Shown: positions 1 through 47,780 of the stretch, piece by piece
Layout of the letters: each line of letters starts with the position of its first letter
How positions within the stretch are numbered: the stretch's first letter is position 1
IMG/VR virus record: IMGVR_UViG_3300043185_000025
Reading direction: 5' to 3' (one strand)
DNA: 47,780 nt
Source: a virus
Translations under genes and position numbers: made by a program
Notes under the pieces: model-generated
The model's database searches: none
Told to the model about the DNA's origin: nothing
Seen by the model: only the letters and a program-made list of their open reading frames with translations

Positions 1-127
1 CTTCTTTCTCTCCGGGTCGGTCAAATCCAAACAGTTCTTTGTATCCGCTCATTTCCTTCCTCCTTCATGCAACGCCCAACAACACGCTCAACTGGACGGG
101 CCTGACGGCCCGCCAGTTAGCTTGCCG
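1..127. repeat. Terminal direct repeat, left copy (identical to 47654..47780). Indicates circular closure by assembly overlap, or terminal redundancy.
   Basis: Base-by-base comparison shows positions 1-127 equal positions 47654-47780. The repeat duplicates the start codon and RBS of ORF 47436..47705. Confidence 0.9.
85..127 (-). promoter_or_regulatory. 43-bp intergenic hairpin element, copy A (same locus as 47738..47780 by circularity)
   Basis: The exact 43-mer CGCTCAACTGGACGGGCCTGACGGCCCGCCAGTTAGCTTGCCG also occurs at 47386..47428. It contains a 12-bp GC-rich stem (AACTGG-A-CGGGCC / GGCCCGCCAGTT) with one bulged A and a 4-nt loop. There is no U-tract on either strand. Confidence 0.6.
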
Positions 128-145
128 GTGTTCCTCATGCGCAAA

Positions 146-292
146 TTAGCCCTCTCGGGCCTTCGCTACACGCTCCAGGTGTCGGCGCACCCGTTCCCAA
201 TCTTTCGGGTGTACCCATACCTGCCGGAGCGTGTAGCCCTTGGCGCGCATCCTTGCGCGCTCGTCCCGCTTCCTTTGGGCGGCATCCTTCAC
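146..292 (-). CDS. Small basic protein (48 aa), possibly a ribbon-helix-helix/Arc-like DNA binder
   Basis: Below the ORF-track cutoff. The GTG start overlaps the TGA of the upstream 58-aa ORF (GTGA), with AGGTGG about 8 nt upstream. It translates to VKDAAQRKRDERARMRAKGYTLRQVWVHPKDWERVRRHLERVAKAREG. This is more protein-like than the track ORF 135..329 in another frame. Confidence 0.4.
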   Translation of the reverse strand: MKDAAQRKRDERARMRAKGYTLRQVWVHPKDWERVRRHLERVAKAREG

Positions 293-465
293 GGATAAAT
301 CCACCTGTATACTTCTTCCCCGCCTTCATCTTGGTCGAAGCGCACCAACCAATATTCCCCGTCCCCGCATTTCACGTCTTCGGCTTCAAGCAGGGTTGCT
401 GTGCCTTCGTACTTTGTCTTTGTAATCGGGTCTTCGTAAATTTCGAGTCTGTCGTATGGTTTCAT
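289..465 (-). CDS. Hypothetical small acidic protein (58 aa)
   Basis: Below the ORF-track cutoff. ATG is preceded by AGGAGG. It translates to MKPYDRLEIYEDPITKTKYEGTATLLEAEDVKCGDGEYWLVRFDQDEGGEEVYRWIYP and is co-oriented with its neighbours. Confidence 0.5.
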   Translation of the reverse strand: MKPYDRLEIYEDPITKTKYEGTATLLEAEDVKCGDGEYWLVRFDQDEGGEEVYRWIYP

Positions 466-600
466 GCTGCCTCCTGTTGTCGTAGCTCGATTGCTACGAA
501 CACATTATAGCATGTGACATGTCACATGTCAAGAGGGCTAACACTGCCCTCCACCGGATCGCGCGCTACGGCGCGCTCCCGGTGAGCTTGGCGTTAGTAA

Positions 601-993
601 TCATATAAACCCCAACGTCATTCTTTTAGGTTCAGCAAAGCTTTTATAGCTCAACATCCCCGCATCGGAAATATCGGTTTTGCAAATCTCGCCCACGCAT
701 ACCGTGCAATTCAACGATCCGGGTTTGTATTCCACCCACACCCGCCCTTGCTGGTGTTCCCTGGATTTCTGCTGATACTCGGTCGTTTGAATGTATTTCC
801 AGCCTTCTTGAGCGTCGAGCAGGGATTTGTTCTCAGTACATACAATCTGGATTTTCCTGGGTTCGGACAAGTCTAAGCCTTCAACTTTCAACGATTCCGA
901 ACAGCCTGCGAGGAAGCAAAGCAGTAGGAATAATCCGATAAAAAGAACGAACGAGATGAATCGGATAATTTGCAGATCGCTCACATCTCTCAT
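601..993 (-). CDS. Putative lipoprotein
   Basis: The N-terminus has a hydrophobic stretch ending in the lipobox FLAGC. An ATGA overlap links it to the upstream beta-barrel gene. Confidence 0.55.
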   Translation of the reverse strand: MRDVSDLQIIRFISFVLFIGLFLLLCFLAGCSESLKVEGLDLSEPRKIQIVCTENKSLLDAQEGWKYIQTTEYQQKSREHQQGRVWVEYKPGSLNCTVCVGEICKTDISDAGMLSYKSFAEPKRMTLGFI

Positions 994-1664
994 AGCAGTA
1001 CTCTCAATACAAGATTGAAGGTTTCCACGTCTTTATACCCCCCGCCGCCGCTAAATGAATTCTTAAATTCTTTTCCATCCACTGACATGCCGGGGTGGAA
1101 TCTATACTCCAACCCTATCTCGACGTTGCCTAGTTTGTAGGCCACTCCAAATCCGGAAGTAGCCCCGAAACTGTGTGTGTTCATGTTGACTTCACGACGT
1201 AAACTACGTTGATAAGTCTCGCTACCGTCAAGATATACAAAAGCACCAGACCATTGTGCGTTGTAGTATGTTACCCCTATCGGGGCTTGGATTGATAAAT
1301 TACCGATGGAGTATTTAGGAATAATTGATACCGAACCACCACGGACCCTGCCTTTCTGGTCTGCGACATGGGTCGGGAAACACGAATTGCAAACCACGTT
1401 TGGGTCTAAATCCGGGCTGCCCCACAAATTTCGACGAGAATATTCCCCCATGTCAAAATAGGCGATTTCTGCTCCCAGAAATTTATTAATGGTGTTTCCG
1501 GCCCCGAAAGAGAAGTTCTTCGGTTGGGTGGTGTTTTGGTCGTACCCTTCCTGTGCCCACACGCGGTCTTGGTTGTAGATTGTTTCGCCGAAAGAAATTA
1601 ATAAATAGGGCTCCGCACTGGCGGAATTAATTAGCAAGAACAGGCTGATAAATAACTTTTTCAT
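990..1664 (-). CDS. Outer-membrane beta-barrel protein (Lom/Ail/OmpA-like moron candidate)
   Basis: Signal peptide MKKLFISLFLLINSASA followed by Gly/aromatic-rich alternating strands (for example FGVAYKLGNVEIGLEYRF). AT-rich flanks. Confidence 0.5.
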   Translation of the reverse strand: MKKLFISLFLLINSASAEPYLLISFGETIYNQDRVWAQEGYDQNTTQPKNFSFGAGNTINKFLGAEIAYFDMGEYSRRNLWGSPDLDPNVVCNSCFPTHVADQKGRVRGGSVSIIPKYSIGNLSIQAPIGVTYYNAQWSGAFVYLDGSETYQRSLRREVNMNTHSFGATSGFGVAYKLGNVEIGLEYRFHPGMSVDGKEFKNSFSGGGGYKDVETFNLVLRVLL

Positions 1665-1897
1665 TTTGAATTGCTCCTGATTGTTTTAAGTTTATCCGCC
1701 ACCCTTCTAAAGAAATATTCGATTATTTCAAGTAGGTTTTTCAATGTTTCCTCTTGTTTAATTTATACACCTGTATTGTAAGGCACAGACTAGCACAAGT
1801 GTAGTGATTAATATCAATGGATGAAAAATTTTAGTTAAAGATGTTTTCGGCACGTAGATTGCAAGAAAGCTTATTGCTCTGAAGAAGCCGTGCCCCG

Positions 1898-2377
1898 TTA
1901 TTTCTGCAAAGCATTTTTCAGTTTTGAAAGGTGGTCGGAAATGGGGAGTGCTGCCAATTTTTGTATACTCCCATTAGGATCATTACGGATCATATAAGGA
2001 TCGGGTACCGTTTTTGGTACCCTTTCAGGGGAAGAACGGTACCCTTTCCGGGGAAATTTGGTACCCGTACCGTTTTTGGTACCCTTTCGTCTTAGACGCA
2101 GAAATACAGCGTCCGGCAAGTTTATTTTGTAAAGGGGGATTTGTTCGGTTTGTCCGGACTTTGTACCGGTATTTCGGATAAAACCAAGTGTTTCTAAGGT
2201 TTTGATACCGCGCCGTACTGTTTTTTTGTCTTGAGATGTAATTTCTGACAGTGTGGATAAAGCACACCACGCGGTTGAATCTGGCTGGATAAAATTACAG
2301 AAACCTAAAAGCACGAATTTTGCCGTGGATGGTCTTATCTCTTGAGACAAAACCCAGGCGATAGCCTCGATAGCCAT
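1898..2377 (-). CDS. HTH replication-initiator-like protein (lambda O / HTH_36-like)
   Basis: Start refined to MAIEAIAWVL, with AAGGAG 6 nt upstream; the 47 residues the track adds upstream look non-coding. The winged-helix-like N-terminus reads FVLLGFCNF...LSEITSQDKKTVRRGIKTLETLGFI. Iterons lie inside the coding region. Confidence 0.55.
   Translation of the reverse strand: MAIEAIAWVLSQEIRPSTAKFVLLGFCNFIQPDSTAWCALSTLSEITSQDKKTVRRGIKTLETLGFIRNTGTKSGQTEQIPLYKINLPDAVFLRLRRKGTKNGTGTKFPRKGYRSSPERVPKTVPDPYMIRNDPNGSIQKLAALPISDHLSKLKNALQK
2004..2088. repeat. Iteron cluster (candidate origin of replication) inside the initiator-like gene
   Basis: Five GGTACC cores at 2004, 2016, 2038, 2060 and 2078. 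The 11-mer GGTACCCTTTC occurs three times (2016, 2038, 2078). An exact 22-mer GTACCGTTTTTGGTACCCTTTC occurs at 2005..2026 and 2067..2088. Confidence 0.6.
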
Positions 2378-2503
2378 AAAACTCCTTCTGCGTAAGGAAA
2401 AAGTGCTTGGCCCCTGCTGTTCGCAGCAGCAGGGCTTGGTCGGGCGGGAGCTACCCGCGCACCAAGCAAGGAGATTATATAACAAGCTTATCTTTAATTG
2501 TGC

Positions 2504-2539
2504 AAAAAAAATCCCCAACCGGACGACCCAAGTTGGGGA
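2504..2539 (-). terminator. Intrinsic terminator downstream of the repressor-like gene
   Basis: The minus strand reads TCCCCAAC-12 nt-GTTGGGGA followed directly by TTTTTTTT. Confidence 0.6.
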
Positions 2540-2687
2540 TATAACCGGCTTAACGCCGGACCACGGGTTGGCTAAGAGAGGGGTGGCCTAGCCGTGGTTA
2601 CTACTTTGCGACAGGAGGTAAAGCTTTTTTTACTGTGCAGCTCGACGGATAATATAAAACATAGTCTACGGTTGTAACAAAATAAAG

Positions 2688-2822
2688 TTACTTCTTTGTA
2701 ACCAAATCTTCCAAATTAGCCGGTTTCTCTACTTCGAACACATGATATACCGGCCAATCGTCAAACCCTGCTAAAATGACAATATCCGTGGGAGACAGGC
2801 AGATTAAAGCCTGATCGTACAC
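2688..2822 (-). CDS. Possible 44-aa ORF downstream of the repressor-like gene
   Basis: GTG start lies 1 nt after the TGA of 2824..3060. It translates to VYDQALICLSPTDIVILAGFDDWPVYHVFEVEKPANLEDLVTKK. No clear RBS and below the track cutoff. Confidence 0.25.
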   Translation of the reverse strand: MYDQALICLSPTDIVILAGFDDWPVYHVFEVEKPANLEDLVTKK

Positions 2823-2823
2823 G

Positions 2824-3060
2824 TCATACTGTCCTTTTAGCTCCTTTTTCACGTTCAATTTTCTCTAACCTTTTGTTGGCGGATTTGTTGAGTTTCAGAA
2901 ACCCGACTCTGACCGCTGCTCCAACAATCCTATCTATCTGATCTTGCCTGTACTCGCCTTTTGTCCAGCGTTGATAAATGCCTCGGTCTGATATTTGCAG
3001 TGCCTCGGCCATAGATTTTGTTGATCCGCCCAATAGGGCTTTAGCTTTAAATAAATTCAT
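2824..3060 (-). CDS. cI/Cro-type HTH transcriptional regulator
   Basis: Start refined to MNLFKAKALLGG. The HTH segment reads GGSTKSMAEALQISDRGIYQRW. The gene is divergent from a plus-strand operon of small genes. Confidence 0.6.
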   Translation of the reverse strand: MNLFKAKALLGGSTKSMAEALQISDRGIYQRWTKGEYRQDQIDRIVGAAVRVGFLKLNKSANKRLEKIEREKGAKRTV

Positions 3061-3067
3061 GGCTAAG

Positions 3068-3095
3068 ATTATAGCGGGTTGAAAATAATTTGCTA
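3068..3095 (-). promoter_or_regulatory. Candidate promoter for the HTH regulator, giving a nearly leaderless mRNA
   Basis: On the minus strand, TATAAT (3073..3068) lies only 7 nt upstream of the ATG at 3060, with no SD between them. A weak -35, TAGCAA, sits 16 nt upstream. Confidence 0.35.
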
Positions 3096-3101
3096 CGGGT
3101 G

Positions 3102-3138
3102 TTGACATTTGTTACAGGTGTAGTATACAGGCATAGTA
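3102..3138 (+). promoter_or_regulatory. Candidate early rightward promoter with tandem operator-like repeats
   Basis: TTGACA (3102..3107), a 16-nt spacer, then TATACA (3124..3129). ACAGGTGTAGTA (3114..3125) and ACAGGCATAGTA (3127..3138) form a 13-bp-period direct repeat over the -10. Confidence 0.45.
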
Positions 3139-3169
3139 ATCTGGAAATACAACTCGACACGAGGAAACC

Positions 3170-3475
3170 ATGAACTACCAAGAGCTAAAACAGACCGATC
3201 CCAACGCAATCAAAAACGTGCTGCGCCATTACCCGCAGGATTGGCAAGATACTGTTGAGGATGACCTGCACCTGCAAAGCATGGTGGTGCGCGAGGTCCA
3301 GGCCGCGAAGAAACGCGAACAGGAATTACGCGACATGCTAGTACAGGTTGCGCGAGACGGGGCGCTGCGCGAGCAGGACGAACAGAACGAGATTGATCGG
3401 CTGTACCAAAGTTTTATGAACGGTGGCGGGACGAACAAACTCGTTAGAAAATATTTTGGCACAGACAGGGGATAA
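3170..3475 (+). CDS. Hypothetical early protein
   Basis: GAGGA RBS. First gene after the candidate promoter. Charged, helical composition. Confidence 0.6.
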   Translation: MNYQELKQTDPNAIKNVLRHYPQDWQDTVEDDLHLQSMVVREVQAAKKREQELRDMLVQVARDGALREQDEQNEIDRLYQSFMNGGGTNKLVRKYFGTDRG

Positions 3476-3620
3476 TTTAAATGAAAGGTATCGACAGACT
3501 TGCAAAGAAGCTTGAAGACCTTTACGACAAGGTAATAAGCTCGTTCACAGAGCGGTCCTGGTAACACTTTTATTGTTATTGATTAATATCGTTCCATAGC
3601 AACGTTTTAGGAGCTAACTC

Positions 3621-3875
3621 ATGTGCGAAATCATCAGCTACGAAGCCTATCGCCAAAAACTCGGACTGGAATCGTACAAAGCCAAGCGCGAGAAATGGAT
3701 CGAAGACAATCTCGCGCATATGTGGCTATTGGTTCACGACAAGCTGGCGGGGTTTCATCCGTGTGTAGCGGAAGCGGCGATGATGCGGGCGCGTATGGAC
3801 TTGGAACAAGGCGGAGATTTCGCAACGGCGCAATTGGCGGCGTTCGATAATTTGGATTGGAGTGCGCATGGGTAA
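3621..3875 (+). CDS. Hypothetical early protein
   Basis: AGGAG lies 7 nt upstream of the ATG. Preferred over the overlapping frame 3623..3850 and over the antisense ORFs. Confidence 0.55.
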   Translation: MCEIISYEAYRQKLGLESYKAKREKWIEDNLAHMWLLVHDKLAGFHPCVAEAAMMRARMDLEQGGDFATAQLAAFDNLDWSAHG

Positions 3876-3923
3876 CGCCGCCTTGAGCGGCTGGCCAGGG
3901 AAAGACAAAACGGAGACTGAGAA

Positions 3924-4169
3924 ATGACAAAGCCAAAGAAAGAAGCCAAGCGCCGTAAAGGCCAGTCCGCCTCCAAGGCGATGTTAGCAGCCGTGCTCGA
4001 AGAGATACCGACCAACTGGTGTGACCCATTGTTGAGCGGGCCAAAGGCCGTTATTGGAAGCCCGCCATATACGGGGAAAGATTTGGAGAATCTGGTGCTG
4101 GGCATACACGCACGCATTGAGGCAAAGTTTAAGGCGGTTAACGGCCCGCTTAACCGGCGCGGCGATTAG
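3924..4169 (+). CDS. Hypothetical early protein with a basic N-terminus
   Basis: GGAG RBS. Co-oriented with its neighbours. Confidence 0.5.
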   Translation: MTKPKKEAKRRKGQSASKAMLAAVLEEIPTNWCDPLLSGPKAVIGSPPYTGKDLENLVLGIHARIEAKFKAVNGPLNRRGD

Positions 4170-4180
4170 CCGCGTCCGAG

Positions 4181-4444
4181 TTGAAGCGGTTGTTATACGC
4201 AACTTTTAACGGAGGCAACATAGCAACAAGTTTAGCAAGAGAGAAAGCAGCACAGGCGTGGTGCAAGGAAACAACAAGCCACAAGGAAATGAACGCAGAA
4301 CTGGCCGAAGCCTTTGCCGAGATTCTGGACGAGATTTGGAGACAGCCCTGGCTTGGCAACGCCACTACGGGGGAAATGCTCGAAGAGCTTAAAATCCGGG
4401 CAGAGATTCACGGGTATATCAACTATCGGACTGTTGACGCATAA
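4181..4444 (+). CDS. Hypothetical early protein; start codon uncertain
   Basis: The track start is TTG and there is no in-frame ATG near the internal GGAGG. The core LAREKAAQAWCKETTSHKEMNAELAEAFAEILDEIW looks like a conserved small-protein fold. Confidence 0.45.
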   Translation: MKRLLYATFNGGNIATSLAREKAAQAWCKETTSHKEMNAELAEAFAEILDEIWRQPWLGNATTGEMLEELKIRAEIHGYINYRTVDA

Positions 4445-4447
4445 CGA

Positions 4448-4484
4448 CTGAGGTGTGCGGACTGGCGTAGCCAGTCAACTTCAG
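4448..4484. terminator. Hairpin between convergent operons (possible bidirectional terminator)
   Basis: GACTGGC-GTA-GCCAGTC (4460..4476) is flanked by the partly complementary CTGAGG/CTTCAG. There is no strong U-tract. Confidence 0.35.
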
Positions 4485-4495
4485 ATCGTGGCTAT

Positions 4496-4729
4496 TTATT
4501 GTCCACGTATTATCTCCAATCGACGGTTACATTCGTCTACCAATAGCCACTGATACGCTAACGTCCTGGCATAGATTCGCGTCGATAACCCGCCTTCCGG
4601 CAGGTCAGCGAATCCGCACGGCTGCACCAACTTGGGGTCGTGCTTAACGCTTAATTGATTTTGCGATGTCGCGCATCCCGTGATCAAAATCAACGGGAGT
4701 AGGAGCATCCAAACAGTCTTTGGGATCAT
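4496..4729 (-). CDS. Rz1: o-spanin (Rz1-type outer-membrane lipoprotein)
   Basis: Signal peptide ending in the lipobox LITGC. The gene starts inside the 3' end of the i-spanin gene in another frame and extends beyond it (overlapped architecture). Confidence 0.65.
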   Translation of the reverse strand: MIPKTVWMLLLPLILITGCATSQNQLSVKHDPKLVQPCGFADLPEGGLSTRIYARTLAYQWLLVDECNRRLEIIRGQ

Positions 4730-4943
4730 GGGTTTTCTCTATGGTTCGGAAGATAACTTTAACCTTTTCCTCCACGGCTTTGTGTTCTTTGTCGGCGTCT
4801 AGGTATTTCTCGCCCTCGTGAATTAAACGATTAGCAGTGTTCTCGGCGGCTTCGCTTCGGCAAGTTTCTTGGCCCCACTTGAACAATCCAAACCCAGCGC
4901 TAACAAGGGCCAGTGCCGCGATACCGATTAGGTAAGGGTTCAT
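4644..4943 (-). CDS. Rz: i-spanin (Rz-type)
   Basis: A single N-terminal TM (LIGIAALALVSAGFGLF) followed by a charged helical periplasmic domain. It overlaps the lipoprotein gene. Confidence 0.6.
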   Translation of the reverse strand: MNPYLIGIAALALVSAGFGLFKWGQETCRSEAAENTANRLIHEGEKYLDADKEHKAVEEKVKVIFRTIEKTHDPKDCLDAPTPVDFDHGMRDIAKSIKR

Positions 4944-5746
4944 TGTCCCACCGAAACGCCATAATTGTTTATGTCACGTAAATCGTTTGGTAAAGTTTCG
5001 AACATACCGTTTCTGTATTTAAACCCAACGGAACTTAGACACTGCGCTCCAGCGAGGTTAAAGTCTCGATTTGTTTGCAGGCATGCAATACCGGAAGCGT
5101 CACCAGCGTCATTTAGACCGTAGATAGTGGTTATCTTCGCTCCAGGATAAACTACATCAATTGATCTTATTTGGGTACGTATAAACGCAATCCCATGAGC
5201 TTGATCGGCCAAGTAGTACACCCCGCCGGTATGGCCAAGGTTATTCAGAGCGTAGCTATAAGTCGCCGAGTACCCGCCTGCACTTTGTTTCGGCAACAGG
5301 GAACAAACCGTGCCAGACAATAGGCACTCGCTGTAGGTAGTCTTGCGGGTAACGGGGCTGTACGTGGTTTTTTTAATCAAGATAACGCCGTAGTCGTTTA
5401 TCTTCCAAGCAGTCGAAGATTTAGGATTTCCGAGCAGGTAGGAGATTGATCCGCACCCAGCCATCGAGCACTTCGCCGCCTGTAAACTGCCAGTCAAGTA
5501 AACCACCTGACCCACCATTACGCCCGCGTTATTGATGTCTAGGATTGCGGTGTCAGTCCATCCCCCAACGGGAATTTCAGATACCACTCCGCCTTGATTG
5601 ATAATCCCGCAGGGTACCTGCCCGAGCGCCGACGCACAGTAAAATCGCTGACCAACTTTGGTACCGGCATCATTAATGCCGTACCAAACGTCAACAGCAT
5701 AGGAAATAGATGGGAAGAAAATGATAGCGAATAAAAGTTTTTTCAT
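4940..5746 (-). CDS. Secreted repeat protein with HAF-repeat-like (I/L)N(D/N)xGxxxG motifs
   Basis: Signal peptide MKKLLFAIIFFPSISYA. Six repeats: INDAGTKVGQ, INNAGVMVGQ, INDYGVILI, LNNLGHTGG, LNDAGDASG, INNYGVSVGQ. ATGA-coupled inside the lysis operon. Confidence 0.5.
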   Translation of the reverse strand: MKKLLFAIIFFPSISYAVDVWYGINDAGTKVGQRFYCASALGQVPCGIINQGGVVSEIPVGGWTDTAILDINNAGVMVGQVVYLTGSLQAAKCSMAGCGSISYLLGNPKSSTAWKINDYGVILIKKTTYSPVTRKTTYSECLLSGTVCSLLPKQSAGGYSATYSYALNNLGHTGGVYYLADQAHGIAFIRTQIRSIDVVYPGAKITTIYGLNDAGDASGIACLQTNRDFNLAGAQCLSSVGFKYRNGMFETLPNDLRDINNYGVSVGQ

Positions 5747-6030
5747 TATCGCGTTTCCTTAGCGAACTCGTTTTTTGGCATGTCCGGTACCATACTGCCT
5801 GGATCGGTCACGGGTCTTGTTTCCGTCTCTTCTAGGCAAAACTTACCTCGAATGATGCTTGCCACGATACATGCTCCCAATATCCAAGCCAAAGTTTGGG
5901 CGCTGTTGTGACGGTCCTGGTCAGGTTGGGCCGGTGTCGGGTTGTTGGGAGGAGGGACGGTTTTCCCGGTAGCGTGGATATTGTTGAACGGTAGTAGAGA
6001 GATAATCAGAAAAGTGACTAATAGCCTCAT
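5746..6030 (-). CDS. Small secreted or membrane-anchored Pro-rich protein
   Basis: N-terminal signal-like segment, a Pro-rich linker and the C-proximal hydrophobic helix LAWILGACIVASII. Confidence 0.5.
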   Translation of the reverse strand: MRLLVTFLIISLLPFNNIHATGKTVPPPNNPTPAQPDQDRHNSAQTLAWILGACIVASIIRGKFCLEETETRPVTDPGSMVPDMPKNEFAKETR

Positions 6031-6305
6031 GCTGTCCTCGCGTCAAAGTAAAATTTCAGTGCCGCCGCTTGCAACGCCATGTAAGGAGCGCTCACGGCGG
6101 CGATAATGGCGGCCACTTCAATTCCGGTCTTGTCGGAATGGGCGGATGCGTAGGTCATGGCCCAGCTTGTTACCCGAATTGTTCCGTACATGATGAACAC
6201 CGAAATCACATGCTTGTCGATATCGCGCTCGTCGATCCAATCCCAAATTGTAGTGACCCAGCCGAACAAGCCGTCTGACCGACGCCGTTTCTCTTCCTCA
6301 TTCAC
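6027..6305 (-). CDS. Membrane protein in the lysis cassette (holin/antiholin-class candidate)
   Basis: Two hydrophobic helices (VISVFIMYGTIRVTSWAM and VAAIIAAVSAPYMALQAAAL). ATGA coupling on both sides. Confidence 0.45.
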   Translation of the reverse strand: MNEEEKRRRSDGLFGWVTTIWDWIDERDIDKHVISVFIMYGTIRVTSWAMTYASAHSDKTGIEVAAIIAAVSAPYMALQAAALKFYFDARTA

Positions 6306-6637
6306 CGACAGTGTTTCCCGGCGGGGTCGAAAGGATCGAGAAGTTGTTCACAAAACCAGTTCGCTAGCTTCCCGCGCCAATCCGTACCGTCGTTTAATCT
6401 GGAAACTCGGGTCGTGAAAAGAAACTCCTTGGGTATCTCAATGAACATTATTGTCCCCGCCACCACGTTAAAGATAACGTCAACGATCAACCCGATGATA
6501 AGCAAAGGGTAACCGAAGAATTTAGAAGCCGTGGTTAGCTTCCCATGGTCACGCGCTGACTTCAGGTGCATCATGGTCAAGTACAGAGCGAACGTAATAT
6601 AGAACAGACCGGAACCGAACAATATCCACCAGATCAT
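6302..6637 (-). CDS. Membrane protein in the lysis cassette
   Basis: Three hydrophobic segments (WWILFGSGLFYITFALYLTMM, GYPLLIIGLIVDVIF, VVAGTIMFI). Overlaps the endolysin stop. Confidence 0.5.
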   Translation of the reverse strand: MIWWILFGSGLFYITFALYLTMMHLKSARDHGKLTTASKFFGYPLLIIGLIVDVIFNVVAGTIMFIEIPKEFLFTTRVSRLNDGTDWRGKLANWFCEQLLDPFDPAGKHCR

Positions 6638-7233
6638 TGCAGTACCTCCTTAGCCAAGTTAACGTATCTCATTCTTTCCTCAAAACCCGTCATTCCACCG
6701 TTGATCCGTTTAGTAATGGTTACATGATCGTTGTTGTCAGCGTAAAAGTTCAAATCTCTGGACATCCAAAACCAGCAAGAAGAAATCATCCCCTCCACGG
6801 GAAACAACAGCAATTCGGGATTGTCCAAGACCTGTACTAACGTGGATTCTTGGAAGGCCGTGTAGTTGTTTCTTCCGGTGAGTTGGATAGGGCCGCGACC
6901 GTGGAAAAACCACCCGTCACCGGATTCGGTATCTCCGTTCCCAATACGATTGGCATAAACATAGTTAGCCAGAGATTCTGGATCGTATTCGTACCGATCA
7001 GCAATCTCCTTGTTAGGGAATCGTCCTGGCCATACCTTCATCAAACGTTCGGCGGAATAGTTTAGATTTTCCTCGAACACGGTAAGACCTCGGCTCTCGT
7101 GCCAAACTTGTCCTAGAAAGGCTGATTGCCGAGAGGGGCTGTTGATCCCCCATTGAGGGCATACGTCTAGGACGGCTGTAATCCATTGCTCATCGGCTGA
7201 AGGGAATATAGCTTTGAGTTGTTGGATGTTCAC
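6634..7233 (-). CDS. Endolysin, glycoside hydrolase family 19 (chitinase-like, COG3179 type)
   Basis: Motifs FLGQVWHESRG, YANRIGNGDTESGDGWFFHGRGPIQLTGRNNY and INGGMTGFEER are typical of GH19 phage lysins. Confidence 0.85.
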   Translation of the reverse strand: MNIQQLKAIFPSADEQWITAVLDVCPQWGINSPSRQSAFLGQVWHESRGLTVFEENLNYSAERLMKVWPGRFPNKEIADRYEYDPESLANYVYANRIGNGDTESGDGWFFHGRGPIQLTGRNNYTAFQESTLVQVLDNPELLLFPVEGMISSCWFWMSRDLNFYADNNDHVTITKRINGGMTGFEERMRYVNLAKEVLQ

Positions 7234-7550
7234 TTATCGTTCCGCCCAAGATACTTTTGCAATATCAAGATGGTCTGTCGGGTTCCCAAGTGACCCGCCA
7301 AACCGCCGACGGCCGCGCCCGCCATCGGGTGCATCCCGATCCACCACACCGTCAGCATGTAGATGCTGACCGTGAAGAACAGACTACCGAAGATGTCTAT
7401 CACGGCATTTCGGATGTTAGTCCGGTTCATCTTTCGGCCGTTCCAGTCTTTCCACAATCTGATAAACGACCCAAATATTCCCATTGTCATGGCGATGATT
7501 AGACCTATTAAGTTTGGGTCAAACTGTTTTTCCGGCATATATATTTCCAT
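7230..7550 (-). CDS. Holin candidate
   Basis: 106 aa with three hydrophobic helices and a charged C-terminus. Lies immediately upstream of the endolysin with an ATGA overlap. Confidence 0.55.
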   Translation of the reverse strand: MEIYMPEKQFDPNLIGLIIAMTMGIFGSFIRLWKDWNGRKMNRTNIRNAVIDIFGSLFFTVSIYMLTVWWIGMHPMAGAAVGGLAGHLGTRQTILILQKYLGRNDK

Positions 7551-7606
7551 AGTTTATCATCCATGTAGTGACCCCTATCCTAAAATGATTCAGATCAGAC
7601 ACTGGA

Positions 7607-8179
7607 CTAAATCCCAGAATCGCACGTTATCGACTTAATGGATTCGATGTCTATGGCCTGATCGACTAAATCTGTTATGTCGGCCAGTCGTTGGGCTTCC
7701 TTGTCTATTTCGACCGTGCTTAAATTTTTACGCATCGCGACAAACCTCTGTCCGTCAAGTTCGACGAATCGTTTCGTGCGTTGTCTCCGTAGTTTGTTTT
7801 TCCATATTTCTTTTGCTTTTGGTAAATCGTGGCAAACCACATTACCATCGTGCGTCCAAGAATCACGGAGCGACCTTTCCGGTGGAAGGTCTTCCGGAGA
7901 GACAACGGCCACGCGTACCCATTCCGGCGGAATGGATTGGCTTTCTCTAATTCGGGACTCGACTCGATTAAGATAATCATCTTCGGTTTCTTCCTGGGTA
8001 AACGTTGCCGATCCATCATTAACCTTTGCGTCTAAGACGGCGATCAGTCTCTCAGATAAAGTATTGGTGTGTAATAAATATTCACCAACCTTATAAGACC
8101 CAGACAAAGGAAGGGCGGGGGAACTGATTGCAACACTTCCATCAGGTTTTTTAAAAATTAATCTCTTATTGATGCGCAT
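7607..8179 (-). CDS. Hypothetical protein downstream of the tail fibre
   Basis: Start refined to MRINKRL. Its ATG shares one base with the TAA of the fibre gene (TAATG). Confidence 0.5.
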   Translation of the reverse strand: MRINKRLIFKKPDGSVAISSPALPLSGSYKVGEYLLHTNTLSERLIAVLDAKVNDGSATFTQEETEDDYLNRVESRIRESQSIPPEWVRVAVVSPEDLPPERSLRDSWTHDGNVVCHDLPKAKEIWKNKLRRQRTKRFVELDGQRFVAMRKNLSTVEIDKEAQRLADITDLVDQAIDIESIKSITCDSGI

Positions 8180-9195
8180 TATTGATCTCCAAAGGCGACG
8201 GCATGCCACTGTTGAGGATCGGATGGGGTATTGGCGGAGTCGTAGCATTCACACTGGAAAGACCCGGCCGCTTGGGTTTCAACCTGTGCCGACCGCACGT
8301 TGTTGTCGGTGCCGTACTGGGCAACAACCAAAGGCTGGTAGTTAATTGAACTAAAGTCGGTGGCAATCGTTACGGTCAGCAGACCGGTTCCGGTATCCGT
8401 GATAGAAGCGATGTTTCGCGATACAACTATGTTTCCGCCCGCATCGCACGTTAAATTACATTTAGCGACTCCAGGATGCCAGTTCATGTTTCCGGGCGTC
8501 GCGGCAACCACGTTGGAACTGGCCGCTTCCATCTCCGTTTGGCTGGCGGCGGTAGAAACGGTAATGCCAAGGGTTGATAGTGCCGCCGCCGCATTCGCAT
8601 CGTCCAAAATTGTCCTGGCAAAGGACGTAAGCGTGGTTACGTCTGCGGTTCCAGACCCAGTGAAATAAGGAAGCTTGTCGGCGTCCGACGTGAGCCCTGC
8701 TATTGCGGCAAGTTCCGCATCGTACGCCTGAACGTCCGTGCCGATAGCAAGGCCAAGTGTTGTTCGTGCCGCTGAGGCGGTGGTGTCATCTATCAGAGTT
8801 TGTGCAAAAGCAGAAATAACCGCTAGAGCCGATGAAGTCTGGGCGATTGTGACGCTGGTAGTACCAATAGTGATAGTATCCGACGTGCTGACATACCACC
8901 ATCCACTGTTGGTGGATCCGCTATGGACAAAGACAAGGGTTCCATTTCTTATATCATAAGTTCCATCCCAGTCCTTGGTTCGCGTCCACGTACCCGTATC
9001 ACATTCGTATATTCCATTGTCGGCGCCCACAGTTTGGTTTTTTACTAAAACACGGTCTCCGTCAACAATGGCTACGCCATCAATTGTTTGCTCGTCAGAC
9101 AATGTAATATTGGCAGTTGTTGCCGCCCTGCATGGAGCTTTGATAGCGGAGTTGGAATTGACACCTTGACGACGGTCTGTGGTAGTGCTTGCCAT
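8179..9195 (-). CDS. Tail fibre protein
   Basis: The N-terminus [54 protein letters not shown], together with the repeated motifs [14 protein letters not shown] and [20 protein letters not shown], is typical of phage tail fibres. Confidence 0.65.
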
Positions 9196-9243
9196 ATATG
9201 TGTTTTCTACACTATTTCCTTTATTTCACGTAACGATTTTTCG

Positions 9244-11811
9244 TTAATGTTTCGTCTGATTCAACTGTTCTTGTAGCATCATCGGAAACGCCATTTCTAC
9301 GAGTTTAAAAAACTCGGCATTCTGTTGTGCAATCTTTTTACGTTTAGCGATCTGTTCTTGAGGCCACGTTTTCTGAATATATTTCCATGCCTCAAGACTG
9401 TCGGTGTTTTCGGTATCCGATTCGGACGATGAACCGGAAAAATTGGCAACGGATTGTGCCGTCACGAAAAACTCAGCAGTGGCGATGGATTCTCCGATCC
9501 ACTCCACGTCCGAAGTAGCAGAAACTGAAAACACCCCTTCTGATTGCGCTATACTTTCCCCGATCCATTCTATGAGAGAAACGGCAGGAATAGACACTGA
9601 TCCGGAAGCCGCTGATTCACCACCCCAAGTAACGGTCCCGCTTGCTTGTGAATTTAATTCACCCGTCGCTGTACTAACCCCACCCCATTGCAAATCAGAA
9701 ACAGTCTGAACATCAAAAACGGCTGAAGATATAGATGACGATTCACCCGCCCACTCAACGGTTGAGGCCGCCACAACCGAGAAATAGGCGCTAACCGCTG
9801 CGGAACCATTAAATGTCGCGGTGGACATTCCCAAGATTGATACATCAGCCGAATTTGATGACGATCCCACAAAAGTCGCGGTAGACGTAGAAGCAATAGA
9901 CACAGCTGCTGAAGCGGAAGAAGTGCCGGAAAAAGTTGCCGTAGCCGTTGAAGTGATCGAGAATGGACTGCCAGATGAACCAACCGTCCATTTCGGCGTG
10001 TAATCGTAGGCAGTAAGGACGGATGTGCCCTTATAAACCCTGAACTCAAAATAATCTCCATCCGAAGGGGCGCTGGATAAAGCCACGGCCCATTCAAATT
10101 CTGTATATCGGCTGCTACCTAGATCGGTCGCGTCGGTCCCGTTCTCGTCATCCCAACGCCTGCCGGTATCGAAGGTTTTACCACCGGGAACGGATAGTCT
10201 GGCCGTGGTAGCTTCACCGCTTGCCGCAATATTCGCCGATGTCGCAACGTAGCATTCGTTATTCACCGTTGGCGCGCGAACGACAAAAGCGATACTGGTC
10301 CAAGAGTCTCCCGCAATCGACCAGGCAGCCGAAGCAATGGATTCGCTGTCGGTTACGGCAGCGGTCCGAACCGCCACGCCATGAGCAACAGCCCCTAAAT
10401 CTTGAGTTTGCAGATTGGTCCAACCCGCTGGGGCCGACCCCAATGGGTCCGCATCAATCCCGTGACAAACAACCAGTTTCCCGCCACCATCAGACGCACC
10501 GGCCGAAAATGCCGGGCTATCTACCGTAACGTCGGAAGTGCTGGCCCCACTGGTAGATGTGCCGCTGGCCCCTATTGGTGTCGCGGCCTCGAACTCTCCC
10601 GCCGGGACTCGTACACATGTCGCCGTCCAAGATTCCGTTGCATTGGGGTTAAAACTTAACGTTGAGGCGGTCCAACTTCCGGTAGCCACCGTGTACCAAG
10701 CTTGTGCTCGGGTCTCCGTTGAATTGTCTGATATAGGCCCTGCAATACTGGTTAACGTTTCTCCGTTAGGTCCGCTGGGAGCGGTAACGGTTGTCGTTGT
10801 GGTCGAATCGTCCCAGGCAACATAGAAGATCAACAGATCGCCGGTACTGGCATTAGGATAACTAACCGCCCAAGGGTCTTCGGCGGTGTTGTTGCCGGAT
10901 ACCGTACAATCTCCGGCCTCTATAACTGGTGTGGTCTCAACGGAAGCCCCGACCGGTACTGCCGTATATCCACCCGATCCATTTTTTTGATATCTCAGCG
11001 TATAGGAATAACTCAGCGGATCGCCAGATGCTTCCACTTGAACTCTGAGTAGTTTTGTCTGCGAATCCGTCGCGGTGATGTTGGTGTTTTCGGCCTCGGT
11101 CCACGTATGCGAGGCTTCGTTCGCGTCGTCCTCGCCGAAGCGGAAGGCGGATTGATCGACAGAAGAACTATCTGCCGGTCGTAAAGCGATTAAAGCAATA
11201 CTTCTTCCAGCCGAAGCTCCACCGGCAGTTCCAGTGCCCTCGACGGTAATGGCCTCCGCCGTCGTCTGGGTGCAGGTTGCAATCGCTACGTTATAAAACC
11301 CAGAGTTAATATCGTTCTGGTTTGTCCAGCTTCCGGTAGTGCCGGATGTCGTGGCGAACGTGTGGGCGGCATCAACGCTGCTGGTGGTGTCCGACGCCAT
11401 AATCGCGACGATCATGCAACCGTCGGTGACGGGGGTAATGCTTGCGCTTATCGTCCAAGGTGATGCCGTGGCGGTGTTGTTGTTCTGTACGACCGCCGTT
11501 ACGTCTTCGGGGGTGGTGTTGTTGACACCAGAAAAGGTTGCCGACAAGCAAATCATCGCCTGGTTCGATCCGACGCTTAGAGCGCCTTCCGAACCCGATG
11601 CGTCTTTCTTGCGATAAACCGCTAAAGTTTGGTTATCGCTGGTTGTGTCCTGATCGACTAAGATGTCGAAGTTAGTCAACGCACTGGGCGTGGCCAGTGC
11701 GTCGGTAACCGTGACGATCAGAATTACATCATCCGCCGTGGCTCCCGGCGTGATGCTGATAGGGTTGGCCGGAGTAGTGTTTTGACTCTCGGCGTTGTAG
11801 GTAACGGCCAC
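9244..11811 (-). CDS. Large Ser/Thr-rich tail fibre or host-recognition protein with internal duplication and tandem repeats
   Basis: 855 aa located in the tail module. Two paralogous units of about 215 aa plus 70 aa are followed by nine repeats of about 20 aa each. Confidence 0.55.
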   Translation of the reverse strand: MAVTYNAESQNTTPANPISITPGATADDVILIVTVTDALATPSALTNFDILVDQDTTSDNQTLAVYRKKDASGSEGALSVGSNQAMICLSATFSGVNNTTPEDVTAVVQNNNTATASPWTISASITPVTDGCMIVAIMASDTTSSVDAAHTFATTSGTTGSWTNQNDINSGFYNVAIATCTQTTAEAITVEGTGTAGGASAGRSIALIALRPADSSSVDQSAFRFGEDDANEASHTWTEAENTNITATDSQTKLLRVQVEASGDPLSYSYTLRYQKNGSGGYTAVPVGASVETTPVIEAGDCTVSGNNTAEDPWAVSYPNASTGDLLIFYVAWDDSTTTTTVTAPSGPNGETLTSIAGPISDNSTETRAQAWYTVATGSWTASTLSFNPNATESWTATCVRVPAGEFEAATPIGASGTSTSGASTSDVTVDSPAFSAGASDGGGKLVVCHGIDADPLGSAPAGWTNLQTQDLGAVAHGVAVRTAAVTDSESIASAAWSIAGDSWTSIAFVVRAPTVNNECYVATSANIAASGEATTARLSVPGGKTFDTGRRWDDENGTDATDLGSSRYTEFEWAVALSSAPSDGDYFEFRVYKGTSVLTAYDYTPKWTVGSSGSPFSITSTATATFSGTSSASAAVSIASTSTATFVGSSSNSADVSILGMSTATFNGSAAVSAYFSVVAASTVEWAGESSSISSAVFDVQTVSDLQWGGVSTATGELNSQASGTVTWGGESAASGSVSIPAVSLIEWIGESIAQSEGVFSVSATSDVEWIGESIATAEFFVTAQSVANFSGSSSESDTENTDSLEAWKYIQKTWPQEQIAKRKKIAQQNAEFFKLVEMAFPMMLQEQLNQTKH
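9415..9960 (-). repeat. In-frame tandem repeat array (about 9 x 20 aa) in the 855-aa fibre gene
   Basis: Units follow the pattern xxxS(T/x)xx(F/W)xG(x)Sxxxxxxx, for example TSTATATFSGTSSASAAVSI, ASTSTATFVGSSSNSADVSI, AVSLIEWIGESIAQSEGVFS and ATSDVEWIGESIATAEFFVT. Confidence 0.6.
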
Positions 11812-11812
11812 G

Positions 11813-12247
11813 TTAGCTCAACGTAGCGGCCAGATTCGTTAGCCTAGTTTGTACCGCGCTAAGTTGTGGAGCGGTTAGTAATACCTTGGTAGCACCGTTT
11901 ACCGCGTTAATCGTGTGAGTTGAGCAAACGCCGGATGCGTCCTTGGGGAAGTTAGTTATTAGCCAATCACGCAGGTCTACCAAGCTTGCCCGAACTACCG
12001 TGTACTCGGTATTAATGTCCAGGTTAGTATCGCTTTCCTGGGCCTTGGCATAAGCCACCAATTCGGGAGTGTTCAACGAATCGAGTTTGGCGATGGTGTC
12101 AAACACGCCGGTAAATACATCCAGCATTTGCATCCGGTTAAGCGAGAGTTTCCCGGAATAATCCAAGGCTTTATCTCTTGCGTTCCTGATGGTCTCCTTC
12201 CATTCCTTGTATTTTTCGCCAAGCGTTTTCGATGTTGCGGGTAACAT
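11813..12247 (-). CDS. Hypothetical virion-module protein
   Basis: Co-oriented, with its stop 2 nt from the next start. Helical composition. Confidence 0.5.
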   Translation of the reverse strand: MLPATSKTLGEKYKEWKETIRNARDKALDYSGKLSLNRMQMLDVFTGVFDTIAKLDSLNTPELVAYAKAQESDTNLDINTEYTVVRASLVDLRDWLITNFPKDASGVCSTHTINAVNGATKVLLTAPQLSAVQTRLTNLAATLS

Positions 12248-12257
12248 AAATCTCCTA

Positions 12258-12695
12258 TCAATCCAAAGTGAAAGAACTACCAGTCGTTAGAGACGGTGTT
12301 ACGTTTTGGCTGTAATTAATGTTGGGTGAAATCGTTCCTGAAGCAATGATGATTCCACCTGTAGTGGCCGATGTCATCACGATGGCGGCGTGCGTAAGCG
12401 TACCGGTACTGGTGCTCGTATTTTGCGGGAAAGTAATTGCCGCAACCGGGTTGGCGGCGCCGCTGGCAACGGTCCAGCCGGCTGTGGTGCGAGTTACGGA
12501 TATACGAGTATAGCCAGTGTAACTAGCCTCGTTCGTTCCAGCCGTTCCGGTATCTCCGGGATCCGCCGTGTGCAAACTAACCCATACGGCGGTGTTTGGA
12601 GACGATGAGGCATTGTCGGCGATGTTGGCAATGGCCGTTGCGTTCAAGTACAGTTTTAAGATATTTGTTTCACTAGTATCGGAAAATCCTGCCAT
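12258..12695 (-). CDS. Conserved virion-associated protein (possible fibre or receptor-binding accessory)
   Basis: AAGGAG RBS. The pattern VSLHTADPGDTGTAGTNEASYTGYTRISV...ITFPQNT...LTHAAIV...GGIIIASG matches a family I recall from phage tail modules. Confidence 0.45.
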   Translation of the reverse strand: MAGFSDTSETNILKLYLNATAIANIADNASSSPNTAVWVSLHTADPGDTGTAGTNEASYTGYTRISVTRTTAGWTVASGAANPVAAITFPQNTSTSTGTLTHAAIVMTSATTGGIIIASGTISPNINYSQNVTPSLTTGSSFTLD

Positions 12696-12697
12696 GA

Positions 12698-13237
12698 CTA
12701 TACTCCTTTAATTGGGGTTGCGGTAAGACTTACGGCACGCCCATCCGCGTCGTAAATCGGTTTAAAAACGAATGAAGTCATGTTCGGTGGTGCTTGAACG
12801 GTCACCAACTCCTTAATAGGTTTTGCAGTCAATCGCTTATCTAAGGAAGCGAGTTTCTCCGGCACCATTCCTAATACTGACTCTATTCGTTCCAGAACGG
12901 TTTTTAGCTCCATTATTTCATTCTTTCCATCATCTTCTTTAATCTTGTCTCGGATTGAGAATAAGTCGGCGGTTACGTCTTCTAATCGACGCTCGACGGT
13001 CTCCCTGGAAACACGCTCTGCTTCAAGCAGGGTCTGCAAAGATTGCTTCTCTGCCATCGCGGCCGTGGCTTTTTGCTGCGCCTCGTCACGAACCCGTTCT
13101 GCTATCTCGGCTCGCTTGACGGCCTCCAGGCGAAGCTGGGTTTCGGCGCTAAGATCTTCGCGATATCGGGCCGATAGTTGTTCCACGTCCGTTGCCCCGT
13201 TTGGAAACAGCGCGTTGCGCAGACTTGTTGGTTTCAT
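12698..13237 (-). CDS. Coiled-coil protein in the virion module
   Basis: Long charged heptad-like stretch (EAVKRAEIAERVRDEAQQKATAAMAEKQSLQTLLEAERVSRETVERRLEDV). GGAGG RBS. Confidence 0.5.
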   Translation of the reverse strand: MKPTSLRNALFPNGATDVEQLSARYREDLSAETQLRLEAVKRAEIAERVRDEAQQKATAAMAEKQSLQTLLEAERVSRETVERRLEDVTADLFSIRDKIKEDDGKNEIMELKTVLERIESVLGMVPEKLASLDKRLTAKPIKELVTVQAPPNMTSFVFKPIYDADGRAVSLTATPIKGV

Positions 13238-13338
13238 TTATCCTCCTGTCCTCGGGGCAGCCATCCCCCTCCCGTGAAAGAGGAGGTTATCAGGGTCGGG
13301 GGTAAAGCTGCCCGTTGGAAAAGTTTAATATCCATTTT

Positions 13339-16300
13339 CTAGTCCGGTCCAAAGACAACTGCTTCGGGTCCAGCCTCTCCTTGCAGGAAAGCTTCGGCTC
13401 CCAGCACGGTATCCGATATTTGCTTCCCCGGAAGTCCGACAGCGTAACTGATTCCCATGATTAAATTCTTGGTATCTTTCTTGTCTCCTTCTCCGGAAAC
13501 AATATCAACCAGAGAGACGGCGCCCTTTCCAAGCCCTTCTCCGGCAGACTGTACCGGGCTTATTTTGAGCCCGTAATTGGCAATGTCTTTATCGAACAAG
13601 GACCAGGCGTAAGCGGACAAATCACGGACAATCGGTATCATCGCGGCCCCGTACATGACCATCGAATAGACGAGCTTCTTAAACCAGTCTTCATCATCTA
13701 AGTCATCATCCTCTCGCCCTCCGATAGTGGAAAGAGCCGTCGGAATAACCATCAATAACATGAAACGGGCAGTAAATTTAGATACCGCCATAGTACGGTT
13801 TTCCTTGGCTTCTTTGGCGGAAATGGCCTTGGCCCGTATAAGCTGTCCTAACTGGGCATTGGAATAAGACTGGAACATGGTAAACACTTTTTTAAGTTGC
13901 CCATACCCTCCATGACCGGACATTATTTTCGGCAAATCCACGTCACGGCCACTACCTTGGGTTTGTCTTACGATGTGGTCGGCATATTCCACGGCCTGTT
14001 TTGGGTCGTTCTTGTATCTTTTCATTCCTTCTGCGAAGGAAGCGTTCCAAATCGGCACGGTAACGGCTCTATCGGTCATCCCCATTAACCACAAGAACTG
14101 ATAAGTATCGGGAAGGATTTTCCCGTTCACGGTTAATTTTCGCGCCATATCCTGTAAGTCACGATCATAGTTATTGAACCGGTGGCGCATATACTCGGAA
14201 TGCGAAGTCGCGAATTCGTACATTTCGTTCATGCGCCAAGAGAAAAACTTCCCTAGTTCTCTCGTTAATAACGCCGCCGATACCGGTGATTCTTTTTCGA
14301 ACGATCTGGCATAAACAGAAGCCACCCCGGTTATGTTAAGCAATGCCGTTCGGGCGCCTGATAGCAGGGTAACAATGGTGTTCTTCCTGGCTATGCTAAG
14401 TGTTTTTTCGATGAAGCCGGTTGGGTTTCTCGGAGGCGCCGCCACTTCTCGAACTCGCGTAACCAAAGTCCGGTACGCAGGAATTCCCGCCGCTGTTTTT
14501 ATTGCGTTCTGCACTTCCTTATCATTCAGCATGCGCATGGTATCGGCTACGGCCTCTCGATATGCCAAATCGTGCACCGTTTCATTCACGGTTTCCGAGA
14601 ACACACCGAGATCTAGACGAGGAAGAAGCTTGACCCCCTCTTGTCGCTGTTCGCTGGTTCCTTGGTTCGTCTTGGCTGTCATTCCCAATGACCCACCGAG
14701 AATGGCCTGCACGGCCTGGCTTTCGTCAAAATGATGGGCCCGTTCCGACAGATCGGTATCGTATTTTAGGCGGAAGTACCCGCCTCTAGCGGGGCCGTGC
14801 TTTGTTTGATACGAGATGGGCTCTACTTTCGGCGGGGCTTTCCCGCGGGTTCGTTCATTCAAGTCTTTAAGTTCCGGCCACAAATCTTCATCAAATAGTT
14901 TCCATATCCCGTCCACCAAACGCAGGTCCTTCTCATCAAGCAAGGCGATAATCTGTTTTATCTGGGCAGCGGACCACCCGTAATTCATAAGACGTTCGCG
15001 TCCCTCTTTATTTCCATAAAGCAACGCGACCACGACGGCGTTCTCTCGGGTTACTGGAATACCAATATCCGTTCCGATGTCCTTTCTTGCGAATTGCCTA
15101 CGCTCGGCAAGGCCGTAAGCCTTAAACAATGGTTTCAGTTTCTTGTAAATTTCGGCCAGTTTCGTTGCTTTCCAATTAGACCGATCCGACATGCGCCCGA
15201 ATAAAGATCTTTCAACGTCTCCGTAGTCCCCGCCTTCAAGAAGATTGAGGATGGTTTCGGAATTCAGAAATTCGCCAGCCCCCTTGTCTCCCAAGGTCTC
15301 GGCGGCCTTGCTGATGGTGGGGATACGATCTGGTGCCTGTTTCTTGGCAACCCACACCCCGTTAACTTGCTCGAACGCCTCTGGATGAAATTGTCGTATT
15401 CTGTCCAATACCGTGCCACGTTCTTGCTCAAAATTCATTTGACGAATGGCCAGATATTGTTCCTGTTCGCGACGCGCCAACCGTTCCAGCTGCTTAACGC
15501 TGTCCACCAAACCGGTCATCTCGTCCACGGATAAATCTTTGTAATTCTTACGATAAGTTTCATTCTTAATGAACCCTGGAAGATCCGGGGTTACGGCCGC
15601 CAATCTGTCGGACTCGTTCTTGACGAACTGTTCTAACGTCTCGCGTTCCGCGTCAATGGCCTTTAAGCTGCGTCTGCGTAAATCGAATCGGGACAGTAAA
15701 TCGTCTATTTGATTTACGGCCTCTCCGCGCATCTTGTCGCGCACGGATTTTTTGTCGAACTTGGATAAATATTCTTTCCCCTTCTCAATCCTGTCCAGGG
15801 CGTCGTTGGCGGAACGATAAAGCTCCAGATTCAGCAACTCGCGTTGCTTCTCCATCAGAGCGCCTTGATAGTCTCCTTTCCCGGCCAGCTTTACGGCTTC
15901 TTTGGCGGCACGGCGAATAGCCATGAGATACCCGTCGGGACGGATGTCTCGAATACGTTTCTGGGCTATCACCCCGTCGGCCATTTGTTTAACCACGGAT
16001 TGAGACGCCATCGGGACTGTTAGCATGGCAAGTCCACGACGACGTTCGTCACGTTGTTTATTCTGCTCCGCCTTCACGTATGGTTTAACTTCTCTTACGC
16101 GTTTGCGCAAGGCTTTTATTTCTGCGTCGATAACCTTATATCGGTGATCGCTCAAAACCGCTTCCGTGGCTTCTGCCTGGATAGTGCCATCGAGTAACAT
16201 GCTGCCGTACCGCTCTTCCATGCGTTTATCGGTTTCCGCTTCGGCTAAAGCCTTCTTGGGACGAAGCCCCGCTAATTCCAGCAGCAACTTGTCTCCGGAC

Positions 16301-19300
16301 TCGAACCCAAGAATATCCGCCGCCACGTCTGGATCCACGCCGCCTTCTTTTGCCATTATTCCTTTCGGCAGTCGCTTAATAAAATCCTTCCCGTTTCTGT
16401 CATGAACGGATTTAGAATCGAGTTTCATGGGTGGCATGCCATCCGGCAAGTCCGAACCGTCTGGCATCTTCCCGTTTTTAAGGATGGCCTCCGCTATGTA
16501 TCCGTGTTGTTTGTTTAATTCTTCCAACACTTCTGATTTTATTTTATCTCGCTCGTCTTTCCACCACGCTTCTTGTCCGCGGCGAATCTCGTTCATCAAT
16601 TTTTGTTGCAACCGCTCCTTGGCTTTCTTGTTAGCTTCCTCGACGATTCTCCGGTAGGCGGAAAATTCCGCGTCCGACATTCCTACGTCGGCGGGATCGG
16701 TAAACACCGGAATTATTTCATTCTCGCGGTTTGCGTTTTCGATCTCTTCCTCGGTGGCTAATAGCCTGTCCATCACGCCACGAATCTGATCGTTCATCCG
16801 AACGTCAAGTTTCACGGAACGGTACAGATAAACCAACCACGCCCGGAACTTAGCAAACACGCCACGCAGCTCCGTTGAAGGGGATTTTCCTTCCAGGAGA
16901 TAGGCTTCAAAGCCCTTGGCCCATTTCTCGTGGTGCTCTGTTTTAATTTGTTCGCGAGACTCAACCCCAAGCCATTTAAGCGCGGCATCAAAATCGTCTA
17001 TAACGCGCCGTTGATCTTGTGTTAATTTGTCTTCTTCGATGGTTTTAAGATCGCTGTACACATCGCCAAACAACTCTAAGAAGAAGTGCCCGGATTCGTG
17101 CAGGAACGTGGATAAATCTGCTTTTTGGAATAGTTCTATCGTGAACTTACGATCCTGCCCGAACCGAATAGCGCCACGCTTGATGTCCTTCTTTTTCTGG
17201 AATAGGGGTTGTCCCTGCATGACGGCATCGCTCATGGCTTGGGTGATGTCTAGGGAGTGGACACCATAGCCTTTGGCTGGCTCGTCCAATGCCCCAAGCA
17301 GTTCGCCATCTGACATATCGTCAGGAGACTTGGTGCCAGTGAACTTTGATAGCACCGTCTCCCCAACCTTCGCGCCCCACTTCTTCACATACTTGTTCAC
17401 TACCTGCGGGAGCATCTGGTCGTAGAAGGCTTTCATGCCTTCGCCGCCGACTTTGAGGTCGAGGCCGCGCAGTACCCCGGTGTCTTTGCCTGATCCGGTG
17501 ATCTTGTCGGAGACTTCTTTACCAACGAAGTCCTGTATCTCAGACGGAGCTAGGTTCTTCTCGATCTGATTTCCGGTCTTTGGGTATACGAAAATCTGGT
17601 AGCGGTCGCCTTGCTTCTGCCATGTGATGGCTTCGACTTGCTTGCTCAAATCATACCGCGCCGCCTGCTGCTCTCCAGTCGTCCACGCGATACGGTCAAA
17701 GCCGTTCTCAGAGGCATACCGGATCATCCGCTTCATGGCGAGCATGGTCCAGGCTTCGGTTTTGGTGACGAAGGGGGCGGATGGAACCTGTGACGACCTT
17801 ACAATGCCGTCATTTTTTGCCATCTCCTTCTCTAATCCCGTCAGCCATCTTGCGAAATACTCGCGTGCTCCTTTATCGCCATCCACAACGCCCTTGCCAA
17901 CAACACGCTCATGGCCAAGTTTATCTCGTGTTACCCACTGTGCATCGGTCTGAGTGACATCAAATTCTTCCGGGGAATAAACGTGAGGCTTGAAATTTTC
18001 GCCTTCCTTAAACCCTTCCTTCCTCCCCTTCTGCGCCAAGTCGCTCTGCACTTCCTCGATGAACAGGACGCGCTTGCCTTCGGCGTCGGTGCGTTCGTTG
18101 AAGCGAACGTGGGCGAGGATGTTGGGTTCGTCGAAGTGGGAGGAGCGAAAGCCTTTGTTCTGTTTCGACTTTATGTCGCGTATTGGTTTACCAAGTTCAT
18201 CTAAACGCCTAGCTTCTTCAGGAGTTGCTTTCCTAAGGATAATTTCATCGCTTCCATATTTCTGGCGTAACTCTTCCTGATATGCCCTAAATGCATTATC
18301 TGCGTCGATATATTTCTGTTTATCTGATGATGTTTCAGGCAACGTCAGCAACAACTCCCGGTAGTTCTCGCCGCCGGGGAGTTGGTAGGAGGCGAATTTT
18401 GTATTCTGAATAGTATCTAGTTTTTCTCGTATCTCATGCCATTCGGCCATCGCCTTTCCGTATGCGTCCACAGCCTTGCGGGCAGAACCCAATTTGAGGA
18501 GGTCTATTTTTCTTTCGGCGGAGGCGTCACCGGTCGCCGCTTCATAGGCCCAATGCGACAAATTCGCAGAGTCCAACTGCGATAGATTTTCGTGTACATA
18601 GTTCAAGTCAATCTCTGCTATGTCGCGACGACGTTCTGCTCTGTGCAATGCTTCCGCCAGCGCATCACGTTCTGCTTGATTATCACCAAGCGTCATCTCC
18701 TGCACCTGCACACCATTCTGCCGCACAAACTCAAGCACGGATTCCTTGGTGACTTGTCCGGTTTGCATGTCCAGCCATTCATTCAGGCCAGTGGCTTCTA
18801 TCTCGTCGGCTTTTACGCCAGCGAGTTTAGGGATGATGGCTTTCCAGTCTTTGGCTGTGGCCTTTGCTTGTTTGGCGGATTCGATGCCTTTCTCAAGGGC
18901 CGAAAACCAAATTGGTTTCTCACTCTGGAATAAGTAATCCTTCAGAGACCCTTGAAACAATTCTTTCCCTTTCTCTGGATCGGATTGCAGCATCTTCTTG
19001 ATCGCTGCGTTATCCATCTCTTTTACGTTAACCCCCAATGTTCTTAGGTGGTCGTCCAGTTGTTCAATGGCGGCACGAACGTTTAACAGGTCGGCATCCT
19101 GCTTGCCTTGGCGATATACCTTCTTCCCCATCATTTCTTTGGATATGGCTTCGAGCAGAAGATTAGGATCTCTTTCGGAAAGGTACCCATGCTCTACCGC
19201 TAATTCGGCAATATCATCCAGTGTTCGCCCTTTGTCGTTCACCAAACCGACCCTTACTTTTTGCATATCCCTGGCGGACAGCTCTCTACCCTGATCCTTT

Positions 19301-21126
19301 AATCCGCCTTGTTTAACGATAAAATCCAGCAATGACTCTCCATAAACGTCTTTGTCGGTTGGCACGTCACCGGAACGTAACCGATCCAAGAATACGTCCA
19401 GGGCGTCCGTTTTTGCGTGTTTCTCCAACACGTCTGGCAATGGGCGGACGATCCTTAAATCTCCATAACGCTGTTCCAGCAATTTCTGGGCTCGTTCTCC
19501 TCCGGCTTGACCCAACACACGGGAAACAGCAGAGTGGATGGACGCGTAAGCTTCAGCCGTGCTTCGGTCGGTACCAGTAGAAATAAGCTGACCGACAATA
19601 TCTTCACGCACGCGATCCGTTTCTGTGTCAGCATTTATTCCCGATTCTTTGACTAATTCTTTCTCTATTTCTTCGGCCTCGCGTTGGGTCAACTCGTCTG
19701 AGTTGAAGCGAATATCCGGCAGCAACGCTTTCCCATGTTCGGTCGAGGCGAGCTGGGTGGCGTACCGTGACATGGGGATAACGATATCAGTGCCAGCGGT
19801 GATGGCTTCTCGATAGGCGGTTTTCCCAATGATGGATTCGGCGATAATGGCTGGATCGGTATTAACGCTTTGCCAATAAGCCGTCCAACGCTCCACGGGG
19901 ATCATCACGGATTCAGCCGGGGTGCCTTCCACCATGCCCTCGACGTACTTGGCGAAGCTTTCTGGGTCTCGTTGGCGAAGTTTTGAGTTCGCGGCGAGGT
20001 CGTTTATTTTCTCGATAAACGTTTTATTTATTTTAGGTCTTTCCGATTCGTCTTTGGAAACGGCGAGTGCAGCGGCATTTATTCCGCCCGTCAAGACAGT
20101 TTGGGTGATGGTGGAAATTAACGTGGAATAGACCGCGCCGGGGCGTTCTGCCAAGTATTCTCCCCATGTCTTTTCGGGGTTCGCCACAGCAGTGTCGATG
20201 GCGTCCTGAACAAGCGTGGCGACTTGCTCACTGGGAATTTCTCTTGCAAGAAGCCCTGTAAGGAATTTACCTGCCCCAAGTTTCCCAAGGTTCTTAACCA
20301 GGAATCCCATCGGCAGCAATTCTGTTGCGACTTCAGTCGCTCCCTCACCGACGGAACCTAAAGCGGCTTCTCCTGGGGTCGCGCCTCTTGCCCGGTATTT
20401 CCCGTAAGCCTGTGATTGAGCTTCAAGACCCATCAGACCAAGCATGGGGACGGGGCTGCGGGTTGCGATGGACGCCGCCAAACCTGGGGCCGTGCGAGCG
20501 AAACTTACGGTTCCGCCGTAAATGGCCTCTACCGTTTCTGACTCGAATTCCGGTTTTGCCATTTCCTCGATACCGCGAGACTGAAGATACTTTCTGATCG
20601 TGTCCTGTCTGCGAACCTCGGTCTTAGCGGGGTCTTCCTGAATTCCTGGAATACCCACGTCTTGCATCTCAAGTTGCATACTCTTCTTGGTCTGCTTCGC
20701 GCCCTCACGGAAAGAAATGGCGACTCCGCTTAACCAAGAGAAAACACCTGGCGTCGGCCGATACGGTTCTTTCCACTCGCCGAATTCTCGTATACGAGCT
20801 TCCATGTCTTTGAGCGATTCGGTGTCATCGTGGGCGATCTTGGCGAACTCAACGTCTTTAAGACGTTCCGCGAGATAGGGCGAACCTTCCACCAGAAGGT
20901 CGTATTCGTTGAGTTTCTGTTTTTTGGAAACTTCGTCAAGGTTCCGTTCAACGACTTCGAGCGGAATGCCGGTCTTAGTGGAAAGCTTCCTCGCCTGGGC
21001 GACGGATTCAGGGTTCGACTGAATCGCTCGCACGGTGGACGCACGAATCCCCTGAACATCCGACTCTCGTTTTAACGAAGAATCGTATTCGTTTTCGTTT
21101 CTTAATATTTCATCGTATTCGTTCAT
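13339..21126 (-). CDS. Giant internal virion/ejection protein, polyvalent type, with a zincin HExxH motif and C-terminal TM helices
   Basis: A single 2595-aa ORF at the position of T7 gp16. HESGH is encoded at 17086..17100. Hydrophobic helices FMLLMVIPTALSTIGG and LVYSMVMYGAAMIPIV are encoded near 13620..13776. All plus-strand ORFs inside it are short shadows. Confidence 0.7.
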   Translation of the reverse strand: MNEYDEILRNENEYDSSLKRESDVQGIRASTVRAIQSNPESVAQARKLSTKTGIPLEVVERNLDEVSKKQKLNEYDLLVEGSPYLAERLKDVEFAKIAHDDTESLKDMEARIREFGEWKEPYRPTPGVFSWLSGVAISFREGAKQTKKSMQLEMQDVGIPGIQEDPAKTEVRRQDTIRKYLQSRGIEEMAKPEFESETVEAIYGGTVSFARTAPGLAASIATRSPVPMLGLMGLEAQSQAYGKYRARGATPGEAALGSVGEGATEVATELLPMGFLVKNLGKLGAGKFLTGLLAREIPSEQVATLVQDAIDTAVANPEKTWGEYLAERPGAVYSTLISTITQTVLTGGINAAALAVSKDESERPKINKTFIEKINDLAANSKLRQRDPESFAKYVEGMVEGTPAESVMIPVERWTAYWQSVNTDPAIIAESIIGKTAYREAITAGTDIVIPMSRYATQLASTEHGKALLPDIRFNSDELTQREAEEIEKELVKESGINADTETDRVREDIVGQLISTGTDRSTAEAYASIHSAVSRVLGQAGGERAQKLLEQRYGDLRIVRPLPDVLEKHAKTDALDVFLDRLRSGDVPTDKDVYGESLLDFIVKQGGLKDQGRELSARDMQKVRVGLVNDKGRTLDDIAELAVEHGYLSERDPNLLLEAISKEMMGKKVYRQGKQDADLLNVRAAIEQLDDHLRTLGVNVKEMDNAAIKKMLQSDPEKGKELFQGSLKDYLFQSEKPIWFSALEKGIESAKQAKATAKDWKAIIPKLAGVKADEIEATGLNEWLDMQTGQVTKESVLEFVRQNGVQVQEMTLGDNQAERDALAEALHRAERRRDIAEIDLNYVHENLSQLDSANLSHWAYEAATGDASAERKIDLLKLGSARKAVDAYGKAMAEWHEIREKLDTIQNTKFASYQLPGGENYRELLLTLPETSSDKQKYIDADNAFRAYQEELRQKYGSDEIILRKATPEEARRLDELGKPIRDIKSKQNKGFRSSHFDEPNILAHVRFNERTDAEGKRVLFIEEVQSDLAQKGRKEGFKEGENFKPHVYSPEEFDVTQTDAQWVTRDKLGHERVVGKGVVDGDKGAREYFARWLTGLEKEMAKNDGIVRSSQVPSAPFVTKTEAWTMLAMKRMIRYASENGFDRIAWTTGEQQAARYDLSKQVEAITWQKQGDRYQIFVYPKTGNQIEKNLAPSEIQDFVGKEVSDKITGSGKDTGVLRGLDLKVGGEGMKAFYDQMLPQVVNKYVKKWGAKVGETVLSKFTGTKSPDDMSDGELLGALDEPAKGYGVHSLDITQAMSDAVMQGQPLFQKKKDIKRGAIRFGQDRKFTIELFQKADLSTFLHESGHFFLELFGDVYSDLKTIEEDKLTQDQRRVIDDFDAALKWLGVESREQIKTEHHEKWAKGFEAYLLEGKSPSTELRGVFAKFRAWLVYLYRSVKLDVRMNDQIRGVMDRLLATEEEIENANRENEIIPVFTDPADVGMSDAEFSAYRRIVEEANKKAKERLQQKLMNEIRRGQEAWWKDERDKIKSEVLEELNKQHGYIAEAILKNGKMPDGSDLPDGMPPMKLDSKSVHDRNGKDFIKRLPKGIMAKEGGVDPDVAADILGFESGDKLLLELAGLRPKKALAEAETDKRMEERYGSMLLDGTIQAEATEAVLSDHRYKVIDAEIKALRKRVREVKPYVKAEQNKQRDERRRGLAMLTVPMASQSVVKQMADGVIAQKRIRDIRPDGYLMAIRRAAKEAVKLAGKGDYQGALMEKQRELLNLELYRSANDALDRIEKGKEYLSKFDKKSVRDKMRGEAVNQIDDLLSRFDLRRRSLKAIDAERETLEQFVKNESDRLAAVTPDLPGFIKNETYRKNYKDLSVDEMTGLVDSVKQLERLARREQEQYLAIRQMNFEQERGTVLDRIRQFHPEAFEQVNGVWVAKKQAPDRIPTISKAAETLGDKGAGEFLNSETILNLLEGGDYGDVERSLFGRMSDRSNWKATKLAEIYKKLKPLFKAYGLAERRQFARKDIGTDIGIPVTRENAVVVALLYGNKEGRERLMNYGWSAAQIKQIIALLDEKDLRLVDGIWKLFDEDLWPELKDLNERTRGKAPPKVEPISYQTKHGPARGGYFRLKYDTDLSERAHHFDESQAVQAILGGSLGMTAKTNQGTSEQRQEGVKLLPRLDLGVFSETVNETVHDLAYREAVADTMRMLNDKEVQNAIKTAAGIPAYRTLVTRVREVAAPPRNPTGFIEKTLSIARKNTIVTLLSGARTALLNITGVASVYARSFEKESPVSAALLTRELGKFFSWRMNEMYEFATSHSEYMRHRFNNYDRDLQDMARKLTVNGKILPDTYQFLWLMGMTDRAVTVPIWNASFAEGMKRYKNDPKQAVEYADHIVRQTQGSGRDVDLPKIMSGHGGYGQLKKVFTMFQSYSNAQLGQLIRAKAISAKEAKENRTMAVSKFTARFMLLMVIPTALSTIGGREDDDLDDEDWFKKLVYSMVMYGAAMIPIVRDLSAYAWSLFDKDIANYGLKISPVQSAGEGLGKGAVSLVDIVSGEGDKKDTKNLIMGISYAVGLPGKQISDTVLGAEAFLQGEAGPEAVVFGPD

Positions 21127-22763
21127 AACTTATATTTCGCTTTAAACAGTCTAACGACTTCTTCTTCCGTGACTTTGACACCCTTTCGCTTCAACGCGGA
21201 TTCAATCTTTTGCCGCTCGTCTTTCGGAATATCCGGTGAAAACCGTTTCGCGTCCTCCGTTCCGTAAATTTCATATAATCTTTTGTTAGGATCCGGTAGG
21301 TAAAATTTCCCGGACAAGACTTCCCCAGAAATAACCATGCGATCAATCAGTTCTTGACGTTCTTTGTAGTTAAGGGGTTTTCCTTTCTCTCTCTGAGCGT
21401 CGTCAATAGCAAGCGTTATCGTTCTATCAAAACGCCCTTTTTTTTCCTTGTCCCCGGATCCCCATTTCATCTGGTCGTGCATGTTTGCCAGTTGCTGCTC
21501 CAGTGTCGCCGCTTCTTTGATCTTGTCCGGATGTTGAAGGTTAATGAAGTGTTCACGATCCGCCTCGTCCAGACTCGGGAAAAATTGACGAAGGTCGGTT
21601 GACTGAAATCTCTCTGGTTCTTTCACAGCCATGATCTTGAGATCGTAATAAACATTCGGATCGGTTTTTACCCCGACTCCGGCTGCTATGTTTTGTGCCT
21701 CCCGTTCCAGTGCGATTCTTACTTTTCCGTCCATCCTGTTCAAAACTCCAATGGGAACGGTGGATAAGCTCTTTGTTTTCGCCAATATGTCCCATGCCTT
21801 GTCGGCGGCGTCCGCCTGATCGTTGGCCACGGCTTCCTTTTGCTCTCTTGCCCGAGAACGAATTTCGAGAACTGCGGCCTCCTCCTGTTTACCTTCGAAC
21901 GTAGACCTTGCTAATTTAATGGCCTCTGCTTCCGGCAGACCCTTTGACTGAACGGAATCGGCAAACCTTTGAGCGCGTCCTCGCGTACTCCCGGTTTCAA
22001 GCATTTTCTCAACGGCTATTTGATCTTCGCCACTGATTAATCCTGAGTTTTGTTCATAGAACGACATGGCCGAGAGATCGTCGTCGTTTGCCAGATGTCG
22101 CTCAATGATTCCACGGTTCACGGAAGAATAAATTTTCGCCTTGATGGATTCCTTCTCCGATTCGGTCAATCGGTTCCTATCCGCTTCGCTGGAGATCGCG
22201 GCATTGATACGCTCCAACGACAGGGCCACGCCATTGGGATCCTTGTATCGGTCTATTGCATTACGGGACTCTAGATCCAAGGTAGCCAGGTAAACGCTCT
22301 TGTGGTAAATGTCGGTTTCTCTTGAAACGTGGTTTACCAAGTCCTGTTTGAACTGAAGCCTCGCCATTTCCGCCCGTTTTAAGAACAGGTTCTTTTGACG
22401 GTCGTTTTTCAGGCTCTCATTAATTTCACTAACGCTCTGGTCAAAACGCTTTGCATAGTCATCGAACAGCGGACGAGTAACGGCTTCACTGCCGCGCTTC
22501 TTGGCGAATCCGTCATCGCCATTTGTTAAATCAAGTTTCTTTTCTATCAGCAGATTGAGTGAATCTTCCGCCCGCGCGGTATCATTACGAACCTGCGTTC
22601 GTTCTATCTGCTCCGACACTCTCTCAAGAGTTTCCCCCAGTCGTCCAAAAGAGCGTGCCTGCAAGCTTTCGGTGCCGGTGTTGGGGTTGTAGGTGACGGC
22701 GCCGGTTAACGGACGAACGGAAGGGACCGCGCCGAAATCTTGAGCGGAAGGAAGACGCGGCAT
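21123..22763 (-). CDS. Internal virion protein (gp15-position)
   Basis: 546 aa, charged and helical. ATGA-coupled to the giant gene. Sits at the T7-order position. Confidence 0.45.
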   Translation of the reverse strand: MPRLPSAQDFGAVPSVRPLTGAVTYNPNTGTESLQARSFGRLGETLERVSEQIERTQVRNDTARAEDSLNLLIEKKLDLTNGDDGFAKKRGSEAVTRPLFDDYAKRFDQSVSEINESLKNDRQKNLFLKRAEMARLQFKQDLVNHVSRETDIYHKSVYLATLDLESRNAIDRYKDPNGVALSLERINAAISSEADRNRLTESEKESIKAKIYSSVNRGIIERHLANDDDLSAMSFYEQNSGLISGEDQIAVEKMLETGSTRGRAQRFADSVQSKGLPEAEAIKLARSTFEGKQEEAAVLEIRSRAREQKEAVANDQADAADKAWDILAKTKSLSTVPIGVLNRMDGKVRIALEREAQNIAAGVGVKTDPNVYYDLKIMAVKEPERFQSTDLRQFFPSLDEADREHFINLQHPDKIKEAATLEQQLANMHDQMKWGSGDKEKKGRFDRTITLAIDDAQREKGKPLNYKERQELIDRMVISGEVLSGKFYLPDPNKRLYEIYGTEDAKRFSPDIPKDERQKIESALKRKGVKVTEEEVVRLFKAKYKL

Positions 22764-23296
22764 TAATTGATCCTCGTTCCGGAAGCCGGGGTTGGCTTTT
22801 TAAGGTTCGGATCGGTGTATCTTGAGTAAAGACTGGACGCCCCCCTAGCAGCGGATCCCCAAGCTTCCAGATCATGTGCTTTTTGTCTGTCTTTACCAGC
22901 CTGTTCTAAAAGAGCCCCTTCCGACAAGGCGTTAGACGCGCCCATCTTCAACCTCCTGGCCTGTTCCTCTCCCTGATACAGGGCCACGCCTTCACGATAG
23001 GCGCCTTCGCCGTGGATATCGGCAATGATATTGGCCACGGTTGGATCGTGAACACCGCCGCCCCCGGCAGCGGCCACGGCCACGGCTCGGGAGGCGATAA
23101 GATCGGTTCTGCGTCTTTCTTCAGCGGCATCCAGTTGTGCCGCGGAGACAACCTGACCTGCCTGTTGTTCGAGTTGAGCCGATTCAACCTTCTTCATACC
23201 CCCGGAACGCCTACCTGCGTCACGCTCTTTCCGCCCCGCCACCACGGAACTTACGCCTTGCAGCACAAACGGCAACGCCGCCATTAACATCGCCAT
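22763..23296 (-). CDS. Internal virion protein (gp14-position)
   Basis: Hydrophobic N-terminus MAMLMAALPFVLQGVSSVVAG followed by an Ala/Gly-rich region. Sits at the T7-order position. Confidence 0.4.
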   Translation of the reverse strand: MAMLMAALPFVLQGVSSVVAGRKERDAGRRSGGMKKVESAQLEQQAGQVVSAAQLDAAEERRRTDLIASRAVAVAAAGGGGVHDPTVANIIADIHGEGAYREGVALYQGEEQARRLKMGASNALSEGALLEQAGKDRQKAHDLEAWGSAARGASSLYSRYTDPNLKKPTPASGTRIN

Positions 23297-23637
23297 TGAT
23301 AAACTCCGTTGTCGTAATGAGTAAAACCGACGTGCAAAAGAAGAATATCAGCATTCTGAATGCACGGATCGGCATAGGAATAAACAGGAAATCTATAATT
23401 TTTTATCATTCTTCTGATTAACCTAATTCCTTTTACCAAGGTGCGACGATCCTTTCTTATCTCCTCGTTCAATTCGGTGAAAACAATAATCTTAGTGTCG
23501 TTCCTGTAAAATCCGGCAAGCCCGAGAACTTGGTTTCCGCGAACGGCAGCAATGCCTTGTATTGTTTTCATGGGACGGGCTCCGTAAAAGCTCTCCGCCA
23601 ATGACTGAGTTAACGGGACCAGTTTAATATCGGTCAT
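23284..23637 (-). CDS. Small protein with a GNAT-like fold, inside the virion module
   Basis: Start refined to MTDIKLV; the track N-terminal extension overlaps the tubular B gene out of frame. The central segment IQGIAAVRGNQVLGLAGFYRNDTKIIVFTEL resembles acetyltransferase cores. Confidence 0.35.
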   Translation of the reverse strand: MTDIKLVPLTQSLAESFYGARPMKTIQGIAAVRGNQVLGLAGFYRNDTKIIVFTELNEEIRKDRRTLVKGIRLIRRMIKNYRFPVYSYADPCIQNADILLLHVGFTHYDNGVYQWRC

Positions 23638-26299
23638 GGGTCTCCGTCGAAACAACGGCACAAACAACGGTGCATGGCTTTGGGGCCGTGGCCTGTAAAC
23701 AAAGGCGCGCATCCGTGTCCCAGGTACCGGGGAAAGTGATGGATTGTTCGTCGTAATTTGAGTGAATCGCTGTTGCACTCACGTCTGTCTCAGACTCCCG
23801 TCCAGGAAGATCGTCCAGATTGTCGAAGTCGGGTCCAAATTCAAGCCCGGTGGCGTGGGTATTACGAAGGATGACACCAAGCATTGGAATCCTCTTCTTT
23901 TGCAGGAGCCCGGTTCCTAAATTTGACGCATAGGCCAATTTCGTTGACTTCCATTGCGCCGTGTATGGAAGCCCGACAACCGCCGAAGTGACAGCGGAAG
24001 AAACCCCGGTTATCTGCCCACCGCTAACCGTATAAGACCCAAGCGCCGCCCCATTCCCCCATACCGTGACCGATTCGGCTTCTAGATGCCCAAGCCCCGT
24101 GATGGTCGTTGTGGAGGCTCCGCTGTACAACAAGAACGAATCGGCTTGTTTGTTAAGGGTGCTACCGACACATTCGGATTCCAATGCCCACTTTTCCAGA
24201 TAACGCTTTGTCGATGAATTAATGGTACGGGTAACCAGATAATAAACCTGATCCTCGGCCGCGCCCTCGTCGCCCGGTAGTACGGCAACATCATTTACGG
24301 TTCCGTCTGTCTCATACTTAAACCAACACAGCACGTTTTCCGTGCGTTCAAACAAGGCAATGGCAACGGTTCCATCGTCTAACACGCAATGAATGCGAGT
24401 ATCGGGTTGCCGTTGAACCGCCATGCGCTTAACGCCCGCCGAAGTAACTTCCGGGCACAATAAAGTAAGATCGGACGAACCGTATTCGGCGTCTTCCTCT
24501 ATCCCTATCTGCATTACCCGAGTTGCTCCGCGTTGAACGTAAACCCCTACTTTGTCAATCTTCATTGCTTCGACATTAGACGACCCTTGGGTGGAGGCTG
24601 GTTTAATGGCGAAACTGGTGGGGGTCAGCGGCTCATCTTGTGACGAAGACTTGCATACAAACTCGGCTCCTTGAGACCCCAGCAACAGACGTTGCAATGA
24701 CAGGACCCAGTTAATATTGTCTACCGGACCCGATCCGATACTGCGCGATATAGGCCCTGAATCACCTTCTATGTCATCGTCAAAAGATTCGTAGCTATCC
24801 GACACGGACAACCAAACCCCATCCTTGCCGGACCAACACAGGCGACCCTCCACAAGGGCGACGGACGTAGGAAATCCCCTAAAACTTGACCATTCTCCTT
24901 CGTACCAATTTTCGGTCGCACTGGTACTACCAAAATCGGTAATCACTTCGATGTTCACCACGGTAGCGCTGGTGTAACTCGTTACACGGCCAACGCCAGT
25001 AATACTTCCGGTTGTGATGGATAAAGTTGCCGACACCGTTCCGGACGTGTAACCACCGGTTTTGACACCGATACGATAAAGCACTGTCTGATTATCAAGG
25101 CCATCGCTATACGTGGTCGCCGTATTGGCGGTATATGTTGTTACGTCAATCCACGAGCTTCCGTCGTCGAAGGATCGCTGTAACGTAACCGTAGCTACCC
25201 AGGTTCCGATTAAAGAGATACTGAAACTGCGAAAAGTGCTGGTCCCGGTCACGCTGATCGTACTGGTAAAAGTATTTTGCGCGGATATGGAAGCGGTAAC
25301 CGTTTGACCGATGGAGGTCAACCGGAACAAAGCTCCATCGTGGTCGCTATTAAAAAAAGCGGCGCTGGCGGTAAGCGTGGTATTTCCACTCAGCGCCGCC
25401 GCCGTCATGGTGATGGGTCCATCGTTAATATTTCGGAAAGGACCGTCTTCCGGTTCATATACCACCACGGACCATGAATTCGTTGACCTACGCTCGATCT
25501 TATATTGTTGATAAGTATCGCAAGCAACATACAAAATATCGCCGGATTGATCGAAACGGATGTTGTCCAAATCGGCCGTTAACCACGGCGCTGTCACGGT
25601 CATGGCCCCGGAAGATTCGATGCTGCACGAATCCACCAATACTTGGCGTTTATGCCTACTTTCGAACCTAAGAAAAACGCTGGTTCCGGTCGGAGTAAAA
25701 GCCAGGGAGTGGGTGCCAGTCCCCAGCACGGTTTCGCTTATCAAATCATCCGCGCCGGAACTGGCACCACAACGAAAAGTAACGGGTCCGCGTTCGATAA
25801 CAATGTTTAATCCGTGTTCAACATTGATATCGGAAGCGGACACGGTAAGCGTTTGAGTCCGAACGGCCGCCGCCGTACCGTCCCCGGTTAGCCCCATGTA
25901 GCCGCCCGTTACCCAGGCGGAAGTGCCACCGGACTCATCTGCGTCAGTCCACCCCGTTAGGTCTGAATCAAACGTACCGTTACTAACGGCTGTCGTAACT
26001 GAATTACGAGTTACCACGGTATCGTTTACAAACACCCTAATCCTTGCGTTGGTAATCTCCACCAACGCCTTGTCGCTGGTGGAAAACACGAACTCAAGAT
26101 AATTGGCTAACGCGTCGGAGTAGGAGCTGGCGATATACTTGGTGCCGGGACGCAGCATCATGGACCCAAACACCCTTGGCATCCAATTCGTCATGGTTTC
26201 CGCCGAAAGCTGAACACGCTTAAGATCGGTACGTGCTAACGCCAGCGGTGAGATGAGCCCGCGATTGAATTGTTGTAGGGCTACATTCTCCTTTCCCAC
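23624..26299 (-). CDS. Tail tubular protein B (T7 gp12-like nozzle)
   Basis: 891 aa directly after the gp11-like gene. The N-terminus LQQFNRGLISPLALARTDLKRVQLSAETMTNWMP is as recalled for gp12-type proteins. Confidence 0.55.
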   Translation of the reverse strand: MGKENVALQQFNRGLISPLALARTDLKRVQLSAETMTNWMPRVFGSMMLRPGTKYIASSYSDALANYLEFVFSTSDKALVEITNARIRVFVNDTVVTRNSVTTAVSNGTFDSDLTGWTDADESGGTSAWVTGGYMGLTGDGTAAAVRTQTLTVSASDINVEHGLNIVIERGPVTFRCGASSGADDLISETVLGTGTHSLAFTPTGTSVFLRFESRHKRQVLVDSCSIESSGAMTVTAPWLTADLDNIRFDQSGDILYVACDTYQQYKIERRSTNSWSVVVYEPEDGPFRNINDGPITMTAAALSGNTTLTASAAFFNSDHDGALFRLTSIGQTVTASISAQNTFTSTISVTGTSTFRSFSISLIGTWVATVTLQRSFDDGSSWIDVTTYTANTATTYSDGLDNQTVLYRIGVKTGGYTSGTVSATLSITTGSITGVGRVTSYTSATVVNIEVITDFGSTSATENWYEGEWSSFRGFPTSVALVEGRLCWSGKDGVWLSVSDSYESFDDDIEGDSGPISRSIGSGPVDNINWVLSLQRLLLGSQGAEFVCKSSSQDEPLTPTSFAIKPASTQGSSNVEAMKIDKVGVYVQRGATRVMQIGIEEDAEYGSSDLTLLCPEVTSAGVKRMAVQRQPDTRIHCVLDDGTVAIALFERTENVLCWFKYETDGTVNDVAVLPGDEGAAEDQVYYLVTRTINSSTKRYLEKWALESECVGSTLNKQADSFLLYSGASTTTITGLGHLEAESVTVWGNGAALGSYTVSGGQITGVSSAVTSAVVGLPYTAQWKSTKLAYASNLGTGLLQKKRIPMLGVILRNTHATGLEFGPDFDNLDDLPGRESETDVSATAIHSNYDEQSITFPGTWDTDARLCLQATAPKPCTVVCAVVSTETHDRY

Positions 26300-26301
26300 G
26301 G

Positions 26302-26955
26302 CTATCCTGTTAACGATCCACGACTTCCGTTATCACGACGGGTACTTCCCCGGCGGGAACGCGACCACGACCCGCGTGGCAGGAATTTCGTCGGATCGCT
26401 CATGGCGTCCAACGACTTAGCCTCGTCCAGTTTACGTTTTCGATAGCCGCTTTTCGGGTGATTGAAATACTCTTGTTTCTTGGTATCCCCGGTCAGCTTC
26501 AAAATTATCTTGGAAGCAAAGTGTGCAACAACGAATTCTGTGAACTTCGGCGTCCATAAAGACAAATCTCCGCCAAAAGCGGAATCGTCAGACACGTAGC
26601 GAACATAGATGGTGTCTAGATCGCAGTACCAATAACCGGCCTCGTCCGAAACCTGCAACACGGGCTCGCGAAAATATTCATCGGAACACAGGGCGGAAGT
26701 AGCGCACCAATCCGTGGGCTTGTTAAAAGCGCGGGAATAACCGAATTCCGGGTCGATGGCGGTATCGTAATCTATTTGCACCGAGCGCATGGCAAATTTC
26801 CATTGCGCCGCCGATAGACAAGACCGAACCCCGTCATCGTCCCATACCGTATCCAACAACCGCCGCGATTCTTCGCTGACCGATAGGGACGATATTGATC
26901 GTTCTCCGCACAGGAGAAGTGCGCTGTTATAGAGCTTTAGCCTGCTGGTGCTCAC
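26302..26955 (-). CDS. Tail tubular protein A / adaptor (T7 gp11-like)
   Basis: 217 aa. The N-terminus LYNSALLLCGERSISSL...AAQWKFAMRSVQI is typical of gp11-type proteins, and the position matches. Confidence 0.55.
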   Translation of the reverse strand: MSTSRLKLYNSALLLCGERSISSLSVSEESRRLLDTVWDDDGVRSCLSAAQWKFAMRSVQIDYDTAIDPEFGYSRAFNKPTDWCATSALCSDEYFREPVLQVSDEAGYWYCDLDTIYVRYVSDDSAFGGDLSLWTPKFTEFVVAHFASKIILKLTGDTKKQEYFNHPKSGYRKRKLDEAKSLDAMSDPTKFLPRGSWSRSRRGSTRRDNGSRGSLTG

Positions 26956-27419
26956 GCCACCGCCGCTACATTTTTGGATTCCAGGAACTTATCAAGCCAA
27001 ACGTCCGCGTCTTCCTTGGAGTGCATGTTTTCTTGCAAAACGGTATTGCCGTTTCGGCGAACCACCGACCAACCTTTAGGTCCGCGCAGTTTTACGTCGT
27101 ACTCCTCCCTAATCTTTTTAAGTTCCGCTTCGGCAAGCTTGGGAGAATTGAAATTGGTGAAGTTCATTTCGTGGACGCGCGCCCACGTACGATCTCGGTT
27201 CCGGACAACGTACAGACCCGCCCACGAACCGTCTTCGCTGCGGACTTCTATCTCGTCCCAGGGCGCCAGGTTGGCGGCAACGTGAGCCCAATACGTCGGC
27301 ATGAGTAAATCGGTTCGCTTGGTGCAAGCCGGGGCTACGGCTACCCAGCGTTTACTAACCTGCTCGGCGAGTTTGAATTTATTGGGGTGGATCGGGGCGA
27401 CAGCAATATTGTCGGACAT
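26952..27419 (-). CDS. Hypothetical head/tail-junction protein
   Basis: GAGGAG RBS. ATGA-coupled to the gp11-like gene. Confidence 0.5.
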   Translation of the reverse strand: MSDNIAVAPIHPNKFKLAEQVSKRWVAVAPACTKRTDLLMPTYWAHVAANLAPWDEIEVRSEDGSWAGLYVVRNRDRTWARVHEMNFTNFNSPKLAEAELKKIREEYDVKLRGPKGWSVVRRNGNTVLQENMHSKEDADVWLDKFLESKNVAAVA

Positions 27420-27470
27420 AACTATTCTCCTCTTGGTTAAAAAGCGGGGGATCGCTCCCCCGCCGAACTA

Positions 27471-27845
27471 TTACGCAAACGTAGAAGTGATCGTCCCACC
27501 GGTCGAAAGCGCGGCACCCGCCGTGCTGACGGAACCGAGTACGCCCATGTAGGTCACGATACTAGACCCCAACGTAGTCCATTGGTAACCGATCAACAGG
27601 TCTCCAGGTCGCATGCCGATGTACAAGGCATCCGAAAAGAAGTTACTGTCCATAGTCGCCGTTGAACCGTGAGAAGAGGCGTACAACCACACCGCCCCGC
27701 CCTGCGTGTTGTAGGCACTGCGCGACCCGTCCGACGGAACCGCCGTCGAAAGTTGCGTGCTCGCCGGAGCGCCGGAAAAGCGCGGCACAATACAACGCGG
27801 AGGATTGGCCAGTGAAGTCGCTTGGGTAGAACCTAAATATGCCAT
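27471..27845 (-). CDS. Ser/Thr/Gly-rich small protein next to the capsid gene (decoration candidate)
   Basis: AAGGAGG RBS. 124 aa, lying immediately downstream of the major capsid gene. Confidence 0.5.
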   Translation of the reverse strand: MAYLGSTQATSLANPPRCIVPRFSGAPASTQLSTAVPSDGSRSAYNTQGGAVWLYASSHGSTATMDSNFFSDALYIGMRPGDLLIGYQWTTLGSSIVTYMGVLGSVSTAGAALSTGGTITSTFA

Positions 27846-27858
27846 GACTCAAGCCTCC

Positions 27859-28707
27859 TTAAGCGTAGGCCGAGCCGTCTGCGGTGCAGACGACAACGCC
27901 AGTGTTTTGCAGTAGCACCGCACCCATGTCGATGGAGCAGCGAGCGAAAGAATACGCCTGCTCTTCATCGTACCCCACGACAGACTGCATACCTGCCGTG
28001 TTGGCCGCATGACCCACCGCCGTTTTGTGGTACATGAAGTTTATTTCCGAATTCGTACCGACTCCGGGATTGTTGGGGTGAGCAACAATCAGCACGTTAC
28101 GCCACCGATAGGCCGACGGTTTGTCGCGCCAACTGGCGTCTTGGCCAGCATAAGGGCGAATGTTCACGTATTCGGCTTTTGTGAATTCCGGCGCTTGCTC
28201 CAAGTACGCCAAAAAAGCTGGTGTACATGCAAGCGTAACGTTGCCATCCCATGGCACGTCGGCGTTCCCCAACTTAACGATCATGTTTTGAAACAGAGAC
28301 ACCGACGGAAGTGTGGAAGAACTTCCAACCGTCACGGTCCCGGTATTCAGAATATCGGTAATTTGGGAATTGATTTTGCGATTCACCACTGCCATAGTGG
28401 TTTGTTGCATGATTTGGCGCTGATTGCCTTGCGACGCAAATACGTTGAAATCCGTCTTGCGTACCAAGTCGTGCCATTCTTGCAACGTCGCGGTTGATTG
28501 GGTGTTGGAATCGGAGCGAGCCGCGATCATCCCGTTGACGCCACGGGTTTGCGCTTCCGCACCACCTGAACTGACTACTAGAAACGTGGCCTGGTTGCCC
28601 TTGATGACGGCTTCCGTGGTCACGGTGTCGCGCAAGATGGATTGCCGAACTTCGAAACCGGCAATGAACTCCTGGCGGTATTGAATTTGAAATGCTGTGT
28701 CTGCCAC
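27859..28707 (-). CDS. Major capsid protein (HK97-fold candidate)
   Basis: GTG start with AAGGAG 8 nt upstream. Located after portal and scaffold. The N-terminus FQIQYRQEFIAGFEVRQSILRDTVTTEAVIKGNQATF is as in podovirus capsid families. Confidence 0.65.
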   Translation of the reverse strand: MADTAFQIQYRQEFIAGFEVRQSILRDTVTTEAVIKGNQATFLVVSSGGAEAQTRGVNGMIAARSDSNTQSTATLQEWHDLVRKTDFNVFASQGNQRQIMQQTTMAVVNRKINSQITDILNTGTVTVGSSSTLPSVSLFQNMIVKLGNADVPWDGNVTLACTPAFLAYLEQAPEFTKAEYVNIRPYAGQDASWRDKPSAYRWRNVLIVAHPNNPGVGTNSEINFMYHKTAVGHAANTAGMQSVVGYDEEQAYSFARCSIDMGAVLLQNTGVVVCTADGSAYA

Positions 28708-28825
28708 AGACGTTTCTCCTTTGCTTTGGTTGTAGAACCATCGCTTGGGGTGTCCGTCTTAGCTTCGGCCGGGGTATCCTTGCGGAGCCGACCCGTACTT
28801 TCCGGGGCCTCGCTACTGGTGTTGG

Positions 28826-28864
28826 TTAAGTAACGGGGGCCAAAAGGGGTTTCCCGTTACTTAA
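28826..28864 (-). promoter_or_regulatory. Perfect 12-bp stem-loop in the scaffold-to-capsid intergenic region
   Basis: TTAAGTAACGGG (28826..28837) pairs with CCCGTTACTTAA (28853..28864) across a 15-nt loop. There is no U-tract on the transcribed (minus) strand. Confidence 0.5.
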
Positions 28865-28887
28865 TTTTTAGCACACCTTGAATCAAT

Positions 28888-28902
28888 GTGTTAACGAAAA
28901 AT
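28888..28902 (-). promoter_or_regulatory. Conserved 15-mer (minus strand ATTTTTCGTTAACAC), copy upstream of the capsid gene
   Basis: An identical 15-mer occurs at 36089..36103. Both copies are followed by TTGA(A)TTC. The embedded TTAACA is a 5/6 match to the -35 consensus, with an A/T-rich hexamer about 18 nt downstream. Confidence 0.45.
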
Positions 28903-28904
28903 CA

Positions 28905-29831
28905 TTAGCCCTTAATCTTATCCCGAGCCGCCACTAATTGGCGGTAGCGCTCTTGATTCTTCTCGGCATTTGGCCCCTTCCAATAATCTGAATTGGCATC
29001 GGCCATTTTGGCGTTCCATTGAGTTATTTCGCTTTCCAGCTTATCTGGACTATTTCCCGAACCCGGTATTAAAGTTGCTACCGGGTTTATTTCCCTCGCC
29101 AAGCCGGAGAGCAGTTTTGCGAACTCGACGTTGGTGTCGACGGCGATACGAATCCGTTCCCTTAATTCGGAATCGGCCGGAACCCGTCCATCCAACAAAT
29201 TATCAATGGTCGTTCTGTTTAACCTGTACTCTGGACCCCACTCGGCCCGCAGGGCGTCTTCGGTTTCCTTTCGGACTTGGGCGTTATGCTCGGCTCGGTT
29301 TTCGGCCTCCTTGGTCTGAAAATCGAAGTACCACTGCACGGCGGCACTGGCGACGTCATTTGGCAAATTCTTGGTATGGGCGTATGCCAGAAAATCATCG
29401 ACCACGGGTTTGTCTTCTTCGCCAACGGCGATACCCGGAGCCAGTTTAAGATCATACTTATCCGGGGATAACGGTATTCCGTGTTCTTGGCGCCAGGCGT
29501 TCTTCTGTTCATCCGATCCCTTGTCGGGAAAAGGGGAAACGGTCTTCAGCTCCCCGGAAGAAAGACGCTGCTCCAAGGCGCGTGCTTTCTTCCAAATATC
29601 GGAGGGTGAGGCGTATCGTTCGAGTTGTTTAAGTTCTTTTTCGTCGTTGTTTGCCAGATCTTGGCGCCACGTGTCCGGCCACGGCGATTTGGCTTTGTCT
29701 TGTAGTTTAGCCTGATCTTGCGTGGTAATAACGGCATTCGCCGCCGTGGTATCTGTGGAGGATACAGAGCCTACACCACCCGTGGCGCCACTAAGCTCAT
29801 CGGTTGCGGCGTGTTCTTTGGGAAATTTCAT
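28905..29831 (-). CDS. Scaffolding protein candidate
   Basis: 308 aa, acidic and helical. Lies between the portal and the capsid gene. Confidence 0.5.
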   Translation of the reverse strand: MKFPKEHAATDELSGATGGVGSVSSTDTTAANAVITTQDQAKLQDKAKSPWPDTWRQDLANNDEKELKQLERYASPSDIWKKARALEQRLSSGELKTVSPFPDKGSDEQKNAWRQEHGIPLSPDKYDLKLAPGIAVGEEDKPVVDDFLAYAHTKNLPNDVASAAVQWYFDFQTKEAENRAEHNAQVRKETEDALRAEWGPEYRLNRTTIDNLLDGRVPADSELRERIRIAVDTNVEFAKLLSGLAREINPVATLIPGSGNSPDKLESEITQWNAKMADANSDYWKGPNAEKNQERYRQLVAARDKIKG

Positions 29832-30120
29832 CTTGTTTACTCCTCAGTGTTGAAACGTTCAAAACAGACATCGTGACGATATTCAACCCCACGGCGCGGC
29901 GTCCCTCGGCGAACGCCGTATCGTATGGATTGTTTGAACGATATGACGGCTGGTAGGTAGAACAGGCGGACTCCACCAACCATTTAACAAACCTCTTTTG
30001 TTGTTCCGGGTTGGCTTCGCCCCGCAATAAGGCTTGTAGAGCTACAATATCGGCTAAATCATATTGCGGAGGCTTCCACGGCGCCCGATCTTTCAGCGAG
30101 GGTGTTTTATTCTCTATCAT
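29797..30120 (-). CDS. Hypothetical protein between portal and scaffold
   Basis: ATGA-coupled to the portal stop. Confidence 0.5.
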   Translation of the reverse strand: MIENKTPSLKDRAPWKPPQYDLADIVALQALLRGEANPEQQKRFVKWLVESACSTYQPSYRSNNPYDTAFAEGRRAVGLNIVTMSVLNVSTLRSKQDEISQRTRRNR

Positions 30121-31739
30121 GCGGCTTGCGATAAGTCTTTGTTAGCCTCGGCCAGATTGGCGACAGTATTCGACGCTTGCTCCGAAGCACCCAATACAGC
30201 CGTGGTCTCTTGGGCTTCGCGCTGTGCCAGTTCAATATCGCGCACTGTTACCTCGTCGCGTATCCAAGTTGCCGGGGTCTTGATACCGGCCAACGCATCA
30301 CGCAAAGCCACTTTAACATCGGGCAACGCCAAGGCCGATTGATCCAGCGCCACGGCTTCGGCAATTAACGACTTCATCTCTATAAACTTGTGTCCTTTCT
30401 GTTCTTCGATGGCGTCGTGCAAAGGAGACTCGAACCGGAATTGAAAATCCGCCCCTTGAAGTTCCGGCGGCATGTCCAATGGAGACCCAAAGGCCCCGTG
30501 CTGCGCCATCAGATTGAACGTGGCTTCACACAGTTGCCCGTTGTAGTCGGATTCCATCGGCTCGAAAATAGGCAAAGCGCCACGAATATATTCTTGAACT
30601 CGCTGGCCCACTTCGTAGGCGGTCATTTCTGGACCGCGTTGCGGCATGGACAATTTGTTAAGGTAGAAATACTCACGCAACAATAAACGAACATCGCGCT
30701 GCATTTCCATCCCCACCGGCATCCCGCGAGAATCGCTGGTCAACTCACGCAGCGCCGGGCCCATCTTCTCGTCGTAGTCCATGTCTATCCAAGTTATCCC
30801 ACCGGAAAACGCCTGAACGTCAGATCGAACTGCATCCTTGGTGGCAACTAACGGCGGATTGGCAAGCCTTTCCCCGGTCTCCATGAGCGTTCCGGTCATG
30901 GCTTGAAGCAGTCTTCCGTCGGGAAGGGCGATAACCGAAGCGGGAGAATAAGCATACTGCGATCCTGATACCGTCTGCCAACGGGGGATCACGTATTCGT
31001 TGTTTCTGACCGGAACACGCTCCAGCTCATGTTCGTGAGTGCATTCATAATAAATTGATTGATATGGCATCCCCCTGGAATCCGCGTCGAACAGATCAGA
31101 GGCAATCACAATGTGATAGCAATCTATTTTCTCAAACGGCTTATTCTGCGTAAGGTACTGATCCACCTTGCTTGATACCTTTGACCCGAATATCCGCTTT
31201 AGCTCACGGCAAGTCGGTTTCCAACGCAGGGCGACGAGACATATTTTGCCGTCGTCGTCTTCCGCCCACACCACGTCCCTTAAATGCCAGCATCGGTAAA
31301 GCAGGGTATCGCCATTACGCCCTAATCTAACCGACAGCACGGCTTGTCCGAAAGCCGCAAAGTCATGATCCGCCTCTTTCGTGGCCCTGGTAAATCGGCT
31401 GACGCGATCGTACATGGCGCGCCGCATTGTCTTTTCGGCTGATTCGAGCCACCTTTTTGCATTGTTCGTGGCTCTCCCGTCGTCAGACGGCGCCATGTGA
31501 AACCACGGTCTGTTCGTTTGCCGAAGCATCATTCCGATCTGGTCCCCCAGATCACGGCGAACCAATAAAGGATAACTGGACTCCAGGTTGTCAACGAAAG
31601 TATCCCCCGGATCGCGACGCAAAGTAAAATCGGCCCTTTCAGTGTAAAAATTCTCAGATATCTCCTGCCATAGGGAAATAAGTTGCCCTCTACCGTTAAA
31701 CAGACCGTCTACTTCCTCTTTAACTTGTTTTGTATTCAT
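30117..31739 (-). CDS. Portal (head-to-tail connector, T7 gp8-like)
   Basis: 540 aa following the terminase. The N-terminus LWQEISENFYTERADFT...SYPLLVRRDLGDQIGMMLRQTNRPWFHM resembles the gp8-type connector family. Confidence 0.65.
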   Translation of the reverse strand: MNTKQVKEEVDGLFNGRGQLISLWQEISENFYTERADFTLRRDPGDTFVDNLESSYPLLVRRDLGDQIGMMLRQTNRPWFHMAPSDDGRATNNAKRWLESAEKTMRRAMYDRVSRFTRATKEADHDFAAFGQAVLSVRLGRNGDTLLYRCWHLRDVVWAEDDDGKICLVALRWKPTCRELKRIFGSKVSSKVDQYLTQNKPFEKIDCYHIVIASDLFDADSRGMPYQSIYYECTHEHELERVPVRNNEYVIPRWQTVSGSQYAYSPASVIALPDGRLLQAMTGTLMETGERLANPPLVATKDAVRSDVQAFSGGITWIDMDYDEKMGPALRELTSDSRGMPVGMEMQRDVRLLLREYFYLNKLSMPQRGPEMTAYEVGQRVQEYIRGALPIFEPMESDYNGQLCEATFNLMAQHGAFGSPLDMPPELQGADFQFRFESPLHDAIEEQKGHKFIEMKSLIAEAVALDQSALALPDVKVALRDALAGIKTPATWIRDEVTVRDIELAQREAQETTAVLGASEQASNTVANLAEANKDLSQAA

Positions 31740-32089
31740 TAGCCAAGGGTGTCGTCCGAGAGAATGGTGCTGAGACGCCCTCCACTAGACTGCCTGGAAT
31801 ATCTGCGCCTACGCTGCGCGCGTTCGAGATCGGTGTCGCGTCCGGGAATAGGAGTGGGCTTCGGAATAGCCGCTATAGCCGCAGCGGCTGCATCGTCGGA
31901 TTCCTTCGCTAACTTTTTCTCCCGGCCTTCGTAGTAGCCAACATCGGTTGTGTCAACCCCACGCTTCTTTCCGTATTTCTTCTTCGCAGCGCCTGCCCCA
32001 GTATATGCAACTAATGGATCAATTTTCGAGACGCTACCACTGCTCATCGTCTCGTCAAACTTATCAACTGTTCTGGCCAACCCAGTCAT
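31739..32089 (-). CDS. Hypothetical small basic protein between terminase and portal
   Basis: ATGA overlap with the terL stop and TAATG overlap with the portal start. Confidence 0.5.
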   Translation of the reverse strand: MTGLARTVDKFDETMSSGSVSKIDPLVAYTGAGAAKKKYGKKRGVDTTDVGYYEGREKKLAKESDDAAAAAIAAIPKPTPIPGRDTDLERAQRRRRYSRQSSGGRLSTILSDDTLG

Positions 32090-33705
32090 TTGTGTCTCCT
32101 ATTGTATCGTTGACTATGAATTATCCTTGGTTGATGGTTCGTCTGGGCTTTATCGCGCCATTGCTTTCCGTCCGTTAAGTATGTCGGGCCAATACTCCAC
32201 GATATAACTATTGCATCACCGCGATCCGTGGATCTGCCCAGTCGTTCGCAAACATCCTCTTTCGGCTCTACTTTAATGCCGTTTGACGTTATCTCGAACG
32301 TCGGCGCGGTTAGATCGGCGACTAACTTTGGATCGTCTGGTAATGCGATGGGCGATCCCACGGGCTGTGATGGGTCCAGCGCTTCGCGAAATCTCCAATA
32401 AACTTCCGACCGTTTGTTTGTAAACTTCAATTGACGGTCATTAGTTCGGTTAACTGATTGTTCGGCGCCTTTGTGGGCTCTAACCTCAACGTCATTTGCT
32501 TTGAGATGCTCGAACGTTGCGCCTCCGTAACCGCCGCCCATGTCGATCCCAACGATGGCCTTGTCGCGACGATTCTTGACCACCAGCGCGGCAACATCAG
32601 TTCCATACGGAGTATCGCGTCCAGGAACAGCGATTAATGGTGGGAACCAACCGTCAAATCTTGGCGCCAAAACCGTTTCATCATCCCCCCCTTGAGCAGG
32701 ATCAACGCCAATGGCACACATTGGCACGGAGTCCGGTGGCCTCGGCGTCCAGCGTGCTTGCGCTTGTTTAATCCAATCAGTCGGGATCACCTGATTTTGG
32801 GCATCTTTAAATGCGGTTCGGAATCCACCCAACAATAAAGACCTGTAGGGCTCGGGCAACGCTTCCAATTCGCGCGCATAATCGGTTTTGGCGTAGTACG
32901 GATTATCCTCAACCGAAGCTGGAATATAAGTATAGGATTTAGGCCGATAAGATTTCCCGTTAATTGTTACGGGGCTACTGCTTTTTACCCATGTTTGCTT
33001 GCCGTGCTCGTCCGAGATTGCCCAACGCAGATCCCCTGGCTTGGCAGGATCCGGGTATTGCGGGTCCAGCCACGGAGCAAACATTTGTATCACCCATAGA
33101 CCTTCCGCAGTTAGTGGGGGATTTGTGGCAAGAACGGTGCGCACCCGTTGGCCTTCTTCTTCCGTTCGGTTCCATCCCATCAGGAATCTAACCTGAGATT
33201 CGGCAAAGTGAGTGGCTTCGTCGATGCCCAACAGGTCTCGCCCTTTGCCCATCCAACTTTGCTCGTCTCCAACCCTGTGAGCGGCGCCAAAATCAATCAC
33301 CCGTCCATCATCTGTTTTAAGCTGAGGCGGGGGTGAACCATTGAAACCCTCTCGGCCACCGTTTATTTTCAGGGCGTCTTCGACTAAACGGCCGATGTCT
33401 GAATATTTCCGGCGCAATAGCAAGGTTCGTTTATGGGAATTGAACGCAAGCCCGAGCAATAGCTGGCTCTTTCCACCGCCGGGCTCGCCTCCGTACAACA
33501 ATACGTCAGCCTCGCTTAAATACGCTTCGGTTTGCGGACCAGGATTTGGAATCCAGCGATAATCTTTGGTGTTGGTATACGCTTCTCTAACTGCCGTGTC
33601 TTTATCCTTGGGCGGCAGAGAAACGTAACGATCCAGAACCTCATCAAGACTGATGGATAGCATTAAGAAATGATTCTCCGTGGTCTGCGCCGTTACCCTT
33701 TGCAA
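32086..33705 (-). CDS. terL: Terminase large subunit
   Basis: Walker A YGGEPGGGKS, Walker B LLGIDEATHF, coupling motif VLATNPP, and the C-terminal nuclease-like segments CAIGVDPAQGGDDETV and RGDAIVISW. The start may instead be M15 (33663). Confidence 0.8.
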   Translation of the reverse strand: MQRVTAQTTENHFLMLSISLDEVLDRYVSLPPKDKDTAVREAYTNTKDYRWIPNPGPQTEAYLSEADVLLYGGEPGGGKSQLLLGLAFNSHKRTLLLRRKYSDIGRLVEDALKINGGREGFNGSPPPQLKTDDGRVIDFGAAHRVGDEQSWMGKGRDLLGIDEATHFAESQVRFLMGWNRTEEEGQRVRTVLATNPPLTAEGLWVIQMFAPWLDPQYPDPAKPGDLRWAISDEHGKQTWVKSSSPVTINGKSYRPKSYTYIPASVEDNPYYAKTDYARELEALPEPYRSLLLGGFRTAFKDAQNQVIPTDWIKQAQARWTPRPPDSVPMCAIGVDPAQGGDDETVLAPRFDGWFPPLIAVPGRDTPYGTDVAALVVKNRRDKAIVGIDMGGGYGGATFEHLKANDVEVRAHKGAEQSVNRTNDRQLKFTNKRSEVYWRFREALDPSQPVGSPIALPDDPKLVADLTAPTFEITSNGIKVEPKEDVCERLGRSTDRGDAIVISWSIGPTYLTDGKQWRDKAQTNHQPRIIHSQRYNRRHK

Positions 33706-34525
33706 CCGGTATCGGTACAGAATCGGTGACGGTAGTTTGTGTCTGCGTTGGTATAGGCAGGTTGAACAGAGCGTTAAACTCCGTCACCGAAGCTTCAGAA
33801 CGATCATGGATCCAGGTGCCCATCACGTAATTCAGATCGTCAATGGCGCCCTGTAAAAAGCTCTGGTTGATTCGCGCGGCATCGGCATCGCGGATCGCTT
33901 GTTGCATCCTAGATTCTAGCTCTTTTTTTCGTGCCATTAACTTTATGTGCATATGATTGTGCTCACAAACACCGTACAGTGGCGGCGGCAATAACAAGTC
34001 GGATTCCGGCGGAACGGCAATCGTAATGCCAAGTTGCTGGGCAATTTGGATGAAATGGATGCAGCCGGGCCTTTGCTGGGCCCATTCCTCGGTCGCGGCC
34101 ATGTCCACGCCCCACAGACCGATAACCGGCGATGTGCGGTCGCCGCTGGCACGGGCCAGTAATATTTCGTCGATTGCCATCGCCAACATCCATGCAATCG
34201 AGGATGTGAAAAAATAAGAACCGTATTTTGCGGTTAGTCCGGCAACGTCCAACTTCACTGCTCCGTGAATTTCCGGCACTGGATCAACCATCACGACGCA
34301 CTGTTGCCTTGCCATCCACGCGCAATATTCTGGCGAAAACCACGGGACTTGGGTATCGGGCTTACCGATTACGCCAGGCTCCCAGCGGTGTAACTCAAAA
34401 AATTTGTCACACCTTGGAAGGATTGGGTAGGTGCCGGGACTGCATGCCCAGATTTTGAACGTCGGATCGCCAAACGGCGCAAGCCGGATGCTGGACGGGG
34501 CGCTGCCAATTATCGCAATACGCAT
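33644..34525 (-). CDS. Rossmann-type protein, possibly a DUF115/MptE-like (Maf-type) glycosyltransferase
   Basis: Start refined to MRIAIIGSAPSS (TAATG coupling). The motif FTSSIAWMLAMAI...VIGLWGVDMA resembles the G-x-D core of DUF115/Maf-family enzymes as I recall them. The family assignment is unverified. Confidence 0.3.
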   Translation of the reverse strand: MRIAIIGSAPSSIRLAPFGDPTFKIWACSPGTYPILPRCDKFFELHRWEPGVIGKPDTQVPWFSPEYCAWMARQQCVVMVDPVPEIHGAVKLDVAGLTAKYGSYFFTSSIAWMLAMAIDEILLARASGDRTSPVIGLWGVDMAATEEWAQQRPGCIHFIQIAQQLGITIAVPPESDLLLPPPLYGVCEHNHMHIKLMARKKELESRMQQAIRDADAARINQSFLQGAIDDLNYVMGTWIHDRSEASVTEFNALFNLPIPTQTQTTVTDSVPIPVAKGNGADHGESFLNAIHQS

Positions 34526-35016
34526 TAGGTTGTACCGTTGAGAGCCATTTCCGTCGAGCACGCCGAAGAAAAACCAGTTGGGCGGCTAACAATTGCGTAG
34601 ATCGCGCTAGACACGCCGATTAATTGCAGGAACAACCCGCCACCCTGAGCCACGATTGTGGTAGTAGTAGAATTAGCGCTGGTGCGTAACGCAAAACTGC
34701 TGTCGGATCGCTTAATTGTGCGAATTCCGGTTGAAGTTGAACCCGTGTACAGCAGTTTACTTACACCAACAATCGGTGGATCCAGCAACCAGGTGTCGTC
34801 CGTTGACGTATCGACGGTGGTCAGACCGTAGGCCGTAATATTTGTTGCGGTAGTATCGGAAGTGGCGGCCTGGACCTCGAGCACGGCACCATGAGGCGAC
34901 TGAATCCCGTCTGGACCCACCAAATATTCAATTTGGGCGCTTGATCCCTGGGCAAGGCCCAAGCGGCGACCGTGAACTGACGTGCGAATTTTGCTGCGTA
35001 ATGTTTCTCTGCTCAC
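34525..35016 (-). CDS. Ser/Thr-rich hypothetical protein
   Basis: 163 aa with S/T runs (ATSDTTATNITAYGLTTVDTSTDDT and TSANSTTTTIV). Co-oriented and coupled to the downstream gene. Confidence 0.5.
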   Translation of the reverse strand: MSRETLRSKIRTSVHGRRLGLAQGSSAQIEYLVGPDGIQSPHGAVLEVQAATSDTTATNITAYGLTTVDTSTDDTWLLDPPIVGVSKLLYTGSTSTGIRTIKRSDSSFALRTSANSTTTTIVAQGGGLFLQLIGVSSAIYAIVSRPTGFSSACSTEMALNGTT

Positions 35017-35089
35017 TGTAAATCTCCTTTATAGTTGCGATGCCGGTATTCTGGCTGCTTGATAACCGGTGCCCGACCGGAGCGGTCCT

Positions 35090-35455
35090 CTATCGTTTCC
35101 AAAACTCCACCGTAACGATCCCGGAAGTTGGTGATACCAGGGAAAATCCAGTGCTTGTAGCTGTGCTACCCAGTTGATAAAACTGGGAATCGTTTCCGTG
35201 AATGACGTGATTGATGCTCGTGGTGGCAGTAGTTGCGGCCATCGACGTGCTTGGCCACGTAGCGCTGGTTGAATGGAAATTTACGGCAAACGAATAAGCG
35301 GCTCCAGCCGTGGTGGCGCCACTCAATCGCATCACATTGGCGCCAGAAGGCCAGTCGAAAGCTTGACCTGTATTAGCTGCCAATACCGCCGTAGCCACCG
35401 TATCGGCTGGCATAGGGATTAAAAACGATGGGTTCCAGGTTCCGAACGTTCTCAA
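35090..35455 (-). CDS. Ser/Thr/Ala-rich hypothetical protein
   Basis: TTG start with GGAG 7 nt upstream. Contains the S/T run STSATWPSTSMAATTATTS. Confidence 0.45.
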   Translation of the reverse strand: MRTFGTWNPSFLIPMPADTVATAVLAANTGQAFDWPSGANVMRLSGATTAGAAYSFAVNFHSTSATWPSTSMAATTATTSINHVIHGNDSQFYQLGSTATSTGFSLVSPTSGIVTVEFWKR

Positions 35456-35456
35456 G

Positions 35457-35627
35457 TTAATCTCCTAAAATACTGTCGTTTTTGGCGGTGTCCGTGCCTT
35501 TCTTGCGAGCTTTGCGCCACTCTTCTTTGTTCATCTTGGGGCGATCCTTGTAAGGGCCGGCGCCCTCGCTCCACTCGATCAAGTAGTCCATGTATTCCTT
35601 GTGCTCATTTTCGCCAGGATAAGCCAT
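35457..35627 (-). CDS. Hypothetical 56-aa protein
   Basis: Below the track cutoff. The ATG directly follows the TAA of 35628..36002. It translates to MAYPGENEHKEYMDYLIEWSEGAGPYKDRPKMNKEEWRKARKKGTDTAKNDSILGD. Confidence 0.45.
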   Translation of the reverse strand: MAYPGENEHKEYMDYLIEWSEGAGPYKDRPKMNKEEWRKARKKGTDTAKNDSILGD

Positions 35628-36002
35628 TTATTTAACGCCCTTTCGAAGAATAAAAGCGATTCGTTTGGCTACCTCAACATCGTTTGTTTTTTCCGGGATT
35701 AAGTCTTTGCCATCCTTACCTGTTACCTCAACAGCCGCTAACTTAGGATGACAGTATGGTGCAGCGTCTTTTGCGGCGGCTAATCTGAGAGAGTGCCAGC
35801 CGGAAAGCGCAGTGATCGTTTCGACAGACAATGGCGCTGAAGCCAATTGCTCTTTGAGTTCGGGTGGAACGTCGGCGCGCATCACTTGGAGAAGGTACTC
35901 AAGCGGCGTAATACCTGATTCAGCAATTTGCTGAACGCGCTCAACTGTTGCTTTATTCGGTGTTCCTTTTTTTCTTCCACCTGTTTTTTTTCCAAAAGCC
36001 AT
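35628..36002 (-). CDS. Small DNA-binding protein, possibly the terminase small subunit
   Basis: Basic N-terminus GGRKKGTPNK, then PLEYLLQVMRAD...AAKDAAPYCHPKL, which I recall from proteins annotated as small terminases. First gene of the late operon. Confidence 0.35.
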   Translation of the reverse strand: MAFGKKTGGRKKGTPNKATVERVQQIAESGITPLEYLLQVMRADVPPELKEQLASAPLSVETITALSGWHSLRLAAAKDAAPYCHPKLAAVEVTGKDGKDLIPEKTNDVEVAKRIAFILRKGVK

Positions 36003-36088
36003 TAAATATTTCCGTAAGTCATTGAATCTACAAAATCTCTACTAAAGAAAAAAACAAATTAAACAAAAAATACACTATAGAATTCAAA

Positions 36089-36103
36089 AGTGTTAACGAA
36101 AAA
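36089..36103 (-). promoter_or_regulatory. Conserved 15-mer (minus strand ATTTTTCGTTAACAC), copy upstream of the late operon
   Basis: Identical to 28888..28902. Lies about 90 nt upstream of the terS-like start. Confidence 0.45.
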
Positions 36104-36114
36104 TAGTTGTTGTG

Positions 36115-36174
36115 GTGACAATCTACGTCACATTGTGACAATTTTTGGTAAATAAGTGACGCATTACATCACTT
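36115..36174. promoter_or_regulatory. Cluster of GTGAC/GTCAC operator-like repeats in the AT-rich switch region
   Basis: GTGACAAT occurs at 36115 and 36135, with GTCAC at 36127 between them. AAGTGA-9 nt-TCACTT forms an inverted repeat at 36154..36174. Confidence 0.45.
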
Positions 36175-36330
36175 GTGGATAACTGTATTTCTTATTTATC
36201 AATAGTTTAACTGTTGGCATGCGTGCTGCATTGTATTGTGTGTAGCACACAACAACCAGACGCGGTTATAGTATCCGGTAGTTATAACTTCCGATTTGTC
36301 AAAAAAAGATTGATTCATGAGGCGCTAAGC

Positions 36331-36468
36331 ATGTTTAATGCATTAATTCTATTACTATTAATGACTCTTTCGGGCTGTGTGATCGGCGAGCTGCATTTGT
36401 TGTCCGTGCAGTATACCGATGCTTCAACTAATACTAAATCTTCTTGCACAAAGAATAACAATAAATAG
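36331..36468 (+). CDS. Small lipoprotein (45 aa) on the opposite strand
   Basis: Internal start of track ORF 36214..36468. It begins MFNALILLLLMTLSGC, with lipobox LSGC. GAGG lies 9 nt upstream. The surrounding DNA is AT-rich. Confidence 0.45.
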   Translation: MFNALILLLLMTLSGCVIGELHLLSVQYTDASTNTKSSCTKNNNK

Positions 36469-36471
36469 CTT

Positions 36472-36753
36472 CTACAAGCTTGAAAACTCTATAAATCTCT
36501 TCTCTGTCAATTGCGTTCCGCATACTTTTGCGTGCAAAATCAATAGCGCATGGCCGTCTGCAAATCTGGGGGAACAGCCGCGCATAATCCCTTGGAAACT
36601 CGACCATCCTCTTCCAATCGCCTCGGCCTGTTTTGAGTAGGGATAATCCCTCTGTTTCATATCCTCAATTATTGTTTTCCAGTCTATCTTCAACGGGACG
36701 ATATCAATGTGAAGTAAATAACTGTAATCACTTGATTTTGCGGTGGTGTGCAT
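36472..36753 (-). CDS. Hypothetical protein, possibly Ner-like HTH
   Basis: Starts 1 nt after the synthase stop. The segment DWKTIIEDMKQRDYPYSKQAEAIGRGWSSFQGIMRG loosely resembles Ner-type HTH proteins. Confidence 0.45.
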   Translation of the reverse strand: MHTTAKSSDYSYLLHIDIVPLKIDWKTIIEDMKQRDYPYSKQAEAIGRGWSSFQGIMRGCSPRFADGHALLILHAKVCGTQLTEKRFIEFSSL

Positions 36754-36754
36754 A

Positions 36755-37747
36755 TCAGCCGGTGAAAGAACTCTCTATTGGACTCCCAGCTTTTATCAAT
36801 TTCTTGGCCTTGGATCCCAATATTTTACGGTAATCTTTTGGATGAGCCCCCTTCGCGGGGCGTCTCAAGCCGGTATTCGACGTTGTAAATAATTCCCCGG
36901 TGTGAATATCTTGTAGGGCGTACACGGATCGGCGCAACTCGAATGAGTTTGACTCAGAATTTGACAGACCGTATTGGACCTTTCCGCAGGCGGCAGCGAC
37001 GGATTGAACTCCAACAACCATCTGCCAAAATGTCTCGGCATCTGCCGCGAAATGACTGTCTGGACCAACTTCCGAATCCAGCCGTAAATGCTTTTCTATC
37101 ACCGTGGCACCGAGCGCCGTGGCCGCCATCGGCACAACGACCCCACGGGTATGGTCTGACACGCCTACGCGACAATTAAATCTTTCACGCATATCTGGAA
37201 TTGTCAGCAAATTGTAGTCGGATGCGGACGCCGGGTAAGCCGATACGCATTTCAACAATGTGACCTTTTTTCCGTACCCCTCACAAATATCAAGAGCCGA
37301 AGCTATCTCCGCTACGGATGCCATTCCTGTCGAAAAGATAAGCTCTTTTCCAGTTTTGGCGACTGATTCTATTAGCTCAAGATCAGTCAGCTCAAAACTT
37401 GCGATCTTGTACCGGGCACAGCCCAAGCTCTCAAGAAAATCCACCGCTTCTTGAGAAAAAGGCGACGAGAAGCACTCAATCCCTGAATCCTTGGCGGCCT
37501 GGAACAATGCCCGGTGCCAGGCTAACGGCAAGGCGGCCTCTTGATAGAGGCTGTACAAGTTTTTCCCTGACCAGGGACCGTTCTTGATAACGTAATTTTT
37601 ATCCGCCACCATCGAATCGGGTGTAAAGGTTTGTAGTTTTATGGCGTTTGCGCCGGAACGGGCGGCGGATTCGATCAGCCTCATGGCACGATCTAGGTTT
37701 TGATTATGGCTAGCGCCCATTTCGGCAACGATAAATGGCGCCATCAT
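36755..37747 (-). CDS. pseI: Nonulosonic acid synthase (NeuB family, most likely pseudaminic acid synthase)
   Basis: FIVAEMGASHNQNLDRAMRLIESAARSGANAIKLQTF, KIASFELTDLELI and VGVSDHT, plus a C-terminal SAF-like tail. The neighbouring genes are pse-type. Confidence 0.8.
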   Translation of the reverse strand: MMAPFIVAEMGASHNQNLDRAMRLIESAARSGANAIKLQTFTPDSMVADKNYVIKNGPWSGKNLYSLYQEAALPLAWHRALFQAAKDSGIECFSSPFSQEAVDFLESLGCARYKIASFELTDLELIESVAKTGKELIFSTGMASVAEIASALDICEGYGKKVTLLKCVSAYPASASDYNLLTIPDMRERFNCRVGVSDHTRGVVVPMAATALGATVIEKHLRLDSEVGPDSHFAADAETFWQMVVGVQSVAAACGKVQYGLSNSESNSFELRRSVYALQDIHTGELFTTSNTGLRRPAKGAHPKDYRKILGSKAKKLIKAGSPIESSFTG

Positions 37748-38194
37748 CTATAGCTCATAAATAATTTGTTTTTGGGTAAACCCAAGCTTTTCGAACAATT
37801 TGATTGATCTTGAATTCTTTGGGTTTATGTTAGCAATAAAACTCCCGCTCCGTTTCCCCTTCGTTTCTGGAAGGGGAGTATGGTTCTGAACCAAGGCAGC
37901 CACTGACTTAAACCCAAATCCACGGCCACGCGCCTGATTAAAAATAAAAACCCCAATCTCGTTGAGCTTCGTCAGATAACAGGTACCAACCGGCGAACCT
38001 TGGTTGTAAACCAAGTACCAATACCGATACGGACGCTTTGCCACGTAAGCAACGTGTTCGGCCCACGTTGGTAACAATTTGTGACTAATGTTAACGTTCT
38101 GATCTTTCTCCGAAGATCGCTCCCTTAAAATTTCGTACAAAATCTTCTCTGCTTCCGGAACTAAGTAAATACTTCTTAGTTCAACTTCGCTCAT
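37748..38194 (-). CDS. GNAT N-acetyltransferase (PseH-like role plausible)
   Basis: Acetyl-CoA motif region QARGRGFGFKSVAAL and C-terminal NPKNSRSIKLFEKLGF. ATGA-coupled. The DNA is visibly more AT-rich than its neighbours. Confidence 0.6.
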   Translation of the reverse strand: MSEVELRSIYLVPEAEKILYEILRERSSEKDQNVNISHKLLPTWAEHVAYVAKRPYRYWYLVYNQGSPVGTCYLTKLNEIGVFIFNQARGRGFGFKSVAALVQNHTPLPETKGKRSGSFIANINPKNSRSIKLFEKLGFTQKQIIYEL

Positions 38195-38931
38195 AATCTG
38201 ACCTCCACGCCGTTATCGCGCAAATAGCAAGCAACCGTTTTCGGGGTTTCTTCGGTAAAGGCAAACATTGATCCAATGGCCACGGCGGATGCTCCAGCAT
38301 GGATGGCTTCGAGCGCATGGCTAAGCATACCGCAGCCGCCGTGGGCGATGACAGGGATATCCACCGCACCGCTAACCTTGCGTATCAATTCTAAATCAAA
38401 TCCATTCATCGTTCCTTCTCTTTCAATAGAAGTAAGAAGTATTTCTCCTGCGCCACTTCGCTCCAATTCTTTCGCCCATCCCACGGGATCGAACCTAGAT
38501 AATTTTTGTCCACAATGGGTATAAACACCCCTGCCTTTCACATCCAGCGCGGCAACAACAGCCTGCTTTCCGTATTTCTCCGATATATCCTCAATCAATC
38601 CATCAAAAGCTTTTGATCCAACAGCTATTTTATCTGCTCCGGCCTCGAACAATTTTTTCGCGTGCTCGAACTTTGATATGCCGCCGCCAATCGTGAGTGG
38701 ACAAAAACAATTAGTTGATAAATCAAATGCCGTCTTGTAATCAGGCTCTCTTCCCTCTGGGGTGGCCGTGATGTCCAGCATAATCAACTCGTCCACGCCG
38801 CGTGAATTGTGGATTAACACAGCCTGCCGGGCATGCCCAATGGAGCGCCACGACGAGAATTGTTTTCCCTTAAAAAGCTGCGCCCCCCTATAAAGCAGCG
38901 TGGGAATAACTCTTTTTGCCAGGCCCATCAA
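38191..38931 (-). CDS. HisF-like (beta/alpha)8 cyclase subunit of the WbuZ/flagellin-glycosylation-island type
   Basis: KRVIPTLLY...GVDELIMLDITAT...LTIGGGI...GADKIAVGS...GAGEILLTSIEREGTMNGFDL...IPVIAHGG all align with HisF hallmarks. Confidence 0.75.
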   Translation of the reverse strand: MMGLAKRVIPTLLYRGAQLFKGKQFSSWRSIGHARQAVLIHNSRGVDELIMLDITATPEGREPDYKTAFDLSTNCFCPLTIGGGISKFEHAKKLFEAGADKIAVGSKAFDGLIEDISEKYGKQAVVAALDVKGRGVYTHCGQKLSRFDPVGWAKELERSGAGEILLTSIEREGTMNGFDLELIRKVSGAVDIPVIAHGGCGMLSHALEAIHAGASAVAIGSMFAFTEETPKTVACYLRDNGVEVRL

Positions 38932-40006
38932 ACTCCTTCAACAAAGGTCTTCCGTTTTCCACGCGACTGAACAAATCCCAATTCGTGAAACGATCCAGGA
39001 TTGAAATTAATTCGTCGCGAGTAAGGCCAATCGCTGACAATCCTTCTTTCATCAGGACGCCCGAATAATACCCGGTCAGCAATCCATCCCTGTCCGCCAC
39101 AATATCGAGTGCCTCGGCACGGTCTATTAATCCGTAACGGATGTCCACGGACAACTGCGCGGCAAGCCTGCCATAGCCAAATTTCCGATAGCAGGCGTGA
39201 TCGTGGATTAAGGTTTGCCAGTTATCCAAGTTTTCATGCGCCCACCAGTTAGCCAAGCTTGGCAAGCTCTGCTTCATCCCCGCTTCTCGGGCGATCTTGG
39301 CGTTTTGGTGGGAATCCCACGGAATGTATTGTCCCAAGAAATGGGCCTCTACATTTCCAATGTCGCGGGGAAACTGATAACTCTGCATATCAGACTCTGT
39401 GATCCCTTCGAGACCGACGAAATCGGACGGACGAAGGCCCAAAAAACCACCAAATTCCATCGTCCATCTTCGATCCATCTTTCTATTGTCTTCGGAACCG
39501 GGCGGGCCACCGTATTCTCGTTGCGGGGATTCCCCGTAGAAAATAAGATTTATCCCGAGCGCCTTAGCCATGCGAAAAGGAACAGAAAATATACTCGCGT
39601 GCTCCGGCCAAGATATGTCGCCAACCAGCTCAAGCCCTAGACGATTAAGTTTTGATCGAATCCGTCTATTCGGTGTTACCTCGATGGTAGTAGCGAACTT
39701 GGCCAGGTTATCTATGTTGGCCCTTCCTATGGCCGTCAGGTGGCAGGTGCTGGCCGTTATCACGGTTACGTCGGCACCAAGTCCAAGCAGTGTCAAAACC
39801 TGATAATGGCTGTCCTTGCCGCCGGAGCACGGGACAATACAACGGCCTTGATGCTTCTCTAAGAGGTTCAGCAGCTCCTGCTTGCGGGAATCCCAGTCTA
39901 TTTCTGGCCGGGCTTTGTAGGCGCGGCAAGCGGAGCATTCTCCGGATTCGTCGAAATGCAAATCTGGTTTAGTGTCTGGCAGGAGACAGGTTCGGCAGCG
40001 TCTCAT
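38888..40006 (-). CDS. pseA: N-acetyl-sugar amidotransferase (PP-loop ATPase; PseA/WbpG/WbuX family)
   Basis: N-terminal Cys cluster CRTCLLPDT...CSACRAY followed by the PP-loop CSGGKDS. Confidence 0.7.
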   Translation of the reverse strand: MRRCRTCLLPDTKPDLHFDESGECSACRAYKARPEIDWDSRKQELLNLLEKHQGRCIVPCSGGKDSHYQVLTLLGLGADVTVITASTCHLTAIGRANIDNLAKFATTIEVTPNRRIRSKLNRLGLELVGDISWPEHASIFSVPFRMAKALGINLIFYGESPQREYGGPPGSEDNRKMDRRWTMEFGGFLGLRPSDFVGLEGITESDMQSYQFPRDIGNVEAHFLGQYIPWDSHQNAKIAREAGMKQSLPSLANWWAHENLDNWQTLIHDHACYRKFGYGRLAAQLSVDIRYGLIDRAEALDIVADRDGLLTGYYSGVLMKEGLSAIGLTRDELISILDRFTNWDLFSRVENGRPLLKEFDGPGKKSYSHAAL

Positions 40007-40080
40007 ATCTTTCTTAGATCGACCTTATGGCTTTTAAACGTCTTACGAATAAGATCGTGCCACTCAAATATTTCTTTCAT
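40003..40080 (-). CDS. 25-aa micro-ORF bridging the methylase and amidotransferase genes
   Basis: It translates to MKEIFEWHDLIRKTFKSHKVDLRKI. Its TGA overlaps the pseA-like ATG (ATGA), and its ATG lies 1 nt after the methylase TAG. Confidence 0.25.
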   Translation of the reverse strand: MKEIFEWHDLIRKTFKSHKVDLRKI

Positions 40081-40081
40081 A

Positions 40082-40660
40082 CTATTTCCTCAGTAGCCAG
40101 TAACTGATCCCGTTCGCATCAAACCCGCTCCCTTCGCCAAGTAAACCGTATTCCACCAGAGTAAGCCCCATTTCTTCGTACAATTTTCCATAGTTCCTTT
40201 TCCAAAGCTTCCCGGCATGGCCTCGATACTCTACCTCTGTCTCTTCTGCGGCTTCGTATTCAACAGCAAGAACGTAGTCACAGCTTGCGTCTACGATGCG
40301 ACGCATGAAGGCTTTTAGGTCTTGGGGGGCGATGTGGATGAGGACGCCAGATGTGAAAACCAATTCGGTACTTGCTGCGACAAAGTTTCTTGGAATCAAA
40401 ATAACGTCTAGTCCTGCGGTTAGTGCAATCCATATAGCGGATTCGTTCACGTCTTCCCCAGCTACCTGTACATGGTCGTTCTCGTACCTGATGGCCGAAA
40501 GGTTGTACCCAACATTGCAACCAACCTCGTACACAGACCGAGCGCCGGTTTTCTCAATGATTTTGTTCCAAAAAGGAACACGACTCTTCCACATGAAACG
40601 ATTCCTAGCGGTGTATTGATTACCGAATTCTCCTTTCCAAAATTCAACGGTATTGTTCAT
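40082..40660 (-). CDS. SAM-dependent methyltransferase (pseudaminic-acid-biosynthesis-associated methylase type)
   Basis: Start refined to MNNTVEFWKGEFGNQY. SAM motif I is VYEVGCNVGYNL. It resembles the Pse-associated methylase family as I recall it (TIGR03587). Confidence 0.6.
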   Translation of the reverse strand: MNNTVEFWKGEFGNQYTARNRFMWKSRVPFWNKIIEKTGARSVYEVGCNVGYNLSAIRYENDHVQVAGEDVNESAIWIALTAGLDVILIPRNFVAASTELVFTSGVLIHIAPQDLKAFMRRIVDASCDYVLAVEYEAAEETEVEYRGHAGKLWKRNYGKLYEEMGLTLVEYGLLGEGSGFDANGISYWLLRK

Positions 40661-40661
40661 T

Positions 40662-40976
40662 TTACAAAACCTCGCTAAGAATAGTGTCCACAACTTCAAC
40701 CGCTATCTTCCCCGGTGGCCATCGCTTGTCGGTTAAATCGCGGATAATGTGCGACGCCCTTGTTATTAACATGGTTCTCTTCTGTTCGCTCAGAATACTT
40801 TTTTTGTCGTTCGGCACAATTCCGTAGTGGCAATAATATGCAGCTCGGGCAATGCTTTCGGCCAACTGCCTGGCAGTCTCCGGATCAATCACAATTCGGT
40901 TACATTCCGCCGTGGTTTCCAGCACGACGTTTCCATCGTGGTCGCTAACGCTAAGTCTTGTATTCGTGGGGGTCAT
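40662..40976 (-). CDS. Hypothetical protein within the sugar island
   Basis: 104 aa. ATGA-coupled upstream, with its stop 1 nt before the methylase ATG. No motif recognised. Confidence 0.5.
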   Translation of the reverse strand: MTPTNTRLSVSDHDGNVVLETTAECNRIVIDPETARQLAESIARAAYYCHYGIVPNDKKSILSEQKRTMLITRASHIIRDLTDKRWPPGKIAVEVVDTILSEVL

Positions 40977-41320
40977 TCAAAAACGGTCATCTTTGACAGA
41001 TCTAGATAGCGGAACCAACGGGCACAGTCCCAAACGGGAAGCGGATCCAACTGATACTCGCCGATCCATTCTTCATCTCTAAAAATGACGCCAGCACCGG
41101 CATTCATAACAGACATGGGAACGGATACATAAGTGCGTTTCGGTATCTCAATAGAAATGGTCGGAATAGGCGCAAAAGATTTTCCGCCTTTACCCCACAA
41201 GCACCACGCGCATGCCAGCATCAACGCCGTCGTGCAACTCGTCGTCGTCACGGCATACTTTGCGCCGGTATATTCACACAAAGCCTGCTCGAAATCTTTG
41301 ACAACTTGGTATGGATTCAA
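40973..41320 (-). CDS. DegT/PseC-like aminotransferase N-terminal fragment (115 aa; remnant or repurposed domain)
   Basis: VVKDFEQALCEYTGAKYAVTTTSCTTALMLA and IEIPKRTYVSVPMSVMNAGAGVIF match the first third of DegT-family enzymes. The ORF ends before the PLP-lysine region. The TTG start overlaps the pseB-like TGA (TTGA). Confidence 0.5.
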   Translation of the reverse strand: MNPYQVVKDFEQALCEYTGAKYAVTTTSCTTALMLACAWCLWGKGGKSFAPIPTISIEIPKRTYVSVPMSVMNAGAGVIFRDEEWIGEYQLDPLPVWDCARWFRYLDLSKMTVFE

Positions 41321-42159
41321 TGGATACGCCCCAATCCTTCACGAATTTCGTCGACTGTCATGCGTCTGGCGGTGTCGCTGGAAATCATCGAGTCCATTGA
41401 TTCGTGCTTCTTCTCGAACACACCAAGACCGATTATCTTCATCTTAGCTCCCATTGCTTCGGCTAAATCCCCAAGCCTGAACGCGGGAAGTTCTGGTATT
41501 TTGAGTTCGCCGCCTTTCATTGTCTCAATGGTGCTGAGAACTAAATCAACGGCCTCTTCCACTGTCATCCAAAATCGCGTTACGTCAGGATCTGAAACGG
41601 GAACCGTGTCACTGTGTTTTAGTATCTGCGTCCACACGGGCAAAACGGATCCTGTCGATCCAATCACGTTCCCGTAGCGTACACAAGCGAACAATGGCCC
41701 ACGAACCCCCCTCGTGTTATTCGCCGCAAGGATTAATGATTCGGACATAGCTTTGCTATGTCCGTAGGCAGACACCGGAGAAAATGCCTTATCGGACGAA
41801 AGTCCGACAACTTTTTTAACTCCCGCTTCGGTCGCCGCTTCAATAACATTGATCGTACCGACGACATTGGTACGAACCATCTCTGTCGGATTATAAAAAC
41901 CAGTTTGGATTCTTTTTAGGGCAGCAGCGTGAACGACTACATCTACACCATCCATCGCGCGACGTAATCTATCTTTGTCGCGGACACAACCAACAAAATA
42001 TCGTGTGCGTTCATTTTCCCCAAATTCACGCTCCATCAAAGCGTGCTTGTGTTCGTCCCTTGAATAAATGCAGATTCTTCCCGTATTACCTAATAATAAA
42101 TTTTTTACCAGAGCCTTCCCAAAATACCCAGCACCACCAGTTATCAATATTGAATTCAT
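41317..42159 (-). CDS. pseB: UDP-sugar 4,6-dehydratase of the PseB/FlaA1/CapD extended-SDR type
   Basis: ILITGGAGYFG, IYSRDEHKH, FVGCVRDKDRL, HAAALKRIQ, SSDKAFSPVSAYGHSKAMSE, VRYGNVIGSTGSVLP and VTRFWMTVEEAVDLV. Confidence 0.7.
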   Translation of the reverse strand: MNSILITGGAGYFGKALVKNLLLGNTGRICIYSRDEHKHALMEREFGENERTRYFVGCVRDKDRLRRAMDGVDVVVHAAALKRIQTGFYNPTEMVRTNVVGTINVIEAATEAGVKKVVGLSSDKAFSPVSAYGHSKAMSESLILAANNTRGVRGPLFACVRYGNVIGSTGSVLPVWTQILKHSDTVPVSDPDVTRFWMTVEEAVDLVLSTIETMKGGELKIPELPAFRLGDLAEAMGAKMKIIGLGVFEKKHESMDSMISSDTARRMTVDEIREGLGRIH

Positions 42160-42169
42160 TATTCAGATA

Positions 42170-42385
42170 TTATTTCAGTAATGGTTTCACTCTTTTTGCC
42201 TCACTCCCTTTCTTCCCGATCCCTATCTCAAACTCCACTCTTTGCCCAGAAAAAAGGTCGCGACGACCTACCCCAACAATATTACTAAAATGCACAAACA
42301 CATCGGGTCCGCCACCGCTTGGGGTGATAAACCCATAGCCCTTTGCCTCATTCCAAAACTTAATTAAACCAGTAAGCTGATCCAT
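42170..42385 (-). CDS. csp: Cold-shock domain protein (CspA family)
   Basis: RNP1 KGYGFI and RNP2 VFVHF. 71 aa from the ATG at 42385; the track start at 42424 is a TTG. Confidence 0.85.
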   Translation of the reverse strand: MDQLTGLIKFWNEAKGYGFITPSGGGPDVFVHFSNIVGVGRRDLFSGQRVEFEIGIGKKGSEAKRVKPLLK

Positions 42386-42420
42386 TCTTAACTTAATTAG
42401 ACTTGGTTGTATAAACGCTG

Positions 42421-42741
42421 TCAATTACAAATTATAAAACCACGCTCGTAAAGCCGTCGCCAGGTGGCGCTCATGGCCATGAAAAAATAGGTTCTCTTTT
42501 CTTCCCGGCTCAATTCGCGGCCCGGCCCGTAGGCGTAGTGGCAGTCGTTGCACAGGAACGCGATAAACAGATCATCCGCTTTGCGCTTCATTCCCTTACC
42601 GTGGATTAGCATATCCGAATGCGCCGCCACCACGGTTCCGTCACGCTTTCCGCATCCCGGCCAGGTGCAGCGCTCTCCCTCGGCGGCCTTGAGCCATTCT
42701 GGTAGGTGAATACGTCCGTGTTTTTCAATCACGGTGTACAC
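42421..42741 (-). CDS. DUF1364/YbcO-like putative nuclease (Cys/His metal site)
   Basis: CTWPGCGKRDGTVVAAHS...GKGMKRKADD...LCNDCH resembles the lambdoid YbcO-type family. Confidence 0.5.
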   Translation of the reverse strand: MYTVIEKHGRIHLPEWLKAAEGERCTWPGCGKRDGTVVAAHSDMLIHGKGMKRKADDLFIAFLCNDCHYAYGPGRELSREEKRTYFFMAMSATWRRLYERGFIICN

Positions 42742-43057
42742 CGTCGATTAAATCGAAGGCCAAACCAGATCGAATCATGCCGTAAGTAACGCGAACAACC
42801 TTCCATCCAAGGATGGCCGCAACCGAATACTTCTCGCAGTCCCCTTCGAATCCTTCCCCGTGATTGTGGCGGCCTTTGACCCAGTTAGCTCCTTCTATTT
42901 CACAAGCAATTTTCTTATCGGGCCATGCCAAATCAAATTTCCAACGTCGGGTGTCGTGGAACCGGTGTTCCCGCAACATGCCAGGATACTTTTGAGCGCA
43001 CCCGGCGATAAACAGCATCCCGTTAGATTGGTTACTGGACCGCTTATTTCGTCTCAT
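42725..43057 (-). CDS. Vsr/DUF559-like PD-(D/E)xK endonuclease
   Basis: Start refined to an ATGA overlap with the upstream gene. The core reads RFHDTRRWKFDLAWPDKKIACEIEGANWVKGRHNHGEGFEGDCEKYSVAAILGWKVVRVT. Confidence 0.55.
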   Translation of the reverse strand: MRRNKRSSNQSNGMLFIAGCAQKYPGMLREHRFHDTRRWKFDLAWPDKKIACEIEGANWVKGRHNHGEGFEGDCEKYSVAAILGWKVVRVTYGMIRSGLAFDLIDGVHRD

Positions 43058-43257
43058 ACCAGCGTATAATACCAAACATTCCCCACGCGCTTACAATCTA
43101 CTTTCAGCCCGTTTTGCCTAAGCTCCGCCACGCACGATCCGACGGCAACGGTGTGGGCGCGATTGGTGATTTCCAGCGTGGAATGCGGTTTTCCATCGGA
43201 TAAAACCTTTTTCACGCGTTGCAAACGATCCGACCTATCCAGTTTGGCGGCGTTCAT
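43054..43257 (-). CDS. Winged-helix DNA-binding protein (HTH_39-like)
   Basis: RLQRVKKVLSDGKPHSTLEITNRAHTVAVGSCVAELRQNGLKVDCKRVGNVWYYTL. Confidence 0.5.
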   Translation of the reverse strand: MNAAKLDRSDRLQRVKKVLSDGKPHSTLEITNRAHTVAVGSCVAELRQNGLKVDCKRVGNVWYYTLV

Positions 43258-43580
43258 AAGTTTCCTTTTCTCCGGTTAGCGTTTTCAGACCGCCAGCACT
43301 CGATCATCAGTTCTTCAGTGTGGCGTTTGTTCTCCATGATTTCGTGTTTAAGTTGGGCATCTGCTATCTTTTCCAAGTGCTCTATGAGAGAGGAGCTGGA
43401 ATTAGCCATCGCTTTTCGTTCCTCTACTGTTCCGTTTCCTTTGGTCTTCAGGAATTCAAACGAATAAACTGTCTTCTCTTGTCGTTCCAGGCCCTTGAAA
43501 TATGATTTCTTCCTGGCATGTTCCTCGTCGGTTTCGACTAAGTAGGTTAAAGCTTTGTCGCGTCGTTCGTCGCTAATCAT
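43254..43580 (-). CDS. Hypothetical coiled-coil protein
   Basis: ATGA-coupled. Charged, helical composition. Confidence 0.5.
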   Translation of the reverse strand: MISDERRDKALTYLVETDEEHARKKSYFKGLERQEKTVYSFEFLKTKGNGTVEERKAMANSSSSLIEHLEKIADAQLKHEIMENKRHTEELMIECWRSENANRRKGNL

Positions 43581-43603
43581 GGTTTGATCTTCGAAAGTTG
43601 TTA

Positions 43604-43822
43604 CTAATACGTGTTGGTCGTAATTTCAGTCATGCCCTTTTCGGTTATCTCAAAATTTCCACGGCAGCCGCAAGGGCATCCCTTAACTACGCCCCTGTTA
43701 ATCATCTGCCGCATTTTTGCCAGAGCAAGTTTTGCGGGCAACGGCTTGGGCATGGCGTGCGTTACACTGTTTTCGTATTTATCGCCATACCAATTACAAA
43801 AAACACCCTGTCTGGCTGCCAA
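43604..43822 (-). CDS. Hypothetical small Cys-motif protein
   Basis: Contains GCPCGCRGNFEITEKG. Chosen over the plus-strand ORFs 43598..43891 and 43611..43940 on operon context. The start may be M24. Confidence 0.45.
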   Translation of the reverse strand: MAARQGVFCNWYGDKYENSVTHAMPKPLPAKLALAKMRQMINRGVVKGCPCGCRGNFEITEKGMTEITTNTY

Positions 43823-43864
43823 AAATTCAAGAATTGGTTTGTCTGGTATATTTTTGCATGCATT

Positions 43865-44566
43865 TCATTTTTCCTCCGTGCTCGCCCATAAGAAATTAAG
43901 CCTCTTATATATATTCCTAACCTTCTCAACGTCAGATTGACAGTGATTCACAACGCGGTCGTATTCGCCGCGGCAGACAGAATCCCAAACTTCCGCCCCT
44001 TTCAGTTCGTCGTCGGACGAGATGTGCAGCGCGTAACATAGCCGATCTAAGCTAATCCTCCCTCCATATCCCGCCCAGCCTATCATGGTGTCGTAGCAAT
44101 AATCGCTGATGGGTTTTGGGTCAATCGGGAAGAACGGTTTAATCCTATGTACCACGCACCGGTGAAACAAAAACCGTAAATCGAAATCGCGGATGTTGTG
44201 TCCGACCCATTTTAAAGATCGAAGGAATACGGTGTTTTTAACTCCTCTTGGTGCTCTCATTGTTGCTAGTTTCAATAACTCTTCAGAAAATTCTATTATC
44301 AAATCCGCTTCCGTTTCAGTGTCTCGTAATACACGAACCGGCGTATCCTGGAAAGCATACCCAATGCAATAAATCTGTCCCAGCGCCCCATTCATGGCGG
44401 TTTCTCTCCACTTCTCATCCGCCAATCCTGGCTTGGTTTCCTGTTCCCATTTCGTAATGGTTTCCGGTTTGGAGTAGTTCGCCGGGGGGTGAATCCCGGC
44501 GGCTAGCTCCTCCTTGATCCCCGGCTTTTGGCAGGGGATAGTTTCGATGTCTAGATAGATTTCCAT
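43865..44566 (-). CDS. 3'-5' exonuclease (DnaQ-like / PolB-exonuclease-like)
   Basis: ExoI LDIETIP, ExoII WVGHNIRDFDLRFL, ExoIII NHCQSDVEKV. Start taken at MEIYLDIET; the track start at 44593 is possible. Confidence 0.7.
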   Translation of the reverse strand: MEIYLDIETIPCQKPGIKEELAAGIHPPANYSKPETITKWEQETKPGLADEKWRETAMNGALGQIYCIGYAFQDTPVRVLRDTETEADLIIEFSEELLKLATMRAPRGVKNTVFLRSLKWVGHNIRDFDLRFLFHRCVVHRIKPFFPIDPKPISDYCYDTMIGWAGYGGRISLDRLCYALHISSDDELKGAEVWDSVCRGEYDRVVNHCQSDVEKVRNIYKRLNFLWASTEEK

Positions 44567-44648
44567 GATTATGGTCTCGCTACATTTTTGCATTTAAAAC
44601 ATTTCTTTTGCTTCATTTCAGTTGTCCTATTTATGTTAGCCCCGGACA

Positions 44649-45278
44649 TTAATAAGGGGCTACATTAAAAGGTATGTCATCGGATAATATGTTGCCCGTA
44701 ACAACGGTTATTTTCCCTGGACTCATCGAATTAATATATTCATCAGACTCCTTGATATAGCCCTGCATCTTTTCCGATAGTTCCGAAAACTTCGAAGAGT
44801 GCAAGTCTTCCTCGATCCAAAAACCAAATATGGGATTAATTTGAGCCGGACAATCGAACCCCGCCGGGATGGGATTAATGGAAGTGATGTTGGCGTATTT
44901 TCCGTCGTCCGAATGAACCACGTTAAGAAACGCAGGACGGCCTAGCAGTTTGGAGAGGTCGAACCCCCCGGCGTTGTCCAGGTCGGCCGTGACGAATTTC
45001 TTGCCGTACCAGCTTTCCAGGTCTTTCCTAAGCATCGCTTTTTCTCCGTGCGACAAGACGTATTGCTTGCGGACGGTGTAAGGTTTTTGTTCTCCTTTGT
45101 CGTTCGCTTCCATCAGTTCGTTCGGCAATTCAAAAAACACGTAGCCGAGTCTTTGTTTAGTTCCGTATTTCTTGCTAACGTGCGTCCCGCAGTCGATCAC
45201 CCGGAAACACCGGGCGACGTGCATGCCAGCCGGGGCCAGTTTAAAATCGTTGTGTTTATTTGTGGTTCGCGTTGCCAT
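44649..45278 (-). CDS. DUF669-like protein, putative ssDNA-binding protein
   Basis: LAPAGMHVARCFRVIDCGTH...QRLGYVFFELPNE matches the DUF669 pattern as I recall it. Lies next to the exonuclease. Confidence 0.5.
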   Translation of the reverse strand: MATRTTNKHNDFKLAPAGMHVARCFRVIDCGTHVSKKYGTKQRLGYVFFELPNELMEANDKGEQKPYTVRKQYVLSHGEKAMLRKDLESWYGKKFVTADLDNAGGFDLSKLLGRPAFLNVVHSDDGKYANITSINPIPAGFDCPAQINPIFGFWIEEDLHSSKFSELSEKMQGYIKESDEYINSMSPGKITVVTGNILSDDIPFNVAPY

Positions 45279-45282
45279 CGGT

Positions 45283-45414
45283 TTATCCTCGTTCGGTTTG
45301 GGTTTGTCGGTCCAGTTTGTCCAGCCATTGCTCGTATTCCTCCCTTATTTTCGGATCGCTCATGGCATGCAGGAATTCCGCGTACCAACGGCCATCGTCT
45401 AATTCAGTTTCCAT
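45283..45414 (-). CDS. Hypothetical 43-aa protein
   Basis: Below the track cutoff. GAGG RBS. It translates to METELDDGRWYAEFLHAMSDPKIREEYEQWLDKLDRQTQTERG. Its 3' end supplies the SD for the next gene. Confidence 0.4.
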   Translation of the reverse strand: METELDDGRWYAEFLHAMSDPKIREEYEQWLDKLDRQTQTERG

Positions 45415-45421
45415 AGTAACC

Positions 45422-45820
45422 TCAGTTAAAAGAATTGTTCCTGTTTAAGATAACGGTCAATTTTTTCATCACGTCTTGTTTCTGTCCTTTCATCCACCCT
45501 GTTAATTTGGCGTAACCCCCTGCGATCACGTACTTGAATCCGTCTCGGTCTGGTTCTAGTTCTTCCAGCCTGTACATGGACCAGGGCGTCCCTTTCTTGG
45601 GTCTTAGTTCCATCCCCGAGGCGGCTTTAATTTGTTCCATGGTCTCTACCGTGGCCCGACCTCCGTTAGCGAACATATGCGCGATCTTGGATTTTTCCAG
45701 GTTGTATTTGCGCGAGTATTTCTCGATAGACCCGCACTCAGATTTAATTAAAAGATGGAACGCCGCCAAATCTTCGGGGCAGAGGGGAATTGCTCTTTTA
45801 TCTGTTTGAAATACGCTCAT
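45422..45820 (-). CDS. Hypothetical protein
   Basis: ATGA-coupled to the upstream gene. 132 aa. Confidence 0.5.
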   Translation of the reverse strand: MSVFQTDKRAIPLCPEDLAAFHLLIKSECGSIEKYSRKYNLEKSKIAHMFANGGRATVETMEQIKAASGMELRPKKGTPWSMYRLEELEPDRDGFKYVIAGGYAKLTGWMKGQKQDVMKKLTVILNRNNSFN

Positions 45821-46134
45821 GGTTTCCTCTTTCTAAATTCATCTTCTACTCTCTGCTTTACATATTCCCTCACCGGTACCGGAACCCGTAACAAGCAAAA
45901 GTTTCTGGCCTCTCGGGTCTTGGCGTTTAGTACCATACGAATCAGCATATCGACCTTCATCTCGTGGTCTTTAATGTAGTCTAGGACGAAACCTTGTGCA
46001 TACTCGGGTAATTTATCTATCTCCGCCTGTCTCTGTTCCGGTGGGAACTTAAGTATTTCCGGCAAAAACTCTCTCGGCCATTTTCTGCGCGAGAAATTGG
46101 CTTTTAGCGTTTCTAATTTCTGCTTAGCATCCAT
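45817..46134 (-). CDS. Hypothetical protein
   Basis: 105 aa. Co-oriented, charged and helical. Confidence 0.5.
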   Translation of the reverse strand: MDAKQKLETLKANFSRRKWPREFLPEILKFPPEQRQAEIDKLPEYAQGFVLDYIKDHEMKVDMLIRMVLNAKTREARNFCLLRVPVPVREYVKQRVEDEFRKRKP

Positions 46135-46212
46135 TTAGTCCCACTAAAACATCTGATCTATTTGTTTTCGATAACATTTCGGTTTTATTCGACCCTAATT
46201 GCTACGGGCTTT

Positions 46213-46419
46213 TTAGGGGGTCGAATTGTAGTTAGGCGGCTGCATGTCCACGAAATCGGAAACCTTGTTTAGGGCATCCCGAAGCAATGTCACTGCGTCC
46301 GTCAGCAGTGGGTGTGCTCCGGTTGCCTCTACCGCAGACATGGCGTCATAAATCGCGGCTTCGGCTGGCTCTAAAAACTCAACCCTTCCACGCCTCGGGA
46401 ATCCATCAACCATCTTCAT
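46213..46419 (-). CDS. Hypothetical small protein
   Basis: Start refined to MKMVDG, with AGGAG 7 nt upstream. The track N-terminal extension overlaps the upstream ORF. Confidence 0.45.
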   Translation of the reverse strand: MKMVDGFPRRGRVEFLEPAEAAIYDAMSAVEATGAHPLLTDAVTLLRDALNKVSDFVDMQPPNYNSTP

Positions 46420-46603
46420 GTTTAATCTCCTGTGGGTACTTGCCGAATTTTCGTTTGTGCCATTGGTCCGCATGGTAGGCGGCCCATCCGTGGTCAGTCC
46501 CTTTTCGCAGCCATCGGCAGTAAACGTCACCCCAAGTCAAAACCCGCCTAACAACTGGCTGGAGCCGACGCCGGGGACGATGCGCTGTTTCCTGTTGCTT
46601 CAT
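46406..46603 (-). CDS. Hypothetical small basic protein
   Basis: 65 aa. Its 3' end carries the SD of the next gene. It has no strong SD of its own. Confidence 0.4.
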   Translation of the reverse strand: MKQQETAHRPRRRLQPVVRRVLTWGDVYCRWLRKGTDHGWAAYHADQWHKRKFGKYPQEIKHEDG

Positions 46604-46634
46604 TTGCGGCGCGGCTCATCCAGGGCGTTAGGCA

Positions 46635-47027
46635 TCACAAATCCACTTCTGCGCCAAGCCGCATCTGCACGAATGCCCGCATCGCGGCAACAAGCGGCGT
46701 TGAACCGTAGCCTTCTCCTTTTGCGCCCCATCCGGCATCCCGCATATAGGCAAGATCATCCCCAATGCAAGCAAACCACGGCAGCGGATTCATGCCCTCA
46801 ATGCTCGTCGCAGAGTCGTAAGACAGTTGTATCCCTTCGCGTTCTATCAGCGGCCCGCCTTGTGCCCAGTCGGATGATGGCGAATAGCAAAAACCGTAGT
46901 TCTCTGCCGTTCCCCTATCGCCAATACACCTCCCCCCTATGATATGTGCGGGCTGGCCTACCAGCTTTGCCACAACGGCATCAAGCAACGCGCCTTCTAG
47001 TTCGTCTGTCTTATGCTTCACGGCCAT
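46635..47027 (-). CDS. NinX/DUF2591-like protein
   Basis: Start refined to M67 of the track ORF, or the GTG at 47021. TDELEGALLDAVVAKLVG plus SPSSDWAQGGPLIERE is typical of DUF2591 phage proteins. Confidence 0.55.
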   Translation of the reverse strand: MAVKHKTDELEGALLDAVVAKLVGQPAHIIGGRCIGDRGTAENYGFCYSPSSDWAQGGPLIEREGIQLSYDSATSIEGMNPLPWFACIGDDLAYMRDAGWGAKGEGYGSTPLVAAMRAFVQMRLGAEVDL

Positions 47028-47112
47028 CCTCCAGTGATGCCTAACCCCTCGTTCGAGGCGAGGCCCAACATCAAAATGCCAGGCCCGCAAAGTGGGCTGG
47101 CGCATTTTCCAC

Positions 47113-47364
47113 CTAGCGGGCCTGGCATTTCGCTGCCGGGCCCGCCTCAACTCCAACGTTATACGGCGGTCGTGAAGTATCGAGGAACAATTCTTGTCCT
47201 GTCTCGAAACTGTAGATACCGCCATTCCAATCTCCGCCGTGCTCGTTAACCCGGCAGAAACAAAACTTGTCGGTTCTCAAATGGTAGTTTTGGCATGGTC
47301 CACGCTTGTAGAGCGGCGTCTTAAACAAAAGCCTTTTCCACCAAGGAGCAAAACTGCTTGCCAT
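47113..47364 (-). CDS. Hypothetical protein
   Basis: GGAGG lies 6 nt upstream of the ATG. Preceded by hairpin element copy B. Confidence 0.5.
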   Translation of the reverse strand: MASSFAPWWKRLLFKTPLYKRGPCQNYHLRTDKFCFCRVNEHGGDWNGGIYSFETGQELFLDTSRPPYNVGVEAGPAAKCQAR

Positions 47365-47385
47365 ACAAACCTCCGTATAACTCTC

Positions 47386-47428
47386 CGCTCAACTGGACGG
47401 GCCTGACGGCCCGCCAGTTAGCTTGCCG
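47386..47428 (-). promoter_or_regulatory. 43-bp intergenic hairpin element, copy B
   Basis: Exact match to 85..127. Lies 8 nt after the stop of 47436..47705 and 22 nt before the ATG at 47364. Confidence 0.6.
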
Positions 47429-47435
47429 TTGGGCG

Positions 47436-47705
47436 TCAATACCGACCGCCATCTTTAAGATCATCAACTGGGTTTATCTTTTGCAGCTTCGTTACTGCTG
47501 CCTGGTCCAGAGCCCTATCCAGCGCCGCGTATGCTTTCCCCGCAGCATCCAAGTCCCAGCAGCCTCGGCCCGGCGCGTTGTCGTTCCAGTGGTGAACCTT
47601 CAAAAACTTCTTTGCCTGCATCGCGGCCTCAATAAGCGCGTTCAGGTCTCGCGCTTCTTTCTCTCCGGGTCGGTCAAATCCAAACAGTTCTTTGTATCCG
47701 CTCAT
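47436..47705 (-). CDS. Hypothetical protein
   Basis: GAAGGAGG RBS. 89 aa. Its start and RBS fall inside the terminal repeat. Confidence 0.55.
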   Translation of the reverse strand: MSGYKELFGFDRPGEKEARDLNALIEAAMQAKKFLKVHHWNDNAPGRGCWDLDAAGKAYAALDRALDQAAVTKLQKINPVDDLKDGGRY

Positions 47706-47780
47706 TTCCTTCCTCCTTCATGCAACGCCCAACAACACGCTCAACTGGACGGGCCTGACGGCCCGCCAGTTAGCTTGCCG
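47654..47780. repeat. Terminal direct repeat, right copy (identical to 1..127)
   Basis: Direct comparison of both ends of the window. Confidence 0.9.

Follow-up and report, generated by a model that had tools for sequence, protein, structure and literature searches.

What are the genes that separate terS from terL in the virus of IMG/VR record IMGVR_UViG_3300043185_000025, and does the largest of them encode an enzyme that attaches a sugar to the virion? The two terminase genes are normally adjacent; they abut in Acidovorax AP1 and Limnohabitans DC33, the closest cultured relatives, with no such genes between them. In the window (the whole stretch of 47,780 nucleotides that was analysed), the interval held four ORFs of 56, 121, 163 and 293 aa, all on the minus strand. 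The three larger ones (p121, p163 and X293) were where the sequence-only reading had placed them; its count of three genes rose to four with the ORF at 35627..35457, which was absent from that reading. The genes of this region were as follows:

32086..33663, minus strand: TerL, large terminase subunit (Terminase_6N, phrog_979)
33644..34525, minus strand: X293, a 293-aa enzyme, candidate nonulosonate transferase (AF2 model, Foldseek, profile comparisons)
34525..35016, minus strand: p163, a 163-aa all-beta protein, probable small trimeric virion spike/decoration module (AF2, Foldseek, pairing)
35090..35455, minus strand: p121, a 121-aa Ser/Thr-rich, low-charge protein (tblastn homologues, composition)
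35457..35627, minus strand: 56-aa Lys/Glu-rich ORF, between terS and p121 (ORF list, near-identical contig)
35628..36002, minus strand: probable TerS, 124 aa, heading the late operon (PHROG matches, position in relatives)
36003..36471, no strand: AT-rich non-coding spacer between the sugar island and the terS-led operon (GC about 0.40)

The 124-aa protein at 36002..35628 is probably TerS: it matched phrog_15261 (E 1e-12) and, weakly, the terS family phrog_641 (E 0.018) in a PHROG profile search, and the equivalent position in relatives was occupied by a clear Terminase_2 TerS (loci L008, E 1e-20, and L027, E 2e-30). A promoter scan of the spacer (36003..36471) gave nothing above chance. The translational coupling suggested for the inserted genes was matched by overlaps between p163 and X293 (stop and start share TAATG) and between X293 and TerL (20 nt, with the TerL ATG at 33663), but not by p121 and p163, which are 73 nt apart. 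On a near-identical contig, genes called independently had products of 163, 293 and 525 aa, and a TerL homologue lay 3' of X in 77 of 80 IMG/VR loci.

The start of X293 was set at MRIAIIGSAPSS, and the same M-[KR]-I-A N-terminus in 41 aligned homologues supports this as the correct one. The motifs RIAIIGSAPSS and VIGLWGVDMA (residues 134-143) were present as described earlier. Among 63 diverse relatives (down to 33% identity) G139 was invariant, together with the polar residues H46, D141, E147, Q151 and Y184; E146, beside E147, was strongly conserved, and the glycine-rich loop was also conserved. X293 and these relatives belong to a very large phage family that had no name; at 50% identity it comprises 3,294 clusters. 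Pfam and PHROG searches with X293 were without match, none of the 63 family members matched the PF06002 or PF01973 HMMs, and no Pfam model matched any of them at E <= 1.

The confident AF2 model of X293 (pLDDT 88.6) showed a single Rossmann-like alpha/beta core (residues 1-190), followed by a conserved long helix (191-237) and then by a disordered tail. In Foldseek against the PDB the top structural match was CstII, a GT42 sialyltransferase (2x63, E 3e-3, prob 0.94), followed by thiamin pyrophosphokinase and MptE-like folds; the thiamin pyrophosphokinases scored as well (3lm8, prob 0.96, TMt 0.39). In Foldseek an “MptE-like” viral protein reached prob 0.99. The kind of fold predicted earlier, for which a Foldseek comparison had been proposed, was recovered in this respect, but without PF06002 or PF01973 matches and with a poor global superposition (Foldseek TM 0.27-0.30, rmsd 11 A). 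Some GT42 proteins match both of these Pfam models, and the central domain of Maf enzymes (PF01973) resembles Cst-II (PMC11339370).

Sequence profiles pointed to the same group of enzymes. The eight best matches of a diverse X293 family profile (A2) among PDB sequences were all GT42 sialyltransferases, all at the same motif. In hhalign comparisons with a GT42 profile of 42 sequences, the central motif (FTSSxAWMxAxAI...IGLWGVD aligned with ITSGxYMCAVAI...IYLSGID) gave P 4.4e-5 and the N-terminal 62 residues alone gave P 1.3e-3 (IAiiGsAPSS with IIAGNGPSL, PRcDxwFElH with FRCNQFYFED); the hhalign probability was only 69%. Three motifs were collinear and at equivalent positions in X293 and GT42: a G-x-x-P-S loop after beta1, R-C-[ND]-x-F-x-F-E, and T-S-[SG]-x-x-x-M-x-A-x-A-I...G-[VI]-D. 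Unlike the CstII/Cst-I/Lic3-type enzymes (GT42, PF06002), X293 has two acidic residues (E-E) following G-V-D and a long helix towards its C-terminus, superposes with a TM of only about 0.3, and has no confidently aligned counterpart of the CstII catalytic residues His188, Tyr156 and Tyr162. The similarity to GT42 is local, and this resemblance suggests that the X293 core is distantly related to the GT42/CstII and DUF115 (MptE-like) fold.

Upstream of the terS-led operon lay the sugar island:

36755..37747, minus strand: PseI, pseudaminic acid synthase (NeuB and SAF domains)
37748..38194, minus strand: GNAT acetyltransferase, PseH candidate (Acetyltransf_3, Acetyltransf_1)
38931..38191, minus strand: HisF-like cyclase (His_biosynth, E 4e-52)
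40006..38888, minus strand: WbpG/PseA-like amidotransferase, 372 aa (kept in the island of related loci)
40082..42159, minus strand: remainder of the island, with a 205-aa conserved protein, a 104-aa ORF, the DegT/PseC fragment and PseB (Pfam)
41320..40973, minus strand: truncated DegT/PseC fragment (Pfam; about 130 aa of DegT matched)
42159..41317, minus strand: PseB dehydratase (best PDB match H. pylori PseB 2gn4, E 1e-67)

The closest PDB match of PseI was the pseudaminic acid synthase 8h2c (E 2e-77; NeuB, 1e-35), and with PseB as the matching dehydratase this identifies the island, previously recognized as a group of sugar genes, as a pseudaminic-acid (Pse) pathway, of the predicted acetamidino type. 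The 372-aa protein had no Pfam match and presumably belongs to the WbpG/PseA family, after which it was named; its gene and the HisF-like gene both recur in the islands of related loci and are candidates for forming the acetamidino group. An intact PseC was not found in the window, the CTP_transf_3 cytidylyltransferase of L008 had no match anywhere in it, and searches of the island showed no PseG-type domain. No further glycosyltransferase domain turned up among window ORFs of at least 90 aa.

The association of X with pse genes, proposed earlier as a check, extended far beyond this genome and through several gene orders. In 25 of the 28 related loci whose upstream DNA extends over 8 kb or more, the island was upstream of X, and X was found in the same locus in 35 of 39 viral PseI loci that also had WbpG and HisF. 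The order was island-portal-capsid-X in L158; in L107, L110 and L115 X-like paralogues lay inside the island, with PseC on one side and the cytidylyltransferase on the other, and in L150 they adjoined PseI. These island-embedded paralogues were divergent, lacking D141, the APSS loop and the C-terminal helix, and their function may therefore differ. Within one clade the co-occurrence is partly a matter of shared ancestry. The presence of the gene in phages without sugar genes, which had been named as evidence to the contrary, was seen in part: pse genes were missing within 10 kb of distant members (L081, L095-L101, L027), and a complete Microcystis phage genome with an X family member had no pse gene annotated or matched, nor a detectable p163 homologue.

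A near-obligate partner of X was p163 (GTG start, AAGGAG ribosome-binding site). In at least 83 of 90 loci, which span different phage architectures and include distant contexts, the ORF immediately 5' of X was positive for the p163 profile; in SU10-like phages the pair comes after the capsid gene. The p163 model, of moderate confidence (pLDDT 74.7), is a predicted beta-prism. At Foldseek prob 1.00 it matched T4 gp9, the N-terminal module of CBA120 TSP4 and gp52, the capsid spike of Pa223, so that p163 is probably a small trimeric module serving as spike or decoration of the virion. In Pa223 a short N-terminal segment anchors the gp52 trimer to the capsid (bioRxiv 10.1101/2025.06.11.659172), and p163 likewise carries a short conserved segment, GRRLGL, in its N-terminal part; unlike gp52 and TSP4, it has only 163 aa and no knob or catalytic domain. 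We propose that p163 and X293 form a two-gene module, with p163 as the acceptor.

The Ser/Thr richness noted before for several proteins was evident: Ser plus Thr amounted to 28.8% in p163, 28.1% in p121, 27.4% in the 124-aa protein by the capsid gene and 26.8% in the 855-aa fibre (the last two also in the genome's top five), the genome averaging 14% (SD 6%). In p163 these residues were the invariant loop motifs of a folded beta-prism rather than mucin-like tracts, and may simply be structural. Two proteins, p121 and p163, had been named as targets; p163 stood as the near-obligate partner of X, but p121 did not. Homologues of p121 were found in about 35 loci by tblastn, conserved in part of the clade, with aligned MR N-termini supporting its TTG start; it may lie on the virion surface. 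On the near-identical contig p121 was not called as a gene. The 56-aa ORF was called there, and had no Pfam or PHROG family match. The capsid neighbour keeps its place in the different loci and may be a further acceptor, or a decoration protein:

27471..27845, minus strand: 124-aa protein, Ser/Thr-rich, 3' of the major capsid gene (Ser+Thr 27.4%, charged residues 6.5%)

Our preferred reading, to which we give a probability of about 0.45, is that X293 is a late-expressed nonulosonate transferase modifying the spike-like p163; we propose a cytoplasmic enzyme, distantly derived from the sialyltransferase-like fold of CstII (GT42) and Maf (DUF115). We infer the donor, acceptor, chemistry and virion location as follows. 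The island would supply CMP-pseudaminic acid, the host providing the missing cytidylyltransferase and aminotransferase steps for this genome. In X293 the G-S-A-P-S-S loop, the R-C-D-x-F-F-E-L-H strand and the T-S-S...G-V-D motifs would bind the CMP-sugar, and the enzyme would move the sugar onto Ser/Thr hydroxyls of p163 before assembly, possibly also modifying other Ser/Thr-rich virion proteins, and the resulting particle would bear a nonulosonate-decorated spike.

GT42 enzymes and X293 are both associated with a nonulosonate donor pathway, but GT42 sialylates lipooligosaccharide; X293 is a phage enzyme and has a virion protein as its partner. The proposed chemistry is that of Maf (DUF115/MAF_flag10, PF01973), in which Pse or Leg passes from a CMP-sugar to surface Ser/Thr with no sequon, and Maf genes, like that of X293, lie beside nonulosonate biosynthesis genes. 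Maf enzymes O-glycosylate Ser/Thr using CMP-nonulosonates and have three domains, the extra N- and C-terminal ones handling flagellin (PMC11339370). X293, by contrast, has 293 aa, one core domain and no PF01973 match, and its proposed acceptor is a phage spike-like protein instead of flagellin. A transferase within the structural gene block, proposed to modify virion surface proteins, also recalls the mycobacteriophages. Their virion glycosylation relies on classical GT-A/GT-B enzymes and host hexose donors, unlike the GT42-like X293 with its phage-borne nonulosonate pathway and a dedicated small spike as proposed acceptor. In these phages the glycosyltransferase genes lie beside capsid genes, and the idea of such virion modification is cited in phage genome papers (e.g. 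PMC11256854).

The same fold could serve other chemistry. X293 might be no glycosyltransferase but a phospho-, pyrophospho- or nucleotidyl-transferase resembling MptE (the archaeal 6-hydroxymethylpterin diphosphokinase) or thiamin pyrophosphokinase, using ATP or another nucleotide to modify p163 or a small molecule. Its fold similarity to these enzymes is as strong as to CstII, the invariant D141 and E147 with the conserved E146 would also fit a metal-dependent phosphotransferase, and the distant family members have no nearby pse genes. This is nevertheless unlikely: the sequence motif matches are specific to GT42 sialyltransferases, none being recovered with MptE or thiamin pyrophosphokinase, and the X family adjoins sugar and virion genes rather than those of cofactor synthesis, with a strong, repeated association with Pse islands and paralogues adjoining the cytidylyltransferase. 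Slightly less likely still is a sugar-pathway role, for example a nucleotide-sugar hydrolase replacing PseG. The island lacks a detectable PseG-type domain, the L107, L110 and L115 paralogues lie between PseC and the cytidylyltransferase, PseG itself is a hydrolase of glycosyltransferase fold, and sialyltransferase-fold enzymes are able to hydrolyse their own donor. However, terS stands between the island and the main X lineage, X belongs to a structural/packaging operon and is locked to the p163 gene even in phages without a nearby island, and the island-embedded paralogues, altered as described, may act differently.

A non-catalytic X293, acting as an assembly chaperone for p163 or as a spike subunit with a degenerate nucleotide-binding fold, seems very improbable. 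Chaperone genes are commonly found 3' of phage fibre or spike genes, and the long C-terminal helix could serve oligomerisation or binding; against this, the five invariant polar residues and the glycine-rich loop are kept as is typical of an active enzyme, and the Microcystis phage carries X without a detectable p163. About as improbable as the PseG replacement is a nonulosonate transferase with a host acceptor (flagellin, pilin, LPS or capsule), acting on the surface of the infected cell and not on the virion, for instance to exclude superinfection. Bacterial surface structures are indeed what the known Pse and Leg transferases act on (PMC11339370), and Acinetobacter phage enzymes altering host nonulosonate glycans have been documented (PMC12053666, PMC6586298). 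The location of X293 in the late packaging/structural operon and not in a lysogeny module, its position 3' of the capsid gene in the SU10-like and L158 contexts, the near-obligate pairing with a virion-type spike protein, and the absence by eye of a signal peptide or long hydrophobic segment argue against a host acceptor.

An uncultured phage with most of the route to Pse, a bacterial sugar, and a distant sialyltransferase relative paired with a spike-like protein may thus sugar-coat its own particle.

The gene for X293, the 293-aa candidate nonulosonate transferase, was found between the probable small-terminase gene and the large-terminase gene of a minus-strand block.

Minus-strand genes around X293, in order of transcription
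36002..35628, minus strand: probable TerS, 124 aa, first in transcription order
35627..35457, minus strand: 56-aa ORF, after the probable TerS
35455..35090, minus strand: p121, 121-aa ORF, after the 56-aa ORF
35016..34525, minus strand: p163, 163-aa ORF with its own AAGGAG ribosome-binding site
34525..33644, minus strand: X293, 293-aa ORF, starting at MRIAIIG
33663..32086, minus strand: TerL, after X293

TerL was followed in the same block by a 116-aa ORF and a T7-type portal gene. The MRIAIIG start of X293 was the N-terminus common to 41 homologues and was also chosen when genes were called separately on a near-identical contig; the start overlapped the stop of p163 (TAATG), X293 and TerL overlapped by 20 nt, and p121 and p163 were separated by a gap of 73 nt. 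The sequence-only reading had placed three translationally coupled genes between terS and terL. Genes do lie there, as four ORFs instead of three and with junctions that are not all coupled; these are small corrections and the observation therefore stands. Serine and threonine made up 28.8% of p163 and 28.1% of p121 (genome mean 14%, SD 6%), and apart from these two, the low-charge proteins rich in Ser/Thr were the 855-aa fibre, a Gp80-like fibre protein and the 124-aa protein encoded next to the capsid gene. Paralogy of p121 with p163, or of either with the fibre proteins, was rejected (BLAST matches were weak and composition-driven). A spacer of 470 nt (36003-36471), AT-rich and non-coding (GC about 0.40), separated the sugar island from terS and may be a late promoter or packaging-site region; a consensus-based promoter and terminator scan of 33500-36800, including this spacer, gave nothing above chance.

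Related loci (handles beginning with L) had a recognisable TerS (Terminase_2) upstream of the small genes, with clear Terminase_2 proteins at the TerS position in L008 and L027. In cultured relatives with TerL identity of about 40% (BPP-1, AP1, DC33, Caulobacter Rauchvirus-like phages) terS abutted terL, without X, as the X293 family is called here. A megablast of the region against cultured phages returned no match. Gp80-like fibre (Ralstonia podophage GP4 family; 12258-12695, minus strand) and Bbp19-like (29797-30120, minus strand) proteins were also encoded in the window and, together with the TerL identity to BPP-1, AP1 and DC33, indicate a phage distantly related to BPP-1-like podophages. 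A 2,595-aa protein (13339-21126, minus strand) with an N-terminal LPD22 “large polyvalent protein” domain as its one recognisable domain is presumably a virion protein of the internal or ejection kind. A small “Gp10-like major coat protein-like” gene (PF21628), absent from the window, occurred in L008:7876-8247, L003:11198-11485 and 15 further loci; its position varied, some phages having it between terS and p121 and others between TerL and portal. Host assignment through prophages was abandoned: the scan of genome contigs gave just four short MAG contigs, probably mis-binned.

X293 had no Pfam match (E <= 0.1) and no PHROG match. Its relatives amounted to 1,563 matches in a 90%-clustered database (the best 120 at 52-67% identity, none of them named) and to 3,294 clusters at 50% identity (E <= 1e-3); 63 diverse members compared with the relevant Pfam families gave no match. 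Nine residues were invariant down to 33% identity (G7, P17, H46, A117, G139, D141, E147, Q151 and Y184), a pattern which, as far as conservation can tell, looks like that of an enzyme. The main clade had no cultured member. The sole relative in the deposited phage record collection was encoded by Microcystis phage Mvi-Yong1342-1 (PP496355.1, L001:7902-8705; 31% identity); the gene immediately precedes terS-terL, and the genome has a XerD-type recombinase gene and no pse genes among its annotations. Its GenBank label, “type 11 methyltransferase”, is probably a misannotation, since methyltransferase families matched 0 of the 63 members. Three family proteins, P0121 (570 aa), P0185 (594 aa) and P0200 (550 aa), were about twice the normal length with the profile match split in two or three, which suggests an inserted element inside the enzyme gene, e.g. 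an intein or homing endonuclease. Two adjacent ORFs of 279 and 160 aa in L158:14952-16270, each a strong match to the X profile, could reflect a frameshift, an assembly error or a tandem partial duplication.

The confident AF2 model of X293 (pLDDT 88.6) consisted of a Rossmann-like core (1-190), a 47-residue helix and a disordered tail. Foldseek against the PDB placed the sialyltransferase CstII first (2x63; E 3.3e-3, probability 0.94, TM 0.27-0.30, rmsd 11.4 A), followed by thiamin pyrophosphokinases (probability 0.85-0.96, TMt 0.31-0.40), and against viral models the family's own uncharacterised members came top, followed by an “MptE-like” protein (probability 0.99, TMq 0.35). With TM-scores as low as 0.27-0.40, the fold match is weak taken alone. 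Neither PF06002 (GT42; 0 of 63 at E <= 1) nor PF01973 (Maf/DUF115; 0 of 63) matched members of the X family. When the diverse X profile (A2) was searched against PDB sequences with hmmsearch, the best eight matches were GT42 chains, all at the central GT42 motif R-I-T-S-G...A-I-A-L-G-Y-x-x-I-Y-L-x-G-I-D (E 0.2-0.6). A GT42 profile was then built from 294 collected relatives, 42 of them aligned, the CstII query sequence being compared with PDB 1ro7. With hhalign, X aligned with GT42 at P 4.4e-5 (probability 69%), pairing FTSSxAWMxAxAI...IGLWGVD with ITSGxYMCAVAI...IYLSGID, and the N-terminal 62 residues alone gave P 1.3e-3, pairing IAiiGsAPSS with IIAGNGPSL, the nucleotide-binding loop of GT42 after beta1 (G-N-G-P-S-L), and PRcDxwFElH with FRCNQFYFED, the GT42 strand R-C-N-Q-F-Y-F-E, at residues conserved in both families. 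The three motifs were collinear, and these profile matches lend independent support beside the weak structural match.

In CstII, His188 is catalytic and Tyr156 and Tyr162 bind phosphate. All three were invariant in the GT42 alignment and lay outside the confidently aligned X region; a low-confidence extension set Tyr162 opposite a family-consensus Y (W149 in X293), and no counterpart of His188 was found in the X family in the profile alignment. Several GT42 proteins matched both PF06002 and PF01973, and the central domain of Maf is known to resemble Cst-II (PMC11339370). Maf enzymes have three domains, with extra N- and C-terminal flanking domains (PMC11339370), whereas the 293 aa of X293 form a single alpha/beta core, a long helix and a disordered tail; like Maf, X is encoded with Pse/Leg biosynthesis genes, though not in its distant branches. 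Judged from these alignments, X293 is a putative divergent relative of the GT42/DUF115 fold group and a member of neither family by their own models.

The p163 family comprised 158 detected members, with GRRLGL, ATSDTTGTNI, VDTxTDDTWLL, TGSTSTGIRTI and a C-terminal STEMAINGTT strictly conserved, so that the Ser/Thr richness of p163 resides in conserved sequence rather than in low-complexity stretches that vary. In the all-beta model (pLDDT 74.7) these motifs lay in loops between strands, and Foldseek gave probability 1.00 for the N-terminal modules of CBA120 TSP4, the Pa223 capsid spike, T4 gp9 and baseplate and tailspike adaptor domains. Gp52 of Pa223 is a trimeric spike anchored to the capsid through its first ~40 residues (bioRxiv 10.1101/2025.06.11.659172), and with this precedent the spike matches of the model make p163 most likely a small trimeric virion spike or decoration module. 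A WD-40 match of the p163 profile in the PDB was probably compositional, and a “WD-40 repeat protein” of the Microcystis phage was ruled out as a relative.

At least 83 of the 90 X-bearing loci, those of distant members at about 34% identity (L089, L090, L091) included, had a p163-family ORF as the immediate upstream neighbour of X; p163 and X293 form a module. TerL was downstream of X on the same strand in 77/80 IMG/VR loci of the main clade (median gap 154 nt). In the SU10-like phage L081 the pair followed the SU10 major capsid gene and did not precede TerL, and in L158 X came after the portal and capsid genes. An HNH_3 endonuclease gene was inserted between the p163 and X homologues at L089:1267-1752, and in some main-clade loci X and TerL were set apart by an additional 1-1.7 kb of DNA.

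As to the sugar island, the best solved relative of its synthase was a pseudaminic acid synthase (E 2e-77, vs 1e-35 for NeuB) and that of its dehydratase was H. pylori PseB. With its synthase, dehydratase, GNAT, HisF-like and WbpG/PseA-like amidotransferase genes, the island is, by homology, a predicted pseudaminic acid (Pse) pathway of the acetamidino type. The six-step set (PseB, C, H, G, I, F) was incomplete in the window: PseB, a PseH-like GNAT and PseI were present, the DegT/PseC aminotransferase was reduced to a piece of 115 to ~130 aa, with a 104-aa ORF after it, and neither a CTP_transf_3 (PseF) cytidylyltransferase nor a PseG-like domain was found. The phage would thus need host enzymes for these steps, or the pathway is decaying; the island of the window (40082-42159, minus strand) looks partly decayed. 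A CTP_transf_3 gene was carried by 18 related loci.

Of the 28 loci whose sequence extends 8 kb or more beyond X on the upstream side, 25 had the island there; L037 had WbpG and HisF downstream, and L027 and L081 had none. The L037 genes (WbpG-like and HisF-like, 12607-14500) were situated between TerL and portal and not ahead of terS. Both X and the island were kept even where portal and capsid genes diverged strongly. In the other direction, scanning with a PseI alignment detected 263 viral stretches, and 39 fetched loci had PseI, WbpG and HisF together. X was present in 35 of these, and a 36th (L138) had X on the same contig (L069); PseI loci without WbpG/HisF (e.g. giant-virus MAGs, jumbo phages) were mostly without X. 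Searches for related loci seeded with protein P0231 or with a single PseI protein found nothing.

Shorter, divergent X-like paralogues lay inside the island next to the cytidylyltransferase gene in L107:3523-4197, L110:2942-3583 and L115:141-806 (profile E 1e-14 to 1e-18), and a similar one adjoined PseI in L150:6290-7087. These island-embedded proteins (213-265 aa) had no invariant Asp of GVD (D141), APSS loop or C-terminal helix, and may constitute another functional class within it. No pse genes were found within 10 kb of X in the distant branch L095-L101, in L081 or in L027, and none was annotated or matched in the complete Microcystis phage genome. By analogy, X-bearing phages without the island could use host CMP-sugars, Maf enzymes being known to accept CMP-Kdo and CMP-Neu5Ac (PMC11339370). 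In the distant branch, L096 encoded an 804-aa protein with methyltransferase, TPR and GT9-like regions (13407-15821), about 3 kb downstream of the X homologue and within a head-gene block. We take this protein to resemble FlmG-type TPR-glycosyltransferases.

The analysis shows the gene order, the size of the family, its fold and motif likeness, the gene pairing, the spike-like fold of p163 and the co-occurrence with the island; from these data we infer a donor, an acceptor, a chemistry and a virion location for the reaction: X293 would transfer a nonulosonate to p163 late in infection, a reading to which we give a probability of roughly 0.45. The sugar in this clade would probably be pseudaminic acid with CMP as the donor group, further Ser/Thr-rich virion proteins might also act as acceptors, and the outcome would be a glycan-bearing spike. 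The window ORFs of 90 aa or more were otherwise free of detected glycosyltransferase domains. Two other roles were discarded: DNA modification (no hydroxymethylase, thymidylate-synthase-like or DNA glycosyltransferase domain was detected across the whole window) and a small terminase (X293 gave 1% probability with hhalign against Acidovorax AP1 TerS, and a separate TerS is present).

The structural matches to thiamin pyrophosphokinases and to the MptE-like model would suit a TPK/MptE-like phosphotransferase, which we regard as unlikely, no kinase being among the sequence-profile matches of the family. Slightly less probable still is that X293 is a pathway hydrolase standing in for PseG, for which no gene was recognised in the window; the near-constant neighbour of X is a p163-family ORF. 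A transferase acting on host surface structures is given equally little weight next to the pairing with a spike-like protein. A non-catalytic assembly factor is very improbable beside the enzyme-like pattern of invariant residues. The transfer of a nonulosonate to p163 remains the preferred reading, and a broader proposal, held more tentatively, is that virion pseudaminylation is self-contained and widespread in uncultured podophages, combining the acetamidino-type Pse pathway, new GT42/Maf-related O-nonulosonate transferases and a small trimeric acceptor spike.

A search of the literature on nonulosonate glycosylation of phage particles or on the X family found nothing relevant; the known analogues are the glycosylation of mycobacteriophage virions and the Maf- and FlmG-type pseudaminylation of flagellin. 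To our knowledge, virion glycosylation has been documented mainly in mycobacteriophages, and transferases attaching Pse/Leg are few and poorly understood. If the reading is correct, no nonulosonate glycosylation of a bacterial virus particle would have been described before it, and the X family, which exceeds 3,000 protein clusters, would gain a function, working annotations following for it and for its partner family. An enzyme as compact as X293 (293 aa), with its 163-aa acceptor defined, would make a tractable model and might become a tool for glyco-engineering. The reading would also account for a phage clade bearing the cost of an island with seven or more sugar-pathway genes. A nonulosonate-coated spike would bring virion glycosylation to Gram-negative-type podophages and raise testable questions about shielding, adsorption and host-surface mimicry, the phage particle displaying a bacterial “sialic-acid-like” sugar.

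Follow-up and report, generated by a model that had tools for sequence, protein, structure and literature searches.

The CMP-pseudaminic acid (CMP-Pse) pathway of Campylobacter jejuni and Helicobacter pylori, in which PseB, PseC, PseH, PseG, PseI and PseF act and PseA leads to Pse5Ac7Am, is encoded in flagellin glycosylation loci and is the bacterial counterpart of the locus described here. Acetamidino groups are also introduced by the WbuX/WbuY/WbuZ and AglX/AglY/AglZ modules of the Escherichia coli O145 O-antigen and of archaea, respectively. Prophages of Acinetobacter baumannii carry epaA/epaB, responsible for 8-epimerisation of capsule pseudaminic acid (PMC12053666), and 4-O-acetyltransferases that modify the same sugar (PMC6586298). 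A review includes pseI among marine phage auxiliary genes (PMC6359870), and glycosylation of mycobacteriophage virions by phage glycosyltransferases is mentioned in PMC11256854.

The window, a 47,780-nt stretch of viral DNA (IMG/VR record IMGVR_UViG_3300043185_000025), is the complete, circular genome of a podophage of 47,653 bp, with a 127-nt overlap of its ends. Positions 36472-42159 hold a tight block of nine ORFs and a 25-aa micro-ORF, with junctions along the block of -4, -4, +1, +1, -4, -44, -4, 0 and +1 nt. A preliminary description had listed nine co-oriented, mostly overlapping genes; every ORF and the micro-ORF was confirmed in position and on the minus strand, to which all coordinates below refer. 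Families were assigned with NCBIfam and Pfam profiles using the curated equivalog cut-offs, and the assignments agree with those first proposed. The proposed Pse-type gene set, acetamidino branch included, is borne out by PseI, WbuX and the Pse-associated methylase, all of which exceed their NCBIfam cut-offs. Since PseB, WbuZ and the GNAT score below theirs, the exact substrates of these three are deduced from context.

A scan of IMG/VR showed that 178 viral contigs encode a PseI relative, and of the 80 contigs fetched from these ~45 come from the clade of the window phage and share its gene order. A search of related phages for this order had been suggested at the outset, and it was found across the clade, a large one of uncultured podophages with contigs of up to ~56 kb. 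The usual order is PseB, mini-DegT, orf104, PseF, methylase, WbuX and WbuZ, GNAT, PseI, placed between the early/replication and small-terminase/packaging genes, just upstream of packaging. Thirty fetched loci carry PseB, WbuX and PseI together; DegT, WbuZ and the GNAT were found in all 30, the methylase in 28 and PseF in 27. In three independent relatives (L002, L003 and L089) the island is orthologous and syntenic at both borders, which excludes the chimerism against which the preliminary description had cautioned. Amino-acid identity is 31-67% across the block and 56-90% for capsid, portal and terminase of the same phages. As dozens of related uncultured phages keep the gene set intact, it represents an old, conserved phage module. 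One clade member is reduced to the GNAT and a NeuB domain, which fits piecemeal loss where the host can complement.

The dehydratase gene (41317..42159) encodes a short, 280-aa PseB-type UDP-GlcNAc 4,6-dehydratase in which the motifs SSDKA and YGHSK were seen. Its best NCBIfam match was TIGR03589 (PseB) at 302 bits over profile positions 5-268 of 324, under the cut-off of 408, as the final ~55 positions of the profile have no counterpart; FnlA and LegB scored 193 and 67 bits. Residues 23-279 match H. pylori FlaA1/PseB (2GN4, E 1e-67). Truncation was considered as an explanation for the length and rejected, the short form being normal in this clade, in which orthologues have 276-310 aa and are 52-63% identical. 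The methylase (40082..40660) is a Pse-associated SAM-dependent enzyme of 192 aa from its ATG, or 205 aa from an alternative TTG at 40699, and exceeds the TIGR03587 cut-off (123 against 112 bits). The small protein orf104 (40662..40976) follows the aminotransferase gene in the clade, with homologues in L089 (67% identity), L003 (38%), L002 (28%) and others; no match was found in Pfam, NCBIfam, PHROG or PDB. Downstream of PseI, orf93 (36472..36753) is likewise conserved, at 56% identity to p100 of L002 and 69% to L089, in a family present in at least eight loci; NCBIfam, Pfam and PHROG gave no family match except a weak one to phrog_17493, of unknown function. The micro-ORF (40003..40080) bridges the methylase and WbuX, starting 1 nt past the methylase stop and overlapping the WbuX start by 4 nt. 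L002 and L089 have unrelated ORFs in this slot, 42 and 68 aa long, and L003 has no gap there; the micro-ORF is not conserved and probably yields no gene product of note.

The acetamidino pair consists of a PseA/WbuX-type PP-loop N-acetyl-sugar amidotransferase of 372 aa (38888..40006) and a WbuZ/AglZ-type HisF-like barrel of 245-246 aa (38191..38931; PF00977). The amidotransferase exceeds the TIGR03573 cut-off (209 against 203 bits), has a PP-loop (SGGKDS) and a Cys-rich motif in its N-terminal part, and is 58-59% identical to its counterparts in L003 and L089; no homologue was found among 50,697 GenBank phage records. The barrel scored highest against WbuZ (TIGR03572, 245 bits; cut-off 300), followed by AglZ/HisF2 (232) and HisF (206), all under their cut-offs. 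The next gene (37748..38194) encodes a small GNAT acetyltransferase with clear Pfam matches (PF13302, PF00583) and only 16 bits against the PseH profile. It is a candidate for the PseH step, is 47-52% identical to the L002 and L089 proteins and always lies between WbuZ and PseI. The pseudaminic acid synthase PseI (36755..37747; 329-330 aa, NeuB and SAF domains, PF03102 and PF08666) was placed with PseI and not NeuB by its scores, 398 bits against TIGR03586 (cut-off 340) and 278 against NeuB (cut-off 400). It keeps every residue that is invariant in a 12-sequence PseI alignment (A1). Among GenBank phages only three PseI-like matches were found, at less than 30% identity.

The window phage differs from its relatives at two points. 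In the relatives, the conserved DegT/PseC-type aminotransferase is a half-size protein of ~205 aa in which the PLP lysine is present. Its model (pLDDT 96.6) aligns in structure with the PLP domain of sugar aminotransferases, PseC 2FNU among them (E ~1e-10, TMq 0.73). The DegT ORF has at least 202 aa (mostly 202-231) in every locus except the window, where 115 aa remain (40973..41320), matching PseC profile positions 31-98 only. Alignment of the assembled contigs (A3) showed that ~93 codons have been deleted in frame at the joint PVWDCARWFR|YLDLSKMTVFE, where all relatives are ~93 residues longer. The catalytic half with the PLP lysine is gone, including two of the conserved motifs SFHxSK, WDSAR and RFDGR, namely SFHxSK and RFDGR; the final 11 codons of the gene are spared, as is its 4-nt overlap with orf104. 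The 115-aa DegT-like piece is thus not an intact PseC, as the preliminary description had noted, but neither is it a random fragment: it is a ~205-aa protein with an internal deletion, and what is left of the N-terminal part still shares 65% identity with intact homologues. The second lesion is the loss of pseF, which in the relatives occupies the gap between orf104 and the methylase (TIGR03584, 154-174 bits in L002, L003 and L089) and which is replaced in the window by a 1-nt junction.

The absence of PseG, PseF, HisH and an intact PseC from the complete window genome, claimed earlier, was upheld by precomputed Pfam hits covering every called gene and by extra scans. Neither PseF nor the full DegT of a relative, used as tblastn queries, revealed a remnant in the window, and no trace of the missing DegT half was found elsewhere in it. 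PseG and HisH were also absent from the relatives inspected, as judged by domain hits for three relatives and clustering of island ORFs, and no GATase/HisH, PseG or glycosyltransferase domain was found in the window, L002, L003 or L089 contigs. Incompleteness as a design is not supported, the loss of pseF and the broken pseC being specific to the window. On its gene content, the window phage is predicted to be unable to make or activate Pse alone.

The interval is probably a damaged copy of an old clade module whose retained genes act only in a complementing host. The route would lead from UDP-GlcNAc through a 4-keto-6-deoxy sugar and a 4-amino sugar to a 2,4-diacetamido sugar. UDP would then be removed by a PseG, the gene not found in inspected clade members, before condensation with PEP to Pse5Ac7Ac and activation to CMP-Pse by PseF. 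One N-acetyl group would be converted to acetamidino with ammonia that is either free or provided by a host HisH, and methylation of the product is likely. With the pseC core and pseF lost, the retained genes either need host PseC, PseG and PseF or are decaying. Given those host enzymes, PseB, the GNAT, PseI, PseA/WbuZ and the methylase of the window phage could work, and in a pse+ host they might raise the flux and shift the product to the acetamidino or methylated form. We infer this chemistry, the complementation and any benefit on the assumption that the host has pse genes. Rewiring of a host pathway, as first suggested, stays the most economical reading, as a working role would need host enzymes.

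It would also be consistent with two independent lesions, at steps kept by 27-30 of 30 loci, that the module is unused and decaying, with the aminotransferase core and pseF as the earliest inactivating losses and its other ORFs intact only for want of time; the further reduced clade member points the same way, and 65% identity in the DegT remnant is expected of a recent deletion. Both deletions, however, are clean, one in frame and one with a 1-nt junction, and the seven other recognisable genes contain no frameshift or stop. The PP-loop, the SDR D-K/YxxxK residues, the GNAT RGRGFG motif and the invariant PseI residues are all kept, and phage genomes usually purge useless DNA fast; a relic is rather unlikely. 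It is still less probable that the dehydratase and mini-DegT do not feed PseI and make a different UDP-4-amino-4,6-dideoxy-hexose while PseI and PseA use a host-derived substrate, so that the block would combine two separate functions. The scores of PseB, the GNAT and WbuZ under their equivalog cut-offs would allow this, as would profiles that do not separate the aminotransferase PseC from LegC or others, and no PseG joins the two halves. Yet the dehydratase is best matched, by profile and by structure, by the inverting PseB type, PseF, PseI and the TIGR03587 methylase are Pse-specific families, and the nine genes stay together in 27-30 of 30 loci. Very improbable is a mosaic bacterial glycosylation island, recently acquired by a temperate phage that converts the host surface glycan, even though a similar gene content is seen in bacterial loci for flagellin glycosylation and O-antigen and prophage-borne Pse modifiers are known in Acinetobacter capsules (PMC12053666, PMC6586298). 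The GNAT gene is indeed AT-richer (42.5% GC for the GNAT gene, 48.4% for the island, 50.2% for the genome), as the preliminary description had observed, and so are orf93 and the flanking spacer; the mosaic acquisition that it suggested is not supported, as all 30 related loci have an orthologous GNAT at this position and the same genes, order and place recur across dozens of relatives. Even the nearest bacterial PseI shares only ~51% identity, and in a rough NJ tree phage PseI mostly stands apart from bacterial PseI, except for the window and L002 pair, which groups with non-clade viral sequences. No integrase was matched in the window genome and no close prophage relative was found in 185,579 species genomes, among which the clade marker p305 occurs in one short MAG contig only. 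These results argue against lysogenic conversion, leave serotype conversion by a lysogen without support, and the clade phages are probably virulent. The module has been inherited within the phage lineage.

A host conversion made less attractive by these findings turns attention to the virion, which could be decorated if the clade makes CMP-Pse in the cytoplasm (or, in the window phage, tops it up) and a candidate transferase, p305, with a TPK/MptE(Maf)-like fold, O-links it to virion proteins, possibly the small Ser/Thr-rich ones whose genes adjoin that of p305. The module borders on the packaging/structural block, and the clade-conserved p305 (33644..34525, minus strand), directly upstream of TerL, lies between the module and TerL in every fetched clade member; it is a weak candidate for a sugar transferase. 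The AF2 model is confident (pLDDT 88) and in fold comparison came closest to thiamine pyrophosphokinase (prob 0.98, E 1e-2) and to a phage protein of 685 aa that is annotated as MptE-like (E 9e-3). Maf transferases, which add nonulosonates to flagellin, contain the MptE-like domain, and Maf pseudaminylates flagellin in the cytoplasm, where virions are also assembled. Against this, all fold matches are weak (TM 0.3-0.4), PDB profile searches with p305 were not significant, and a sialyltransferase match (E 1.4) obtained with one p305 alignment was gone with the other. More than 1,174 homologues include none that is named or has a Pfam domain (50 members were checked for Pfam matches). One homologue adjoins terS/terL in Microcystis phage Mvi-Yong1342-1, in which searches with PseI and WbuX gave no match. 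Decoration of the virion appears rather unlikely. Under the favoured reading, a damaged copy dependent on its host, the module is old and conserved and has lost two steps in the window phage, and was not pieced together recently from bacterial genes.

Compared with the C. jejuni and H. pylori pathway, the phage module shares PseI, PseA/WbuX and the Pse-associated methylase above cut-offs, a dehydratase closest to H. pylori PseB, PseF in the relatives, and the overall course, in which UDP-GlcNAc ends as a 5,7-diamino nonulosonate activated by CMP and an acetamidino variant is included. It differs in being phage-encoded, in having PseG in none of the relatives inspected, in a PseB without the last ~55 residues, in a PseC that is a ~205-aa PLP domain in relatives and broken in the window phage, in a PseH assigned by position only, in the loss of PseF from the window phage and in encoding no recognisable Maf-type or other transferase. 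As in the WbuX/WbuY/WbuZ and AglX/AglY/AglZ systems, the PP-loop amidotransferase and the HisF-like barrel are adjacent and co-oriented, but neither the window nor the relatives inspected have the HisH-like glutaminase (WbuY/AglY), so that the ammonia has to be drawn from the medium or supplied by host HisH. Should the sugar end up on capsid or tail, mycobacteriophage virion glycosylation could be analogous; those phages use recognisable glycosyltransferases and common host nucleotide sugars, whereas the window clade encodes the sugar pathway without a recognisable transferase. Like the A. baumannii prophages, the module consists of phage-borne genes that would alter the nonulosonate variant displayed; the prophages, however, are integrated and contribute a tailoring enzyme or two for a sugar that the host makes, in contrast to a near-complete biosynthetic route in a non-integrating podophage lineage. 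PseI-like genes were also found on giant-virus MAG contigs in the IMG/VR scan, and with viral auxiliary sugar genes the module shares host-like biosynthesis genes in partial sets that imply reliance on the host. Unlike those sets, it is a nine-gene, clade-conserved operon with an acetamidino branch and size-reduced enzymes.

Every open reading frame that the preliminary description had listed for the Pse-type island (window 36472-42159, minus strand) was recovered in place on the minus strand, with junctions (overlaps or gaps) of -4, -4, +1, +1, -4, -44, -4, 0 and +1 nt. Island proteins were assigned with curated NCBIfam profiles and with Pfam. Scores above the curated cut-offs were obtained for PseI (TIGR03586, 398 bits, cut-off 340), for the WbuX/PseA-type N-acetyl-sugar amidotransferase (TIGR03573, 209 bits, cut-off 203), in which the PP-loop motif SGGKDS is readable, and for the Pse-associated methylase (TIGR03587, 123 bits, cut-off 112). 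PseI scored 278 bits against the NeuB model, under its cut-off of 400, and was found by Pfam to contain NeuB and SAF domains.

The putative PseB, WbuZ and GNAT scored below the curated cut-offs and were assigned from best match and context. For the dehydratase, TIGR03589 (PseB) was the top match at 302 bits; the score falls short of the cut-off of 408 since nothing in the protein covers profile positions 269-324, its C-terminal ~55 residues being missing. It aligns with H. pylori PseB/FlaA1 (2GN4) over residues 23-279 (E 1e-67), contains the catalytic D-K and YxxxK motifs, and at 280 aa has the short form that is normal for the clade (276-310 aa), the clade being the related uncultured podophages that carry the island. 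The HisF-like barrel matched TIGR03572 (WbuZ) best, at 245 bits against a cut-off of 300, with HisF at 206. The GNAT fold was recognised by Pfam, the PseH profile TIGR03585 giving 16 bits (cut-off 93), and the protein is a candidate for the PseH step from its conserved position beside PseI. Neither of the small island proteins orf104 and orf93 had an informative family, PHROG or PDB match, and the Ser/Thr-rich proteins f8 and f12 and the L002 proteins p284 and p183 received no family, PHROG or PDB assignment. The 25-aa micro-ORF is not conserved and is probably of no note as a gene.

PseG, PseF, HisH and an intact PseC had been reported as absent from the window genome, and this holds in the domain matches for all called genes and in extra scans, which detected no integrase, cytidylyltransferase, GATase/HisH, PseG-like or glycosyltransferase domain there. 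In place of an intact PseC the window encodes a 115-aa DegT-like product that covers only positions 31-98 of the 380 in the PseC profile and is without the SFHxSK lysine segment present in every relative. No CTP_transf_3 match for PseF was found in the window genome, and a tblastn search of the window with the PseF of L089, one of the related phage contigs (L002, L003 and L089) that share capsid, portal and terminase with it, revealed no remnant. A PseG-type domain was absent from every called gene of the window genome and of these three contigs, as was the GATase domain of a HisH-like glutaminase; the unassigned island ORFs, including those of L002, had no family match. PseG belongs exclusively to the Pse route; in bacteria and archaea, acetamidino modules usually contain a glutaminase, and HisF-type barrels are able to use free ammonia. 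PseG and HisH appear to be missing from every relative inspected, a statement that for the clade as a whole describes a sample of loci.

The closest PseI proteins outside the window genome were encoded on phage contigs with structural genes in common with it and with the island in the corresponding place, with 55% identity in L002 and 51% in L003. L089 is closer in its capsid (90%), TerL (77%) and portal (71%) than in its island proteins (31-67%). An IMG/VR scan for PseI with a single-protein query gave no relatives; an alignment-based query worked and yielded 178 viral contigs with a PseI relative. About 45 of the 80 IMG/VR contigs fetched belong to the same phage clade, and a search for the gene order in related phages, proposed in the preliminary description, recovered the same order in these ~45 loci: PseB, DegT, (small protein), PseF, methylase, WbuX, WbuZ, GNAT and PseI, followed by small-terminase variants, two small proteins, p305 (the protein encoded at window 33644-34525, minus strand), TerL, portal and capsid. 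Among the 30 loci with PseB, WbuX and PseI, DegT, WbuZ and GNAT were present in all 30, the methylase in 28 and PseF in 27. In a rough NJ tree most clade PseI sequences group together, apart from bacterial PseI, the exception being the pair formed by the window and L002, which sits among non-clade viral sequences. The shared order, these counts and the PseI tree together argue that the island is an old module inherited within the phage lineage.

Recent arrival of the module fits these data poorly. The GNAT gene is AT-richer than the island, as had been noted (42.5% against 48.4% GC); the mosaic acquisition or recent insertion proposed alongside is contradicted, GNAT being an orthologous member of the clade set and the island being syntenic in L002, L003, L089 and the ~45 IMG/VR loci. 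A recently acquired moron was likewise rejected, since the island is present in close relatives and no near-identical bacterial donor was found, the best bacterial PseI being ~51% identical to that of the window.

Related genes were also observed outside these loci. PseI-like synthases with 42-46% identity lie on IMG/VR contigs binned as giant-virus MAGs (L017, L018, L022, L028, L033, L036, L046, L051 and L077; bins taken as labelled), some of which have PseB-like and DegT-like genes close by. In L032 and L061, whose portal is only ~30% identical, the Pse families are reordered (WbuX, WbuZ, methylase ... GNAT, PseI, PseB, DegT) and PseF was not found within the fetched range; these contigs may belong to another phage lineage in which the module occurs. 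The ENA contigs that carry P0207 (46,756 and 28,512 nt) come from a clade member with a much more reduced module: a GNAT and a 284-aa NeuB-domain protein lacking SAF are all that is kept, their genes interspersed with those for SSB, a RecA-dependent nuclease and an N6/N4 DNA methylase.

The DegT-like protein of the clade is conserved and mostly 202-231 aa long, and more than 200 DegT-like proteins of 196-202 aa were found in public data. In alignment this mini-DegT, the half-size DegT/PseC aminotransferase of the clade, retains the SFHxSK lysine motif, the WDSAR aspartate motif and RFDGR, and its profile aligns to ArnB residues 42-107 and 156-264. AlphaFold models it with very high confidence (pLDDT 96.6, pTM 0.92), and the model overlays the PLP-binding domain of sugar aminotransferases and matches PseC (2FNU) with E about 1e-10, TMq 0.73 and TMt 0.41. 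The model predicts that mini-DegT is a half-size, single-domain DegT. In L002 (3109-3630) and L089 (~1660-2000) the mini-DegT ORF has an N-terminal extension of ~170 aa, Cys-rich and with the motif LDRINNDGxYEPxNVRWAT, which by eye resembles a homing-endonuclease-type insert between pseB and pseC; the L002 copy, the only one scanned, had no Pfam match.

Measured against these relatives, the window carries two lesions of its own. Its DegT copy reads PVWDCARWFR joined directly to YLDLSKMTVFE: in the assembled contigs ~93 codons are gone in frame, the lysine among them, while the gene still has its final 11 codons and still overlaps orf104 by 4 nt. The second lesion concerns PseF, which in L002, L003 and L089 separates the small protein from the methylase (TIGR03584, 154-174 bits); in the window the spacing between orf104 and the methylase is 1 nt. 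The comparison indicates that the incomplete pathway of the window is a derived, two-step loss. Another DegT-like protein of 115 aa (P0258) was considered as a case of the same deletion and rejected, being a separate truncation of the frameshift type, on a contig in which many genes are split.

Bases 1-127 of the window are repeated at 47654-47780, indicating a circular, complete assembly whose unique part measures 47,653 bp. Near the junction, a 43-nt direct repeat holding a GC-rich hairpin (CTGGACGGGCCTGACGGCCCGCCAG) occurs at 47386-47428 and 47738-47780, 352 nt apart. Nearly all genes lie on the minus strand, and the hallmarks appear podophage-like: a T7-type head-tail connector (PF12236), a tail protein (phrog_376), a major head protein (phrog_3437 / PF19821) and a large terminase. 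One sixth of the genome is taken up by a 2,595-aa ORF (13339-21126, minus strand; PF18834 LPD22, phrog_9880 E 6e-300), which presumably encodes a virion protein that is internal or ejected. No tRNAs were found in the window. No near-identical DNA was detected among GenBank phages by megablast, and no GenBank phage is close, the portal sharing no more than ~30% identity with those of pelagiphages. The contig is also present in the Logan assembly of SRR13020435, and an identical p305 is encoded on a 47,847-nt JGI contig.

Against the minus-strand trend, three small ORFs of about 101, 51 and 87 aa lie at 3170-4444 (plus strand); they had no domain match, no integrase is nearby, and the block looks like a divergent regulatory region. 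Directly downstream of the island is an AT-rich gap (36003-36471, 33.5% GC) for which tblastn with L089 proteins found no counterpart. It contains a sigma-70-like site (36115-36142, plus strand) and the only plus-strand ORF of the island region (36214-36468), whose internal Met at 36331 begins a 45-aa product with a lipobox-type signal (MFNALILLLLMTLSGC...); this could be a small lipoprotein moron.

A serotype-converting temperate phage found no support, as the complete genome has no integrase domain and the p305 clade marker occurred in only one 4.3-kb MAG contig among 185,579 species genomes, in a scan with two peptide patterns that could miss distant prophages. For these reasons lysogenic conversion is unlikely. 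Hypermodification of DNA by the sugar was set aside as well, no hydroxymethylase, glycosyltransferase or polymerase domain having been found in called genes.

No recognisable Pse transferase was found, and attention falls on p305, whose gene immediately precedes that of TerL in the clade and which has over 1,174 homologues, all unnamed. Its model (pLDDT 88) shows a Rossmann-like fold followed by a 47-residue helix, and the motifs IAIIGSAPS, FFTSSIAWMLAMAI and IGLWGVDM, seen by eye, recall GT42/Maf. None of 50 members had a Pfam match, and nothing significant came out of two PDB profile searches; a sialyltransferase match at E 1.4 was not reproduced. The top Foldseek matches were weak: thiamine pyrophosphokinase (E 1e-2, TM 0.3-0.4) and a phage 'MptE-like' protein (E 9e-3). 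A homologue annotated as 'type 11 methyltransferase' lies beside terS/terL in Microcystis phage Mvi-Yong1342-1, in which searches for PseI and WbuX found no match. After these tests a CstII/Maf-type Pse transferase was kept only as a low-probability candidate for p305, and because they were weak or null, the idea that p305 glycosylates the virion counts as speculative and not as established. Two Ser/Thr-rich small proteins are encoded in the interval that separates p305 from the small-terminase-like gene, one of 163 aa (34525-35016, minus strand), conserved in 18 of 27 clade loci, and one of 121 aa (35090-35455, minus strand), conserved in 12 of 27; neither had a family match.

Since PseG and HisH were not found in the phages inspected, the simplest inference is that the clade infects hosts already making Pse, which would supply PseG and perhaps HisH, and that the window phage would tolerate the further loss of PseC and PseF. 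The retained genes would cover entry (PseB), the GNAT step, condensation (PseI) and decoration (PseA, WbuZ and the methylase), and in a pse+ host they would raise flux and push the product towards the acetamidino/methyl form. The P0207-carrying clade member, reduced to GNAT and a NeuB domain, is in line with such step loss. Simple decay of the module in the window phage is unlikely, and the clean, in-frame deletions that preserve coupling, together with the seven intact genes, speak somewhat against it. The boldest reading is, in our estimation, quite improbable: a widespread clade of virulent podophages would make CMP-acetamidino/methyl Pse by a size-reduced route with a half-size PLP aminotransferase and without PseG or HisH, p305 would be a TPK/MptE-like enzyme, hitherto unrecognised, that pseudaminylates the virion, and the window phage would be a natural two-step knockout borrowing host PseC and PseF. 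If so, they would be the first phage particles glycosylated with a nonulosonate.

Many bacteria carry Pse on their flagella, pili, capsules or LPS, and phages use it for recognition. A near-complete Pse5Ac7Am-type pathway across a phage lineage would point to an undescribed viral use of nonulosonates, which might coat the phage particle or alter the surface of the infected cell. An aminotransferase of ~205 aa and a 280-aa PseB, apparently working without PseG or HisH, would be useful for minimal enzymology, and such small enzymes for chemoenzymatic Pse synthesis. The window phage, with two steps deleted, offers a natural experiment on which steps can be returned to the host, and it warns annotators that an 'incomplete pathway' in one phage genome may reflect lineage-specific loss, not design.

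Known phage proteins bind or tailor Pse, namely FlaGrab (PMC7099621), epaA/epaB (PMC12053666) and phage-borne O-acetyltransferases (PMC6586298), and pseI is listed as an auxiliary gene of marine phages in a review (PMC6359870); the searches that returned the Pse-binding and Pse-tailoring proteins returned no description of a phage-encoded Pse pathway. Among GenBank phages, no WbuX homologue and only three, distant, PseI-like matches were found. Compared with bacterial flagellin and O-antigen loci, the island enzymes belong to known families with the same chemistry, whereas PseG and HisH are absent in every phage relative inspected, two enzymes are smaller (PseB is short and PseC half-size), and the carrier is a lineage of non-integrating podophages.
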